Assembly: GCA_002269645.1 (NCBI GenBank)
Contig: NIVC01000364.1
Coordinates: forward strand, 558,001-622,000
Source of the DNA: Macrostomum lignano
Lineage: Eukaryota
Reading direction: 5' to 3'
DNA length: 64,000 nucleotides
Part shown: positions 1-64,000 of the stretch, one piece after another
How the letters are laid out: the number at the start of each line of letters is the position of its first letter
Numbering within the stretch: position 1 is the first letter of the stretch
Made by a program: the position numbers and the translations under genes
Notes under the pieces: model-generated
What the model was told of the DNA's origin: nothing
What the model saw: only the letters and a program-made list of their open reading frames with translations
Database searches by the model: none

Positions 1-6
1 TTTCAG

Positions 7-1876
7 ACCAATTGTAAAATTTATATCGCCGGACAGCCTGATGTCCGAGTACGCCGAGATGCTGGGCCTCCCGGACAAGCCCGTGCCAGAGGACGTCCTG
101 CTTGACAATCTGAAGACAGTCTACGACCTTAGCGTCACGTCCAACCATCCGCGCTTCTATAACCAGCTTTTCGGTCGCGTTCACGAAGAGTCCGTTGTTG
201 GATCTTTGCTAACTGACGCCATCAATGCGAGCATGTAAGCGGACTTGTTTACCTTCTTAAACTCTTTTTAGCTTATTATAACATTAACGGTAGCTAGTTT
301 AGGCTAGTCTAGACCCTGTGGGTCCACGAGTAGGTCAAAGGGACTTTCTCAAACGAAGCTTTTCGGTGATGTCATCCAACTTATTCCACATGCTGCTTTG
401 AATACCGAAGCAAGTAAAATAAATAGAAGCTAGACTATTAATCCCACGGGTGCCTGTAGATGTTAATCAAATCGTCCTGTTCACGTCCTATATATTTTCT
501 TAGTCTAACTAACTACTAAAAAAACTACTAAACACAACAGCTACACTTACGAAGTTGCTCCAGTGTTCACTGTGATGGAGCGTCTAGCAATGCAGCAATT
601 CTTGGAATTATTTGGCTTCCAAAATGGCGAAGGAGTCTGCACTCCGGGCGGTTCAATTGGTAACATGTACGCCATCAGTCTGGCTAAGTCGGCTGTATTC
701 CCCGACGCCAGACGGCTCGGTCTCGCTGCTATGCCGCCGGCGAAGATCTACGTGTCAATGGAGGTGTGTTCGCGCTCGAAGTTAGTTCTGTTTGAAAGGC
801 TCTGCGTATCTATCAAAGATGCAATTCAATAATAATACAATTTTCAGAGTCACTACTCGATGGTGAAAGGCGCCAGCTTCATGGGATTCGGAGAGAACGC
901 GGTCGTCAAGGTTGCAACCGATGAACACGGACGAATGAAAGTTGACGCGTTGAGGGAGCACATCAAATCGGACATTGAGAATGTAAGGTTTTTTGATTTT
1001 GAATTTCTGTTTAGTTTGACTGTCAACACTTTTACGGTGGTTTTCATTTTTTCGATATAGGGTCAGAAGCCTCTAATGGTGGTGGCCACCGCGGGCACAA
1101 CTGTGCTAGGCGTCTACGACCCAATATCCGAGGTGGCCAACGTGTGTCAAGAGTTTAACGTCTGGTTGCACGTCGATGGCTGCCTAGGCGGCAGTGCCAT
1201 CCTGTCGGAGAGCCGCCGGCACCTGTTGGATGGTTGCCAACGCGCTGACTCGCTGACTTGGAATCCGCACAAAATGCTTGGCGTCAATCTGCAGTGCAGC
1301 CTGCTGCTCACCAGACACTCTGGCGCTCTGCAAAGAGCTCACGGCACTCAAGCGGCTTACCTGTTTCAGCAGGACAAATTCTATCCACCGCAGTTTGACA
1401 TTGGCGACAAGGTGATCCAGTGCGGTCGCAAAGTTGACGTGCTGAAACTCTGGGCCGTGTGGCGCGGCCTTGGCAAGTCCGGCCTGGGCGATCTGGTTGA
1501 CCGAAAGTTCACCCTGGCTAAGCAGCTAGCCAATCTGATTGCGCAACGACAAAAGACCGACGGCTCGTTTGAGCTGATTGCCGAGCCGGAGAGTACCAAC
1601 GTGCTGTTCTGGTACATCCCGCCGGCTTTGCGCGGCCAGCCCGCCGACTGGAGCAAGCGGGACGACTCTTGGTGGCGCCAAATGGACGCTGTGGCGCCTC
1701 TCCTAAAAAAGCGAATGACCTTGGACGGCTCAATGCTGATTGGCTATCAGAAATGCGCCGCCTCTAAAAATATCAACTGCTGGAGAATGGTCTGCTCGCA
1801 GGACACCAACTCTGAGCAGGACATGGAGCGCATTGTCGGCGAGTTTTGCCGCTTCGGCGAAGACATTAGCGTCTGA
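7..1876 (+). CDS. Group II PLP-dependent decarboxylase (GAD/CSAD/GADL1/aspartate 1-decarboxylase family), 5'-partial; exons 7-234, 541-763, 848-982, 1061-1876
   Basis: Spliced product has HPRFYNQL, NASIYTYEVAPVF, PGGSIGNMYA, SHYS, ATAGTTVLG, WLHVDGCLGG and the PLP-lysine motif DSLTWNPHKMLG. All introns are GT-AG with matching phases (AT|C, phase 0, phase 0). The window opens on a TTTCAG acceptor, so earlier exons lie outside it. Confidence 0.93.
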
Positions 1877-3885
1877 GAAGTCTAGGAAGTCTAAGTTGAC
1901 CACCACAAACCACACTGTGTGACACTTCAAAATTTTCAGTTCGATAAAAAATTGTTTGAAACAAAAATTAACGTTTTTTATTTTTCTTCTCATTTTGGAG
2001 ACGCGCCGAATTGCCAGAAATAAAAAGTGCACAAGAAAACGGACTATTTCTCTACAAACTCTGATAAAAAATATCGGGCAAGATTGAGCATTTTGAGGAC
2101 TTCTATTAGATTACTTTTCTTCGGATTTTCTGCTAATGCGATTTGAATTTGTTTTAGAAGCTACTTACAATAGGATGCAGCGAATATTTTTATCGCAACT
2201 TGCAGCTTCTAGCATTGCAGATTTAGACAAGAGTTTATCGAATTTAATCAATTTTATTACTAGCTAGTATCATATTATCCATAACAGAATTTTGAAGCTC
2301 ATCTGATCGGTTAGCGATGGAGAGATTTCGTATCAATTCCTAATTAATTAAAATTGCTTTTTCAACCTCGTCCCCATGCAATCAACACCGTTTGTCACTG
2401 GCGTGGCCTGCCTAATCAATCTGGTGATATCATGACAACTATGGACCCGCAGTCAGCCTGAGCTATCCTGCTAATAAATAATAATGCAGAAGCTGACAGT
2501 TAATAAGCTCTTACCTCAATATTGACTGATGGATCTAGAAGTAACGTAAGCACAGGGCGGTGTATGCAAAAACTGGAATTGTTTGCAAAATGGATTAATC
2601 GAATCAATTCCCATCAAAAGCATCAATTAGCGATCCAACTGGCGCTGAGATGGACCGAGTTATTAAATGCGATCCCATATCCATCATATTTTCCTTTCAA
2701 AATAGAAACTGCAATACCTGCTCCCCATATAGTAATAAAAAAGCTTACAAGTTTTGTGGGGCCTTTTTGTCAATAAAGGGTATAGAGGGTATAGAGTGGA
2801 AGCCAGCGCCCCAGGAGAGCAAAGGCTACATTACCATACGCTGTGCATATGCCCAGCCAGATAGAAGATACTATATACTTATATAATTAACTTAATTTAA
2901 TTAGAAACTACATTAGCATGCTTGGTGCCAACTAAGGCTTGAGTTCTTGCCCTGTTTATGCACAATGCACAGCCATTGACCAGCTGGTGCAACTGCATAT
3001 ATATGCGCTTAAGAATCGTAAACTGTTCTCTCGCATGCAATATTCATTCATAAATTAATAATCATACATGCATAAGTACGACACCACCAGATGCTGGATC
3101 CCCAGGATTATAATTTAATAATAGAAATCCGGCGAGACTAAAAACCCATGAGTCAGTCAGGATCGGGAAAGGAGCATTTGCGGCAGCTTTTAAGGGAATT
3201 ACACTACAGGGAGCATGACTGCATGTAATGTCATACTTGAGCACAGTTCATACGTATACCTATTGTACAAGAAGAAAAGAGCAATCCACTAATCTGCTGC
3301 TAGCTGTCTTACTCAGGCAAGTCTATCTCTCTATCGAGGAACTGTTGACGGATTTTTGAGTAACAGCGTGGGAGTGGAAGCGAAGAATCTCAGGCCCCGT
3401 TGAAGGAAAGAAGAAGCGGGACGAGGTTGAAGGGCGGGACCTGGATGAATGTACATTGCACGCGGTTTGAGTAATGTACAGTAGGGAGGGGTTGGCTGAG
3501 GGTTAGACAGAAGGGGGATAGAGAGGGAAGGAGTTAAGGCCAAAAAAGACCTTGCCAAGGCCTCTAAAATATATACGACCCGTGTTAGCCCTCCGCCCCA
3601 AAAAGGAGCTGGGGGAGAACGCCGCGCACTCTGCAAATTATAAGCCAAGGCAGTAAAGTGGTAAAGTAGAGCATTGTGCGGCTGGCTGAGCAGAGGACCA
3701 CGGAAGGAGATTGAACTGAATCTATCATCAAAACTGACTTCATCCAAAGGAAAAGACGCGACTAGAAGCCACGGCTCCCTCCTCATCTATCCATCCAACT
3801 ATAGCCACCCCATAGCACTATCATAAATCGTATATAAGCTAGATTTGTTCGCTTAGATTCCGAACACTCGTATAATAAATTAATA

Positions 3886-6800
3886 ATGCGCAGCTTCTTG
3901 TCATCTCATGCGGAGATGCGGCTAAGGCGAACCTTGGGCGAATCAGGGCCGCAGCAGCAGCAATACCAGCCAATGTCCAGCGGTTTAATGGATCTGAGAT
4001 CTTTGCTGCAACAGCGAAGCAAACAGTCAACTGATGAGTCCGAGCAGAGCCTGCTATTAGAGGCCTACAGGCGCCGGGATGCTGACCAGTTGGAGAGGCT
4101 GCTGGTGTCCGGCGATCCGTACGCTCCGGTACTGTCCGGTCGGACTATTGCCGATCTGGCCGCGGCCGAGGATCAGATTTGGGTGCTGGACAGGCTGGAA
4201 AAGATCGGGTACGTTCTAAGATTGAGATTGAGAGTGAGATGGGTGAGAGTGAGATGGGGGAAAGTGAGATGGGTGAAAGTGAGATGGATGAAAGTGAGGT
4301 AGGTGAGAGTAAGATGGATGAGAGTGAGAAGGTTGAGGGTGAGGCATTTTGGCGGACGGCGTCCGGCGCGGATCTAATACGGCGCGGCGCGGCGTGTACG
4401 GCGCGCGGCGATTAGTACGGCGCGGCGCGGTACTAATTAGATGCCGAGGCATTTAGGCTTGATAAGACAGTCATAGTTACTCCTGCCGTTTACCCAAAAC
4501 TGCGTTAATTTTGCTTTAGGGTTTCTTTCACAGGTAAGTCATTTCACAGCGTGGCGCAGGTTGTGTAGGCGTCTGGCGTACTTAAGCCATGCGCTGCAAT
4601 AGGGTGAGATAGGTGAGAGTGCGAAGGCTCATAGTGAGTTGGGTCAGAGTAAAATGGAGTGAGATGGGTTGAGAGTGAGATGAGTCAGAGTGAGAAGGGT
4701 GAGAGTGAGAGAGGTGAGAGTGAGATGAGTGAGAGTGAGAAGGTGAGAGATAAGTGAGTGAGAGCGAGAAGGTGAGAGATAAGTGAGTGAGATGAGTGAG
4801 AGTGAGAAGGTGAGAGATAAGTGAGTGAGAGCGAGAAGGTGAGAGATAAGTGAGTGAGATGAGTGAGAGTGAGAAGGTGAGAGATAAATGAGTGAGAGTG
4901 AGAAGGTGAGAGATAAGTGAGTGAGATGAGTGAGAGTGAGAAGGTGAGAGATAAATGAGTGAGAGTGAGAAGGTGAGAGATAAGTGAGTGAGATGAGTGA
5001 GAGTGAGAAGGTGAGAGATAAATGAGTGAGAGTGAGAAGGTGAGAGATAAGTGAGTGAGATGAGTGAGAGTGAGAAGGTGAGAGATAAATGAGTGAGAGT
5101 GAGAAGGTGAGAGATAAGTGAGTGAGATGAGTGAGAGTGAGAAGGTGAGAGATAAGTGAGTGAGATGAGTGAGAGTGAGAAGGTGAGAGATAAGTGAGTG
5201 AGATGAGTGAGAGTGAGAAGGTGAGAGATAAATGAGTGAGAGTGAGAAGGTGAGAGATAAGTGATTGAGATGAGTGAGAGTGAGAAGGTGAGAGATAAAT
5301 GAGTGAGAGTGAGAAGGTGAGAGATAAGTGAGTGAAATGAGTGAGAGTGAGAAGGTGAGAGATAAATGAGTGAGAGTGAGAAGGTGAGAGATAAGTGAGT
5401 GAGATGAGTGAGAGTGAGAAGGTGAGAGATAAATGAGTGAGATGAGTGAGAGTGAGAAGGTGAGAGATAAATGAATGAGAGTGAGAAGGTGAGAGATAAG
5501 TGAGTGAGATGAGTGAGAGTGAGAAGGTGAGAGATAAATGAGTGAGAGTTAGAAGGTGAGAGATAAGTGAGTGAGATGAGTGAGAGTGAGAAGGTGAGAG
5601 ATAAGTGAGTGAAATGAATGAGAGTGAGAAGGTGAGAGATAAGTGAGTGAAATGAATGAGAGTGAGAAGGTGAGAGATTAGTGAGCGAGACGGGTCAGAG
5701 TGAGATGGGTGAGAATGTGATGGGTGAGAGTGAGAGAGCGAGTGCTACTTCGAGTTAAGAGCGGTTTACGGTAAATAAGTTTTCTTGTATCACTTTCAAA
5801 ACTGAGCACACTACTACGCACAGTGAAATCCACGTAAACAAAAACAAAACAGGTACGATTTCAACCGAGTCAATCAGCAGGGCATGACGCCACTTCATTA
5901 CGCAGTTGAGGAGGGCCGGCTGAACGTTCTGCTGAAGCTCAAAGCACTTGGCGCTGATCCAAATGTTCCTCTGCCATCGGGAGACTATCCACTGCACAGG
6001 GCTTGCGCTCAGGATAAGACCTCTGTGCTTGAGGCTCTGCTGAGTGAGGCCTGCTGAACTTTCTTTGCCTGTCTTGAAACCCTCCCTTCATCGTGAGCAC
6101 CACCCTCTGTCACTTCCAGCTCCCAGACTCCTCTTCATCGTGAGCACCACCCTCTGCCACTTCCAGCTCCCAGACTCCTCTTCATCGTGAGCACCACCCT
6201 CTGCCACTTCCAGCTCCCAGACTCGGAGACTCCTCTTCATCGTGAGCACCACCCACCCTCTTGGCACTTCTAGCTCCCAGACTCCTCTTCATCGTGAGCA
6301 CCACCCACCCTCTTGCCACTTCTAGCTCCCAGACTCCTCTTCATCGTGAGCACCACCCACCCTCTTGGCACTTCTAGCTCCCAGACTCCTCTTCATCGTG
6401 AGCACCACCCACCCTCTTGGCACTTCTAGCTCCCAGACTCCTCTTCATCGTGAGCACCACCCACCCTCTTGGCACTTCTAGCTCCCAGACTCCTCTTCAT
6501 CGTGAGCACCACCCACCCTCTTGGCACTTCTAGCTCCCAGACTCCTCTTCATCGTGAGCACCACCCACCCTCTTGGCACTTCTAGCTCCCAGACTCCTCT
6601 TCATCGTGAGCACCACCCACCCTCTTGGCACTTCTAGCTCCCAGACTCCTCTTCATCGTGAGCACCACCCTCTTGCCACCTCCAGCTCCCAGACTCCTCT
6701 TCTTCGTGAGCACCTCAGCCTCTATCTAACGATCCAGCTTTATGTTGAGCATCAAGTCTCAAGCCTCAGTTATAATTGCAATCCTCCCTTACTCTCAAAT

Positions 6801-9800
6801 TCTCCAGCCGACTGCCAGGCGGACCAGTCCGTCCGCGACCGTCAGGGCAACACGGCGTTGCACCGCGCCATCCTGGAGGAATCGTCGCCGCACATCCTCG
6901 CCCTGCTCCGCTGCAGCGACGAGGCGGCGCTGAACGCGCAGGGCCACGAAGGCCGGACACCGCTGCACCTGGCCGTGGCCAATCAGAACCGCCTGGCCAT
7001 GAAGCTGCTGCTGGAACGCGGCGCATTCGTCGACTTGCCAGCCGACAATGGCCGGACAGCCATCGACCTGGTGATGCAGCAGGGCAGCCCAGTTCTGCTC
7101 AGCGACCTGTCCACCTTCTACACGCGGGAAGTGTCTCGCACGGTCCACGCCAAGAGCTACAAGGAGCTGCTGTCTGAGCCGGACTTTCACCAGTTCCTCG
7201 GCTTCCTGCAGGCGGTGGACAATGAGTACAGAGTGTGCCGGGTGAAATCGCCCGAGCGGCTGAGCGAGTTCGAGCAGCGGGCCCTGCTTGAGCAGCTAGT
7301 TGCCGACCAGAAGGTCAGATTGGCTGCAGCTGGATTGGTTGGGGGGGGGGGTTCATGACATTTGACTGTCACTGTCTGACTGTCACTGTTTGACTGTCAC
7401 TGTTTGACTGCCACTGTTTGACTGTCACTGTTTGACTGCCACTGTTTGACTGTCACTGTTTGACTGCCACTGTTTGACTGTCACTGTTTGACTGCCACTG
7501 TTTGACTGTCACTGTTTGACTGTCACTGTTTGACTGTCACTGTTTGACTGCCACTGTTTGACTGTCACTGTTTGACTGCCACTGTTTGACTGTCACTGTT
7601 TGACTGCCACTATTTGACTGTCACTGACTGTCACTGACTGTCACTATTTGACTGCCACTGTTTGACCGTCACTGTTTGACTGCCACTGTTTGACTGTCAC
7701 TGTTTGACTGTCACTGTTTGACTGTCACTGTTTGACTGCCACTGTTTGACTGCTACTATTTGCCTGTCACTGTTTGAAAAATGGTAAATAATGGTATCTA
7801 AACCTTCAACAAGTTTTACTGTTTTGTGCATTCAAATTTGTATTACATTGGAAGCCGTCCCAGACTCCAGTGACATTAATTTGTATATCATTGCACACGG
7901 CAACTAACTGCACAGCAGGTGTTCGCACTTCAGCATACGCTCGTACAGCGACATACAAGTTGATAGCAGGTTGTATTGAGGCAGCGAGTGTTGTGACAGC
8001 AATTCTCAACTTATGCCATGTTTTAAACTATATACGCTACATGCTCGAGTGTATGCACTTAAGTGTGAGTACGTATTTAGGTACTTAGTGTTCCTGCAAC
8101 CTTCTAATTGAATATTGATCTTTTCTTATTGAAAACCCTCGATAATAGCTGGAATATGCGGCTTTTCACTCGGCTCAGACTCTATGATTTCAGTCTTATA
8201 AATTATAGGATCAGGGGTCAGTGTGATCTCTGGTATGCGTTTACAAGATTCTATCTTCTCTATCACCTCTCTCCTCTCTCCTCTCTCCACTTCTCTCCTC
8301 TCCTCTCTCCACTTCTCTCCTCTCCTTTCTCCTTTCTCCTCTCTTCTCTTCTCTCTCCTCTCCTCTCCTCTCGCCTCTCCTCTGTCTCCTCTCCCCTCTT
8401 CCCACTCTCCACTTGCCCCTCGCCTCAACACAAGTTCAAAAAGCTAGCAACCCCTGCTCGATCGAATCTCACAACTGCACTGACAATGAGTGAATAATCA
8501 TAATCAAGCGCATTCCCCCATCAACATCAAAATTGCTAGACTGGCTCTGGCTCATATTAAAGATGCGGATTCTCCCTGTCAGGTGGACCTGGTAGAGTTC
8601 CGCGATCTCGCCACCCGCCTGGCCCGGACCGAGCTGGCGCACGTTCTGGTGGACAACGAGGACGCACTGGAGAAGACCGCCGCCCTGGTGCTGCGCTACG
8701 TCCTGCTGCGCGAAGACATCGGCCTGCTGTGCCGTCTGTCAGCCTGCGGCATCCTCTGGACAGCCGTGGCCGAAGTGATCGAGTCCCGTCTGGACAGCGT
8801 CTACCTGCACACGCCCGAGCGCGGTGTCAGCCGCCTGGTGCAGAACCTCCGCCAGAGCTTCGTGCAGGCCGGCCGGCTTCGCCGAGACGCTCTGGCCAGT
8901 CACTATGGAGCCGAGTGCTCTGCGCACCTGCTGCCGGCCTACCGGCCTGACTACTGCCCCGATGTGTCCTACCTGCGCCATCCCATGGACACCTTGGCCG
9001 TGTGGTCTGTGCTCACCGGCAGGTTCCAGCTGACTGAGATGCTCATCCTGTGAGTCACTCTCTACATTCTATATCGGATGTTGTGGATTCAGTAAATGTC
9101 TATAGATTGCGTAATTGGGATTGAGTAGATGTCTATAGATTTCTAAATTGAGGTTGAGTGGATATCTATAGAATTCTAATTTCGAATTGAGTAGATATCT
9201 ATAGATTTCTAACTTGGGATTGAGTAGATATCTATAGATTTCTAAAGTGGGATGGAGTAGATAACTATAGATTTCTAAATTAGGATTGAGTAGTTATTTA
9301 TAGATTTCTACATGTGATTTCAGTTGAGTAGATCATAGATTAAGTAGGCCATAGAGTGGATCTATAGATCGAGTGCTGGATTGGAATAAAAATCGGTAAT
9401 GGACTGGGTCCTCTGAATCCCTCCCGGACAGGCAGGACCAGTTCGACATCATCCCCCTGTCGCTGTTCTGCGCTGGCCTGCTGCGCAGCCTGCTATCGAA
9501 TCCCGATTTGACGCTGGACGATGAGGAAATCGAATTGCTGGCCTCCCGCTGCGAGTCCATCGCCCAGGAGACCGTTGAACGGGTGTACACGCTGGATACG
9601 TCCTACTGCAAACAGGTGCGGTTTAGTAATATAAGTAATACAAGTAGCGTTTTTTATCCTTTTTTCATCATAGGCAACAGTATCTAATTAGATGAAAAGG
9701 TATTCAATTACCTAAACAAAGGGATAGTTACTCCCGCCTTTTACCCAGTTAGTTTACAGAGAGACAAGCCTCACCGAATTTTGCGTCTCCTCACCAGGTG

Positions 9801-12800
9801 ACCGTGGACTACCTGCTGATGCCGCAGCCGACGTACGGCGAAGCCTCCTGCATCGAGCTGGCCGCCAACAACAAGTCGGCCAGGTTTCTGCAGACAGCCG
9901 CCGGCCAGACGGCCCTGGATAAGAAATGGTACGGCTGCCTGTTGAACATCAGGCCGAGCCTGCGCGAGGCTGTCATCTGGCTGGGCATGGTGCCCGGCAA
10001 CCTGCTGGTGCCCATGCTGCTGGTGTACTTCGACGAGCAGCGCATGCTCGAGGAGCGGCGGCATCGTGGCGGCCCGCTGGACTCCGGCGGCGGCGGTGCC
10101 GGAGGCGCTGGCGGCGGGGGTCGCGGCGGTGACGAGACCTGCGAGTTCCTTGTCACCGCCAAGCGGGCCGAGTGCGAGGCGGCCGCCAACGCCAAGGCGG
10201 CAACTGCGGCGGCGAATGTGGAGGTGCAGTTCACGCCTTCTGGCAAGACTGCCACAACTGCTGTGGGGACCAAGGTTTGTTTACAGCTGCAGTTCATTTA
10301 AGAATGCAAGCACCCTCTCGTAGCCTAAGTCATGGCGCTCACGTAACCCGGAACCTGGTGTACCTTGCAATCTTACATTTTAATTAACTCGATTCCTAGG
10401 TATCTAGGCTTCACCACCTCTATTTTAGGTATGCAGGCTCCGTCATCTTCATCTCCAGGTACTCAGGCTCCGTCATCACCTTCATCCCCAGGTACCCAGG
10501 CTCCGTCACTACCATCTCCAGGTACCCAGGCGCCGTCACCATCCCCAGGTACCCAGGCTCCGTCACCATCCCCAGGTACCCAGGCTCCGTCACATTCATC
10601 CCTAAGTACCCAGGCTCCGTCACCACCATCTACAAGGTGCTCAGACTCCGTCATCACCATCCCCAGCCCCCAGGTACCCAGGCTCCGTCACTTTCATCCC
10701 CAGGTACCCAGGCTCCGTCATCACCATTCCCAGGTGCTCAATCTCCGTCATCATCATCTCCAGGTACCCAGGCTCCGTCACCTTCATCCCCAGCTCTCCA
10801 GTATCGGCCAGCTCTATCCCCAGATACCCAGGCTCCGTCACCTTCATCCCCAAATACCCAGGCTCCGTCACCTTCATCTTCAGATACCCAGGCTCCGTCA
10901 CCTTAATCCCCAGATACCCAGGCTCCGTCACGTTCATCTTCAGATACCCAGGCTCCGTCACCTTAATCCCCAGGTACCCAGGCTCCGTCACCTTAATCCC
11001 CAGGTACCCAGGCTCCGTCACCTTAATCCCCAGGTACCCAGGCTCCGTCACCTTAATCCCCAGGTACCCAGGCTCCGTCACCTTAATCCCCAGGTACCCA
11101 GGCTCCGTCACCTTAATCCCCAGGTACCCAGGCTCCGTCACCTTAATCCCCAGGTACCCAGGCTCCGTCACCTTCATCCCCAGGAAGCCATCATCAAGCT
11201 GGCCAGCCCATTAAAAGCGCCCAACTCTATTTACCAGGCCCTGACAGACCCTGACGACCAGCCGGAGGAGCGGCGCAGTCTGCTCGGCGGGTCCAAAGTC
11301 AGCCTGACCTCCTCGGAGCGGCAGTTGCGCAATCCTCACCTCCGCCGCCTGCGCCAGTTCTTCCGCCTGCTGTACGGCTTCTACAACATACCGGCGGTGA
11401 AGTTCCGGTATCACGCCCTGGCCCACGCCAGCCTGCTAATGCTCCTGTCGTACGTTCTGGTCATCGATTTCGAATACAGCCTCAACACGGCCGAGGCTGC
11501 GGCTTATTGCATCATCTGCGGCTACCTCATTGAAGAGGTTGGCGAGCTGATGCAGTGCGCCATGTACACCAGGCTGAGCGACTACTTTCGGAGCAAGTGG
11601 AACTACATTGACATTGCCGCACTGTTCACCGCGGTCATTGGATTCTTCTTGCGCATGGGCAAAGTTGCCGGACACATGGACACTGTGGAGCAGAGGCTCA
11701 CCATGTCGTTTAATGATCCCGGATGGTACTTGGCCAGGCTGTTTCTGGGTAAGTGAGGAGCCTGAGGGGCTGCGGCCCGGGTCCTTCAGTGTCTCTCCCT
11801 GGTCCTTCAGTGTCTCCCCCTGGTCCTTCAGTGTCTCCCCCTGGTCCTTCAGTGTCCCCCCTGGTCCTTCAGTGTCTCCTCCCCTGGTCCTTCAGTGTCT
11901 TCCCTTCCTATCCTTCAGTGTTTGGGGATTTGGAAATTTTGAAAATGGATTTTTAATTTGGGGATTTCCAATTGCAAATGGGTGCCTGGATCCTAACTTT
12001 CACAACGCCTAGTATTCAATTAAGCAAATTTGATTGCTCTGTGAAATTTGGGACCCTTGTGAAGCTCAGGTTTAGTTTGGGGTTTATGAAGTTTAGGGTC
12101 TATGAAGTTTAGGTTTTTTGATGTTTAAGGTTTATGAAGTTTAGTGTTTATGAAGTTTAGGGTTTATGAAGTTTAGGGTTTATGAAGTTTAGGTTTTATG
12201 AAGTTTAGGTTTTACGAAGTTTAGGGTTTATGAAGTTTAGGGTTTATGAAGTTTAGGGTCCATGAAGTTTACGTTTCACAAAGTTTAGGGTTTATTAAGT
12301 TTAGGGTTTGTGATGAAGGTGAATGCTAGTATTTTAGGCGTTGTGAAAGGGTTTACAAATGGTTTGTGAAAGAGCACCCTATTGTGGTGTTTTCGAGATG
12401 TGGAGTTCAAGATTTTCATGCACACACATTATACTACTATACACCGCCTGCAATCAGTAGCGTATGAAGCCCATCCGGCTGTAAACTGCCAGCCTCTTAG
12501 CCTCATCAGCAACATCATCATCCCGCAGGCATATCCTGTTCCCTATACTGGATCAGGCTGTTGTACATCTCAACTGTGCTGGAGACTCTCGGGCCCAAGC
12601 TGAAGATGATGGCCAAAATGATCACCCAGGACCTGTTCCCATTCCTGTTCATCCTATTCATATTCATATTCGCCTTTGGCGTGCTCATGTACGGCCTGCT
12701 GTTTCCCAACGGTTATTACGCTTGGAACCCGGAACAGATGACTGTGCCGAACATCCTGCTGGGCATGTTCCGGATCTGCTTCTACAGCATGGTTGGCGAC

Positions 12801-14109
12801 TACAGCTTGGATGCCGTGATGGGAGCTGACGGGTGCAATGAAATCCTTGATAACAAAGTCTTCAACAATACCCAGTCCTGCCCGCACCATGTTGGCAGGT
12901 AATGTTGTTGGACATTGACAATCTGCCATTTTTGCTAGCTACAATTTGCCATTCCCTGTTAGCTACAATCTGCCATTCCTGTTAGCTACAATCTGCCATT
13001 CCTGTTAGCTACAATCTGCCATTCCTGTTATCTACAATCTGCCATTTCTGCTAGTTACAATCTGCCATTCCTGTTAGCTACAATCTGCCATTTCTGTTGG
13101 CTACAATCTGTCATTTCTGCTAGTTACAATCTGCCATTCCTGTTAGCTACAATCTGCCATTCCTGTTAGCTACAATCTGCCATTCTTGTTAGCTACAATC
13201 TGCCATTTCTGCTAGTTACAATCTGCCATTCCTGTTAGCTACAATCTGCCATTCCTGTTAGCTACAATCTGCCATTCCTGTTAGCTACAATCTGCCATTC
13301 CTGTTAGCTACAATCTGCCATTCCTGTTAGCTACAATCTGCCATTTCTGTTAGCTACAATCTGCCATTCCTGTTTGCTACAATCTGCCATTCCTGTTCCT
13401 ATTAGCACAATCTGCCATTTTTGTTAGCTACAATCTACCATTCTTGTTAGCTACAATCTGCCATTCCTGTTGGATACAATCTGCCATTCCTGTTCCTATT
13501 AGCACAATCTGCCATTTTTGTTAGCTACAATCTACCATTCCTGTTAGCTACAATCTACCATTTCTGTTAGCTACAATCTGCCGTTTTGTTAGCTACAATC
13601 TGCCATTCCTGTTGGCTACAATCTGCCATTCCTGTTGGCTACAATCTGCCCCTTCCCAGATACCTGGTGCCCTACGTGATCCTGCCGCTGTACGTGATCA
13701 TCACGGAGATCCTGCTGCTGAACCTCATCATCGCCCTGTTCAGCCGCACAGTCGAAGAGATCGATTCGCGCAGCCAGTCCCTGTGGCAGTTCGAGCGGCA
13801 CGACCTCATCCAGGAGTTCCAGTCGCGCTCCTCGCTGCCGCCGCCGTTCAACGCGCTGGACCTCCTTCGCCGCCTGGTCCTATTCGTTGTCGGCCGACTC
13901 CGGCCCGACCTCCGGCCGAGCGCCGACGACGACTTCGACCAGCAGCTGGTGCTGCAGTTCCTTCTGTTCCAGGCCTTCAGCCTGCGCAACAACCGGGCCA
14001 GATCGCTGGCCGAGCAGGACAGCGAAGACGACCGGCTGATGTCCCGGGTGGCCGAGGTTGTCCGCAACGAGCTGCGCAAGTACCACCAGCACAAGGACCA
14101 GCAGCAGCG

Positions 14110-14149
<40 letters not shown>

Positions 14150-14269
14150 GAGTTGCTAGATGAGAAGCAGCGGCAGCAGCCGCCAGAGCGGCCAAGCGGC
14201 GGCGGCAGCGTCGCCGGCACGCCGGGCAGCGCCGATTTCTCGCACGCTGGCACCGACGATACTCGCTAA
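3886..14269 (+). CDS. TRPM-family cation channel with N-terminal ankyrin repeats (~1230 aa); exons 3886-4208, 5853-6043, 6808-7313, 8583-9049, 9432-9615, 9798-10274, 11184-11748, 12529-12898, 13660-14269
   Basis: Ankyrin motifs GMTPLHYA, GDYPLHRA, GNTALHRA, GRTPLHLA. TRPM-type MHR3/4 segments PMDTLAVWSVL and SCIELAANNKSARFLQTAAGQTALDKKWYG. S4-S5 WIRLLYISTVLETLGPKLKMMAKM, S6 ILLLNLIIALFS, TRP box WQFER followed by LPPPFN. Eight GT-AG introns with consistent phases; exon sum 3693 nt, divisible by 3. Confidence 0.9.
4600..5740. repeat. GA-rich minisatellite (29/38-bp units) in TRPM intron 1
   Basis: GAGTGAGAAGGTGAGAGATAAGTGAGTGAGATGAGTGA reiterated; a related stretch lies at 4218-4340. Confidence 0.95.
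6077..6715. repeat. ~52-bp minisatellite in TRPM intron 2
   Basis: CTTCATCGTGAGCACCACCCACCCTCTTGGCACTTCTAGCTCCCAGACTCCT. Confidence 0.95.
7361..7776. repeat. 14-bp minisatellite in TRPM intron 3
   Basis: TTTGACTGYCACTG. Confidence 0.95.
8266..8420. repeat. CT-rich low-complexity tract in TRPM intron 3
   Basis: (CTCTC/CTCCT)n. Confidence 0.85.
9095..9330. repeat. Degenerate ~36-bp tandem repeat in TRPM intron 4
   Basis: GATTGAGTAGATATCTATAGATTTCTAA variants. Confidence 0.75.
10425..11183. repeat. 30-bp minisatellite in TRPM intron 6, ending at the acceptor
   Basis: CAGGTACCCAGGCTCCGTCACCTTAATCCC; strict 30-nt period from 10671 to 11181. Confidence 0.95.
11780..11915. repeat. ~21-bp minisatellite in TRPM intron 7
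   Basis: CCCCTGGTCCTTCAGTGTCT. Confidence 0.9.
12070..12310. repeat. 16-bp minisatellite containing TTTAGGG, TRPM intron 7
   Basis: GTTTAGGGTTTATGAA. Confidence 0.9.
12915..13650. repeat. 23-bp minisatellite in TRPM intron 8
   Basis: CTACAATCTGCCATTCCTGTTAG. Confidence 0.95.
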
Positions 14270-14419
14270 GTGCACTTGCACTTTTTACCTATATAGTACA
14301 CGCACTTTTGAACTAATTAAGCGTTAAGCAAGTGGTAAGTAGGTAAATATATGGAGGCTCGTAGTGTACTTTTATTCTGTTAACTTCTGTTCGCTTTGAA
14401 TACCCTTTCAACCAATTAG

Positions 14420-14660
14420 TCTTACGGATGAAGTTTTAACCTAGAAATCTTACGGGTGCACTTTTAACCTAGAATTCTTGCAGATGCACTTTTAACCTAG
14501 AAGTCTTACGGATGCACTTTTAACCTAATAGTCTACTTATGATACTTTAGCCTAATAGTGTATGGATGCACTTTTTAACATAATTATCGATTGATGCACT
14601 TTTATCAGGTTAGTTTACGGATGTGCTTTTATCTTGGTAGTTTACTTGTGTACTTTTATA
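14420..14660. repeat. Degenerate ~30-bp tandem repeat downstream of TRPM
   Basis: GATGCACTTTTAACCTAGAA variants. Confidence 0.65.
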
Positions 14661-15249
14661 TGGAAAGTACATTTAAGTGTAATATTATAGTAATTGATAA
14701 GTATAAATTTGTTAGGATATGTTTTTTAAAGTTAGTACATTGCTAAAAAATTCTACTTATCATATCGAATGGATATTGAATTTGTCATTGTGAGTAATTA
14801 AACTCCCGTGGATCGAATCGAGTTGGCAAGTTGTGCTACTGTTAATAGTAGGCATAGCAAGCACGATATTCCGTGATTAATTGCTTATCATTGTCTCTTA
14901 ATCTATTGCGTAATCAGCTGTCAGCCGCTAAGCAATGCACGTATCGATTTTATGCAGCGGTTCACCGCTTAAGCATATCTTTATTCATAATTCCTTAATC
15001 ATTCATAGCGAATTTCAATAACTGTGCTATGCTACTTGGCTTTTTTCGTTGCTATTTTGCTTCAGGGATAAGGAATTTACCTGTGAGAAAATGGCTTTAA
15101 GCTGTTCTGCTTTTTACCTGATTTTCCTGGCCTGCTTTTGTGCTGTTGCCTTTGCTCAACTTGTGTCACTTTTTTAGCTCTGGCTGCCTCTTCCATCAGC
15201 CTGATTTGGCCCGGTTTTGAATTCCTGCTTCGAATCAGGTCTGTTCTGA

Positions 15250-15620
15250 TTTATCCGGATTGCTTCGGGCTCATCCTGATTGCTTCCGGTTTATCCAGAT
15301 TGCTTCCGGTTCATCCAGATTGCTTCCGGCCTATTCAGATTGCTCACAGTTTGTATGGATTGCTTCCGGCTCATCCGGATTGCTTTCCGGCTCATCCGGA
15401 TTGCTTCCGATTCAACCGGATTGTTTCCGGATTGCTTCCGGCTCATCCGGATTGCTTCCGGTTCATCCGGATTGCTTCCGATTCAACCGGATTGTTTCCG
15501 GATTGCTTCCGGCTCATCCGGATTGCTTCCGGTTCATCCTGATTGCTTCCGGCTCATCCTGATTGCTTCCGGCTCATCCTGATTGCTTCCGGCTCATCCA
15601 GATTGCTTCCGGTTCATCCA
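15250..15620. repeat. 20-bp minisatellite
   Basis: CCGGATTGCTTCCGGYTCAT. Confidence 0.9.
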
Positions 15621-16484
15621 AATTTCTTTCTAGACGTCTCATAGACAATTTCTAAGAAAATCCCAAACCGGGCCTATTTTGGTCGATCGCAGAAGCAACT
15701 GTTTTAATCTAATCTGAGCTTTGCATTCCCTCTCTCACCCCGTATGATTGTGTTAGATAATTACATACCAGTAGCTGTTGTTTCACCTTTAAATGTCTGT
15801 TTTTTCTTATTTATTATTCCTATTTTGTGATTTCGGCGCATATCTGCGAGCAATCTATCAGCTTGTTTCAGTCTAGGCTTTGTGCAATACCGGCTTTTCC
15901 TGTAAGCGTTTTTTGTCCTTTTAAATTTTTCACTGGGGCATATCGTCAATTGACGATTTTGTTAAACCTTTAATTTTCTTAAATTTATAATAAAAAAGTA
16001 AAATTGGAAGCAATGTGACTTGTCGCTTTTGCATAGGAAATTATCAAATCTTGAAAGTTTGCTATTCCATTGACTTCACTAATTGACAATGACCGGCCTA
16101 AATCTATATACTGATCCACTTACCAAGATGGTACAATGGGATCAGTGGAACTATAATGACTATAGCATGTTCACGATGTTCATGTAACCAGGTACTTCAG
16201 TTAATAACAGTACAACACAATGACTGTGAGGGTCCATGCATTTCAAATCGGTTTATTGGTTGAATTTATATATTTATTCAATTTATATTATAGGTATAAT
16301 CCATAGTATGTACGAGTATATAGGGTTATTGATTTTTGATAGAGACCTCATAAACTACTGCAAGTACACAGTGGAGGATGTGAGGCAGCCATCCCATGTG
16401 TGCTAATGAGTTGGCATGCTTAAACCTGCCGAATTTAACACATCGTATATGTACTAGGCAGTGCCAATCCTTAACTTCGTTCCT

Positions 16485-17722
16485 AGTGTTCCTTTGTTCT
16501 CCTGTTCCCTTGTTCCACTATTCCCCTGTTACCCTGCTCCCCTGTTCCCCTGCTCCCCTGTTCCCCTGCTCCCCTGTTCCCCTGCTCCCCTGTTCCCCTG
16601 TTCCCCTGTTCCCCTGCTCCCCTGTTCCCCTGTTCCCCTGCTCCCCCTGTTCCCCTGTTCCCCTGTTCCCCTGCTCCCCTACATGTTCCCCTACATGTTC
16701 CCCTGTTCTCTTGTTTCCCTGTTTCCCTGTTCCCCTGTTCCCCTGTTCCCCCTGTTTCCCTGTTCCCCTGTTTCACTATTCTCCTGTTCCCCCTGCTCCC
16801 CTGTTCCCTGTTCCCCTGTTCCCCTGTTCCCCTGTTTCAGTATTCTCCTGTTCCCCCTGTTCCCCCTGTTCCCCTGTTCCCCTGTTTCCCTGTTCCCTTG
16901 TTCCACTATTCCCCTGTTCCCCTGTTCCCCTGTTTCACTAATCTCCTGTTCCCCTGTTTCCCTGTTCCCCTGTTCCCCCTGTTTCCCTGTTCCCCTGTTC
17001 CCCCTGTTCCCCTGTTCCCCCTGTTTCCCTGTTCCCCTGTTCCCCCTGTTCCCCTGTTCCCCTGTTCCCCTGTTCGCCTGTTTCACTATTCTCCTGTTCC
17101 CCCTGTTCCTCTGTTCCCCTGTTCCCCCTATTCCCCTGTTCCTCTGTTTCCCTGTTCCCTTGTTCCACTATTCCCCTGTTCCCCTGTTCCCCTGTTCCCC
17201 TGCTCCCCTACATGTTCCCCTGTTCTCTTGTTTCCCTGTTTCCCTGTTCCCCTGTTCCCCTGTTCCCCTGTTCCCCTGTTCCCCTGTTCCCCTGTTCCCC
17301 TGTTTCACTATTCTCCTGTTCCCCCTGTTCCCCTGTTCCCCTGTTCCCCTGTTTCACTATTCTCCTGTTCCCCCTGTTCCCCTGTTCCCCCTGTTCCCCT
17401 GTTTCCCTGTTCCCCTGTTCCACTATTCTCCTGTTCCCCCTGTTCCCCTGTTCCCCTCTTCCTCCTGTTCCCCTGTTCCCCTGTTCCCCTGTTCCCTTAT
17501 TCCCCTGTTCCCCCTGTTTCCCTGTTCCCCTGTTCCACTATTTCCCTGTTCCCCCTGTTTCCCTGTTTCCTTAGCCTGTTTCCCTGTTCCCATGTACCTC
17601 CTGTTTCCTGTTCCCCTGTTCCACTATTTGCCTGTTCCCCCTGTTTCCCTGTTGCCCTGTTCCACTATTCCACTATTTGCCTGTTCCCCCTGTTTCCCTG
17701 TTCCACTATTTCCCTGTTCCCC
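16485..17722. repeat. Pyrimidine-rich satellite with 8-bp core, overlapping the protease stop codon
   Basis: (TTCCCCTG)n with CACTATT variants. Confidence 0.95.
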
Positions 17723-19992
17723 CAGAGCAGATCATGTTCATCTGGCAACGGCTTTTCTTATTGCGCGGAATGCACAGAGTGCCGGGCATCAACAGCAGCC
17801 TGGCCGAGTGGCTGCCGTTGCTGCATCGCACAGGCCGGCAGAGGTAGCGGGTCGTTTTCGGCGGCGACAGAATCTTGGCGTGGGCGGTTGGCCCCGCGAA
17901 CGCCAGCTGGCGCATGTGGCGGCACTGGTCCTCGGCTGAGCCAGCAGGACCCTCCGGCACCCAGAGCTGACTGGCTGGGTTGCTAAGCTTGCGCAGACAT
18001 CCGGCTCTCGAGCTGGATAAGAACTTTTTAATTTGACTCCGCGAAGCTGCCGAATATGTGAATAGGCGCGACAGGCGAGACAGGTGGGCGGGACGTGACT
18101 GATCGCTCTCCATCAGGTAGTTCGCCTCCCTGCTGCTGTTTGGCGGCGAGTCTGTGGCTCCTGGAAGATAGCAAGCGGAATTTTGTGGAAAATCCCCGAG
18201 CTTCCTTGCATCTCTGTCTCTCTTGACTCTCCTGACACTTTCTGTATCAGCATCTCTGTCACTCCTGCTGACTCTCCTGACACTTTCTGTATCAGCATCT
18301 CTGACTCTCATGACTCTCCTGACACTTTCTGTATCAGCATCTCTGTCACTCCTGCTGACTCTCCTGACACTTTCTGTATCAGCATCTCTGTCACTCCTGC
18401 TGACTCTCCTGACACTTTCTGTATCAGCATCTCTGTCTCTCCTGCTGACTCTCCTGACACTTTTTGTATCAGCATCTCTGTCTCTCCTGCTGACTCTCCT
18501 GACACTTTCTGTATCAGCATCTCTGTCTCTCCTGCTGACTCTCATGACACTTTCTGTATCAGCATCTCTGTCTCTCCTGACACTTTCTTTATCAGCATCT
18601 CTGTCTCTCCTGACACTTTTTGTATCAGCATCTCTGTCTCTCCTGCTGACTCTCCTGACACTTTCTGTATCAGCATCTCTGTCTCTCCTGCTGACTCTCA
18701 TGACACTTTCTGTATCAGCATCTCTGTCTCTCCTGACACTTTCTGTATCAGCATCTCTGTCTCTCCTGACACTTTCTTTATCAGCATCTCTGTCTCTCCT
18801 GACACTTTCTTTATCAGCATCTCTGTCTCTCCTGACACTTTCTGTATCAGCATCTGTCACTCCTGCTGTCTCTCCTGACACTTTCTGTATCAGCATCTCT
18901 GTCACTCTTGCTGACTCTCCTGACACTTTCTGCATTACAACATCGTGAAGTTTGTGGATTTTTTGCAAGGCACTCACCAAGCACGTGACCAAGCTCGTGA
19001 GCAATGAGCCTGGCAGTGGCGGCCGGATACAGGTCGGTGATCACTGACCGAGAGTTCGGCTGGCAGGCTGAAGCCACATAGGACAGGCCGATCAGGCGGG
19101 CCCCCTTGGGCTTCGGGCCCAAGCTGGCCGGCGGCAGAAGGCTCCGGTCCCGGGTGATCAGCATGTGGTGATCGTAGCCGCCCCTATCGTCCTTTTGCCA
19201 GTCGGCCAGAGCCTCCATGCTGAGCAGCAGCTGCAGGGCTGGGACTCGCTGTCCGAACTGTCTCAAATAGGCAATTCCAGGCGCCTTCAGGCTGGCGTAG
19301 GCCCTCGAGCGGCCCAGCACCCAGCGGATATGGATGCCGACAGCTGCCAAAGCCCGGTTGACTATGCCAAATACGGCACCGAAGTAGCTGGTGGCGGCCG
19401 CTTGTGCACCGTCTGGCGATGAAGAGAAATGACGCCACACCGACGGGTCCAGATCCAGGCGAAGCTCCAGCACGGCTGCTCCGCCGCTGCCTGAAGCGTC
19501 ACTCCCTCCTGACGATGTCAAGGTGACTTCTTTGGCAGACTTGCTGCTTGAATTCAGCTTGCAGGCGAAGCCACGCCCGGCAGCTCCGTGAATAGCCAGC
19601 GAGATGACGCTGTGACGGCTACCGTTCGAGTTCATTCGAACCAGACCTGCCAGTAGGTCGGGACCGCCGAATTTCGGGTGCGCAACAGTTGCCGTAGCTT
19701 GAATTGAACTACTGGACTTCAGTTTGTACCGGTCGGTTCTCACCTTGCCGCTCTTCCCTACCGTGGATACTGAGGACGAATGGCGTTTCAGCAACAGGCG
19801 CTTCGGCATCAGGCGGCCGGCTGTCGAGTTTTGCTTCTTTAGCAGAGGCGGAGCCAAATTAAGCTGAAGCTGGTTGCCAGATGCTTTCCAGATGACGCGC
19901 CACGCATGATCAGAGTTGGCGCAGTCGGTTGACGCTGCGCTAGCGGCTCCGATGCATACTAGTAGGATCAATAACCACTGCAGATGATGCAT
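17706..19992 (-). CDS. Secreted M12B (reprolysin/ADAMTS-like) metalloprotease, 489 aa: signal peptide, pro-region, catalytic domain, Cys-rich domain; exons 19992-18978 and 18160-17706
   Basis: Hydrophobic N-terminus MHHLQWLLILLVCIGAASA; DHHMLIT and LIGLSYVASAC strands. HELGHVL-G|GTGAGT donor and TATCTTCCAG|GA acceptor (both phase 1) give HELGHVLGATD. Met-turn NYLM, terminal helix SRSQIKKFL..GCL, then EDQC...C...C...GTLC...C...C. Confidence 0.85.
18208..18932. repeat. 45/33-bp minisatellite in the protease intron
   Basis: CTCTCCTGACACTTTCTGTATCAGCATCTCTGTCACTCCTGCTGA. Confidence 0.95.
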
Positions 19993-20522
19993 GCCGACTG
20001 ATACTTATAAATAATCTTCTGCTGAGTAGTAGCTTAAATCTATATCCTCTTGATTTCACGTTTTGAAAGACGTTTCACTACAACCGCGATATACGCTCGT
20101 ATACTGCTATTGTAGTTTCCTTTTAGACAACTGGCGAATGCTGCAATCGTTCAATAAAATCAACCGTCTATACACCCTCAGAGCTTATACATGTCAATGT
20201 ACGACTGTACGTCTGTTAATCCTCGAGTTGAGTAGCTCGCATATATTAAGTATTGATCTTGTGAGCGCAACCAGCAATGAGCCAGCAGAAGTCTCTAGAC
20301 AGCTGAAAAAGGTCTTTACAGTTTGCATTGTGCAGTGGGACGAATGAAAGTCTCAAACCCAACCAAGAGATTGCGTAGTGGCTCTCATATCATAACAGGG
20401 TCACCTGACGTGTTCACCTGACACTGCAGTTAAAAATACGCTCAAAAACCGCCATTTATACATGTAGCACAGAAATTTCTGTGTAACTTCTGTGATTTAT
20501 AGCTACTTGGATCAAGTTTATA

Positions 20523-20756
20523 CGAGGGACATTCAAAAAGTCCATGGCCTCATGCACTTTTGCTCGAGCTATGCTATAGAGATAATGCTGTGCAAGAGCA
20601 TGATAGAGAATTTGCTTCCAAGTAAGAAAAAAGAGAGAATCTGCATGCTGCCGCTCGAATAAGGCGGGCGAGGGCCGAGGATGTATGCTTCTATGGTCCT
20701 AAAGCTGAAGCTTGGGCATAAGTGCATGAGGCCACGAACTTTTTGAATGTCCCTCA
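20523..20756. mobile_element. Mariner-type MITE, 234 bp
   Basis: Imperfect TIRs CGAGGGACATTCAAAAAGTCCATGGCCTCATGCACT and AGTGCATGAGGCCACGAACTTTTTGAATGTCCCTCA, with TA on both sides. Confidence 0.85.
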
Positions 20757-22620
20757 TAAATGCATCCGAACTACATCTGGACTCATAATACGTATAGGAT
20801 CGCTACTTTATTACGTCGCCGTGATCTGCCGCAATCGATCGATCGATCTCATTTGTAGATGGGAAAGGCAATAACTTTCTATCCAAAATTGCACACATGG
20901 ATTGAAACATAACGCGGAGGCAGTATGATATGGACATTTAGATATGTAAAAAAATCTCTCGCTTTCTCGCCATCACTAAACAACAAAATACCCGGTTAGA
21001 CTGCCGAACAGCAATTAGACTGCCGAACATTTAAATGCCATAAATTGACTGCCAACCCTAATCCTATCCCTAACTTTCATGTATATTTGTACATGTAAGT
21101 TCACATGTAAATCGACGGCGTAAAATGTCTGGCAGCAGTAAAAAGTCGTCGCTTCCGCAGTCAGGCGCTGCAGTCTACTTGCTAAAACGGCCGCTGGTAT
21201 TCAAAATTCGGAAACCCCTTATGTATGCCCCCTCACCCGTCACCCGGGCCAAAAAATAGCTAAATTTACACTGCATATGTTACTTGTGCATATTTCTGTC
21301 ATTATATGACGATTCTTTTTCTGATGCATGCAATACTGATTACTGATTAATTACAAAGAGCTTAATTTCACCGTAGACTGGCCTTCAGAAATAAACTCTG
21401 GATCCGCGCCTGCCAGGCTGCTTTAGGAGTAAATTTTAGAACCCATGACCTTGCAGTGATACCTCTTCAAAAGTCAAAACCAACCTCTGCTAGCCTTAGC
21501 TTGAGCCCCGAGTTATGTGACCGCACCGCAAAGTTTAAATCCAGGAACCGTCATGCCAGCTTCTAATGCGTAACTTCTCTGCTAAAACCTAGCTTTCAGT
21601 TATATATTTAGGTTATAGGTTCCTTTAGTAGGTTATTAATTATAGCAACTTTGTTATTATGTAGCATTCTTTTTCTTCAAAACTTTTGCGCAGATGTTTA
21701 AACTAAGAAATGAATCCCGGCGCCGCCCGCCGCAACCGCATCCCGGTAGTACTTGCCGCCCGCTGGCCGGTAGCACCATAGCAGCTGCGATGCTCATTTC
21801 GAATGTGCAAATAGCTTCTTAATATCATTTTTAAAGATACGGATTATTAACACCAATATATCCAATAACGGATTATTAGCACTAATAAATATTTTTACGA
21901 TTACAATATGCTATGATATGGTGTCATGGACCTAGTTTACGAATCAGCCAGTCATCATAGGCCTACTACTTGTCTGTCATAGGTAGCTCGAATAGCTCTC
22001 AGCCATTAGCCATACCATCTCAGGCGATTTCTCAGCACTCATCAAAGAGCCGTAGGCCTAGCCCATCTAAATATCCGTGGCTAAGCTAATCGAAGCTTAG
22101 CTAAGCTAATCGAATCTAAGCTAAGCTATCGACAGAGCTTGATTTTGTAACTTAGTTATTACTTGACTAGGCCTAACTTTCAAAATTGAGGTGTAGGCCT
22201 ATTTTTACTCAGACAAAAAGATTTTTAAATTAAATAGAAAACTTTCAAAATGTCACAAGACAAGAGTCTCTACTTCTAACTTCCTAAGGCTAGTGCTTTA
22301 AAATGTAAAATATGATGACCAGTGGCCCAATTATATTAGGCCCCAATAGCTTTGGGAATCAAAATCAGGTCTTTTAGCCTATTATAGGCCTAGTTCATAG
22401 GTCCATATTGTAGACAAGAAATATACAATAGGCCTATAGTATAATACTAAAAATATCAGCAGACAATTGTACTAATAGGCTAGTGATAGTGATAAGGGTG
22501 ATAGGCATAGATAATACTAATACTCATTATTTGCATAGTACCATATAAATTGTAGTGTAGTTATTTACATGGTAACAAAAATATATTAGTTTTATACACT
22601 GTGTAGTACCTTTAGATCCG

Positions 22621-23342
22621 GGTATACTTGCAAACTTTTTATTCGTCAACTGTGTTGACAAGTTTACTATATTTCTAATTCTAGGTAAGCCTGGGTAAAT
22701 TCGTCAACTTAAGTTTAGTATAAAAAAGTATAGCGACGTAATTTGTAAAACTAGTATGCCATTGAAATTGAGTTAAAGCTACTGTAAATTAATTATATAT
22801 ATATTTACTTTCACTTTTACTTTTATGATTTTTACAGCATTTGTTTAGCTTTATTGCCAATATTGCCAATAAACTTCGTTGCCTTTGTTTTGTTGCCTAA
22901 TATTTTCACTTTTACTATTTACAATTTGCTACAGATTTGTTAATCTAAATTTTTCTTATAGAAATGCTGTGCTTTTTGCTGGGTTTTTTTAATGCTTTTT
23001 TGATTCACCTTTGTGAAATGTATAATGTACAAAACCTAATTAATCAAAAATTGAAATTTCAATAATAAAAAATTGAAATTGAATATATTTGAGTATAATA
23101 TTCAAGTATAAAAACTTAAATCTGCACTTTTTAATAGTGGACTTTGTGGGTGCTCAGATCATTGGCACAAATTGGAGCTTACTTAATTGAATAGTTGTTT
23201 AGTGAATCATGTAATCACGAATGTAATCATAAATCATGAATGAAACAACATGCAGTTGATAAATTTTACCAGTAGACAAATTTACTAGTTGACAAATTTA
23301 AATTGACGGCAGTTGATGAATAAAAATTTGATGAGTCTACCA
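22621..23342. mobile_element. Degenerate TIR element (MITE-like), family unassigned
   Basis: GGTATACTTGCAAACTTTTTATTCGTCAACTG at the left is the approximate reverse complement of CAGTTGATGAATAAAAATTTGATGAGTCTACC at the right. No clear TSD. Confidence 0.45.
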
Positions 23343-24173
23343 CCACCCATACCTTTAGCTATACCTATAGTTTAGTACCATGTTATATTTGACTATAAAT
23401 CTATCTTTTTAAAAGTGAATAAGTTATAGGCCTAATCTAATCTCATTCATTTTAAAAAAACCTTTGTACTTTGTAGTATTAATGCCAATGGTATAAGCTA
23501 ATAAAAAATGCTAAGCCTATACTATATATCATATCTAAACTATTTACCAGCTTTGCTTTTAGTTAGTTGAAATTCATTATGAAAATTAAAGATATAGGGA
23601 CAAATATTGAGTAGTCCATAATAAGATAACTATTTATAATAAGGTAAGATATTTATTTTAGTATATAAATAAAACTGTCAATATTTACATAGTTACCAAG
23701 CAAAAAATAATTTCCTAGATGATATCAAATATAATTAAATATAAAATATATTTAAATCTGAAATAATCACTAATTCTACAAAATTTGAATCAAAAGACCT
23801 ATTCCTATTTCCCTTTTTTCCTTATAGGAAAAGTTAAAGCTGCAGACAACATCCAACATGCTTTCAAAATTTTTCTAAAGTGCAATGCGCGCAGCATATG
23901 CGCGCGCTGCCCTTTCCTGCTGGCTGCTGCTCTAGCAAATAAATATAAAACATGGAAGAGGGACTAATACCTTTGTAGAAGGGGCCTATACACTTGTAAT
24001 ATCTGGTATAATGCTTAGAAATGTTCCAAAATTTGGATTTTTTAAGAGTGAACTTTGATTTGGAAAAAATTTGGAAGTCAAAATTTTGGAAAGTGTGTAA
24101 AAGAGTGGCTAAAAATAAACTAATTTGTGCTATATATACATGTATTATATACATTATAATATATATTAGGATT

Positions 24174-24318
24174 TAGGTTAAGGATCTTAACCCTAAAAAG
24201 GGCCCTATTGGCCCTATATTATTATATTAATATAGTATATTTATATAATTATATAATTATACTAATATATTATAATAGGGCCAATAGGGCCCTTTTTAGA
24301 GTTAAGATCCTAAACCTA
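24174..24318. repeat. Near-perfect ~145-bp hairpin (foldback)
   Basis: TAGGTTAAGGATCTTAACCCTAAAAAGGGCCCTATTGGCCCTAT pairs with ATAGGGCCAATAGGGCCCTTTTTAGAGTTAAGATCCTAAACCTA around an AT-rich loop. Confidence 0.8.
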
Positions 24319-24609
24319 TGGGGAATCTAAGACCCAAGACTTTAGGATTGAGATCAAGATCCTATCTGACCTTTTAAAAATTTAATTTTAAAAATTTAAG
24401 TATTAAAATTTATTAATACTTATTCAATTCCATAATAAATTATAAGCCAGATAAGATTGCAAGTCTTATCTTATTGAAGAACTTGTTTAGGTATTGGTAC
24501 TAGTAACCACATAATTGGTTCTTCATTTTTGAAAGAGTATACAAGGGGTATAGTTTTGGCAATAGGGTACTAAAATCTATTGCAAGCTCATTATTCTAAA
24601 AGTAAGGGT

Positions 24610-26076
24610 TTATAGTCCTTTTATGTAGTATCCACCATTAGAGGTCAGACGGGATCCCGATCCCGAAATCTCGGGATCCCAAGGAAAATTGAATTCTCGC
24701 GGGACCAGAATCCCGACCATAAAAAACTCGAGATTCGGGAATAGGTCTTTCAATTAATAATTTATAGAATTAGTGATTACTTGAAGGTATTTTGCTTTAA
24801 CTTGTACTCGTTACATTATTTACTTTGTTGGTTACAAAACTTCATATCAATTTCATTGTGTTTTACTTCTTGATCTTGACAATCTTTTCTCAATTTTGTT
24901 TAACTTTACATGGACAATACACTAAAAGACCTGATCCCGATTCCCAAATCCCGATCCCAATCCCGAGAAAAAAATTATTCCCAATCCCAATCCCGCCCAA
25001 AGATTTCAATCCCGTTTGACCTCTATCCACCATGCTCTATGTACTTCTAATGCCTCCGTAGCCACAAATCAAAGGTGCCGCAATATTCTAATTCAGTGAA
25101 TACCCTCAACTCTGAATTGATAGCGTATGCCAGGTCTTGCTATCTTTGAAATTTGCACCTAGCCAGCCTCTCAATCAGTTTTGAGAAGGCCCAGAAGTTG
25201 CACGGAGCCAAGTCAAGGCTATAGGGTGGGTGGCAAACAGTTTTTAGCCAGTTTTCCTCTAGACAAGCTGAAGTCATCGCCACAATATGGCTTGACACAT
25301 TGTCATGGTGAAGGTAGATGCAACCTGACTCTAAGCATATGCATTGATTTTTCCACATGAAATCAATGACAGCTGGCAGGGCAGTGCTGGTGTAGAAACT
25401 GGCATTCACATTCTAGCCTTTGGGCACCATGACAACAGCTACTAGGCCACAGATGCTGAAGAACACAATGAACATCTGCTTGCACGAGCAAAATCTTAAT
25501 TGCAGAACTGTTTGATGCTCTTTATCAGCACTAATCCAAACCTTATTCTGGCTCTTGTTGGGCACCTGGAAGTAGTAAAACCATTTCTTGTCACCAATGA
25601 CAATGTCAGAGAGGCACTTAGTGCTGCTAGAACCAAAGCAATGCAAGAACTCTTGACTACAACAAACCCGCTCTTAGAGCTGCTTCTCAGTGAGCTGATG
25701 GGGCACCCAATGAGCTGTGATCTTCCTGAGCCCTAGCTGCTCATGCAGGATGGTAAAAATGCTGCCCTCAGATATGTCAAGTGTCTGGCTCAGCATGGCA
25801 ACAGAAATGTTTGGGTCACTCTTCAACCACCAGCGATTGCATAGTGCCAATGTTGCTCTTGGTCATGGCTGTGCTCGGCCTCCCAGATCGAGGGTCATCA
25901 CAGAGGCTGCTCCTGCCAGTGCCAAAAGCCTCAATCCATTATGCAATGGTGCAATAAGATGGAGCCTGATCCCCTATCACCTATGCTAAGTCGGCATGGA
26001 TTTTGGTGGCATTTTCTCCAAGTTGTGCACACATAAAAATGTAGAAGCGCATGTTTTCTGAGCTGTTATTTTCCAT
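24610..26076 (-). pseudogene. Mariner DD34D transposase pseudogene
   Basis: MENN..RFYIF..LGENATKIH, DDPRSGRPST, WVP(H)QL, IVIGDKKW, HHDNV, HPPYSLDLAPCNFW, C-terminal IEHGG/YYIKGL*. Multiple stops and frameshifts. Confidence 0.9.
24639..25025. mobile_element. hAT-type non-autonomous element (MITE), 387 bp
   Basis: TIRs TAGAGGTCAGACGGGA and TCCCGTTTGACCTCTA; exact 8-bp TSD TCCACCAT (24631-24638, 25026-25033); subterminal CCCGAT repeats. Confidence 0.88.
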
Positions 26077-26753
26077 ATTTTGTCAGAAGCTAAAATGTAG
26101 GTATGGTGTATTTTGCTTGAGCCAAAGTATATCTGCATATGCAGTTGCCAAAACTTTTTGAATGCCCCTCGTAATATAGATGATTAGTATTTTGATCTGT
26201 AGGCATGCACTAGACAAGGATGATACCAAAGAAGTTATAGCAAACAATGAGTATTAGCTTCTTAGTATCCTTGTTTTGCTTTAGAAATGTTGGCCTAAAA
26301 AGTTAGTAGAGCCTCTTGGCTACCACTGCATTCTGCAACTTAAGATTCTACTTGTAAAAGTAAGCCCATCTTGTCTAATGTCATAATATACTACAAGAAC
26401 TCATTGCCTTCTTGTCAAAAGCATCGCAATAGTTGTTTGGTGATGGCAACTTGTTGTCTCTTTTATAACTATTATGTCAGCCAAAGAGGGAAGACAGTAA
26501 TAAGAAAAATTTGCAATGTTAATGATAAAAAGTATAAATAACTTAAGTGTGCAAGAAAGGATTAAAAAAATACTAGCTGCAGGGTAGCTGTGGTAGGCTT
26601 AACAACTGCAGACATTAGAGCAATGTCTATAGATCAATTGCACAAAATTTTAAGACACCCTTGTATATATATTTTACAATATATTATATTATAAAAGTTA
26701 TAAACAATATGATTTAAAAAGTAAAAAAAGTCTTAAAAAGTGCATAAAAAGTA

Positions 26754-28620
26754 CCTTAGTGCGTCCAAAAAGTTCTTAGACACCCCTCCTATCTATGCAT
26801 CTGTTCAATTGATTTTTATAAAAATTCACACAAACATGGACCTATATGTAATGAGTTCAGTGCTTAAGTTTCAGCTTAATTGGGTTGACAGAGCAAAAGC
26901 AATCGATCATTTACTGACGAACCTACAAAATTAGCAATATGATTTTAAACTCAATAAAATGTAAAAGTTAATGAGCAAACAGTTCAAACTGACAAGTTTC
27001 AGAACTTCAAAAAACAGATCACCAATTGTGAAAATCTTCAGAAGAATCTTCATTCTGTCAAATGCACTTGTCATATCACATCGGCAACTCCTCAGTCCTC
27101 AATCCACGCCGACGACATATCCCTAGGTGTCGCTCTGATCAGCCCCTCAGCAGCAGTTTGCAGCTCAGTTTGCAGCTTGGCGAACCGCTGGCCTCTTGGA
27201 CTCATTCTGCGTGCTGAATCAGCTCTTGAACTCGTCTCCCAGAGCTGAAACTGCCGCCCTTTGTTGCAAGCAGACTTTGTATTGGTGATTCTTTTGCTGT
27301 TAAACCATCTGAGGCTGGTTCTGCATCTCAGCATCTGAATCTCTGCGCACTCTGGCTATGTTGCTATGCTGCTTACTGCTTTGTTTTTTTGCTCTTTAAT
27401 CTATGGCTAAACCTTCACAGCTTGTATTAGTATTGAATTAATTAAGGTATTTTTCAATACTCAGCGAAAGCAGTGATATTTTTCTGAATAATTTTTATAA
27501 AAATGAGCTGCAATGTCACCACTGGAGTCCAGATTTGATTCTCTTCAAAAATCATATTGCTAATTTTGTAGGCTCGTCAGTAAAAGATCGATTGCTTTTG
27601 CTCTGTCAACCCGATTAAGCCAAAACTTTAGCACTGAGTTCATTACATATTGGTCTATGTTAGAGCTCGAACGGGATCCTGATCCTGATCTCGAATTCTC
27701 GGGATCCCGAAGATTTTTCGGGAATTCGGGATTGGGATCCCGAAGGCTTAGAGAACTCGGGATTCGGGAGCACAATAGATTAATAATGAAGATGATGCTT
27801 TCAACAATCAAGAGCAGTAATCAATACTAAGCTAATTTTTGTAACAGCAACTATAGATATGTTGAAAGTCTGACCTTGAATTCACCAAATAAAGCAGCAG
27901 ATTTTTACTTAGTAACAGATTTGTAAAGAGTTGTACTCGTAAATAACGAACTAACAAGTAATGATAGTTTGTTAGGAATAAACAAATTTAATGCTTGTTC
28001 CTATGATTCGTACGACAGAAACTAAAGTGTCTGTAGAAGTGTCTGAATAAGTGTCGGCGAATGTTTAATACGTTTTTCATGAAGCGATTCCAGAAACAGA
28101 ATTTTACAAGAAAAAGCAGTATAACTAACGCAATTCAATATTACATTAATGCAGAACAGTCGCCTTTCGTGCGATTTTTAGCCACCTTGTAACTCTTACT
28201 TTCAGAAAAAGTCTACAATGGCTCTTGATTCCTTTTTATTTAGGCGCTCGAAAGTTAGCTATACTTTGCAAAAAGGGTCTGGATCAAGAATTGACAATTA
28301 GTATTGACTATTAGGGCATTAGGCTAGAGCTATTAGATCAACCATCAAGGCTGAATAGCATAGATAGTCAGATAAAACTATCCTTGAATCCTTGATTCAT
28401 TAGTTAGTAAGTTATATATTCCCAGATCCCGGATTCCCAAATCCCGAATACTAATCCCGAATCCCGATCCCGAAATTATTTTCAATCCCGATCCCGCCCG
28501 ATCCCAAAAATTCTGCTCCCGTCCGAGCTCTAGTCTATGTTTCTGCATTTTTTCATCAAACTCAATCAAACAGATGCAGAGATATGAGGGGTGTCTAAGA
28601 ACTTTTTGGATGCACTAAGG
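26754..28620. mobile_element. Non-autonomous Tc1/mariner-like element with ~195-bp TIRs, right TIR split by a hAT MITE
   Basis: TA-CCTTAGTGCGTCCAAAAAGTTCTTAGACACCCC... at 26752 mirrors ...GGGGTGTCTAAGAACTTTTTGGATGCACTAAGG-TA at 28622. The inverted match continues over 26754-26947 versus 27548-27660 plus 28541-28620. Confidence 0.8.
27661..28532. mobile_element. hAT-type non-autonomous element, 872 bp
   Basis: TIRs TAGAGCTCGAACGGGA and TCCCGTCCGAGCTCTA; exact 8-bp TSD GTCTATGT (27653-27660, 28533-28540); CCCGAT/ATCGGG subterminal repeats shared with 24639-25025. Confidence 0.88.
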
Positions 28621-29627
28621 TATAAAATGTAACTTGGGTTTTTCAATTGGTAACTTGGTATTAAGATGCAAAATTGCCTCTGAGGTCTAATTTAATGATA
28701 TTATTTAAAAATTTAGGATACTATAGCATCTCTATCATATAAAAAGCCTAGCTTAAAATAATATATGCAATATATTTGCTTCTAGGGTTTGCTACTCCCG
28801 ACTAAAGACTATCTTTTCCTTTTACTGATATATAGCAGTTACCCCCTTTAATGCTTTTTATTATCAAATAAGCTATTTAATTTTATTAACTACTTAACTC
28901 TATTATTTGACTATTAAGAAATTTATAAATTTTTAATATAGGAAAAATAGGGTTAAGTATTTGATTTGAATATCAAGTTAATTAAAGTACTTATGAGGAT
29001 TCTAGTATAGGCAGTATAAAAATAAAAGCTATATAGTAGAAAGGGTCTTTAGATTTAAAGACCAGTTTTAGTATATGGATATAGACATAGCATTTTCATA
29101 GAAAATGATTGCATTTATTAGGTAAAATTTAGGCCTTGCATATGTATTCTAATAATAAATAATTTATGTTCTATATGCAAAATTTATCCATTTTATTAAT
29201 CTTTAAATTTTTATATACTAGTTATAAAAATAATAATTATCCTTTAAATATTTCTGCTAAGAATTGGTGTCTATGCTTTTTATTACTTACACTTTAGCAC
29301 CCCAATTTGCTTAATAGCATACAACTTTTCTGTTCAAATTAATTCATGCATGTAGCATAAATTTATTGTTAAATGCCAATCTTTGTTATTTACTTATTTT
29401 CTTTTATAAACATACTATCAGTTTGGTAGTTAGTACCTTTTGCATTCTTGGCATCTTTTATTTGCCTCAGTGTCATTGCTGATTTCCTAGTTTGGTCTCT
29501 ACTAGTGTGCTCAACTGTGCATAGCAAAAAGCTGTGTGCACCCTAGCATGCTTAAAAAGGACAAGGAGACATTGTCATACAACTAGTACAAGGCATTACG
29601 GCTAATTCTACCAACTCCCATGTTTGG

Positions 29628-29783
29628 GCGCAACCTATGGATTCACTCGGCTATTTCTATTGGCAACACACACATATAAGTCGCTATTGGACAGAATAGT
29701 AGTCACGTGACTGCTCTCAGCCAATAGCGACTTACATGTGTGTGTTGCCAATAGAAACGGCTGGGTGATTCCCAAGGTTGCGC
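29628..29783. repeat. ~156-bp palindrome centred on GTCACGTGAC
   Basis: Arms GCGCAACCT..CTATTGGCAACACACACAT..AAGTCGCTATTGG and CCAATAGCGACTT..ATGTGTGTGTTGCCAATAG..AGGTTGCGC. Confidence 0.85.
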
Positions 29784-30137
29784 ATGTATGCCAACTCCCC
29801 TGAGCAGGCATACAAGTAGGCAGATATGCATATATTATGACTTGTATTTACACTTTGCTGTGCATTGGGGGATTGGCTTTCAATGACATTAATTGCATAT
29901 ATATAAATATTTAATAAATAACATAAATATATAAATAAATATAATAAATATATAAATACAATTCATAAGCCTTAGTTAGTCAAGAATTATATTTGTGTAT
30001 ATTTTGAACATAGTATATATGCATGTATTAAAATAAAAACTAAGGACTACATTTTCATAATTGATAGTCGTGAACAATATGAATCTGTCAAAACTTAGAA
30101 TTAAGTGCACAACATTCATTTCTGTTCATTCCTGAAG

Positions 30138-32776
30138 GAATATAAAGTAGTCGTGTTGGGCAGCGGCGGGGTTGGCAAGAGCGCCCTGACTGTTAAGTTT
30201 GTGTCCGGCAATTTTGTTGAGAAATATGATCCAACTATTGAGGACTTCTACAAGAAGCAGATCACGTGAGTTGACAATAAATTAATTGTGACGCAGTTCC
30301 ACTGTTAATAAAGCTGAGTTATTTAGGGTCGCATGGAAGGGGCTTGAGGTTTCTACCACTGTGCTATGCTATCCATTGAGCCAGCAAATCACGCAAGACT
30401 GATGTTATCACAGCTGGCATCAAGCTACATGTAGGTTTTGAACTTTTAGAGTCTTATTGTTAATTAGTCTTAAAGCTTATTAATGCCACAGCATTTCAGA
30501 AATTCAGGCCTTGACATCTCAACAATTCCCCCATTATGAGCCTTGACATCTCAGCAATTCCCCCCATTATGAGCCTTGACATCTCAGCAATTCCCCCATT
30601 ATGAGCCTTGACATCTCAGCAATTCCCCCCTATTATGAGCCTTGACATCTCAGCAATTCTCCCATTATGAGCCTTGACATCTCAGCAATTCCCCCAATAT
30701 GAGCCTTGACATCTCAGCAATTCCCCCCATTATGAGCCTTGACATCTCAGCAATTCCCCCAATATGAGCCTTGACATCTCAGCAATTCCCCCAATATGAG
30801 CCTTGACATCTCAGCAATTCCCCCATTATGAGCCTTGACATCTCAGCAATTCCCCCATTATGAGCCTTGACATCTCAGCAATTCCCCCATTATGAGCCTT
30901 GACATCTCAGCAATTCCCCCCATTATGAGCCTTGACATCTCAGCAATTCCCCCCATTATGAGCCTTGACATCTCAGCAATTCCCCCCATTATGAGCCTTG
31001 ACATCTCAGCAATTCCCCCATATGAGCCTTGACATCTCAACAATTCCCCCATTATGAGCCTTGACATCTCAGCAATTCCCCCATTATGAGCCTTGACATC
31101 TCAGCAATTCCCCCCTATTATGAGCCTTGACATCTCAGCAATTCCCCCTATTATGAGCCTTGACATCTCAGCAATTCCCCATTATGAGCCTTGACATCTC
31201 AGCAATTCCCCCATTATGAGCCTTGACATCTCAGCAATTCCCCCATTATGAGCCTTGACATCTCAGCAATTCCCCCATTATGAGCCTTGACATCTCAGCA
31301 ATTCCCCCATTATGAGCCTTGACATCTCAGCAATTCCCCCCTATTATGAGCCTTGACATCTCAGCAATTCTCCCATTATGAGCCTTGACATCTCAGCAAT
31401 TCCCCCAATATGAGCCTTGACGTCTCAGCAATTCCCCATATTATGAGCCTTGACATCTCAGCAATTCCCCCCTATTATGAGCCTTGACATCTCAGCAATT
31501 CTCCCATTATGAGCCTTGACATCTCAGCAATTCCCCCAATATGAGCCTTGACATCTCAGCAATTCCCCCATTATGAGCCTTGACATCTCAGCAATTCCCC
31601 CAATATGAGCCTTGACATCTCAGCAATTCCCCCCTATTATGAGCCTTGACATCTCAGCAATTCCCCCATTATGAGCCTTGACATCTCAACAATTCCCCCC
31701 TATTATGAGCCTTGACATCTCAGCAATTCCCCCTATTATGAGCCTTGACATCTCAGCAATTCCCCATTATGAGCCTTGACATCTCAGCAATTCCCCCATT
31801 ATGAGCCTTGACATCTCAGCAATTCCCCCATTATGAGCCTTGACATCTCAGCAATTCCCCCAATATGAGCCTTGACGTCTCAGCAATTCCCCATATTATG
31901 AGCCTTGACATCTCAGCAATTCCCCCAATATGAGCCTTGACATCTCAGCAATTCCCCCATTATGAGCCTTGACATCTCAGCAATTCCCCCCATTATGAGC
32001 CTTGACATCTCAGCAATTCCCCCATTATGAGCCTTGACATCTCAGCAATTCCCCCATTATGAGCCTTGACATCTCAGCAATTCCCCCATTATGAGCCTTG
32101 ACATCTCAGCAATTCCCCCCATTATGAGCCTTGACATCTCAGCAATTCCCCCCATTATGAGCCTTGACATCTCAGCAATTTCCCCATTTTGAGCCTTGAC
32201 ATCTCAGCAATTGCCCCCATTATGAGCCTTGACATCTCAGCAATTCCCCCATTTTGAGCCTTGAGTTTTGAGCCTCACTGTATAGTTGCGCAAGACAGCC
32301 GGCCACCCAGCCACCCAAATGCTGATAATAAGGCAATTTATACCTGCCTCACTCTCCCCAGTGTTGACCAGCAGCCGGCAGTGCTGGAGATTCTGGACAC
32401 GGCTGGCACGGAGCAGTTCGCCTCAATGCGCGATTTATACATAAAAAATGGCCAAGGCTTTGTTGTAGTCTTCAGCGTAACATCCATGCAGACGTTTCAA
32501 GATATACAGCAGTTGCGCGATCAGATTAACCGAGTCAAAGGCCAATCCAACAGTCCCATTGTGCTGGTTGGCAACAAGGCCGACCTGGCCGATTATCGTC
32601 AGGTAGCGCCGGACATGGGCGAGAGTCTCAGCCGAGCCTGGTCGTGTCCTTACCTGGAGGCCTCGGCCAAGACTGGCTACAACATTGAGGAGGTATTCCG
32701 CGTGGCCGTCGGCGAGATGAGCGCCGTAGCCAAGGCCAGGTCTGGTGGATCCGGATGCTGCTGCGCCATTCTCTGA
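30138..32776 (+). CDS. Rap2: Rap2 small GTPase, start codon not in the visible exon; exons 30138-30265 and 32362-32776
   Basis: [51 protein letters not shown] (Rap2-type), GNKAD, EASAK, C-terminal CCCAIL CaaX. The AC|GTGAGT donor and CCCCAG|T acceptor are in phase 2. Confidence 0.93.
30507..32270. repeat. ~32-bp minisatellite in the Rap2 intron
   Basis: CCTTGACATCTCAGCAATTCCCCCATTATGAG with a variable C-run. Confidence 0.97.
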
Positions 32777-32864
32777 CTGACTCTCGTGCACTCCCGTGTC
32801 TGCCTGTGCCCGCGTTGCTATGAGCTTCTTCTAGAGTGATGTAGATTATGTTTACAATCGCACC

Positions 32865-33155
32865 TGAAGCATTTGAGGGTGGTGTTTAGCATCGCACCTG
32901 AAGCACCTAAGGGTAGTGTTTAGCATCGCACCTGAAGTATCTGAGGGTGGTGTTTAGCATCGCACCTGAAGCACCTAAGGGTAGTGTTTAGCATCGCACC
33001 TGATGTACCTGAGGGTGGTGTTTAGCATCGCACCTGAAGCACCTGAGGGTAGTGTTTAGCATCGCACCTGAAGTACCTGAGGGTGGTGTTTAGCATCGCA
33101 CCTGGTGTTTAGCATCGCACCTGAAGTATCATGGGGTGGTGTTTAGCATCGCACT
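32865..33155. repeat. 34-bp minisatellite downstream of Rap2
   Basis: TTTAGCATCGCACCTGAAGTACCTGAGGGTGGTG. Confidence 0.9.
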
Positions 33156-33974
33156 TAAAGTACATGCTGATCTAAATATAGATTTTTGTCTTTAGAGTGG
33201 ATAGTGAGTCAAAAGTCAGTGTGCACCGCATGCAAGAAAACGTTTCAATATTGAAATTGCACAGCGTTCCACCCTAAGCCGCATGCGCGGCAGACCGACG
33301 GTCTTTTATGCTTAAAAATGAAGCGAGCCAAGATTTGACTGGTTCGAGAGACTTGAAGCTAGTTGCTAGGGCAGTATGGCGTCAGAAAATTTCCTTCACC
33401 TGTAAGACAATCCTAACGTTGCGTGCGCATTTGATCCAGGGGCTTAAGAAGGAGCCTTGTTTGTAACTCGATTACATTAGTACGCTTTAATTGAGTGAGT
33501 CAGTGCGACAGAATGTCTATTTCATATAATGCACTATGAGTGTACAAATAGTATTAGAATTTTTCAAGGTGCGCACATTTTCCTTAGTCATTCTATTGGA
33601 AGCTCTGATGTGCAAGAATTTCCACTGTTGTAAACGTATGTGCCTTTTAAAATTATCAAGAGTAGTACCGCTTTATAAATATCTGCCTGTCTGTCTATCA
33701 AAGCTATAGGTTGAAGCCTTCCATTCCCAAAATTGTTGGTCAAATAATTACATAATCACGTTGCATGCATGCCTTGATTTGCTTTGTTTTATTAAATTAG
33801 TAAACTTTAATATTCATTTATGTCAGTTTGCTATCGTATAATAATGCCCTTTTACTCAATTATGTTAACCGGAGTTTCTCTCTTTTTAAGGGAGACATCC
33901 TCCAGACGATATCACGATTGGAGAATAATTAGGCTTCTGTGTTCTGTTTAGGTATGTCATGTCTCCACCACCAT

Positions 33975-35105
33975 ACTCAGTTGCTGGGCCAGCCTCCCAG
34001 AGTGTCAGTTGCTGGGCGAGCCTCCCAGAGTGTCAGTTGCTGGGCGAGCCTCCCAGATCCTCAGTTGCTGGGCGAGCCTCCCAGATCCTCAGTTGCTGGG
34101 CGAGCCTCCCAGATCCTCAGTTGCTGGGCCAGCCTCCCAGAGTGTCAGTTGCTGGGCCAGTCTCCCAGATCCTCAGTTGCTGGGCCAGCCTCCCAGATCT
34201 TCAGTTGCTGGGCCAGCCTCCCAGAGTGTCAGTTGCTGGGCCAGTCTCCCAGATCCTCAGTTGCTGGGCCAGTCTCCCAGATCCTCAGTTGCTGGCCAGC
34301 CTCCCAGATCCTCAGTTGCTGGGCCAGCCTCCCAGAGTGTCAGTTGCTGGGCCAGTCTCCCAGATCCTCAGTTGCTGGGCCAGCCTCCCAGATCTTCAGT
34401 TGCTGGGCCAGCCTCCCAGATCCTCAATTGCTGGGCCGACCTCCCAGATCTTAGTTGCTGGGCCATCTTCCCAGATCCTCAGTTGCTTGGCCAGCCTCCC
34501 AGATCCTCAGTTACTGGGCCAGCCTCCCAGATCCTCAGTTGCTGGGCCAGCCTCCCAGAGTGTCAGTTGCTGGGCCTGCTTCCCAGATCCTCAGTTGCTG
34601 GGGCAGCTTCCCAGATCCTCAGTTACTGGGCCAGCCTCCCAGATCCTCAGTTGCTGGGCCAGCCTCCCAGAGTGTCAGTTGCTGGGCCTGCTTCCCAGAT
34701 CCTCAGTTGCTGGGGCAGCTTCCCAGATCCTCAGTTGCTAGGGCAGCTTCCCAGATCCTCAGTTGCTGGGCCAGCCTCCCAGATCCTCAGTTGCTGGGCC
34801 AGCCTCCCAGAGTGTCAGTTGCTGGGCCAGCCTCCCAGATCCTCAGTTGCTGGGCCAGCCTCCCAGAGTGTCAGTTGCTGGGCCAGCTTCCCAGATCCTC
34901 AGTTGCTGGGCCAGCTTCCCAGATCCTCAGTTGCTGGGCCAGCTTCCCAGATCCTCAGTTGCTGGGCCAGCCTCCCAGATCCTCAGTTGCTGGGCCAGCC
35001 TCCCAGAGTGTCAGTTGCTGGGCCAGCTTCCCAGAGTGTCAGTTGCTGGGCCAGCCTCCCAGAGTGTCAGTTGCTGGGCCAGCTTCCCAGATCCTCAATT
35101 GCTGG
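33975..35105. repeat. 28-bp minisatellite
   Basis: CCTCCCAGATCCTCAGTTGCTGGGCCAG with a GAGTGTC variant. Confidence 0.97.
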
Positions 35106-35769
35106 GCCACCACCGTCACCTTCCCAGAGCATAAAAATGTAACACAATGTTCGACATAGCCTTTTAAACAGTTTTTAGCCTTACCAACAGTGAATCTTTC
35201 TCAAAGCTACCGTTTATGCCTGCCACTGTTTTTCTACGATCAATATTGTGAAAACTTGATTAATTTTTAATTATCACCGGTTATTCTGAAAAATACTTAA
35301 GCAGGTAATTTTTTACTAAAGCTTTATTAACGTGCTCCGCTGCTTTAAACCCTGTCTATTTTTTGTTTAAAATATCTAAGCCTAAACAAAAGTCCCCGTT
35401 TTTATTGCCGCCGATCCCATTTTCCCTTCGTGCCCCTGAGATGGCTTTCTTCCATCGCTCCGCTCTCTTACTGCACACCTGCTGATCCTGTTGCATTTCC
35501 TAAAATTATAACTGGCTATTGTTTGCCTGCGTATATATATTGCATCAGCTACTTATATTACTTACAATTATCAATCATGTCTGTTAATAGTTTCTATAAA
35601 TTAATATTTTTCTCATTCGGTTTCCTTTCTCCCACCTTTTTGCAGTCGTGGAGTTCTAGATACGAAATCTGGATTAGGAAACTCGCTAGCCAGCTTCACT
35701 TTGCAGGTCAGCTGCCTTATAAAATCAAAATTTTTGCATCAGCTCTGTCAATAGCTTTCATAATGACCC

Positions 35770-36340
35770 TGGGGCCGATTCTAGCGCCCTCTGACACCTA
35801 TTCTAGCGCCCCTGACACCTATTCTAGCGCCCCTGACACCTATTCTGGCGCTCCCCTGACACCTATTCTGGCGCCCCCTGACAACCTATTCTGGCGCCCC
35901 CTGACACCTATTCTGGCGCCCCCGACAACCTATTCTAGCGCCCCCTGACAACCGATTCTGGCGCTCCCCTGACACCTATTCTGATGTTCCCCTGACAACC
36001 TATTCTGGCGCCCCCTGACACCTATTCTGGCGCTTCCCTGACAACCGACTCTGGCGCTCCCCTGACACCTATTCTGGCGCCCCTGACAACCTATTCTGGC
36101 GCCCCCGACAACCTATTCTGGCGCCCCCTGACAACCGACTCTGGCGCTCCCCTGACAACCGATTCTGGCGACCCCTGACACAACCTTGCACATGCGCCCC
36201 CTAGCGCCGATTCTAGCGCCCCCTAACGTCGATTCTAGAGCCCCCTAGCGCCAATTCTAGCGCCCCCTAGCGCCGATTCTAGCGCCCCCTTAGGTCGATT
36301 CTAGAGCCCCCTAGCGCCGATTCTAGCGCCCCCTGACAGT
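35770..36340. repeat. 21-23-bp minisatellite
   Basis: CCCCTGACACCTATTCTGGCG grading into CCCCTAGCGCCGATTCTAGCG. Confidence 0.9.
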
Positions 36341-37484
36341 CCACTCTGGCATACATCGTTAATCTTTTAATTAATTCCTGGACATAAAAGAACTTATTGA
36401 GTTTTTAACTTTCCCTCTTAAGTTTTTTCGTCTAGAACTCCTTATTGGTACTTTAAGTAGAGCGGTTTTTTTGATGAATATAAATGTCCTTTCAAGCTAC
36501 TATTCGTTAAGTAGTAGCTGTAATCGGCTTCTTGAAAGTATTGTATTACAAACAAAGTAAATTAACGAAAATATTATTTTGTAATGTATTGCATTGTCTA
36601 TTAAATAATGTTATAAAATTAATTGGGTAAAAGAAAACTATTTCCATTGTAGATACTATATGGCATTGTACATGTGCCCTCCACTGCTCCTTCCCTACTA
36701 ATTAGTACAATATGGATTTATCAAAAACGCCTTATTTCAAAATGATCGATTTGCTTTTTTTTCTAACCTAGCCAGCCTACTTATCAGTAAGCTGTTTCGC
36801 GCAGTAAAATTATCTGATTTATAATTGTCAACTAAATGATCGATTATGAAGCTACTTTTTGAAATTGGCCCTTTTTAGCGTATTAAACCAGATTATGATT
36901 TCCATTCCGCAATATATAATAAAGGGCTTGTTAATAAATTTTGCCTATCTGTTTGCGTTAATTTTAACACCACAGACCCGAAAATAAATGTGTTGAGGTT
37001 ATAAGAGCCGATCAATTTCAGTACTGTATGCTTAATTAATATCGTTTATATAAAAGTAAGTTAAGCTTTAATTTTTATCAGCTCGAAATGCCGGTTGTAT
37101 ATCAATATTGACTGTAATTATTACAATTTTTACTCTCACCCGCCAGTCTGTCTGCCTGTGGCTTGGATTTTTATAAATCTTCTTAAACCTTATTTATTTT
37201 GTACTGTTGGCCTGTGAATCTATTTTTATGCTATTTAATACCGATCGTTGCTATATATACTACTATAAGCTTAATTAATCGTGCGTACTATTTCTCAATA
37301 ACAAATAAATTAATGAATTTGTTTTTTATATCATTTCCGATTTTGGTTCCCAGCTAATCCAGGCGCCGAGGATCATTGGTCGTTGGTTAGAGAGCTGCGA
37401 GCTAAGCATATGTTTTGATTAGTTTAACTATAAAATATTAGCAGCGCAGTTTTTCATTGTGTTTGTTGCTTCTTTAACTAATTG

Positions 37485-39740
37485 CATCTGACACCCATTC
37501 TGCCATCTCCTGACACCCATTCTGGCAACTCCTGACACCCATTCTGGCATCTCCTGACACCCATTCTGGCAACTCCTGACACCCATTCTGGCATCTCCTG
37601 ACACCAATTCTGGCATCTCCTGACACCCATTCTGGCAACTCCTGACACCCATTCTGCCATCTCCTGACACCCATTCTGGCATCTCCTGACACCCATTCTG
37701 GCATCTCCTGACACCAATTCTGGCATCTCCTGACACCCATTCTGGCATCTCTTGACACCCATTCTGGCATCTCCTGACACCCATTCTGGCATCTCCTGAC
37801 ACCAATTCTGGCATCTCCTGACACCCATTCTGGCATCTCTTGACACCCATTCTGCCATCTCCTGACACCCATTCTGGCATCTCCTGACACCCATTCTGGC
37901 ATCTCCTGACACCCATTCTGGCATCTCCTGACACTCATTCTGGCATCTCCTGACACCCATTCTGGCGACTCCTGACACCCATTCTGCCATCTCCTGACAC
38001 CCATTCTGGCATCTCTTGACACCCATTCTGGCATCTGACACCCATTCTGGCATCTCCTGACACCCATCCTGGCGTCTCCTGACACCCATTCTGGCGACTC
38101 CTGACACCTATTCTGCCATCTCGTGACACTTATTCTGGCGACTCCTGACACCCATTCTGCCATTTCCTGACACTTATTCTGGCATCTTCTGACACCCATT
38201 CTGGCATCTCCTGACACCCATTCTGGCATCTCCTGACACCCATTCTGCCATTTCCTGACACTTATTCTGGCATCTTCTGACACCCATTCTGGCATCTCCT
38301 GACACCCATTCTGGCATCTCCTGACACCCATTCTGGCATCTCCTGACACCCATTCTGGCATCTCCTGACACCCATTCTGGCATCTCTTGACACACATTCT
38401 GGCATCTCCTGACACCCATTCTGGCGACTCCTGACACCCATTCTGGCATCTCCTGACACTCATTCTGGCATCTCCTGACACCCATTCTGGCGACTCTTGA
38501 CACCCATTCTGCCATTTCCTGACACTTATTCTGGCATCTTCTGACACCTATTCTGGCGACTCCTGACACCTAGTCTGGCGACTCCTGACACTTATTCTGG
38601 CATCTTCTGACACCCATTCTGGCATCTCCTGACACCCATTCTGGCGACTCCTGACACTTATTCTGGCATCTCCTGACACCCATTCTGCCATCTCCTGACG
38701 CTTATTCTGGCGACTCCTGACACCCATTCTGGCATCTCCTGACACCCATTCTGGCGACTCCTGACACCCATTCTGGCGACTCCTGACACCCATTCTGGCA
38801 TCTCCTGACACCCATTCTGGCGACTCCTGACACCCATTCTGGCATCTCCTGACACCCATTCTGGCATCTCCTGACACCCATTCTGGCATCTCCTGACACC
38901 CATTCTGGCATCTTCTGACACCCATTCTGGCGACTCCTGACACCCATTCTGGCATCTCCTGACACCCATTCTGGCATCTCCTGACACCCATTCTGGCATC
39001 TCCTGACACCCATTCTGGCATCTCTTGACACCCATTCTGGCATCTCCTGACACCCATTCTGGCGACTCCTGACACCCATTCTGGCATCTCCTGACACCCA
39101 TTCTGGCATCTCCTGACACCCATTCTGGCATCTCTTGACACCCATTCTGGCATCTGACACCCATTCTGGCATCTCCTGACACCCATTCTGGCGTCTCCTG
39201 ACACCCATTCTGGCGACTCCTGACATCCATTCTGGCGACCCCTGACCTGACACCCATTCTGGCGACTCCTGACACCTATTCTGCCATCTCGTGACACTTA
39301 TTCTGGCGACTCCTGACACCCATTCTGGCGACTCTTGACACCCATTCTGCCATTTCCTGACACTTATTCTGGCGACTCTCGACGCCTATTCTGGTGACTC
39401 CTGACACCCATTCTGGCCACTCCTGACGCCTATTCTGGTGACTCCTGACACCCATTCTGGCAACTCCTGACACCCATTCTGGCCACTCCTGACACCCATT
39501 CTGGCGACTCCTGACACCCATTCTGGTGACTCCTGACACCCATTCTGGCGACTCCTGACACCCATTCTGGCGCCTCCGGACACCCATTCTGGCGTCTCTT
39601 GACGCCTATTCTGGTGACTCCTGACACCCATTCTGGCCACTCCTGACGCCTATTCTGGTGACTCCTGACAACCATTCTGGCGACTCCTGACGCCTATTCT
39701 GGTGACTCCTGACACCCATTCTGGCGACTCCTGACACCAA
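37485..39740. repeat. 22-bp minisatellite
   Basis: TCTCCTGACACCCATTCTGGCA and ACTCCTGACACCCATTCTGGCG. Confidence 0.97.
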
Positions 39741-40316
39741 TTTTGCCAGATTCTCGAGCTACCTCAAATTCCATTGATTCAGGAAACAAATAGTTAATCT
39801 GATTATTATATGGAAATCGCGAGTTACTATTACTACTGCTAGCATCTGTTAAGTTTTTTTGACCCTTACTCTCGATGTGATGTCACTCCCGAATGGAAAG
39901 ATTGTTCCAATAATGGACCAGTAGGTCTTTTCTTACAATGAAGAATTTCTTTCTAAAGGCTAAAATAAATGAAGTGTGAATTGCGAATTGCTTTGTTGGC
40001 CAACACCGAAGGCCTGAGTTGCTATCCCTGCATGTCCTATAGGCTCATTCGGGCTTCGGTCAGTTCTATAGTTGCCAGGCGGGGTCTTAAGGATTCCGCA
40101 AAAAACTTCAGTACGGATGATCAGCGATGCGCGATACAGAGGGTCAAGCATGACGACTGGAGCTCATTGTGTCCCAGTATTTGATCCTGATCTTAACTCT
40201 GTCTATATGCGCCTGGCCCTTGTTGATTGCGCAACTTGAGCTCGATTTTTCTTGTCCTATGTGTCAGACAGTGGCCGTGCCTTCTGTAGGCACTACCAAC
40301 CTAGTTCTTGTCCCTT

Positions 40317-41713
40317 ACCTAGACACGGCCTATACGGCTGTACCTGTGCCTGTTTACAATTAGCTAGACACGGCCTATACGGCTGTACCTGTGCCTGTTT
40401 ACAATTAGCTAGACACGGCCTATACGGCTGTACCTGTGCCTGTTTACAATTAGCTAGACACGGCCTATACGGCTGTACCTGTGCCTGTTTACAATTAGCT
40501 AGACACGGCCTATACGGCTGTACCTGTGCCTGTTTACAATTAGCTAGACACGGCCTATACGGCTGTACCTGTGCCTGTTTACAATTAGCTAGACACTGCC
40601 TATACGGCTGTACCTGTGCCTGTTTACAATTAGCTAGACACTGCCTATACGGCTGTACCTGTGCCTGTTTACAATTAGCTAGACACGGCCTATACGGCTG
40701 TACCTGTGCCTGTTTACAATTAGCTAGACACTGCCTATACGGCTGTACCTGTGCCTGTTTACAATTAGCTAGACACTGCCTATACGGCTGTACCTGTGCC
40801 TGTTTACAATTAGCTAGACACGGCCTATACGGCTGTACCTGTGCCTGTTTACAATTAGCTAGACACGGCCTATACGGCTGTACCTGTGCCTGTTTACAAT
40901 TAGCTAGACACGGCCTATACGGCTGTACCTGTGCCTGTTTACAATTAGCTAGACACTGCCTATACGGCTGTACCTGTGCCTGTTTACAATTAGCTAGACA
41001 CTGCCTATACGGCTGTACCTGTGCCTGTTTACAATTAGCTAGACACTGCCTATACGGCTGTACCTGTGCCTGTTTACAATTAGCTAGACACGGCCTATAC
41101 GGCTGTACCTGTGCCTGTTTACAATTAGCTAGACACGGCCTATACGGCTGTACCTGTGCCTGTTTACAATTAGCTAGACACTGCCTATACGGCTGTACCT
41201 GTGCCTGTTTACAATTAGCTAGACACTGCCTATACGGCTGTACCTGTGCCTGTTTACAATTAGCTAGACACTGCCTATACGGCTGTACCTGTGCCTGTTT
41301 ACAATTAGCTAGACACGGCCTATACGGCTGTACCTGTGCCTGTTTACAATTAGCTAGACACGGCCTATACGGCTGTACCTGTGCCTGTTTACAATTAGTT
41401 AGACACGGCCTATACGGCTGTACCTGTGCCTGTTTACAATTAGCTAGACACGGCCTATACGGCTGTACCTGTGCCTGTTTACAATTAGCTAGACACTGCC
41501 TATACGGCTGTACCTGTGCCTGTTTACAATTAGCTAGACACTGCCTATACGGCTGTACCTGTGCCTGTTTACAATTAGCTAGACACTGCCTATACGGCTG
41601 TACCTGTGCCTGTTTACAATTAGCTAGACACGGCCTATACGGCTGTACCTGTGCCTGTTTACAATTAGCTAGACACGGCCTATACGGCTGTACCTGTGCC
41701 TGTTTACAGTTAC
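40317..41713. repeat. Highly homogeneous 45-bp minisatellite, 31 units
   Basis: CTAGACACKGCCTATACGGCTGTACCTGTGCCTGTTTACAATTAG. Confidence 0.98.
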
Positions 41714-42469
41714 CTTATCAGGGTGCGTCTAAAAATTGCCTTTATTTAAACAACATTTTTCTTTCCAGCTCATATTTTTAGATTGATTAAAATAAGCAGA
41801 ATATGGAAACAAAAATGCGCTAATACAAAAATTTTATTGTACAAAATTGTTTATTTACATTTGAAGTGATAATTTTAGCGTGGGCTGTGCTATGAATGCC
41901 ATGCCTATGAGTGAAAAAAAATGTCATACAGATGATTGAAAAAAACATACTAATATCTTTCTGCAAAAAAATGGTGAAATAGAGCACTTTTGTAAATAAA
42001 AATTAGTTTAAATCAGCCAACGTACATGTATCGTATAAACTTGATACTTTAAAGCACAAAATAAATTTGACGGAACCTACACACTGTGTGAAGTTCAAAA
42101 GAATCAATTTTAACTGTCACATAAATTAGTTTCACTTCAGCTCCTGTATCGAAAACGAAGTACCTCTTTAGTTTACTAATATAATAATATTTAAAGAAGT
42201 TTCCTCAATCCAGAGGAAAAAAGAAAACATGAGTCTTATTTTTTTCTAACTACGAGTACTGAGGGGAACCGTCTAAAAACTAATAAAATACAAGATATCA
42301 TGTTCTTTTATTTTTACAGATACTAAGTGTATTTAGTCGCGACCGTTACCTTTTGCCCCAGTGAACTGCAGCTCATGCCGGATGTGCAACACTCTTCGCT
42401 TCCAGCAGCTGCACCCAAAATACTTCTTCTAGCTTCTTCTTCAATGCTCGGAAATTGAGCCCAGAGTGC

Positions 42470-42471
42470 TA

Positions 42472-42511
<40 letters not shown>

Positions 42512-42575
42512 TTGCTGGTGTTGTTGCTGCTGCTGTTGGTGTTGCTGCTGCTGTTGCTGCTGCTGTTGTTGGTGA
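42470..42575. repeat. Mixed CAG/CAA trinucleotide tract (minus strand)
   Basis: (GCT/GTT)n on the plus strand. Confidence 0.9.
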
Positions 42576-42779
42576 TGAAGGTGTCAGTTTTAGTATAGGC
42601 AGTGGAAAGGACGGGCGAAGGTGGCATTGTGAGAAGACCGCGCGTGTGTGCTGCTGACCAATGTAATCGACCGGACTCGCTGTAAGCTCCTCGATCTGTT
42701 TAGGCTCTCTTCGGCCTCGTAGTTGAAGAAATAACGCGCGAACGAATAGTTTTAATACCAAGTTAAAAGTGAAGTATCG

Positions 42780-43270
42780 CTTAAAACTCCCGGCTCAACT
42801 CCACTCGGGGCCGAGGCGAGCCTTTATATATATTATTAGTTCAATCTCGCCCCCCCCCCCTGCCGCTGTAGGGGTGAATTTACGCGTGGGCGTGGCACGC
42901 TTTTCCGGTCTTTTAACACTGAACAAGCGAGTTGCTATTTGGGCGCGGTTAATTACCTAGGCGTTATTGTTTTGCCTAGATTGCGTTCGAGCGATTAGGG
43001 GAGGTCTAGTCTGAGTCTTTTTACCGTATTCCGCACGTCCACCGGGCCGGTTGCCACGCTCCTCGGGGTTGGTCGCCAAATTTGGGTGCGCCTGATGCTC
43101 CTCCCCGCCGGCGGACCTCCTGCGCCACCCACGCTCGATAACTTTTTTTCGCCGGGGTTTTTTCCGCCTGTCAACCGCCTCGCTCGTCTCGCCGACTCGC
43201 CATTGTCCGATCTGAAATGGGACTGGGGCTCACTGCTGTCTTTTAGCTGCAGCGCTTTGCTTTATCGCAT
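42780..43270. promoter_or_regulatory. CpG-rich promoter-like island
   Basis: Dense CpG, GC-box-like GGGCGTGGC, TTTATATA; next to a minus-strand CAG-rich segment that ends in a donor-like AAAG|GTAACG. Confidence 0.3.
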
Positions 43271-43617
43271 CTATTGAGTTGCCTTCTTCTAGACCTATTA
43301 TTTTGTTGCCACAGCCTCTTTTTCCGCCCAGCGTTCCTATAGCTTTCGGTGAAGTGTCGTTGCGTCTAGCGTTTTCTTTAGCTTTGGCTTCGCCTCGCCC
43401 AGCTCATGCTTTGCAACAGCCTCTTCTACTGCCGAATTTCCAAACCCTAGCTATACCCCACACGGCCTTGTTCGCAGCACATCGACCTTGTGGAGCCCTT
43501 CTTTGCGAAGCTGCGTCCTGTCCGAGAAGGCGGTAAAACTCTGATCAAGGTCCCGTCGATGTATTGCAAAAGCCCATATTTGTCATGGGACGTCGATAGA
43601 ATCGGATTGCTGTGAAG

Positions 43618-44085
43618 CTAGACACTATACCTATACGGCTGTACCTGTTCCTCTTTACAGTTAACAGTTACCTAGACACAACCATTACGGCTGTACCTGT
43701 TCCTCTTTACAGTTAACAGTTACCTAGACACAACCATTACGGCTGTACCTGTTCCTGTTTACAGTTAACAGTTACCTAGACTCAACCATTACGGCTGTAC
43801 CTGTTCCTCTTTACAGTTAACAGTTACCTAGACACAACCATTACGGCTGTACCTGTTCCTGTTTACAGTTAACAGTTACCTAGACTCAACCATTACGGCT
43901 GTACCTGTTCCTCTTTACAGTTAACAGTTACCTAGACACAACAATTACGGCTGTACCTGTTCCTGTTTACAGTTAACAGTTACCTAGACTCAACCATTAC
44001 GGCTGTACCTGCTCCTGTTTACAGTTAACAGTTACCTAGACACAACAATTACGGCTGTACCTGTGACTGTTTACAGTGCCTAGAC
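43618..44085. repeat. 52-bp minisatellite related to the 45-bp array
   Basis: CTAGACACAACCATTACGGCTGTACCTGTTCCTSTTTACAGTTAACAGTTAC. Confidence 0.95.
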
Positions 44086-45079
44086 ACTTAAGACCCTACC
44101 TTGTTCCAATCTATGTATATTACAGCTTCTCCTTCGACAGACACTGCCTGTTACTGTCTAAAGACATAGTCTATTTCTAATCTAAAACCACTGTTTTATC
44201 AGCCACGCACTCGCATTCAAACTAGACTACTCAGAGTAGGCAGATGCAATCGCAATTTCAACCGCGGACCATACAGCTCAACTCACTGCCGACTCAGGGC
44301 TAATTTAGCGAACAGAAATATCCTGAATGGGAACTAATTGAGCAGCGGTCTCCAACGCCCTTCACGCTGAATTGAGCTCACGCTCTATGGCCCTAATCCC
44401 CACAGTGATACGAGACCAATTGAACGGCCGCACAGGTGGCCAATGGCATCGGCCCACTCCTCTAAACTCCAAAGGGGATTTTAGTTGCTAGGCCTGGGCG
44501 CTCGAGGTTGATATCGAAAAAAATTGACCGACCTCTTGTGGAGCTGAAATCTACGATAGAATATTGGATGGATGACGCAGTTTTGACTGAATTTCATACC
44601 GCTCGTTCTTCCGTTCTTCCCGACCTTACCCAATATTTTTTCTCCTAATGCATGTATCTCCTCCCGGCCTCTGCCCGGTGACGCAAGAGGCTCCGGGGTA
44701 GCCGCAGGTGCCGCCAGTCAGTAGCGAAGTTTCTTCAAAGTTTCACAGAGAGCTAAGCCGATTAGGAGCTTAAGTCCACACGACCGAGGCTCGCGTGTCC
44801 GCCTGCGTCTTGCCCGCCTGCGTTACCCCCGGATGACTGCTGGTTGGCCATTTCACTGCATTCGTATGGATGTGGGGGCTGCTCCGGGCTAGCTTTTGGT
44901 GTTCTAATCAAGGATATTGTCATGTTGTTCTGTTGGGATCTTGCACAACATCTTTCCGTGTAAATTTTTGCCGAAACAATTCGATTGAATCGCGACTTAA
45001 GTCACCGCTAGAGCTAAATACTGTCTCAAATTCACTGAATCATATTCAACTGTCTCCCATGTTTGCCTATCTTACATGT

Positions 45080-45365
45080 CTCATGCTCACCCGTCTCATG
45101 TTCACCTGTCTCACCTGTCTCATGTTCACCTGTCTCACCTGTCTCATGTTCACCTGTCTCATGTTCACCTGTCTCATGTTCACCTGTCTCATGTTCACCT
45201 TTCTCACCTGTCTCATGTTCACCTTTCTCACCTGTCTCATGTTCACCTGTCTCATGTTCACCTGTCTCATGTTCACCTTTCTCACCTGTCTCATGTTCAC
45301 CTTTCTCACCTGTCTCATGTTCACCTTTCTCACCTGTCTCATGTTCACCTGTCTTATCTGTCTCA
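45080..45365. repeat. 15/24-bp minisatellite
   Basis: TGTCTCATGTTCACC with or without TTTCTCACC. Confidence 0.95.
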
Positions 45366-45929
45366 TGTCTCACACCCACATTTGAGTGTATTGAGTGGAC
45401 TGTGTAATCTACTGCATATTCACCAAGAACGGCCTGTCGGCCTGTCAGTGAGTGTGACACCTTGGATGACACTGGGGATTATTTAACTCACGCTACTATA
45501 CACTTTTGCACCTCGCCTCGTGTCTTCTAAAAGAAGAGAGTAGAGAGAGAGAGAAAGAAACAAACTCTATAGACTACAGTTCTCCTGGAAGCAGAGCGTG
45601 TTGACAGCCTGCGCACTGTGTGCTCTGCGCCCTCTCAAGACAGACTCGCGCAATCACCTGGGATTTCTTCCTGTGAAAAAGCCGAAGGGGCGAATGGCAA
45701 ACTTCGCCTCCGATGATCCGATTAGCAAACACTGCTGTCTGAGAAGAACAATTCTCTGAGCTGTATGCTCTAATTGGGTCCAGGAGAGCTGCTTAGATAC
45801 ACTCGAATCGAACTTTCGTACGATGTGTTAATTAAGCGCTGGGCGAGAATTTTTATCTACATTTTTGTCCGGGAATTTTAGCTCCAAACTTCCACAAAAC
45901 TTTGCTTAATTATCCCCCTCGCATCAGCA

Positions 45930-45936
45930 GAAGCAG

Positions 45937-45975
<39 letters not shown>
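45930..45975. repeat. (GCA)n microsatellite
   Basis: Direct reading of the sequence. Confidence 0.9.
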
Positions 45976-46319
45976 GATTCGACTTGCCTCTGAGTTTTTT
46001 GTTCCGCGCAGCTTCAAGTTTCACCTGATCTCGTGTCACAATTCGGGCAGTCAGGCAGACAGACGGACAGACGGACAGGGAGAGAACGCTTCTGCTGCTG
46101 CTGCTGCTGCTGTAAAAGAAGACGGCTCTCTGATGGGGCAGGGACGAGAAGAGAAAACGAAACGATGAGGCGCCCAGAGGAGACTGAGAGCTGCGAGCCA
46201 TGGAGTTCGAGATTGGGAAGTGTCTGGAGTGGAAATCGGCATTGCTACGCAATAATTCTGATTTCTTTTTAACCTAATGGCCTGATAGAATCTAGCGCAA
46301 CACTAAAAATCAGGGCCTG

Positions 46320-46575
46320 AGAGAGGAGAGGCAAGAGTAGAGAGGGGGAGAGGCGAGATGAGAGGAGCGGGGAGATAAGGGGAGAGAAGAGAGAGGGCAG
46401 ATGAGAGAGGAGAGTGGAGAGGAGAGAGGAGATGGGAGAGGAGGGGAGAAAGGAGAGAAGAGAGAGATGATGGGAGAGAGAGAGACGGGGGGAGAGGATA
46501 GAGAAGAGGGAAGAGGAGGGGAGATTAAAGGGAGATAGAAGAGAGAGGAGAAAAAAGAGAAGAGAGCTGAGAAGA
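46320..46575. repeat. GA-rich low-complexity tract
   Basis: Almost exclusively purines. Confidence 0.85.
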
Positions 46576-47154
46576 GACACAAACCTTGAGCGGGTTGGAT
46601 TGCTATTATTGTGAAGTTTCAAAGGACCCGAGTGGCTTCGCCAGTTTCCTTTCCAGATGCTCTATTATTAGACGTCCATGGCAAGCCAGTCCGGAGCATT
46701 AATTGCTCAATCTGCGTGAGTCGCCTCCCTTCCCCTGTCTTTGTCGCGTGAAAGTGACGGAGAGAGAGAGAGAGAAAAAAAAATCTTTTCCATTCACCTG
46801 AGAGAACCGACGGAATGCAGGGGGGGGGGGTGGTGGCGGCTGCTGCTGAGAGTGTGGGGGAAGGCGGATCCTCTTTCATGACTAGGATGAGCAATAATAG
46901 TAGACGTTCTGTTGCTTGAATGGTTAGTTAAGGGCCAGAAAATATGAGACAGCGCGAAAGCCCCCGTGTTGCTCGTATCGGATGCGAAAATCTGCTGTCG
47001 GGGCCCAAGGTGCAGATTGGAAGATTTTGCTTACAGATTTGCGATTTGCCTCTGCTGCCATCTGCTGCTCAAATTAAATAGATTTTTCTGCTTTTATGAC
47101 TGTTGTCTTTTGCCTGCCTGGCTCAGTGACGCCCAAGAAAGCTCAACTGAAAAA

Positions 47155-48362
47155 TCAGGCGCCACCCTGAACAATCAGGCGCGACCCTGAACAATCAGGC
47201 ACACAATGAACACTTAGGCGCCACCCTGAACAATCAGGAGCCACCCTGAACAATCAGGCGCCACCCTAAACAATCAGGCGCCACCCTGAACAATCAGGCG
47301 CCACCCTGAACAATCAGGAGCCACCCTGAACAATCAGGCGCCACCCTAAACAATCAGGCGCCACCCTAAACAATCAGGCGCCACCCTAAACAATCAGGCG
47401 CCACCCTGAACAATCAGGCGCCACCCTGAACAATCAGGCGCCACCCTAAACAATCAGGCGCCACCCTGAACAATCAGGCGCCACCCTGAACAATCAGGAG
47501 CCACCCTGAACAATCAGGCGCCACCCTAAACAATCAGGCGCCACCCTGAACAATCAGGCGCCACCCTGAACAATCAGGCGCCACCCTGAACAATCAGGCG
47601 CCACCCTGAACAATCAGGCGCCACCCTGAACAATCAGGCGCGACCCTGAACAATCAGGCGCCACCTTGAACAATCAGGCGTGACCCTGAACAATCAGGCG
47701 CGACCCTGAACAATCAGGCGCCACCCTGAACAATCAGGCGCCACCCTGAACAATCAGGCGCGCCACCCTGAACAATCAGGCGCCACCCTGAACAATCAGG
47801 CGCCACCCTGAACAATCAGGCGCGACCCTGAACAATCAGGCGCGCCACCCTGAACAATCAGGCGCCACCCTGAACAATCAGGCGCGACCCTGAACAATCA
47901 GGCGCCACTCTGAACAATCAGGCGTGACCCTGAACAATCAGGCGCCACTCTGAACAATCAGGCGCGCCACACTGAACAATCAGGCGCCACTCTGAACAAT
48001 CAGGCGCCACTCTGAACAATCAGGCGCCACCCTGAACAATCAGGCGCCACCCTGAACAATCAGGCGCGCCACCCTGAACAATCAGGCGTCACCCTGAACA
48101 ATCAGGCGCCACCCTGAACAATCAGGCGCGACCCTGAACAATCAGGCGCCACTCTGAACAATCAGGCGTGACCCTGAACAATCAGGCGCCACTCTGAACA
48201 ATCAGGCGCCACCCTGAACAATCAGGTGCCACTCTGAACAATCAGGCGCCACTCTGAACAATCAGGCGCGACCCTGAATAATCAGGCGCCACCCTGAACA
48301 ATCAGGCGCCACCCTGAACAATCAGGCGCCACCCTGAACAATCAGGCGCCACCCTGAACAAT
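47155..48362. repeat. 20-bp minisatellite
   Basis: CAGGCGCCACCCTGAACAAT. Confidence 0.97.
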
Positions 48363-49284
48363 AGACGCTGTTCTTGTACCCTGAAAGAAGGGCGCAATCA
48401 TATCAAAAAGCCTAAAAATCGCCCTTTTATGCTATTATTTTGCCAGTCACTTTTAAAGCAACTTTGCTTGGTCTTGCTTGGTCTTGTGTTCCATACCTTC
48501 ATGAAGAAATCAATGTACGCAACACCTTAGCCAACAATGGACAAAGTGTGCCAGCAGGGGGGAGGGCACTGCGGACTTTCCACAACGCCTCCAGGCTCTG
48601 TGAGCGGCCTGGTGTTAAGGGGATTTATTTACAGACTACTCCGCCCACCACCCCTCTCCTAAAAAAACCAGCACGAACCCCGCTTGCAATATTGGATTAG
48701 ACTAAATAGCCATTCAACAATCAGTTCGTGTAGGTGACAAGTCTTCCCAGCACACCTGCATAATATGAAGCTTTTTTTCAACCGAACTTCTTTAGCAAAC
48801 ACGAATTTCTATTGCAGGCATTGGCAAGTATTGAATATAAGTCAAATTGCCTGTGGGATCAATATTTACCCTGCAGACACTTCCCTTCCCAACTCGATAA
48901 GGCCACCGCAGCGGGAGGGTGAAGGGAGCGAGTAGCTCGAATGTTGAGTAATTATAAACTGAGGGAACAAACCAAACTTTTGGTAAAAAGTTCTGCATTT
49001 TCAAGTGAAATTTTTCAATGTGAAAATTAACTGTATTTATAATAGCATGATTAGTCGGATAGATTTGCAGCCTTGGTAACCCGAATTGGTTTGACACTCT
49101 CTTATCGAGATATTAATCTCCTTGTGGGTTTGCAGTTTGTTGTCTTAATCTTGAGATCGAAGGGGTCTGTCGTCACTGTTGGGAACAGAAAAATGAAGAT
49201 TTAATCCGGCATTGTGAAAGTTGGTTCCAGTGTAATGAAACAGCGATTAGTTTCCATCCTTGAACTGCCGATCTGCTGTGCTGT

Positions 49285-49862
49285 GTCTCATCTCCCTCCT
49301 CCCATCTGATCTCTCTCCTCCCATCTGATCTCCCTCCTTCCATCTCATCTCCCTCCTCCCATCTAATCTCCCTCCTCCCATCTAATCTCTCTCCTCCCAT
49401 TTAATCTCCCTCCTTCCATCTCATCTCCCTCCTCCCATCTAATCTCCCTCCTTCCATCTGATCTCCCTCCTTCCATCTGATCTCCCTCCTTCCATCTGAT
49501 CTCCCTCCTCCCATCTCATCTCCCTCCTTTCATCTGATCTACCTCCTTCCGTTTGATCTCCCTCCTTTCATATAATCTCTCTTCTTCCATTTAATTCCTC
49601 TCCTTTCATCTGATCTTCCTCGTTCCATCTGATCTCTCTCCTTTCATTTGATTTCTCTCTCCATCTAATCTCTCTCTCCTTCCATCTAATCTCTCTCTCC
49701 TTCCATCTAATCTCTCTCTCCTTCCATCTAATCTCTCTCTCCTTCCATCTAATCTCTCTCTCCTTCCATCTAATCTCTCTCCTACCATCTAACCTCTCTC
49801 TCTCCTGCCATCTAATCTCTCTCTTCTGATCTCTCTGATCTCTCTCCTTCTATCTAATCTCT
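49285..49862. repeat. ~21-bp CT-rich minisatellite
   Basis: TCTCCCTCCTYCCATCTRATC. Confidence 0.9.
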
Positions 49863-49865
49863 CAC

Positions 49866-50278
49866 CTTGATTTCCGAGGATTATCAAGATCAGCTCCTAT
49901 AGCTTCCATTCCCCCCCCTGTAGTTGGCCTGTGACTTTTGGTGTGCAGAAACGATCGATAAAACTTTGATGAGGCAGCACACACACACACTCAAGCAACA
50001 CACTCTGCCATGCAACCCAAAGGCTTCAATAAGTTTTTGTGAACTCGATAGCGCGTGTCAAGAGCCGGTGCGGATGTAATTAGTGACTGCCCAGGCTGCT
50101 CCGCTGTCCACTTGATTGTCTCTCCGAGTACGAGTGCCCCACCGCCGGCCGAAATGCGATCCCGGTTCCGCTCAGAGACAGGAACAGATGGCCACGACTG
50201 TCTTGGCAAACAGGAACAACAAGATGATGCTTTGAGTGAAGCTGACGGAGTTTGGGGCCTTAACAGTATTATACACTA
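49866..50278 (-). other. Candidate non-coding exon
   Basis: Acceptor TTCACCTACAG and donor AAG|GTGAGA exactly at the edge of the 49285-49862 array; no recognisable ORF. Confidence 0.25.
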
Positions 50279-50564
50279 CTGTAGGTGAAATTACCCGAGA
50301 CAATGCTAACCTTTGCCATTCATAGCCTGCCTGTTCCGTCACTGGTTGAGGCTTAACTTTTTAGGTTGAATCGACGGATGTCTTGAAATAATGCTTTTAA
50401 TAACTTATAGAGTTACATAAATATTATTAGATTAGTCATGCATTTGTGTGTCTCAAGAGCTTGGATCTCTTATCTTATCTTTTTATGTTTTATTCCACTC
50501 CATTTTTGCCTTTTTCAATATTTTCTCGCTCAAATCTCTGTTTTCTCGCCTTTACTCACTCCAC

Positions 50565-52275
50565 CCCCCTCTCTACTCTCCCCTCTCCCTACTCTCCCCC
50601 TCTCTCTACTCTCCACTTCTCTACTCTCCACCTCTCTCTACTCTCCACCTCTCTCTACTCTCCCCCTCTCTATTCTCCCCTCTCTCTACTCTCCACCTCT
50701 CTCTACTCTCCACCTCTTTCTACTCTCCACCTCTCTCTACTCTCCACCTCTCTCTACTCTCCACCTCTCTCTACTCTCCACTTCTCTACTCTCCACCTCT
50801 TTCTACTCTCCACCTCTCTCTACTCTCCACCTCTCTATTCTCCCCTCTCTCTACTCTCCACCTCTCTCTGCTCTCCACCTCTTTCTACTCTCCACCTCTC
50901 TCTACTCTCCACCTCTCTCTACTCTCCACCTCTCTCTGCTCTCCACCTCTTTCTACTCTCCACCTCTCTCTACTCTCCACCTCTCTCTACTCTCCACCTC
51001 TCTCTACTCTCCACCTCTCTACTCTCCCCCTCTCTCTACTCTCCACCTCTCTACTCTCCCCCTCTCTCTACTCTCCACCTCTCTTTACTCTCCACCTCTC
51101 TTACTCTCCACCTCTTTCTAGTCTCCACCTCTCTCTACTCTCCACCTCTCTGCTCTCCACCTCTCTGCTCTCCACCTCTCTGCTCTCCACCTCTCTGCTC
51201 TCCACCTCTCTGCTCTCCACCTCTCTGCTCTCCACCTCTCTGCTCTCCACCTCTCTGCTCTCCACCTCTCTCTACTCTCCACCTCTCTCTACTCTTCACC
51301 TCTCTCTACTCTCCCCCTCTCTCTACTCTCCACTTCTCTACTCTCCACCTCTCTACTCTCCCCTCTCTCTACTCTCCACTTCTCTACTCTCCCCTCTCTC
51401 TACTCTCCACCTCTCTACTCTCCCCCTCTCTCTACTCTTCACCTCTCTCTACTCTTCACCTCTCTCTACTCTCCCCCTCTCTCTACTCTTCACCTCTCTC
51501 TACTGTCCACCTCTTTCTACTCTCCACCTCTCTCTACTCTCCACCTCTCTCTACTCTCCACCTCTCTACTCTCCCCCTCTCTCTACTCTCCCCCTCTCTC
51601 TACTCTTCACCTCTCTCTACTCTCCCCCTCTCTACTCTCCACCTCTCTACTCTCCCCTCTCTCTACTCTCCACCTCTCTACTCTCCCCTCTCTCTACTCT
51701 CCACCTCTCTACTCTCCCCCTCTCTATACTCTCCACCTCTCTTTACTCTCCACCTCTCTTACTCTCCCCCTCTCTCTACTCTTCACCTCTCTCTACTCTC
51801 CCCCTCTCTCTACTCTCCACCTCTCTACTCTCCACCTCTCTCTACTCTCCACCTCTCTCTACTCTCCACCTCTCTACTCTCCCCCTCTCTCTACTCTCCA
51901 CTTCTCTACTCTCCCCCTCTCTCTACTCTCCACCTCTCTACTCTCCCCCTCTCTCTACTCTTCACCTCTCTCTACTCTCCCCCTCTCTCTACTCTCCACC
52001 TCTTTACTCTCCACCTCTCTCTACTCTCCACCTCTCTACTCTCCCCCTCTCTCTACTCTCCACCTCTCTTTACTCTCCACCTCTTTCTAGTCTCCACCTC
52101 TCTCTATTCTCCACCTTTCTGCTCTCCACCTCTCTGCTCTCCACCTCTCTGCTCTCCACCTCTCTACTCTCCACCTCTCTCTACTCTCCACCTCTCTCTA
52201 CTCTCCACCTCTCTCTACTCTCCACCTCTCTCTACTCTCCACTTCTCTATTCTCCACCTCTTTACTCTTCACCTC
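50565..52275. repeat. 17-19-bp CT-rich minisatellite
   Basis: CTCTACTCTCCACCTCT(CT). Confidence 0.97.
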
Positions 52276-52888
52276 TCGCACAGAGCGCACACATTAGTAC
52301 ATATAGCTCACTTTTTGAGCAGTTTCTGAGTAGATTTCGCTACTTTCTACACATTTACGTTTCAGTGCCCATTTGCCCCAGAGAATTTGGACAATATGTT
52401 CCAGCTCCAGTTATGAGAGATCTATTTAACAGTCTGCTGAATGCTAAATTTTTTTAAAAAGGCCCTAAAGGCCCCTCTCTCTTGTGTTCTCTGATTGTTG
52501 TGGAGGCCCTGCGCCTTGCCTGTCTGTGTGCACAGCCGAAATCCCTGGCCTCGGGGCGAATAGGCAGACAGACAGACAGAGAGACAGACAGACAAGCAGA
52601 CAGAGTGTCCACTAGCTGGGTGTTTGCCGGAGCCACTTAGCACCTCGGGCGGCGGATGCTGAGGATGAGGAACCGCTAGCGAGTTTCTCTTTTCAGTCCC
52701 CAGAAAACCGGGCGCCCAGCTTGAGTTTGCTCAGCTCCGGCGTGGGAGAATTTCCCCCAGATTGCTGTTCGGCTTTTAGCTCGAGTATTACTATGATGAA
52801 GGAGAGAGAAGATTCTGGGAGTTGGTAGGGAGGAGAGAAAGTGGCCAGAGGCTACTCAAAGAAAATGTGCAACCTGCTACTTACTCAC

Positions 52889-53039
52889 GGACAAACAGGG
52901 TGGTTGCGGTGGCTGCCAGCACTGAGCTGGGGGCTCCAATGGTTTGCTGTTTGCTCTGGCATCTGGCGCCGCAATAAGGGCGAGTATTGAGGGTTGCTAA
53001 GGCTGTCTGCGATGGCGAGCTGTGGGTCTGAGTGCGCGG
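52889..53039 (-). other. Candidate 151-nt exon of an unidentified transcript
   Basis: Pyrimidine tract plus TCTCTAG acceptor directly after a satellite, donor GTCC|GTGAGTAAGT. Two open frames, neither recognisable. Confidence 0.35.
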
Positions 53040-53079
53040 CTAGAGACGGCGAGACGGGGATGAAGGAGGGAGATTTAGA

Positions 53080-54565
53080 GGTAAAATTGACTGAGATAGA
53101 GAAGTGAGATGGAGTGAGATACAGAGGTGGGATGGAGTGAGATACAGAGGTGACATGGAGTGAGATAGAGAGGTGGGATGGAGTGAGATAGAGAGGTGAG
53201 ACTGAGTGAGATACAGAGGTGAGATGGAGTGAGATACAGAGGTGAGATGGAGTGAGATACAGAGGTGAGATGGAGTGAGATACAGAGGTGAGATGGAGTG
53301 AGATAGAGAGGTGGGATGGAGTGAGATAGAGAGGTGAATTGGAGTGAGATACAGAGGTGGGATGGAGTGAGATAGAGAGGTGGATTGGAGTGAGATAGAG
53401 AGGTGAGATGAAGTGAGATAGAGAGGTGAGATGGAGTGAGATACAGAGGTGAGATGCACAGAGGGGGAGTTGAGAATGGAGTGAGATAGAGAGGTGAGCT
53501 GAAGTGAGATAGAGAGGTGAGATGGAGTGAGATAGAGAGGTGAGCTGCACAGAGGGGGAGTTGAGAATGGTGTGAGATAGAGAGGTGAGATGGAGTGAGA
53601 TACAGAGGTGAGATGCACAGAGGGGGAGTTGAGAATGGAGTGAGATAGAGAGGTGAGCTGAAGTGAGATAGAGAGGTGAGATCGAGTGAGATCGAGAGGT
53701 GAGCTGCACAGAGGGGGAGTTGAGAATAGAGTGAGATAGAGAGGTGAGATGCACAGAGGGGGAGTTGAGAATGGTGTGAGATAGAGAGGTGAGATGGAGT
53801 GAGATCGAGAGGTGAGATGCACAGAGGGGGAGTTGAGAATGGAGTGAGATAGAGAGGTGAGCTGAAGTGAGATAGAGAGGTGAGATCGAGTGAGATCGAG
53901 AGGTGAGCTGCACAGAGGGGGAGTTGAGAATAGAGTGAGATAGAGAGGTGAGATGCACAGAGGGGGAGTTAAGAATGGTGTGAGATAGAGAGGTGAGCTG
54001 CACAGAGGGGGAGTTGAGATGGTGTGAGATAGAGAGGTGAGCTGCACAGAGGGGGAGTTAAGAATGGTGTGAGATAGAGAGGTGAGATACACAAAGGGGG
54101 AGTTGAGAATAGAATGAGATAGAGAGGTGAGATGCACAGAGGGGGAGTTGAGAATGGTGTGAGATAGAGAGGTGAGATGCACAGAGGAGGAGTTAAGAAT
54201 GGTGTGAGATAGAGAGGTGAGATACACAGAGGAGGAGTTGAGAATAGAATGAGATAGAGAGGTGAGATGCACAGAGGGGGAGTTGAGAATGGAGTGAGAT
54301 AGAGAGGTGAGATGCACAGAGGGGGAGTTGAGAATGGAGTGAGATAGAGAGGTGAGATGCACAGAGGAGGAGTTGAGATGGAGTGAGATAGAGAGGTGAG
54401 ATGCACAGAGGGGGAGTTGAGAATGGAGTGAGATAGAGAGGTGAGATGCACAGAGGGGGAGTTGAGAATGGAGTGAGATAGAGAGGTGAGATACACAGAG
54501 GGGGAGTTGAGAATAGAGTGAGATAGAGAGGTGAGATGCACAGAGGGGGAGTTGAGAATGGTGTG
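53080..54565. repeat. GA-rich minisatellite, 23-bp and ~44-bp units
   Basis: GAGATAGAGAGGTGAGATGGAGT and GAGATAGAGAGGTGAGATGCACAGAGGGGGAGTTGAGAATGGAGT. Confidence 0.95.
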
Positions 54566-55154
54566 CATACAGAGACTGAGATTGTGAAAGCGAAGGCCAT
54601 AGGTGCAATATTCAATATCTCGATGCCGCTATGCCAAGGCTGTTGTGGCCCAGCGCAACTCAAGTTCAAACAGTAATTAGGCCGTTGGCTTATCAGTATA
54701 TTTAGATTTTCAAATCTCAAACACTGCAGAGAATCAGACAGACCTGTCATCAGTTCCCAGCAGTCCGCCGCATGTCCCATCAGGGGATTGTGGGAATTTT
54801 TAATCCTCTTTCCGCCCGTCCCCATCCCCCATTACAATCTTGGCCGTCATTATGTCCCAAACGGCATAAGGCTAATTGTCCCTTCTGTGCGTTGGCCGGA
54901 GTTTCATATCGCAATCAAGCATTTGGTCAGGCCGGCAGTCGTTATAAATCTCTGTGGGACAAGTGGGAGGAGCATCTCGTCACGCCGCGGCTGAAGGTGG
55001 GTGGACAGCATGGGGAGAGCTCTCCCAAGGTTTAGGGAGCTCATGATTTGCAGATATGCATCAGATCTATTTCGCAAGGTATCCGCTGACAGACCTATAG
55101 AGCGTTCCCCTTTGCATGCATTGTCGATGATAAATTTAAGGTAGATTTCACTAC

Positions 55155-56960
55155 TCGAGTCTCTCCATGATCAGTCTCCCCCTTCTCCTGAGTCTCTCCA
55201 GATCAATCTCACCCTTCTCCTGAGTCTCTCCAGATCAATCTCACCCTTCTCCTGAGTCTCTCCATGATCAATCTCACCCTTCTCCTGAGTCTCTCCAGAT
55301 CAATCTCGCCCTTCTCCTGAGTCTCTCCAGATCAATCTCACCCTTCTCCTGAGTCTCTCCAGATCAATCTCACCCTTCTCCTGAGTCTCTCCATGATCAA
55401 TCTCACCCTTCTCCTGAGTCTCTCCAGATCAATCTCACCCTTCTCCTGAGCCTCTCCAGATCAATCTCACCCTTCTCCTGAGTCTCTCCATGATCAATCT
55501 CACCCTTCTCCTGAGTCTCTCCAGATCAATCTCACCCTTCTCCTGAGTCTCTCCAGATCAATCTCAACCTTCTCCTGAGTCTCTCCATGATCAATCTCAC
55601 CCTTCTCCTGAGTCTCTCCATGATCAATCTCACCCTTCTCCTGAGTCTCTCCATGATCAATCTCCCCCTTCTCCTGAGTCTCTCCAGATCAATCTCACCC
55701 TTCTCCTGAGTCTCTCCATGATCAATCTCACCCTTCTCCTGAGTCTCTCCATGATCAATCTCACCCTTCTCCTGAGTCTCTCCAGATCAATCTCCCCCTT
55801 CTCCTGAGTATCTCCATGATCAACTCGCCCTTCTCCCGAGCCTCTCCATGATCAATCTCGCCCTTCTCCCAAGTCTCTCCATGATCAATCTCGCCCTTCT
55901 CCCGAGTATCTCCATGATCAATCTCGCCCTTCTCCCAAGTCTCTCCATGATCAATCTCGCCCTTCTCTCGAGTATCTCCATGATCAATCTCGCCCTTCTC
56001 CCGAGTATCTCCATGATCAATCTCGCCCTTCTCCCAAGTCTCTCCATGATCAATCTCGCCCTTCTCCCGAGTATCTCCATGATCAATCTCGCCCTTCTCC
56101 CAAGTCTCTCCATGATCAATCTCGCCCTTCTCCCGAGTATCTCCATGATCAATCTCACCCTTCTCCCGAGTATCTCCATGATCAATCTTGCCCTTCTCCC
56201 AAGTCTCTCCATGATCAATCTCGCCCTTCTCCCGAGTCTCTCCATGATCAATCTCGCCCTTCTCCCGAGTCTCTCCATGATCAATCTCGCCCTTCTCCCG
56301 AGTATCTCCATGATCAATCTCGCCCTTCTCCCGAGTATCTCCATGATCAATCTCGCCCTTCTCCCGAGTATCTCCATGATCAATCTCGCCCTTCTCCCGA
56401 GTCTCTCCATGATCAATCTCGCCATGATCAATCTCGCCCTTCTCCCGAGTCTCTCCATGATCAATCTCGCCATGATCAATCTCGCCCTTCTCCCGAGTCT
56501 CTCCATGATCAATCTCGCCATGATCAATCTCGCCCTTCTCCCGAGTATCTCCATGATCAATCTCGCCCTTCTCCCGGGTATCTCCATGATCAATCTCGCC
56601 CTTCTCCCAAGTCTCTCCAATCTCACCCTTAGGCCCTCAGCCCTAAATCTCTCCAGATCAGTCTCACCCTCAGACCTCCCCTAAATCTCTCCAGATCAGT
56701 CTCACCCTCAGACCTCCCCTAAATCTCTCCAGATCAATCTCACCCTCAGACCTCCCCTAATCTCTCCAGATCAGTCTCACCCTCAGACCTCCCCTAAATC
56801 TCTCCAGATCAATCTCACCCTCAGACCTCCCCTAAATCTCTCCAGATCAGTCTCACCCTCAGACCTCCCCTAAATCTCTCCAGATCAATCTCACCCTCAG
56901 ACCTCCCCTAAATCTCTCCAGATCAGTCTCACCCTCAGACCTCCCCTAAATCTCTCCAGA
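55155..56960. repeat. Compound minisatellite: 32-33-bp units to ~56625, then 38-bp units
   Basis: CTCCATGATCAATCTCGCCCTTCTCCCGAGTAT, then CTCTCCAGATCAGTCTCACCCTCAGACCTCCCCTAAAT. Confidence 0.96.
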
Positions 56961-57679
56961 TCGTAAACACTGAGTCGGTGGATCACGTGATTATTATTGT
57001 TGACTCAATATTGCAATTCACCTGAATCACCCCCATGGTTATGGGATCATTTTTTGCAAAACTCAAACAAAAGAAACTCGGCATGATTCCCAAATGTCGC
57101 CGCAGTCTTGGATACCGCGTGGGTCGCACAGCAGGACCGGATGATGATAAAGTGCAAATTGCAGGCCAAGCTCTTGGAGGCTACCAACTATCTAATAGAG
57201 TCTGAGATATGGTGCTCTCTGGGCCGTGAAAATGGGAAATATTCTTGTTGGCATGCGGAGCGCACAAAATGGGGAGTTGAAAGACCCGGATACTCCCCAG
57301 TGTCCTGTGACTTCTTCCTCAGATCTACAGGAGATAATTGCTCACAGATGTTGACCCCTTCAATCTGCAATTTAATACTCAAAGTTGATGAGGCGAGGGG
57401 TCATTATAAAGCAGAGGAAAGTGAGACTCCTTGATCCTGAGCACCCAAACAAGTATTAAATATTGCCGGTCAGTATCCAAGTCTTTTTGAGTCCAATATA
57501 ATCGACCTGTCCATCAAAGGTCGCAGCGGGATTTCGCAACCTAAACAGGACCGAGAAGCCAGGCGAGCTGGGAGTCTTTATTCGGTGCACCGGGGGTTTG
57601 TGCAGCCTGCAGCTTGCCGGCAACAGGCGAGGGGCTCGCTGAGACTCATCGACCGAAAGGGAGGCCTGGAGGAAGAGAT

Positions 57680-59030
57680 GAGAAAGAGGGGTAGAGAGCG
57701 ATAAGAGAGAGGGGTATGAGAGCGATAAGAGAGAGAAGTAGAGAGCGATAAGAGAGAGGGGTAGAGAGCGATAAGAGAGAGGGATAGAGAGCGATAAGAG
57801 AGAGGGGTATGAGAGCGATAAGAGAGAGGGGTAGAGAGCGATAAGAGAGAGGGGTATGAGAGCGATAAGCGAGAGGGATAGAGAGCGATAAGAGAGAGGG
57901 GTAGAGAGCGATAAGAGAGAGTGGTAGAGAGCGATAAGAGAGAGGGGTAGAGAGCGATAAGAGAGAGGGGTAGAGAGCGATAAGAGAGAGGGGTAGAGAG
58001 CAATAAGAGAGAGAGGGGTATGAGAGCGATAAGCGAGAGGGATAGAGAGCGATAAGAGAGAGGGGTAGAGAGCGATAAGAGAGAGGGGTAGAGAGCGATA
58101 AGAGAGAGGGGGTAGAGAGCGATAAGAGAGAAGGGTAGAGAGCGATAAGAGAGAAGTAGAGAGCGATAAGAGAGAGGGGTATGAGAGCGATAAGAGAGAG
58201 GGGTAGAGAGCGATAAGAGAGAGGGGTAGAGAACGATAAGAGAGAGGGGTAGAGAGCGATAAGAGAGAGGGGTAGAGAGCGATAAGAGAGAGGGGTAGAG
58301 AGCGATAAGAGAGAGGGTAGAGAGCGATAAGAGAGAGGGGTAGAGAGCGATAAGAGAGAGGGGTAGAGAGCGATAAGAGAGAGGGGTAGAGAGCGATAAG
58401 AGAGAGGGGTAGAGAGCGATAAGAGAGAGGGATAGAGAGCGATAAGAGAGAGGGGTAGAGAGCGATAAGAGAGAGGGGTAGAGAGCAATAAGAGAGAGAG
58501 GGGTATGAGAGCGATAAGCGAGAGGGATAGAGAGCGATAAGAGAGAGGGGTAGAGAGCGATAAGAGAGAGGGGTAGAGAGCGATAAGAGAGAGTGGTAGA
58601 GAGCGATAAGAGAGAGGGATAGAGAGCGATAAGAGAGAGGGGTAGAGAGCAATAAGAGAGAGAGGGGTATGAGAGCGATAAGCGAGAGGGATAGAGAGCG
58701 ATAAGAGAGAGGGGTAGAGAGCGATAAGAGAGAGGGGTAGAGAGCGATAAGAGAGAGGGGTAGAGAGCAATAAGAGAGAGAGGGATAGAGAGCGATAAGC
58801 GAGAGGGATAGAGAGCGATAAGAGAGAGGGGTAGAGAGCGATAAGAGAGAGTGGTAGAGAGCGATAAGAGAGAGGGGTAGAGAGCGATAAGAGAGAGGAG
58901 TAGAGAGCAATAAGAGAGAGAGAGGGATAGAGAGCGATAAGCGAGAGGGATAGAGAGCGATAAGAGAGAGGGGTAGAGAGCGATAAGAGAGAGGGGTAGA
59001 GAGCGATAAGAGTCAAGAGAGAGGGGTACA
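57680..59030. repeat. 23-bp GA-rich minisatellite
   Basis: GAGAGCGATAAGAGAGAGGGGTA. Confidence 0.97.
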
Positions 59031-59789
59031 GACAGGGTACAGCGCGTCTCATACTAAAGAACTATAGCCCGCAATATCATGCAGAAACAGGATAATGTCA
59101 AAGGAGACTTAAAAACCAGAGCAGCAAAAGGGAATTAATTTGCAGAGTAGAGTTCTTGCTCAGTTTATATAATACTATTCAAAGTTGGACAATCAAATTC
59201 TAGGACATGGCATGAAAATCTTCCGTGAGCTCCTATATATGAACACAACGGTGTATAATATTATAGTTGTCACACCTGCTCCGCATGCAAGTATCAGCAT
59301 TCATATTGGGCCAAACAAACAGTAGGCGACAATAGACTTCGCTTTCTGCACCAATTATACTAATTATAGAATTGAATATTAAACATAACACCTATACATG
59401 TACGCTCGTATTAGTTCCATTGTTAATTGTTTGATTGCATAATTCGTCAATGCTGAACATTCATAGAATACGAGCGTACTTGTATAGGAGATTCATTATG
59501 CATAAATTGTCGTGTTTAGATTACTGTAAAACTATAATTACTATTGTTCCTCTTTTGACAATTGATCTGATGCAGCACAGGTGTTGATTGGATGAAGGTT
59601 TTGGCTGGTATAAAATAATTCAGCATTTATATGTATACAACTGCAAGCTGTGGTCACCTCAAATTTTTCATGGCGTGAATTTGCTCAGCATGTTTCTGAA
59701 CTAATTTAGAGCATTGTTTGTTTTTATATATTGTTAAACTTTACTATTATGTGCTTTGCTGTTTTGGGGGGTTGAGGTACGCTGCTTTG

Positions 59790-60345
59790 AGGGCGCCGTT
59801 CTGGAGGTGCAGTTCTGAGGTTTTGGGGGCTTCGTTTTGGGGCGCCGTTTTGGAGGCGCCATTTTTGGGGCGCCTTTTTTGAGGCGCCGTTTTGGAGGCG
59901 CCGTTTTGGTGGCGCCATTTTGGAGTCGCCGTCTTGGAGGCGCTGTTCTGGGGCGCCGATTTGGAGGCGCTGTTCTGGGGCGCCGTTTTGGAGGCGCCGT
60001 TTTGGAAGTGCCGTTCTAGCGGCGCCGTTTTAGAGTCGTCGTTTTGGGGGCGCCGTTTTAGAGTCGTCGTTTTGGGGGCGCCGTTTTAGAGGCACCGTTT
60101 TGGGGGCGCCGTTCGGAGACGCCATTTTTAAGGCGCCGTTTTGGAGGCGTAGTTTTTTGGGCCGTTTTGGAGGCGTAGTTTTTTGGGCTCCGTTTTGGAG
60201 GCGCCGTTCTGGGACGCCGTTTTGGAGGCGCCATTTTTGGGGCGCCTTTTTTGAGGCGCCGTTTTGGAGGCGTCGTTTTTTGGGGCGCCTTTTTTGAGGC
60301 GCCGTTTTGGAGGCGCCGTTTTGGTGGCGCTGCTCTGCGGGCGCT
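59790..60345. repeat. Degenerate ~14-bp GGCGCC-core repeat
   Basis: GGCGCCGTTTTGGA variants. Confidence 0.9.
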
Positions 60346-60430
60346 GTTCTGTTTGGGGTTACTTTGTGGAATCGAACCTGGGACTTTAATCGGTGGCGCG
60401 AGAATTGTTCTGTTAATCAGTTCCTCGCTC
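60345..60430 (-). mobile_element. Possible degraded tRNA-derived SINE head
   Basis: Reverse strand reads GTCCCAGGTTCGATTCC, a Pol III B-box (60368-60378). No convincing A-box or cloverleaf. Confidence 0.3.
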
Positions 60431-60899
60431 TTTCATTTTGTATCCAAGCAGAACGCAGCATCTTTTTGAGCAAGTTAAGATGAAGCCCCAATAGGAAGGC
60501 GGGATATGTGTAACATGCACTTTGAACTTTTGCTTCAACCGAAAGTTGAAACCTTAAAGGTTCTTTACAAACTATATTTAGTACACATTATACTGATTGT
60601 AAGCACGCGCTAATGGTTCATCATCTTGAGCTTTTTTGATCATTCTGCCATATTTTTTAGTTCTTTTTTCTCAATCCTCCTCTGAGAATCGAGTACTCAT
60701 TTCTCATGGGAATTTCTTAGAAAGTCTTCACAGACAGAGGGCTGCTTGGGTGGAGCAGAACCTGCTGAGGGGAGCAGACAGAGGCTGGCTGCCCTGCCAG
60801 CCAACCAGACTAGCCCTGCTCCCTCAGCCAAGGCTCCTCATTGGCTGAGCTCTGAGCGATGGAGCCTCACAGCCGCCCCTAACACCTTTCCTCACAGAA

Positions 60900-61188
60900 G
60901 GAACAGCGCCCACTGGTCCGCACCGCGACCCCCGCTCCTCCCCGCCTCTCGCCTCCTCTTGTGCCTACACAAAATCCCCACTTAATCCTCTCCTCGCTTC
61001 TTCGACAGGAAGACAGGAAAACACAAATCATTTTTATCTGGCATTTCTCCTCGGCCAACTCTGCCGCAGTCCGTCAGTCCAGCCTTCAGCTCCCCATCAG
61101 TCTAATTCATTATCCTCCGATCCGCCTTACCTGAGCTGCTCGCATCCCCTGTTTATCAGCTCGGACTCCGCCTGCCGCACACGCCAAG
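60900..61188 (+). other. Probable non-coding 5' exon of the 62558 gene
   Basis: Strong donor CAAG|GTAAGC at 61189; upstream region has an ATTGG (reverse CCAAT) at 60840; no long ORF. The start coordinate is approximate. Confidence 0.35.
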
Positions 61189-62382
61189 GTAAGCCTGCTA
61201 ATCCTCAGGGCTCGCCGCAGTAGCTGTTTAGAAATTTTCCCCTTCACAATGCGAGGATAATCCGGCCTGCAAGCTGGATTATAATCCCCCCGCTGGCACC
61301 CACCCCCCCCCGAATCAGCTGAGCTGCAAATGAGGAAGCAGATTTCTTCCTCAGATATGCCCGTCCGTACCTCTCTGCTGTGCTCAGAGACAATAAGGAT
61401 AAATTATTATCGCTAGGCTTGGTTAGGTGAAGATTTCTCAATCCGACTAGAGACTGGTCTTAGCTGCTCACAATTCATGAGCTGTTGTAGTTGTGTGCTC
61501 AATAAGGGTCTGAGGGGGGACACGGGGATTTGTGACCGATTAGGGGCCAGAAGATTAGCACTGCTTGAGCCCCAGCTCAAAGGCCTTCAGGATTGGGGTG
61601 GGTAGGTGAGGAGTAAGCCAAGGCCCTGCATGGGTTTTATATAAATATCCGAAGAAGCTGGGGATGCAGGGAGAGATGGAGCTATAGTTGCTCAGCATTC
61701 AGAACAGAGGCGAGTCTTGCTCCAAGTCTATGTTAAACGGCTGCGATAAAATGATAGCCAGATTCAACAGTCGGTGAGTCCTCGTGAGCACAGCTGCATT
61801 AAGACATTGCAATCTCTTTTACAAGCGTAGGTATCAGAGTTAGGAAATTTCAGAAACTTTCGAAATTTCTCGTCTCCCCAGAAAGTTTCCATGCCCAGCG
61901 CCTCTCGCCATGCAGGTTTTTCATCTTTAGCAACTCGACTGATACTCGATAGCCAGCAACTCCCAGAGGGAAGTCTCATTCCCCCCCAGCTCATGCCTCG
62001 GGTCTCGAGCTCGATGGGGAATTGTCGGCATATAACAGCAGCTAAAATGCATGGTGTATGGGCGAAAATGGCGATGGGCGAGGAGGCGGCGAGCTCTGGA
62101 ACCGGGCAAGCAGGGGGAAACGACAAGGGCGAGGGCGAGGCAAAGGCGAGGCTTGGGGAGACAGACAAGGCACGCATTTTTCATCAACTTGTATCGGGAG
62201 ACGGGGTGAATTATTTGGGTAGGAGAAAGGGGATTAAGAGGAGCCGGGAGGGGATTAGCAAGCATGCAGGATTGGGATCTTCTTTAGCAGAGGAGAAGGG
62301 CGAAGCCATGCCATTTTCTTTCTTCGAAGCAGTTTGCTCAAATGAATCGGAAGTTGCTATACTGAGCATTAACAACGGCTTA

Positions 62383-62523
62383 GCAACAGCATAGCAACAG
62401 CATAGTTACAGCATAGTTACAGCATAGCAACAGCATAGCAACAGCATAGCAACAGCATAGCAGCAGCATAGCAGCAGCATAGCAACAGCATAGTAACAGC
62501 ATAGCAACAGCATAGCGACAGCA
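62383..62523. repeat. 11-bp minisatellite just upstream of the 62554 acceptor
   Basis: CAGCATAGCAA. Confidence 0.95.
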
Positions 62524-62557
62524 AATCATTCGTGCTCCCTAAACCTTTCTACAGGAA

Positions 62558-62927
62558 ATGGACTGGAACACAGCCTACCAGACTCAGACTCATCAGCAGC
62601 AGGCTCAGCTTCATCATCACCACCACCAGCACCATCATAGTTTGGTTGGCCAGACTCAGTTTAGCTACCCGATGCCCGACATGTCGAGCAGCGTCGGAGG
62701 CGGCATGTTCGGCTGCGGCAACGACAGCGACTTGACTGTCGGTCTCGGCGGCGGCTCAGCTATCGGCGGATTTTCCACCGGAGCCACCTGCGGCTCTGGC
62801 GGCAGCGCCGGCGGCGGCGGTAGAGGCGACGGAATGCCTCTGCAGACAGCGGCGGCGGCGGCGGCGGCGGCGGCCCAAGCGCATCACGAGATGCTGCAGC
62901 ACCATCCGGCACTGTCTGCCTATGCAA
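62558..62927 (+). CDS. First coding exon of a His/Gln/Gly/Ala-rich protein, probably a transcription factor; 3'-partial
   Basis: TTTCTACAG acceptor at 62554, ATG at 62558, MDWNTAYQ..HHHHHQHHH..poly-G..poly-A, donor A|GTGAGT at 62928. No DNA-binding domain lies within the window, so the product call rests on composition only. Confidence 0.65.
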
Positions 62928-62999
62928 GTGAGTTTGAAACAAGGGAAATAGGAGCCTAATAATATAGATTCGAGAGTTTTGGCGGTTGGTGCGGCCAGT

Positions 63000-63790
63000 T
63001 GAAGGAGCGGAGGTAGAGGCTTGAGCAGCTCACTGAAGGAGCGGGGGTAGAGGCTTGAGCAGCTCACTGAAGGAGCGGGGGTAGAGGCTTGAGCAGCTCA
63101 CTGAAGGAGCGGGGGTAGAGGCTTGAGCAGCTCACTGAAGGAGCGGGGGTAGAGGCTTGAGCAGCTCACTGAAGAAGCGGGGGTAGCGGATTGAGCAGCT
63201 CACTGAAGGAGCGGGGGTAGCGGATTGAGCAGCTCACTGAAGGAGCGGAGGTAGCAGATTGAGCAGCTCACTGAAGAAGCGGGGGGTAGCGGATTGAGCA
63301 GCTCACTGAAGGAGCGGGGGTAGCGGATTGAGCAGCTCACTGAAGGAGCGGAGGTAGCGGATTGAGCAGCTCACTGAAGGAGCGGGGGTAGCGGATTGAG
63401 CAGCTCACTGAAGGAGCGGAGGTAGCAGATTGAGCAGCTCACTGAAGAAGCGGGGGGTAGCGGATTGAGCAGCTCACTGAAGGAGCGGGGGTAGCGGATT
63501 GAGCAGCTCACTGAAGGAGCGGGGGTAGAGGCTTGAGCAGCTCACTGAAGGAGCGGGGGGTAGCGGATTGAGCAGCTCACTGAAGGAGCGGGTGTGGCGG
63601 ATTGAGCAGCTCACTGAAGAAGCGGGGGTAGCGGATTGAGCAGCTCACTGAAGGAGCGGGTGTGGCGGATTGAGCAGCTCACTGAAGGAGCGGAGGTAGC
63701 GGATTGAGCAGCTCACTGAAGGAGCGGAGGTAGAGGATTGAGCAGCTCACTGAAGGAGCGGGGGTTTAAGCAGCTCACTGAAGAAGCGGA
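63000..63790. repeat. 34-bp minisatellite in the intron after the TF-like exon
   Basis: TGAGCAGCTCACTGAAGGAGCGGGGGTAGCGGAT. Confidence 0.96.
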
Positions 63791-64000
63791 GGTAGAGGAT
63801 TCAGAGGCCTGTGAATTAGAAAACACTTCAAGAAGTCTCTAGTAAGTTTCCAGAACAGGTCAAGGTTGAGGCTGAATGTTGTCAACACACCTCGAAAGGA
63901 AAGCGATCACATCTTCTAACTGAAATAATTGCTTCGGGGCATTTATTTGCTGCTATTAACTTGATTACCTTACCGCCTCCGCCCTCAGCCATCTTTCTCG

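Follow-up and report, generated by a model that had tools for sequence, protein, structure and literature searches.

A probable TRPM-like cation channel gene of the flatworm TRPM_MCLZ type, with N-terminal ankyrin repeats, in Macrostomum lignano

What kind of channel is encoded where a run of ankyrin repeats precedes a TRPM-like membrane core, and is such a channel new? The question is raised by a gene of the flatworm Macrostomum lignano in a 64 kb stretch of DNA (hereafter the window, i.e., the whole stretch that was analysed), which a preliminary description had read as a domain-swapped TRPM subfamily, possibly undescribed. With a probability that we put at roughly 85%, the locus is a single M. 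lignano gene for a TRPM-like cation channel of the flatworm TRPM_MCLZ type, an assignment based on residue spacing, source names and an exon duplication in Opisthorchis, with the Smp_333650 sequence lying outside the comparison.

The gene occupies positions 3886–14269 of the + strand, with nine exons and a predicted product of 1230 aa (Table 1). The phase-consistent nine-exon frame proposed at first was reproduced: it runs for 3693 nt, intact over all exons, from the ATG at 3886 (the first after an in-frame stop at 3835–3837) to a TAA at 14267–14269, with canonical splice sites throughout (GT-AG in 8/8 introns, the first donor GT being at 4209) and consistent phases. Intron 3 (7314–8582) and the stop reached when exon 3 is read through its donor (7356–7358, 45 nt beyond it) likewise lie where they had been placed. 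An independent M. lignano protein is colinear with the model along more than 1000 residues, of which 47% are identical (E = 0), and the paralog P0122 matches 9/9 exons with identical boundaries, which together put the model far beyond chance. At the level of single exons, P0122 aa 101–172 match 3991–4206 in exon 1 and aa 170–243 match 5842–6042 around exon 2 (identity 45%), P0121 aa 1–168 match 6810–7316 around exon 3 (identity 53%), and exon 7 is 100% identical to P0123. This last is the sole public protein from the locus, a fragment of 448 aa that covers the channel only and runs on into the minisatellite of intron 6, which is open in 3/3 frames. The exact ends of intron 6 fall within a non-conserved linker and are not fixed by homology; the exon 7 acceptor at 11184 is uncertain, 11238 being likewise in phase. 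Upstream, only about 2 kb of AT-rich spacer separates the gene from a PLP-decarboxylase gene of the same orientation, whose end is at 1873.

Table 1. Exons of the M. lignano gene in window coordinates, with the protein regions and landmark residues assigned to them
Feature	Position	Strand	Content and basis
Exon 1	3886..4208	+	Start codon, low-complexity N-terminus, ankyrin cap repeat and repeat 2
Exon 2	5853..6043	+	Ankyrin repeats 3–4; AG/GT sites in consistent phase, Pfam Ank
Exon 3	6808..7313	+	Ankyrin repeats 5–7 to 7121; family-specific 64-aa helical linker 7122–7313
Exon 4	8583..9049	+	Helical region, putative MHR3-like; colinear with paralogs
Exon 5	9432..9615	+	MHR3/4-like region; hhalign, Pfam PF25508
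Exon 6	9798..10274	+	MHR4-like region to about 10046, then first part of Gly/Ala-rich variable linker
Exon 7	11184..11748	+	Remaining variable linker, pre-S1, S1, S2, S3, beginning of S4
Exon 7 residues			S1 H793/H797; S2 Y830/E834; EEVGE…WNYID motif
Exon 8	12529..12898	+	S4 (R914, Y917), S4-S5 linker, S5, pore helix (Y990), VGDY filter, beginning of S6
Exon 9	13660..14269	+	S6, TRP helix (WQFERHD, F1081), LPPPFN, C-terminal helices, polyQ tail, TAA stop

The product departs from canonical TRPMs in its N-terminal part. Exons 1–3 match Pfam Ank_2 (E 2.4e-24) and Ank (2.5e-22), and reading the sequence by hand gives seven repeats, two caps included, at aa 51–276, the upper figure of the six to seven first counted. 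The window protein has no Pfam match to LSDAT/SLOG, NUDIX or kinase domains; the same library did return LSDAT_euk, at E 1e-26 to 1e-81, for canonical TRPMs used as positive controls, those of M. lignano among them. When the first 600 aa and the C-termini of canonical TRPMs were searched by tblastn over the full 64 kb, no match arose outside the S6-TRP region. Thus, the N-terminal MHR1/2 (SLOG, LSDAT_euk) that marks a canonical TRPM was not found by these searches, nor were NUDT9-H or a kinase, and the ankyrin array stands where MHR1/2 would be, all in keeping with the preliminary description.

Between the array and the membrane domain, the region called MHR3/4-like earlier proves to be so in part. 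The Pfam profile PF25508 (TRPM2-like domain) matches exons 4–6 at E 7e-6 and 26.8 bits, just below its 27-bit cut-off, over profile positions 90–255, and hhalign against canonical TRPMs aligns aa 463–632 with a probability of 98.9% (E 1.4e-17); MHR4 and distal MHR3 therefore stand. Homology to canonical MHR3 begins at about aa 421 by Pfam and at aa 463 by hhalign, and from aa 277 to about 420 none was detectable by sequence searches or hhalign, so the claim does not extend to the proximal part. In the AF2 model, which covers aa 269–1174 and hence begins after most of the ankyrin array, the post-ankyrin region is all-helical without an alpha/beta fold; the exon 4 region has a pLDDT mostly of 73–91, dipping near 59, and the variable linker begun in exon 6 is not conserved and falls below 50. 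Judged by sequence, demonstrable canonical-TRPM homology ahead of the membrane domain is limited to MHR4 and distal MHR3, and roughly 120–185 residues after the ankyrins are helical without recognised kinship to canonical MHR3.

The channel core itself is TRPM-type, not TRPC, TRPN or TRPA. Pfam places Ion_trans on exons 7–9 (E 2.3e-14), and the TRP box reads WQFERHD at aa 1070 followed by LPPPFN at aa 1087; in a PDB sequence search, WQFERHDLIQEF…LPPPFN aligns with WKFQRYELIKEY…LPPPF of zebrafish TRPM2. The best 60 distinct PDB sequences matching the core are all TRPM1-8 (E 6.5e-31 to 3e-19), and the best 50 Foldseek matches of the AF2 model (pLDDT 80, pTM 0.79) are all TRPM structures, with probability 1.0 over about 870–1000 aligned columns. 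No TRPA, TRPN, TRPC or TRPV occurs among either set, and TRPN cores align with the window core at E 1e-9 to 1e-11 only. The six transmembrane segments and TRPM-type TRP box noted at the outset are thus borne out, and the grouping with TRPC, TRPN or TRPA that would have spoken against them was not seen.

This design is not new, a point on which the preliminary description could not decide: it equals that of the TRPM_MCLZ or 'TRPM-like' type (Smp_333650), a group of channels described in parasitic flatworms from 2023 to 2026 (PMC10788528, PMC11731825, PMC12861061). TRPM_MCLZ is without MHR1/2-SLOG and bears N-terminal ankyrin repeats (PMC11731825, PMC12861061), is expressed by excitable cells (PMC11731825), and produces currents in HEK293 cells when evoked by meclonazepam (PMC10788528). 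In Opisthorchis, its exon 3 is reported to be duplicated (PMC12861061), and this matches the two channel blocks in the Opisthorchis member of the ankyrin-bearing relatives that we recovered. A Schistosoma rodhaini sequence, P0137, was considered as the schistosome TRPM_MCLZ and rejected: a channel block at 627–896 cannot be reconciled with Sm H946 and Y1038, and the sequence falls among SLOG-type TRPMs. No publication that ties channels of the TRPM_MCLZ type to Macrostomum or planarians came up in a literature search. What appears to be undescribed is the clade's expansion in a free-living flatworm, the window locus, present in public protein sets as the 448-aa fragment only, and five introns, numbers 1 and 3–6, that are missing from its closest paralogs.

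In an exhaustive HMMER scan for relatives, the ankyrin-bearing matches all ranked above every labelled SLOG-bearing TRPM. In the channel-core tree, which like all those built here is neighbour-joining only, the ankyrin-bearing sequences form one clade with a moderate bootstrap of 72 (67 with a TRPN outgroup); its parasite sequences were identified as TRPM_MCLZ orthologs indirectly. The clade draws its members from Trematoda, Cestoda, Monogenea and Macrostomum, with the parasites on one branch and 11 sequences, all from Macrostomum and including the window gene, on the other; the window gene is one of at least 10 ankyrin-TRPM paralogous loci in M. lignano. Of the earlier idea of a domain-swapped subfamily, the conserved subfamily therefore survives, as distinct from a one-off chimera, and the direction of the swap does not, as the node separating a clade nested in TRPM from one sister to TRPM has a bootstrap of 10–20. 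This leaves some room for an unlikely alternative, namely that the clade is a TRP lineage of its own and of early origin, with TRPM or TRPM+TRPS as sister group, which kept ancestral ankyrins and survived only in flatworms. The TRPN-outgroup tree indeed puts the clade outside all 108 other TRPM matches, the first 120–185 post-ankyrin residues are the ones for which canonical MHR3 homology was not detected, and the published account places the group 'next to' TRPMs, as one that could be called 'TRPM-like' (PMC12861061). However, the obvious other explanation for the placement at this node would be long-branch attraction towards the outgroup; the TRP box and LPPPFN, like MHR4 and distal MHR3, are characteristic of TRPMs; and all members with a named source are platyhelminths, so that an old origin would require loss everywhere else. 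Were it true, no swap would have occurred, the group would merit family rank, and the window gene would belong to an unrecognised TRP family bearing on the timing of ankyrin loss on the TRPM stem, with a free-living radiation into at least 10 receptor channels of which the single parasite TRPM_MCLZ is the remnant.

Less probable still is an incipient pseudogene, a copy that is decaying or not expressed, in which five extra, minisatellite-filled introns block correct splicing. Minisatellites do make up most of every intron but one, the five introns lacking from the closest paralogs are a matter of record, earlier annotation recovered a fragment only (P0123), and M. lignano has many redundant paralogs. 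A decaying copy would, however, sit poorly with the intact frame and canonical splice sites, with the retention of all functional motifs tested, and with a divergence from the paralogs that is concentrated in the linkers and leaves the core conserved.

The paralogs bear out the claim that ankyrins and channel belong to one gene. P0126 (L005:1001-4405) and P0124 (L006:1001-4363) are M. lignano paralogs with the whole architecture in one uninterrupted ORF each, translating exactly to ANK + TRPM2-like + channel. Two further paralogs, P0122 and P0125, are closer to the window gene. In P0122, a single 766-codon ORF (L001:5318-7618) runs from ankyrin repeats 5–7 through S3, and in P0125 (L003:3931-6198) a single ORF likewise extends from ankyrin repeats through S3; a Logan contig (L002, DRR639838) has a 1072-codon ORF with Ank and Ion_trans. 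The 64-aa post-ankyrin linker is conserved in all paralogs, in which it sits in one exon with both ankyrins and channel, and the same architecture recurs in the Schistocephalus 'TRPM7' P0287, which we take to be transcriptome-derived. The single ORFs of P0126 and P0124, with the single ankyrin-to-S3 exons of P0122 and P0125, mean that the join is no splicing artefact. It is thus very improbable that two genes were misjoined, one for an ankyrin protein terminated by the 7358 stop and one for a TRPM with a shortened N-terminus and a start of its own: the read-through of exon 3 to that stop and the channel-only prediction P0123 would suit such an arrangement, but the paralogs carry the whole architecture in single ORFs or cross the exon 3/exon 4 junction inside one exon, the exon 3 linker is conserved along with the channel part, and exon 4 is without an in-frame start context conserved in relatives. 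A short ankyrin-only isoform could exist alongside the full-length form. That a TRPA, TRPN, TRPC or TRPV channel was misread as TRPM is refuted by the TRPM-only PDB core and Foldseek matches and the distant alignment of TRPN cores, given that the NOMPC and ankyrin sequences topping a whole-protein search match only the ankyrin repeats (aa 63–297).

The predicted product is ordered as seven ankyrins, the family-specific helical linker, MHR3/4-like helices and the disordered variable linker, followed by a membrane domain of pre-S1 helix, voltage-sensor-like S1-S4 domain, S5, pore helix, S6 and TRP helix, and finally by C-terminal helices without an enzyme domain. By analogy, it probably assembles as a tetramer, with the long C-terminal helix (aa 1139–1172, in exon 9) forming a pole or coiled coil, and the ankyrin array most likely offers a platform for assembly or for binding partners. 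The channel is probably permeable to cations, Ca2+ among them, since the filter (VGD) includes an acidic residue, like the GE filters of TRPM3 and TRPM7, and the pore helix keeps its Tyr. ADP-ribose-type gating is excluded because the protein is without the SLOG and NUDT9-H modules. The mechanical, thermal or protein-partner input proposed at first is speculative: to our knowledge, the only gating experimentally known for the ankyrin-TRPM type is that by ligand in the S1-S4 pocket.

Landmark residues of Sm.TRPM_MCLZ recur with constant offsets in both Dicrocoelium P0133 and the window protein. By this mapping, which is inferred via the constant offsets in P0133 and not by alignment with the Sm sequence, Sm H827, H831, Y864, E868, R943 and Y1117 correspond to H793, H797, Y830, E834, R914 and F1081, so that 5/6 are kept, the exception being the TRP-helix contact, where Y1117 is replaced by Phe. 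With these meclonazepam-contact residues and an E…E/N…D motif that equals the S2/S3 Ca2+ site of TRPM2/4/5/8, the window channel is probably gated, by analogy, through the S1-S4 cavity. In S4, the counterpart of Sm H946 is a Tyr (Y917), and Tyr at this variant position goes with low meclonazepam sensitivity in S. japonicum (PMC10788528); this low-sensitivity state predicts, again by analogy, a poor response of the window channel to meclonazepam.

TRPM_MCLZ is a validated anthelmintic target, and the presence of the same architecture in the free-living, genetically tractable M. lignano, at no fewer than 10 loci and at several as single ORFs, implies that it predates the split between macrostomids and the parasite lineage. 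With RNAi, transgenesis and expression atlases, this animal could serve as a laboratory model for the physiology of the channel type. The gene opens no new channel class; for TRP evolution, the ankyrin-TRPM type is a well-documented case that breaks the rule of TRPMs having no ankyrin repeats.

Among known systems, the nearest are Sm.TRPM_MCLZ and its trematode, cestode and monogenean orthologs, which share with the window protein N-terminal ankyrins in place of MHR1/2-SLOG, a TRPM-type MHR4, the 6TM core, the TRP helix, a short enzyme-free C-terminus, the S1 His/His, S2 Tyr/Glu, S4 Arg and pore-helix Tyr, and the same tree clade. They differ in that TRPM_MCLZ is described as a single gene in parasites, whereas the window gene belongs to a free-living macrostomid with its many paralogous loci; identity to the parasite proteins is 20–25%, the filter is VGDY as against F-EV, the TRP-helix contact is Phe as against Tyr, and there are nine exons where the parasite genes have 'typically 3'. 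Canonical TRPM2/3/4/5/8 (PDB 6co7, 6d73, 9mtc, 9n1h) are the best sequence and fold matches, through MHR4, pre-S1, S1-S6, the TRP box, LPPPF and the C-terminal helices, and have the S2/S3 acidic/Asn/Asp motif in common with the window protein, which in contrast to them is without SLOG/MHR1/2, NUDT9-H and kinase, has true N-terminal ankyrins, and has a proximal MHR3 that is unrecognisable. TRPN/NOMPC and TRPA1 also place an N-terminal canonical ankyrin array before a 6TM TRP core, with 29 repeats in NOMPC and about 16 in TRPA1, as against only seven here, where moreover the ankyrins are separated from the membrane domain by an MHR4 module and the core is TRPM-type, only distantly similar to TRPN. 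Finally, TRPS (soromelastatin, ced-11-like), the sister family of TRPM, is likewise a divergent invertebrate TRPM relative, but one that keeps SLOG and Nudix and is without ankyrin repeats (PMC7306681), the window protein being set apart from it by this published description.

Translation of the + strand resolves the channel gene into nine coding blocks and eight GT-AG introns, phase-consistent throughout, which when spliced in silico give a reading frame of 3693 nt (1230 codons); the coordinates of the preliminary description, including those of intron 3 (7314-8582) and of a read-through stop (7356-7358), agree with this translation. In the UniRef protein set the locus is represented by a channel-only fragment, P0123 (Macrostomum lignano, 448 aa), and by nothing longer: it matches exon 7 at 100% identity, exon 8 with one differing residue, and the covered portion of exon 9 again at 100%, which identifies the window as M. 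lignano DNA, and its translation extends into the minisatellite of intron 6. The acceptor of this intron has two candidates (11184 or 11238), and the array there, with a 30-bp unit translated within P0123, is stop-free in all three + frames. The full-length model of the locus appears to be undescribed so far.

In terms of domains, exons 1-3 encode ankyrin repeats (Pfam Ank_2, E 2.4e-24), of which manual reading counts seven including caps (aa 51-276), exons 4-6 match the TRPM2-like domain PF25508 (E 7e-6, profile positions 90-255) and exons 7-9 match Ion_trans (E 2.3e-14), which also carry the TRP box WQFERHD (aa 1070) and LPPPFN (aa 1087). The reported absence of SLOG-like MHR1/2, NUDT9-H and kinase domains is borne out: no SLOG/LSDAT, NUDIX or kinase domain was found by Pfam in the window protein; with the same library, canonical TRPMs, two of them from M. 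lignano, match LSDAT_euk at E 1e-26 to 1e-81. Canonical TRPM N- and C-termini searched against the whole 64 kb gave no further matches. The upstream neighbour, a glutamate or cysteine-sulfinate decarboxylase-like gene with at least two visible exons, lies on the same strand and has its stop at ~1873, thus leaving no space upstream for missed MHR1/2 exons.

The channel core is of the TRPM type, as had been proposed: with the TM core alone as query, TRPM1-8 account for all of the best 60 distinct PDB sequences (6.5e-31 to 3e-19), and TRPC, TRPA, TRPN and TRPV are absent from this set. For aa 269-1174, AlphaFold2 (input alignment of 50 sequences; mean pLDDT 80, pTM 0.79) predicts S1-S6 preceded by a pre-S1 helix, together with pore and TRP helices and a long helix on the C-terminal side; TRPM structures make up the whole of the best 50 Foldseek matches to this model (probability 1.0, ~870-1000 alignment columns). 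The stretch between the ankyrins and pre-S1 is all-helical in the model and is therefore without the Rossmann-like SLOG fold. The label "MHR3/4-like" is secure for MHR4 and distal MHR3, since profile-profile comparison matches aa 463-632 to the canonical TRPM MHR3/4 region (probability 98.9%, E 1.4e-17), but not for the 120-185 residues directly after the ankyrins, where homology to canonical MHR3 was not detectable.

The join of the ankyrin block to the channel, put forward earlier as a single gene, recurs uninterrupted in the DNA of four M. lignano paralogs. The locus of P0122, which matches all nine exons with identical boundaries, has a single 766-codon ORF (L001:5318-7618) comprising ankyrin repeats 5-7, linker, MHR-like region and S1-S3, and that of P0125 likewise runs from ankyrins through S3 in one ORF (L003:3931-6198). 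P0126 and P0124 are intronless, L005:1001-4405 and L006:1001-4363 translating exactly to proteins of 1134 and 1120 aa, each with Ank and TRPM2-like Pfam matches and a channel core (with an Ion_trans match in P0124). A further paralog, P0121, is colinear with the window protein from where exon 3 begins as far as the C-terminus (47% identity), and a Logan contig bears Ank and Ion_trans in a 1072-codon ORF. In all paralogs, the 64-aa linker that exon 3 encodes after the ankyrins is conserved together with the channel portion. Given these single-ORF relatives and the conserved linker, a mis-join of two genes is very unlikely; an extra short ankyrin-only isoform beside the full-length product is possible.

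When the window gene is compared with loci L001, L003 and L004-L006, introns 1, 3, 4, 5 and 6 are missing in its closest paralogs, P0122 and P0125, which share introns 2, 7 and 8 only; P0127 has one intron of 103 nt, and P0126 and P0124 have none. The five introns were either gained in the window lineage or lost repeatedly in the other paralogs. Intron 5 has CAG|GTG at both junctions. Minisatellite arrays, different from intron to intron, make up most of seven of the eight introns. L001 contains, upstream of P0122 and in the same orientation, a further partial match (572-1497) to the channel's C-terminal portion (model aa 902-1172), which suggests tandem paralogs or a partial duplicate.

Coordinates of features in the window
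Feature	Coordinates	Strand	Remarks
Pyridoxal-dependent decarboxylase gene	509-1873	+	Pfam Pyridoxal_deC E 2.6e-54; upstream neighbour of channel gene
Ankyrin-TRPM channel gene	3886-14269	+	
Channel gene introns 1, 3, 4, 5, 6	4209-5852, 7314-8582, 9050-9431, 9616-9797, 10275-11183		
Intron minisatellites	4718-5735, 6082-6714, 7361-7777, 9085-9310, 10427-11184, 11776-11921, 12074-12313, 12918-13650		Units 14 to 67 bp, 7 to 31 copies, 79-92% match
Array, ~151 copies of 8-bp unit TGTTCCCC	16487-17722		Strong strand asymmetry; just downstream of channel gene
45-bp minisatellite	18208-18932		Open; HELGH frame continues into it
385-codon open frame with HELGH zinc-metalloprotease motif	18850-20004	-	Reprolysin_3, weak, E 3.5e-4
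Two adjacent open frames, apparently decayed Tc1/mariner-type transposase, containing HPPYSLDLAPCNFW	25143-25673	-	Within AT-rich 22-30 kb (GC 0.30-0.39); nothing in Pfam at E 0.001
Exon, C-terminal two thirds of Ras-family small GTPase	32258-32773	+	Pfam Ras E 2.5e-35; terminal CAAX-like CAIL; Rap-like in appearance

An exhaustive HMMER scan retrieved 1586 relatives, among which the ankyrin-bearing ones outrank every labelled SLOG-bearing TRPM. According to their source names, these are from M. lignano (Mlig030565, 019746, 023207, 012389, 022043, 033956/026745, 004154, 011337 and 000356), trematodes (Opisthorchis, Dicrocoelium and Fasciolopsis), a cestode (Schistocephalus, labelled "TRPM7") and a monogenean (Protopolystoma). 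In a core tree built by neighbour-joining only (141 sequences, 294 columns, 100 bootstraps), all ankyrin-bearing sequences form one clade (bootstrap 72; 67 with TRPN outgroups), comprising a neodermatan branch (100) and a Macrostomum-only branch of 11 sequences (98-100), within which the window gene groups with P0121, P0125 and P0122 (94). The node attaching this clade to other TRPMs has a bootstrap of 10-20.

By analogy, the product would be a tetrameric, Ca2+-permeable, non-selective cation channel. Its filter, VGDY, contains an acidic residue like that of GE-type TRPMs, and the Tyr of the pore helix is retained. Gating would probably proceed through the S1-S4 cavity, where E834, E837, N856 and D859 are kept, the counterparts in the alignment of the zebrafish TRPM2 motif E-x-x-Q…N-x-x-D; this motif coordinates Ca2+ in TRPM2/4/5/8. 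The lack of SLOG and NUDT9-H excludes gating by ADP-ribose. The ankyrin array would probably serve assembly or partner binding: NOMPC has 29 repeats, far more than the seven here, and thus a NOMPC-like spring seems unlikely.

An ankyrin-TRPM would be notable in light of Himmel et al., but the design is already known from parasitic flatworms. Sm.TRPM_MCLZ (Smp_333650), the meclonazepam-activated channel of Park et al., has a long N-terminus with "ankyrin-like" repeats, and TRPM_MCLZ was once classed as TRPM7-like (PMC10788528). A 2024 review describes this channel as devoid of the NH2-terminal MHR1/2 or SLOG domain, with ankyrin-repeat modules in its place and a short C-terminus that bears no enzyme domain (PMC11731825). 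Ankyrin repeat domains at the N-terminus are likewise noted in a 2026 paper, which proposes the label "TRPM-like" and reports 63 orthologs across trematodes, monogeneans and cestodes, with exon 3 duplicated in Opisthorchis (PMC12861061). The "TRPM7" names of the parasite relatives fit the former classification, and the two channel blocks of the Opisthorchis relative fit the published duplication. With constant offsets (+18 through S4, +14 past the pore loop), the published Sm landmarks H827, H831, Y864, E868, R943, H946, Y1038 and Y1117 correspond in P0133, the Dicrocoelium protein, to H, H, Y, E, R, Y, Y and Y; the same columns in the window protein hold H793, H797, Y830, E834, R914, Y917, Y990 and F1081. 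Names, duplication and landmark spacing make a strong but indirect case that the parasite relatives are TRPM_MCLZ. By analogy, the Tyr at the S4 variant position (PMC10788528) predicts low meclonazepam sensitivity of the window protein.

The literature search yielded no paper tying TRPM_MCLZ-type channels to Macrostomum or planarians; both the presence of this type in a macrostomid and its expansion to at least 10 loci in M. lignano appear to be undescribed. Being present in a macrostomid, the architecture therefore predates the macrostomid-neodermatan split. The ankyrin-TRPM design itself is already published for parasitic flatworms; the present findings extend this known kind by further members and context and do not establish a new one.

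What the first reader, a model, noticed from the sequence alone, without database searches (positions are those of the whole stretch)
18100..19010. Reprolysin-type protease with Asp as third zinc ligand (HELGHVLGATD), visible only after splicing
Seen: the zinc motif is split by a phase-1 intron. Joining 18978 to 18160 gives HELGHVLG-ATD, then the Met-turn NYLM. The catalytic Glu is intact. The Cys normally following the motif and the Cys of the SxCS helix start (here YSAASR) are both absent, suggesting paired loss of a disulfide. Established: metzincins use HExxHxxGxx(H/D); the Asp form is typical of bacterial snapalysin and immune inhibitor A and, among animal reprolysins, of mammalian ADAMDEC1 (HELGHVLGMPD). 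Inference: an independent invertebrate origin of an ADAMDEC1-like active site on a short secreted ADAMTS-like scaffold with no TSP1 or TM domain.
Basis: partly seen in the sequence, partly recalled or inferred. Interest (0 to 1): 0.7.

Follow-up and report, generated by a model that had tools for sequence, protein, structure and literature searches.

The report
Flatworm reprolysin protease with Asp zinc site
A real, spliced gene of the flatworm Macrostomum lignano encodes a small secreted ADAMTS/MIG-17-like metalloprotease whose third zinc-binding histidine is missing, leaving an aspartate in its place as in mammalian ADAMDEC1; this is a modest new example of a known oddity, and its activity is untested.

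Summary
A minus-strand gene (ATG 19992, stop 17706) has one 817-nt GT-AG phase-1 intron (18977-18161). Removing it gives HELGHVLG|ATD followed by the Met-turn YLM. The 489-aa product is identical to GenBank PAA84710.1 of Macrostomum lignano, whose gene models come from RNA-seq. Two paralogous copies use the same junction.

Each exon half matches an M12B profile on its own. The AlphaFold model best matches the ADAMTS-1/4/5 catalytic plus disintegrin-like domains. All 36 distant relatives carrying HExxH keep the third His followed by Asp or Glu (35 HD, one HE). None has Asp at the ligand position.

A profile built without this protein places its Asp on the D of "HD" and a gap at His. Loss of the His codon therefore fits better than an H-to-D substitution. 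One active-site disulfide is lost as a pair. dN/dS is 0.17 (P=0.003), which argues against decay.

There is no TSP1, PLAC or TM domain, but most of the relatives checked also lack TSP1, so that scaffold is not new. Zinc binding and activity are inferred only. No orthologue was found outside this species.

Verdict: a new, independent member of the ADAMDEC1-type Asp-site kind. Moderate interest.

The parts
18978..19992 (-). Coding exon 1 (codons 1-338 plus the first base of Gly339). It encodes the signal peptide (res 1-~21), a ~150-aa pro-region, and the N-terminal two thirds of the M12B catalytic domain up to HELGHVL-G.
   Evidence: There is an in-frame stop 5 codons upstream of the ATG. The product is identical to PAA84710.1. 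Residues 172-330 score 39.0 bits against the profile of relatives, versus 4.5 for the best shuffle.
18985..18999 (-). Codons for H332-E333-L-G-H336: zinc ligands 1 and 2 and the catalytic Glu.
   Evidence: H332, E333 and H336 are invariant columns. The AF2 helix 323-337 has pLDDT about 96.
18161..18977 (-). Phase-1 GT-AG intron of 817 nt. It splits the Gly339 codon of HExxHxxG.
   Evidence: Donor GTGAGT and acceptor CTATCTTCCAG. The paralogues have the same sites with a 1218-nt intron. The transcript-derived gene models remove it.
18208..18932 (-). 33/45-bp minisatellite that fills the intron. In one frame it reads (DADTESVRR..RDR)n.
   Evidence: TRF; translations. It is stop-free and in frame in L001/L002 but frame-broken in the window.
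17706..18160 (-). Coding exon 2 (rest of Gly339 to K489, plus stop TAG 17708-17706). It encodes A-T-D342, the Met-turn, the C-terminal helices of the catalytic domain, and a degenerate ADAMTS-type disintegrin-like (ADAM_CR) domain.
   Evidence: Residues 340-398 score 38.3 bits versus 11.4 for the best shuffle.
18150..18152 (-). GAC codon of Asp342, at the position of the third zinc ligand (HExxHxxGxxD).
   Evidence: all 36 relatives with HExxH have His there, followed by Asp in 35 and Glu in one; the profile aligns it with the D of HD.
18111..18113 (-). ATG codon of Met355, the Met-turn methionine (N-Y-L-M).
   Evidence: M355 is an invariant column; see also the alignment.
17718..17978 (-). 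Residues ~400-486: Cys-poor ADAMTS-type disintegrin-like (D*) domain. It keeps 6 of the usual 8 Cys; C2 and C5 are missing.
   Evidence: Alignment. Foldseek alignments of 320-350 columns span the M and D* domains of ADAMTS-1/4/5. The custom D* profile gives only 11.0 bits, and 1 of 998 scored shuffles was higher. Pfam ADAMTS_CR_2 was not detected.
16487..17722 (-). 8-bp (TGTTCCCC)n microsatellite. It holds the last codons, the stop codon and the 3' region, and causes C-terminal tails of different length in the three copies.
   Evidence: TRF. Protein lengths are 489, 506 and 514 aa.

Best explanation
This is gene Mlig020008 (copy g3) of the flatworm Macrostomum lignano. It is a transcribed two-exon gene for a 489-aa secreted protein made of a signal peptide, a pro-region, an M12B (reprolysin/adamalysin) catalytic domain and a reduced ADAMTS-type disintegrin-like domain. 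Shown: the exon structure; homology of both exon halves to M12B; the ADAMTS-like fold; the motif HELGHVLGATD with intact catalytic Glu333, Gly339 turn and Met355 turn; His at the third-ligand position in every detectable relative; loss of one conserved active-site disulfide as a pair; and purifying selection between copies. Inferred: the ancestral GxxHD lost its His codon, which moved the family's signature Asp into the third-ligand position and gave the same spacing as ADAMDEC1 and snapalysin. Asp342 then completes a His2-Asp zinc site. The protein would be a working extracellular endopeptidase with weakened or narrowed activity and altered sensitivity to inhibitors, by analogy with ADAMDEC1. 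Removal of the intron is needed to make any such site, because the unspliced message of this copy terminates before the third ligand and the Met-turn.
For: Sequence and splice sites. The product is identical to PAA84710.1, and all three annotated copies carry GATD. The GenBank models of this assembly derive from RNA-seq/StringTie/TACO/TransDecoder (PMC5730564). Pfam Reprolysin scores 23.3 bits against a cut-off of 20.8. The best PDB sequence match is ADAMTS-1, E=9e-5, aligned across the junction. HMMER against 1.84 billion representatives returned only M12B relatives, best E=1e-8. Both exon halves match the profile independently. AF2 with an alignment gives pLDDT 88-96 in the catalytic core, and the Foldseek top hits are ADAMTS-1/4/5, E~2e-12, TMt 0.68. 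None of the 36 relatives has Asp at the ligand position. An independent profile puts the gap at His and matches D to D. Scores are 74.2 bits for the real sequence, 78.5 for D342H and 85.7 with His inserted. Paired Cys loss. Window versus paralogue shows 8 synonymous and 4 non-synonymous changes, dN/dS 0.17, P=0.003. ADAMDEC1 with HEXXHXXGXXD is proteolytically active and escapes TIMP1-3 (PMC5174729; PMC4885070).
Against: No metal-binding or activity data exist, and I could not inspect model coordinates, so the Asp-zinc geometry is untested. The loop after D342 is modelled with only moderate confidence (pLDDT about 67). I recognised no furin-type RxxR site at the pro/catalytic boundary, no canonical Cys-switch motif and no Pfam propeptide domain, so activation is unexplained. 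The protein is extremely divergent and I found no orthologue outside M. lignano. That pattern also fits a fast-evolving binding protein. I did not see RNA-seq reads themselves, and found no expression data for this gene in the supplements searched.
Confidence: 0.6

Rival explanations
1. Pseudoprotease. Loss of the third His left a site that binds zinc poorly or not at all. The protein would survive as a secreted binding or decoy protein, as catalytically dead ADAMs and ADAMTS-like proteins do, and not as an enzyme.
For: The third His is universal in relatives. The protein has also lost an active-site disulfide and two D*-domain cysteines. I recognised no furin site or Cys switch. It is highly divergent, with no orthologues found.
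Against: HExxH, the catalytic Glu, the Gly turn, the Met-turn and an acidic residue at exactly the ligand spacing are all retained. Dead M12B members usually lose the Glu or the His residues (my own knowledge of the family). ADAMDEC1 shows that this motif can be active. Cysteines were lost only in pairs and dN/dS is 0.17. Those last two points show constraint on the protein, not on catalysis specifically.
Confidence: 0.27
2. Intron-retaining (exitron-like) isoforms matter. In the paralogous copies the unspliced message would encode a 912-aa protein with a 406-aa charged repeat inserted between Gly339 and Ala340. In the window copy it would encode a truncated 381-aa protein. Splicing would then switch the zinc site on or off.
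For: The 1218-nt intron of L001/L002 is in frame and stop-free, so the whole gene span is a single ORF. The repeat periods of 33 and 45 nt are multiples of 3.
Against: Two of the three frames of the repeat are stop-free anyway. The window copy breaks the frame with a repeat unit that is 2 nt short, while its exons stay intact. The region holds at least 25 other minisatellites, about a third of them with periods divisible by 3. The splice sites are strong, and the deposited transcript-derived models are spliced.
Confidence: 0.06
3. The gene is decaying or is an annotation artefact. The Asp motif would be a lesion in a dying duplicate, or a hidden exon would supply xxH.
For: It is a single-species gene in a repeat-rich, redundantly assembled genome. 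Its stop codon sits in a microsatellite.
Against: The ORF is intact in three copies with an identical motif. dN/dS is 0.17, P=0.003. The number of cysteines is even. The intron contains only the minisatellite and short flanks, with no His-bearing exon candidate in any frame. Homology runs continuously across the junction.
Confidence: 0.05

Closest known systems
ADAMDEC1 (decysin-1), mammalian M12B ADAM
   Same: Both are secreted, truncated M12B proteins: a catalytic domain plus a short cysteine-rich remnant, with no TM domain. Both carry HExxHxxGxxD, with nearly the same letters in the helix (HELGHVLG). ADAMDEC1 is active and escapes TIMP1-3 (PMC5174729; PMC4885070).
   Different: ADAMDEC1 belongs to the ADAM7/28 branch in mammals. 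The flatworm protein groups with ADAMTS/MIG-17-like invertebrate proteins, so the site arose independently. The literature describes ADAMDEC1 as an H362D replacement. Here the profile favours loss of the His codon from GxxHD. The flatworm protein also lacks the Cys pair flanking the site. The two were not compared directly, because no ADAMDEC1 sequence was available from the tools.
MIG-17-like / TSP1-less ADAMTS-like invertebrate reprolysins (mollusc, nematode, tick; e.g. Mizuhopecten 'ADAM family mig-17' OWF52072.1, Lottia XP_009066122.1, Candidula CAG5119101.1)
   Same: These are the best sequence relatives (E from 1e-8 to 1e-4). They share the Reprolysin catalytic domain followed by an ADAMTS_CR_2 (D*) domain. 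Most have no TSP1 repeat and no TM domain.
   Different: All of them keep GxxH(D/E) and the Cys-Cys pair (C348/C377 columns), and many carry a C-terminal six-Cys, PLAC-like module. The flatworm protein has GAT-D, lacks that disulfide, lacks two D* cysteines, and ends right after D* in a microsatellite-encoded tail. Identity is only about 20-35%.
ADAMTS-1/-4/-5 (solved structures 2V4B, 3B2Z, 2RJQ)
   Same: These are the best structural matches over the catalytic and disintegrin-like domains (Foldseek E about 2e-12, TMt 0.66-0.69) and the best PDB sequence matches.
   Different: True ADAMTS proteins have TSP1, Cys-rich and spacer domains, a furin site, His as the third ligand and more catalytic-domain disulfides (background knowledge, not checked here). 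None of these is present in the flatworm protein.
Bacterial Asp-type metzincins (snapalysin M7, immune inhibitor A/PrtV M6)
   Same: They share the motif HExxHxxGxxD with Asp as the third zinc ligand (PMC3890501 and PMC4815223, listed).
   Different: No homology beyond the motif was detected. Pfam and HMMER hits were all M12B. The resemblance is convergent at the level of one ligand.

Membership tests
M12B reprolysin/adamalysin catalytic domain | Significant match to the family profile | tested here: met
   PF01421 scores 23.3 bits against a gathering cut-off of 20.8, E=7e-5. A profile of relatives scores 74 bits over residues 300-398. Both exon halves are significant on their own.
M12B reprolysin/adamalysin catalytic domain | Metzincin fold of adamalysin type | tested here: met
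   AF2 core pLDDT is 88-96. All 50 listed Foldseek PDB hits are ADAMTS, ADAM or snake-venom M12B structures, E from 2e-12 to 2e-8.
M12B reprolysin/adamalysin catalytic domain | Extended zinc motif HExxHxxGxxHD (third ligand His followed by Asp) | tested here: not met
   The sequence is HELGHVLGATD-S. His is absent in all three copies and present in 36 of 36 relatives with HExxH.
M12B reprolysin/adamalysin catalytic domain | Catalytic Glu and Met-turn | tested here: met
   E333 and M355 fall in invariant columns.
M12B reprolysin/adamalysin catalytic domain | Zinc-dependent endopeptidase activity | not testable with these tools
   This needs recombinant protein, metal analysis and activity assays.
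ADAMTS proper | At least one thrombospondin type-1 repeat after the disintegrin-like domain | tested here: not met
   There is no TSP_1 hit. The protein ends 6 residues after the last D* Cys. No TSP1, PLAC or Cys-rich ORF lies downstream on the minus strand.
ADAMTS proper | ADAMTS-type disintegrin-like (ADAM_CR / ADAMTS_CR_2) domain after the catalytic domain | tested here: inconclusive
   There is no Pfam PF17771 hit. The custom profile gives 11.0 bits, exceeded by 1 of 998 scored shuffles. HMMER alignments with relatives extend to residues 481-494. Foldseek alignments cover M plus D* of ADAMTS-1/4/5, but pLDDT there is only 50-76.
MIG-17-like TSP1-less ADAMTS relatives | Pro + M + D* architecture without TSP1; secreted | tested here: met
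   The N-terminal hydrophobic signal is the only hydrophobic segment of TM strength. Domain order. Relatives show the same Reprolysin + ADAMTS_CR_2 architecture.
MIG-17-like TSP1-less ADAMTS relatives | C-terminal PLAC-like six-Cys module (MIG-17 domain order is from my own knowledge, Nishiwaki et al. 2000) | tested here: not met
   Many relatives carry CxD..C..C..CC..C at the C-terminus, and the flatworm protein stops before it.
ADAMDEC1-type Asp-site M12B | HExxHxxGxxD in an M12B catalytic domain with intact Glu and Met-turn | tested here: met
   the definition comes from PMC4885070 and PMC5174729.
ADAMDEC1-type Asp-site M12B | Common descent with ADAMDEC1 (ADAM7/28 clade) | tested here: not met
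   The best relatives and structures are ADAMTS/MIG-17-like, not ADAM: ADAMTS-1 E=9e-5 versus ADAM33 E=5.5e-3. No direct comparison with ADAMDEC1 was made.
Bacterial M6/M7 Asp-metzincins | Homology to snapalysin or InhA catalytic domains | tested here: not met
   Only Reprolysin-clan Pfam families were hit at E<=1.

The most novel reading that the evidence does not exclude
The Asp-type zinc site arose by a route different from ADAMDEC1. An in-frame loss of the third-His codon would have pulled the reprolysin signature Asp (of 'HD') into the ligand position. Loss of the disulfide that staples this loop to the C-terminal helix would have accompanied it. The result would be a functional His2-Asp metzincin in the ADAMTS/MIG-17 branch with restricted specificity or inhibitor escape. 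That would be a second, mechanistically distinct and convergent invention of the Asp site within M12B. It might be further gated by splicing of an intron that sits inside the zinc motif and is an in-frame, stop-free 406-codon repeat in sister copies.
Probability: 0.3. Interest if true: 0.55.

Novelty: new member of a known kind. Interest (0 to 1): 0.38.

Why it matters
ADAMDEC1 is described as the only mammalian ADAM with Asp instead of His as the third zinc ligand. That change is linked to restricted substrate reactivity and escape from TIMPs. An independent occurrence in a distant invertebrate branch of M12B would give a natural second test case for how a His2-Asp site tunes a metzincin. This holds especially if it arose by deleting His instead of substituting it, together with loss of the adjacent disulfide. 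M. lignano is transgenic and RNAi-tractable, so its biology could be tested. The practical importance is limited. It is one lineage-restricted, already annotated "hypothetical protein", and nothing yet shows that the site binds zinc.

Tried and rejected
- Word-index homologue searches with the full protein, with the catalytic plus D* part, and with a 14-sequence profile returned only the M. lignano cluster or three irrelevant hits. I therefore could not survey how often HExxHxxGxxD occurs among invertebrate M12B proteins, and found no orthologues in other Macrostomum species.
- Single-sequence AlphaFold failed (pLDDT 35). Only the alignment-based model was usable.
- Model coordinates are not exposed, so the Asp-zinc geometry could not be measured.
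- I found no expression data. 'Mlig020008' is absent from the full-text library and from the supplements of three M. lignano papers.
- The ADAMDEC1 biochemistry paper (PMC3774404) is not held. A MIG-17/PLAC literature search gave nothing usable on domain architecture.
- The scallop relative's locus was not on record. The snail relative's intron lies 5 nt from this one, so there is no shared intron position.
- I considered and rejected a downstream TSP1 or PLAC exon, a second copy of the gene in the window, a His-supplying micro-exon inside the intron, and coding significance of the open intron frame. For the last, chance is sufficient.
Full report
**What is in the sequence**

The feature lies on the minus strand. 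An ATG at 19992 is preceded by an in-frame stop five codons upstream. It opens a 1015-nt exon ending ...CAC GAG CTT GGT CAC GTG CTT G at 18978, followed by GTGAGT. After 817 nt comes the acceptor CTTGCTATCTTCCAG, and exon 2 starts at 18160 with GA GCC ACA GAC.

Joining the exons gives a 489-codon frame ending at TAG 17708-17706. It reads HELGHVLG|ATDSPPNSSREANYLM (H332, E333, H336, G339 split by the intron, D342, M355). If the intron is read through, the frame stops 43 codons after HELGHVLG.

**Organism and transcript support**

The spliced product is identical over all 489 residues to GenBank PAA84710.1, BOX15_Mlig020008g3 of the flatworm Macrostomum lignano. Two further copies, PAA53977.1 and PAA73422.1, carry the same HELGHVLGATD.

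The GenBank annotation of this assembly (Mlig_3_7, GCA_002269645.1) is not ab initio. It is a genome-guided transcriptome built with STAR, StringTie and TACO plus a de novo assembly. Low-expressed novel transcripts were discarded, and ORFs were called by TransDecoder (PMC5730564). The junction is therefore supported by transcript data for three copies, although I did not see the reads.

At the two paralogous loci, L001 and L002, the donor and acceptor are identical and the intron is 1218 nt.

**Is the join more than a chance motif?**

Yes. I built profiles from the distant relatives only. The exon-1 part of the catalytic domain, with HExxH removed, scores 39.0 bits; the best of 2000 shuffles scored 4.5. 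The exon-2 part (residues 340-398, without HExxHxxG) scores 38.3 bits; the best shuffle scored 11.4. Alignments to ADAMTS-1 and to the profile run straight across residue 339. The two exons encode the two halves of one catalytic domain.

**What family it belongs to**

- Pfam gives Reprolysin PF01421 just above its gathering score (23.3 against 20.8), plus weaker Reprolysin-clan hits and nothing else.
- The best solved-structure sequences are ADAMTS-1 (E=9e-5) and ADAMTS-5, ahead of ADAM33 and adamalysin II.
- An exhaustive HMMER scan of 1.84 billion representatives finds only 38 proteins at E<1e-3. The best is 1e-8.
- Of the ten I looked up, seven carry names: five molluscan proteins (Candidula, Lottia, Mizuhopecten 'ADAM family mig-17', Gigantopelta 'ADAMTS19-like', Saccostrea), a nematode reprolysin and a tick metalloprotease. 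The other three carry no source name.
- Ten relatives scanned with Pfam have Reprolysin plus ADAMTS_CR_2. Only one has a TSP1 repeat.
- With these relatives as alignment, AlphaFold gives a confident catalytic core (pLDDT 88-96) with the expected active-site helix 323-337 and C-terminal helices.
- Foldseek ranks ADAMTS-1/4/5 catalytic plus disintegrin-like structures first (E about 2e-12, TMt 0.66-0.69, 320-350 aligned columns).

The C-terminal 90 residues align to the D* domain of relatives with six of the eight cysteines. On their own they are only marginally significant: 11.0 bits, with 1 of 998 scored shuffles higher.

There is no TSP1, PLAC or Cys-rich exon downstream. The only hydrophobic segment of TM strength is the N-terminal signal peptide. 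The architecture is therefore signal, pro-region, M domain and a reduced D* domain. That is a trimmed version of the MIG-17-like, TSP1-less ADAMTS relatives common in invertebrates. MIG-17's own domain order is from my background knowledge.

**The zinc site**

All 36 relatives that contain HExxH have His six residues after the second His. It is followed by Asp in 35 of them and Glu in one, with a Cys a few residues later. None has Asp at the ligand position. The flatworm protein has G-A-T-D.

MAFFT, and also a profile built from relatives realigned without the flatworm sequence, align D342 with the Asp of 'HD' and place a one-residue gap at His. They also align N346 with the conserved Asn of HDGxxNxC.

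I scored three versions against that independent profile. The real sequence gives 74.2 bits, D342H gives 78.5, and His inserted before D342 gives 85.7. The data therefore favour loss of the His codon, by about 7 bits, over an H-to-D substitution. ADAMDEC1, by contrast, is described as an H362D replacement (PMC5174729).

Either way, the resulting spacing HExxHxxGxxD is exactly that of ADAMDEC1 and of the bacterial Asp-metzincins. The catalytic Glu, the Gly turn and the Met-turn are intact. Whether Asp342 really ligates zinc cannot be decided here.

**Disulfides**

In relatives, the columns at C348 (after the motif) and C377 (FSxCS) are at least 90% Cys. The flatworm protein has Ser and Ala there (..NSS.., YSAAS). 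It keeps the other conserved pair, C310 and the Cys of GCL.

In the D* domain the second and fifth cysteines are also both missing. If the ADAMTS pairing is C2-C5, as I recall but did not verify, that is a second clean pair loss. The mature part of the protein has eight cysteines.

**Is the gene under constraint?**

The window copy differs from L001 at 12 codons of 478: eight synonymous and four non-synonymous changes. All four non-synonymous changes lie N-terminal to residue 222. This gives pN/pS = 0.17, and the binomial P for so few replacements under neutrality is 0.003. Together with intact frames in three copies and pairwise Cys losses, this argues against a decaying pseudogene. It does not prove catalysis.

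**Unexplained or weak points**

- I recognised no RxxR furin site near the pro/catalytic boundary and no canonical Cys-switch motif. The only basic sites are KR64-65, KR69-70 and RTDR85-88, and the only pro-region cysteines are C24 and C144.
- No orthologue was found in other species. The age of the change is therefore unknown, and the gene may be fast-evolving.
- I found no expression pattern.

**The intron**

The intron is almost wholly a 33/45-bp minisatellite. In the two paralogous loci it is 1218 nt, in frame and free of stops, so the whole 2739-nt gene span there is one 912-codon ORF. That ORF would insert 406 residues of (DADTESVRR..RDR)n between G339 and A340. In the window copy, a repeat unit that is 2 nt short breaks the frame.

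Two of the three frames of the repeat are stop-free, and the window carries at least 25 other minisatellites, about a third with periods divisible by three. Chance is therefore enough to explain the open frame, and I treat intron retention as a low-probability rival.

The snail relative also has an intron inside the zinc motif, but 5 nt upstream and in phase 2. The position is near but not shared.

**Verdict**

There are two refinements. The TSP1-less short scaffold is normal for this branch of M12B. The Asp site probably arose by His deletion, not by substitution.

The best explanation is a secreted ADAMTS/MIG-17-like metalloprotease with an ADAMDEC1-like His2-Asp zinc site (confidence about 0.6). 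The main rival is a non-catalytic derivative (about 0.27).

It is a new, independent member of a known kind, found in an already annotated but uncharacterised gene. Interest is moderate.

Noticed in passing
L001:7016-8233 and L002:4016-5233 (paralogous introns); window 18161-18977: The intron is an in-frame, stop-free 406-codon repeat in both paralogous copies, so the whole gene span there is a single 912-codon ORF. The window copy is 401 nt shorter and frame-broken by a repeat unit that is 2 nt short, near 18850.
   Followed up: partly
window 16487-17722: An 8-bp (TGTTCCCC)x151 microsatellite contains the last codons and the stop codon of the protease gene. The three copies therefore end in different low-complexity tails (489, 506 and 514 aa).
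   Followed up: partly
L003:9301-11164 (Candidula unifasciata relative CAG5119101.1): The closest relative with a retrievable locus also has an intron inside the zinc motif. It lies 5 nt upstream, in phase 2 after HELGH-S (CAC AG|GTTAGA ... CCATAG|C TTG GGC). This could be near-coincident intron positions or intron sliding.
   Followed up: partly
window 1-64000: The window is packed with minisatellite arrays: at least 25 arrays with periods of 8-67 bp and up to 2.2 kb long (e.g. 30508-32264, 37488-39742, 40315-41712, 50569-52277, 57677-59012). They cause the strong local GC-skew swings and many spurious long ORFs.
   Followed up: no
window 1076-1876 (+): An ORF matches the C-terminal half of a pyridoxal-dependent decarboxylase (PF00282, E=6e-53). 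It is presumably an exon of a neighbouring gene.
   Followed up: no
window 6573-11756 (+): ORFs with ankyrin repeats and a weak ion-transport match lie here. The paralogous locus L001 has a 1166-aa Ank/TRPM2/Ion_trans channel gene next to the protease, so the neighbourhood is conserved between copies.
   Followed up: no
window 22001-30000: An AT-rich block (GC 0.30-0.39) contrasts with about 0.5 elsewhere. It contains no ORF of 150 aa or more.
   Followed up: no
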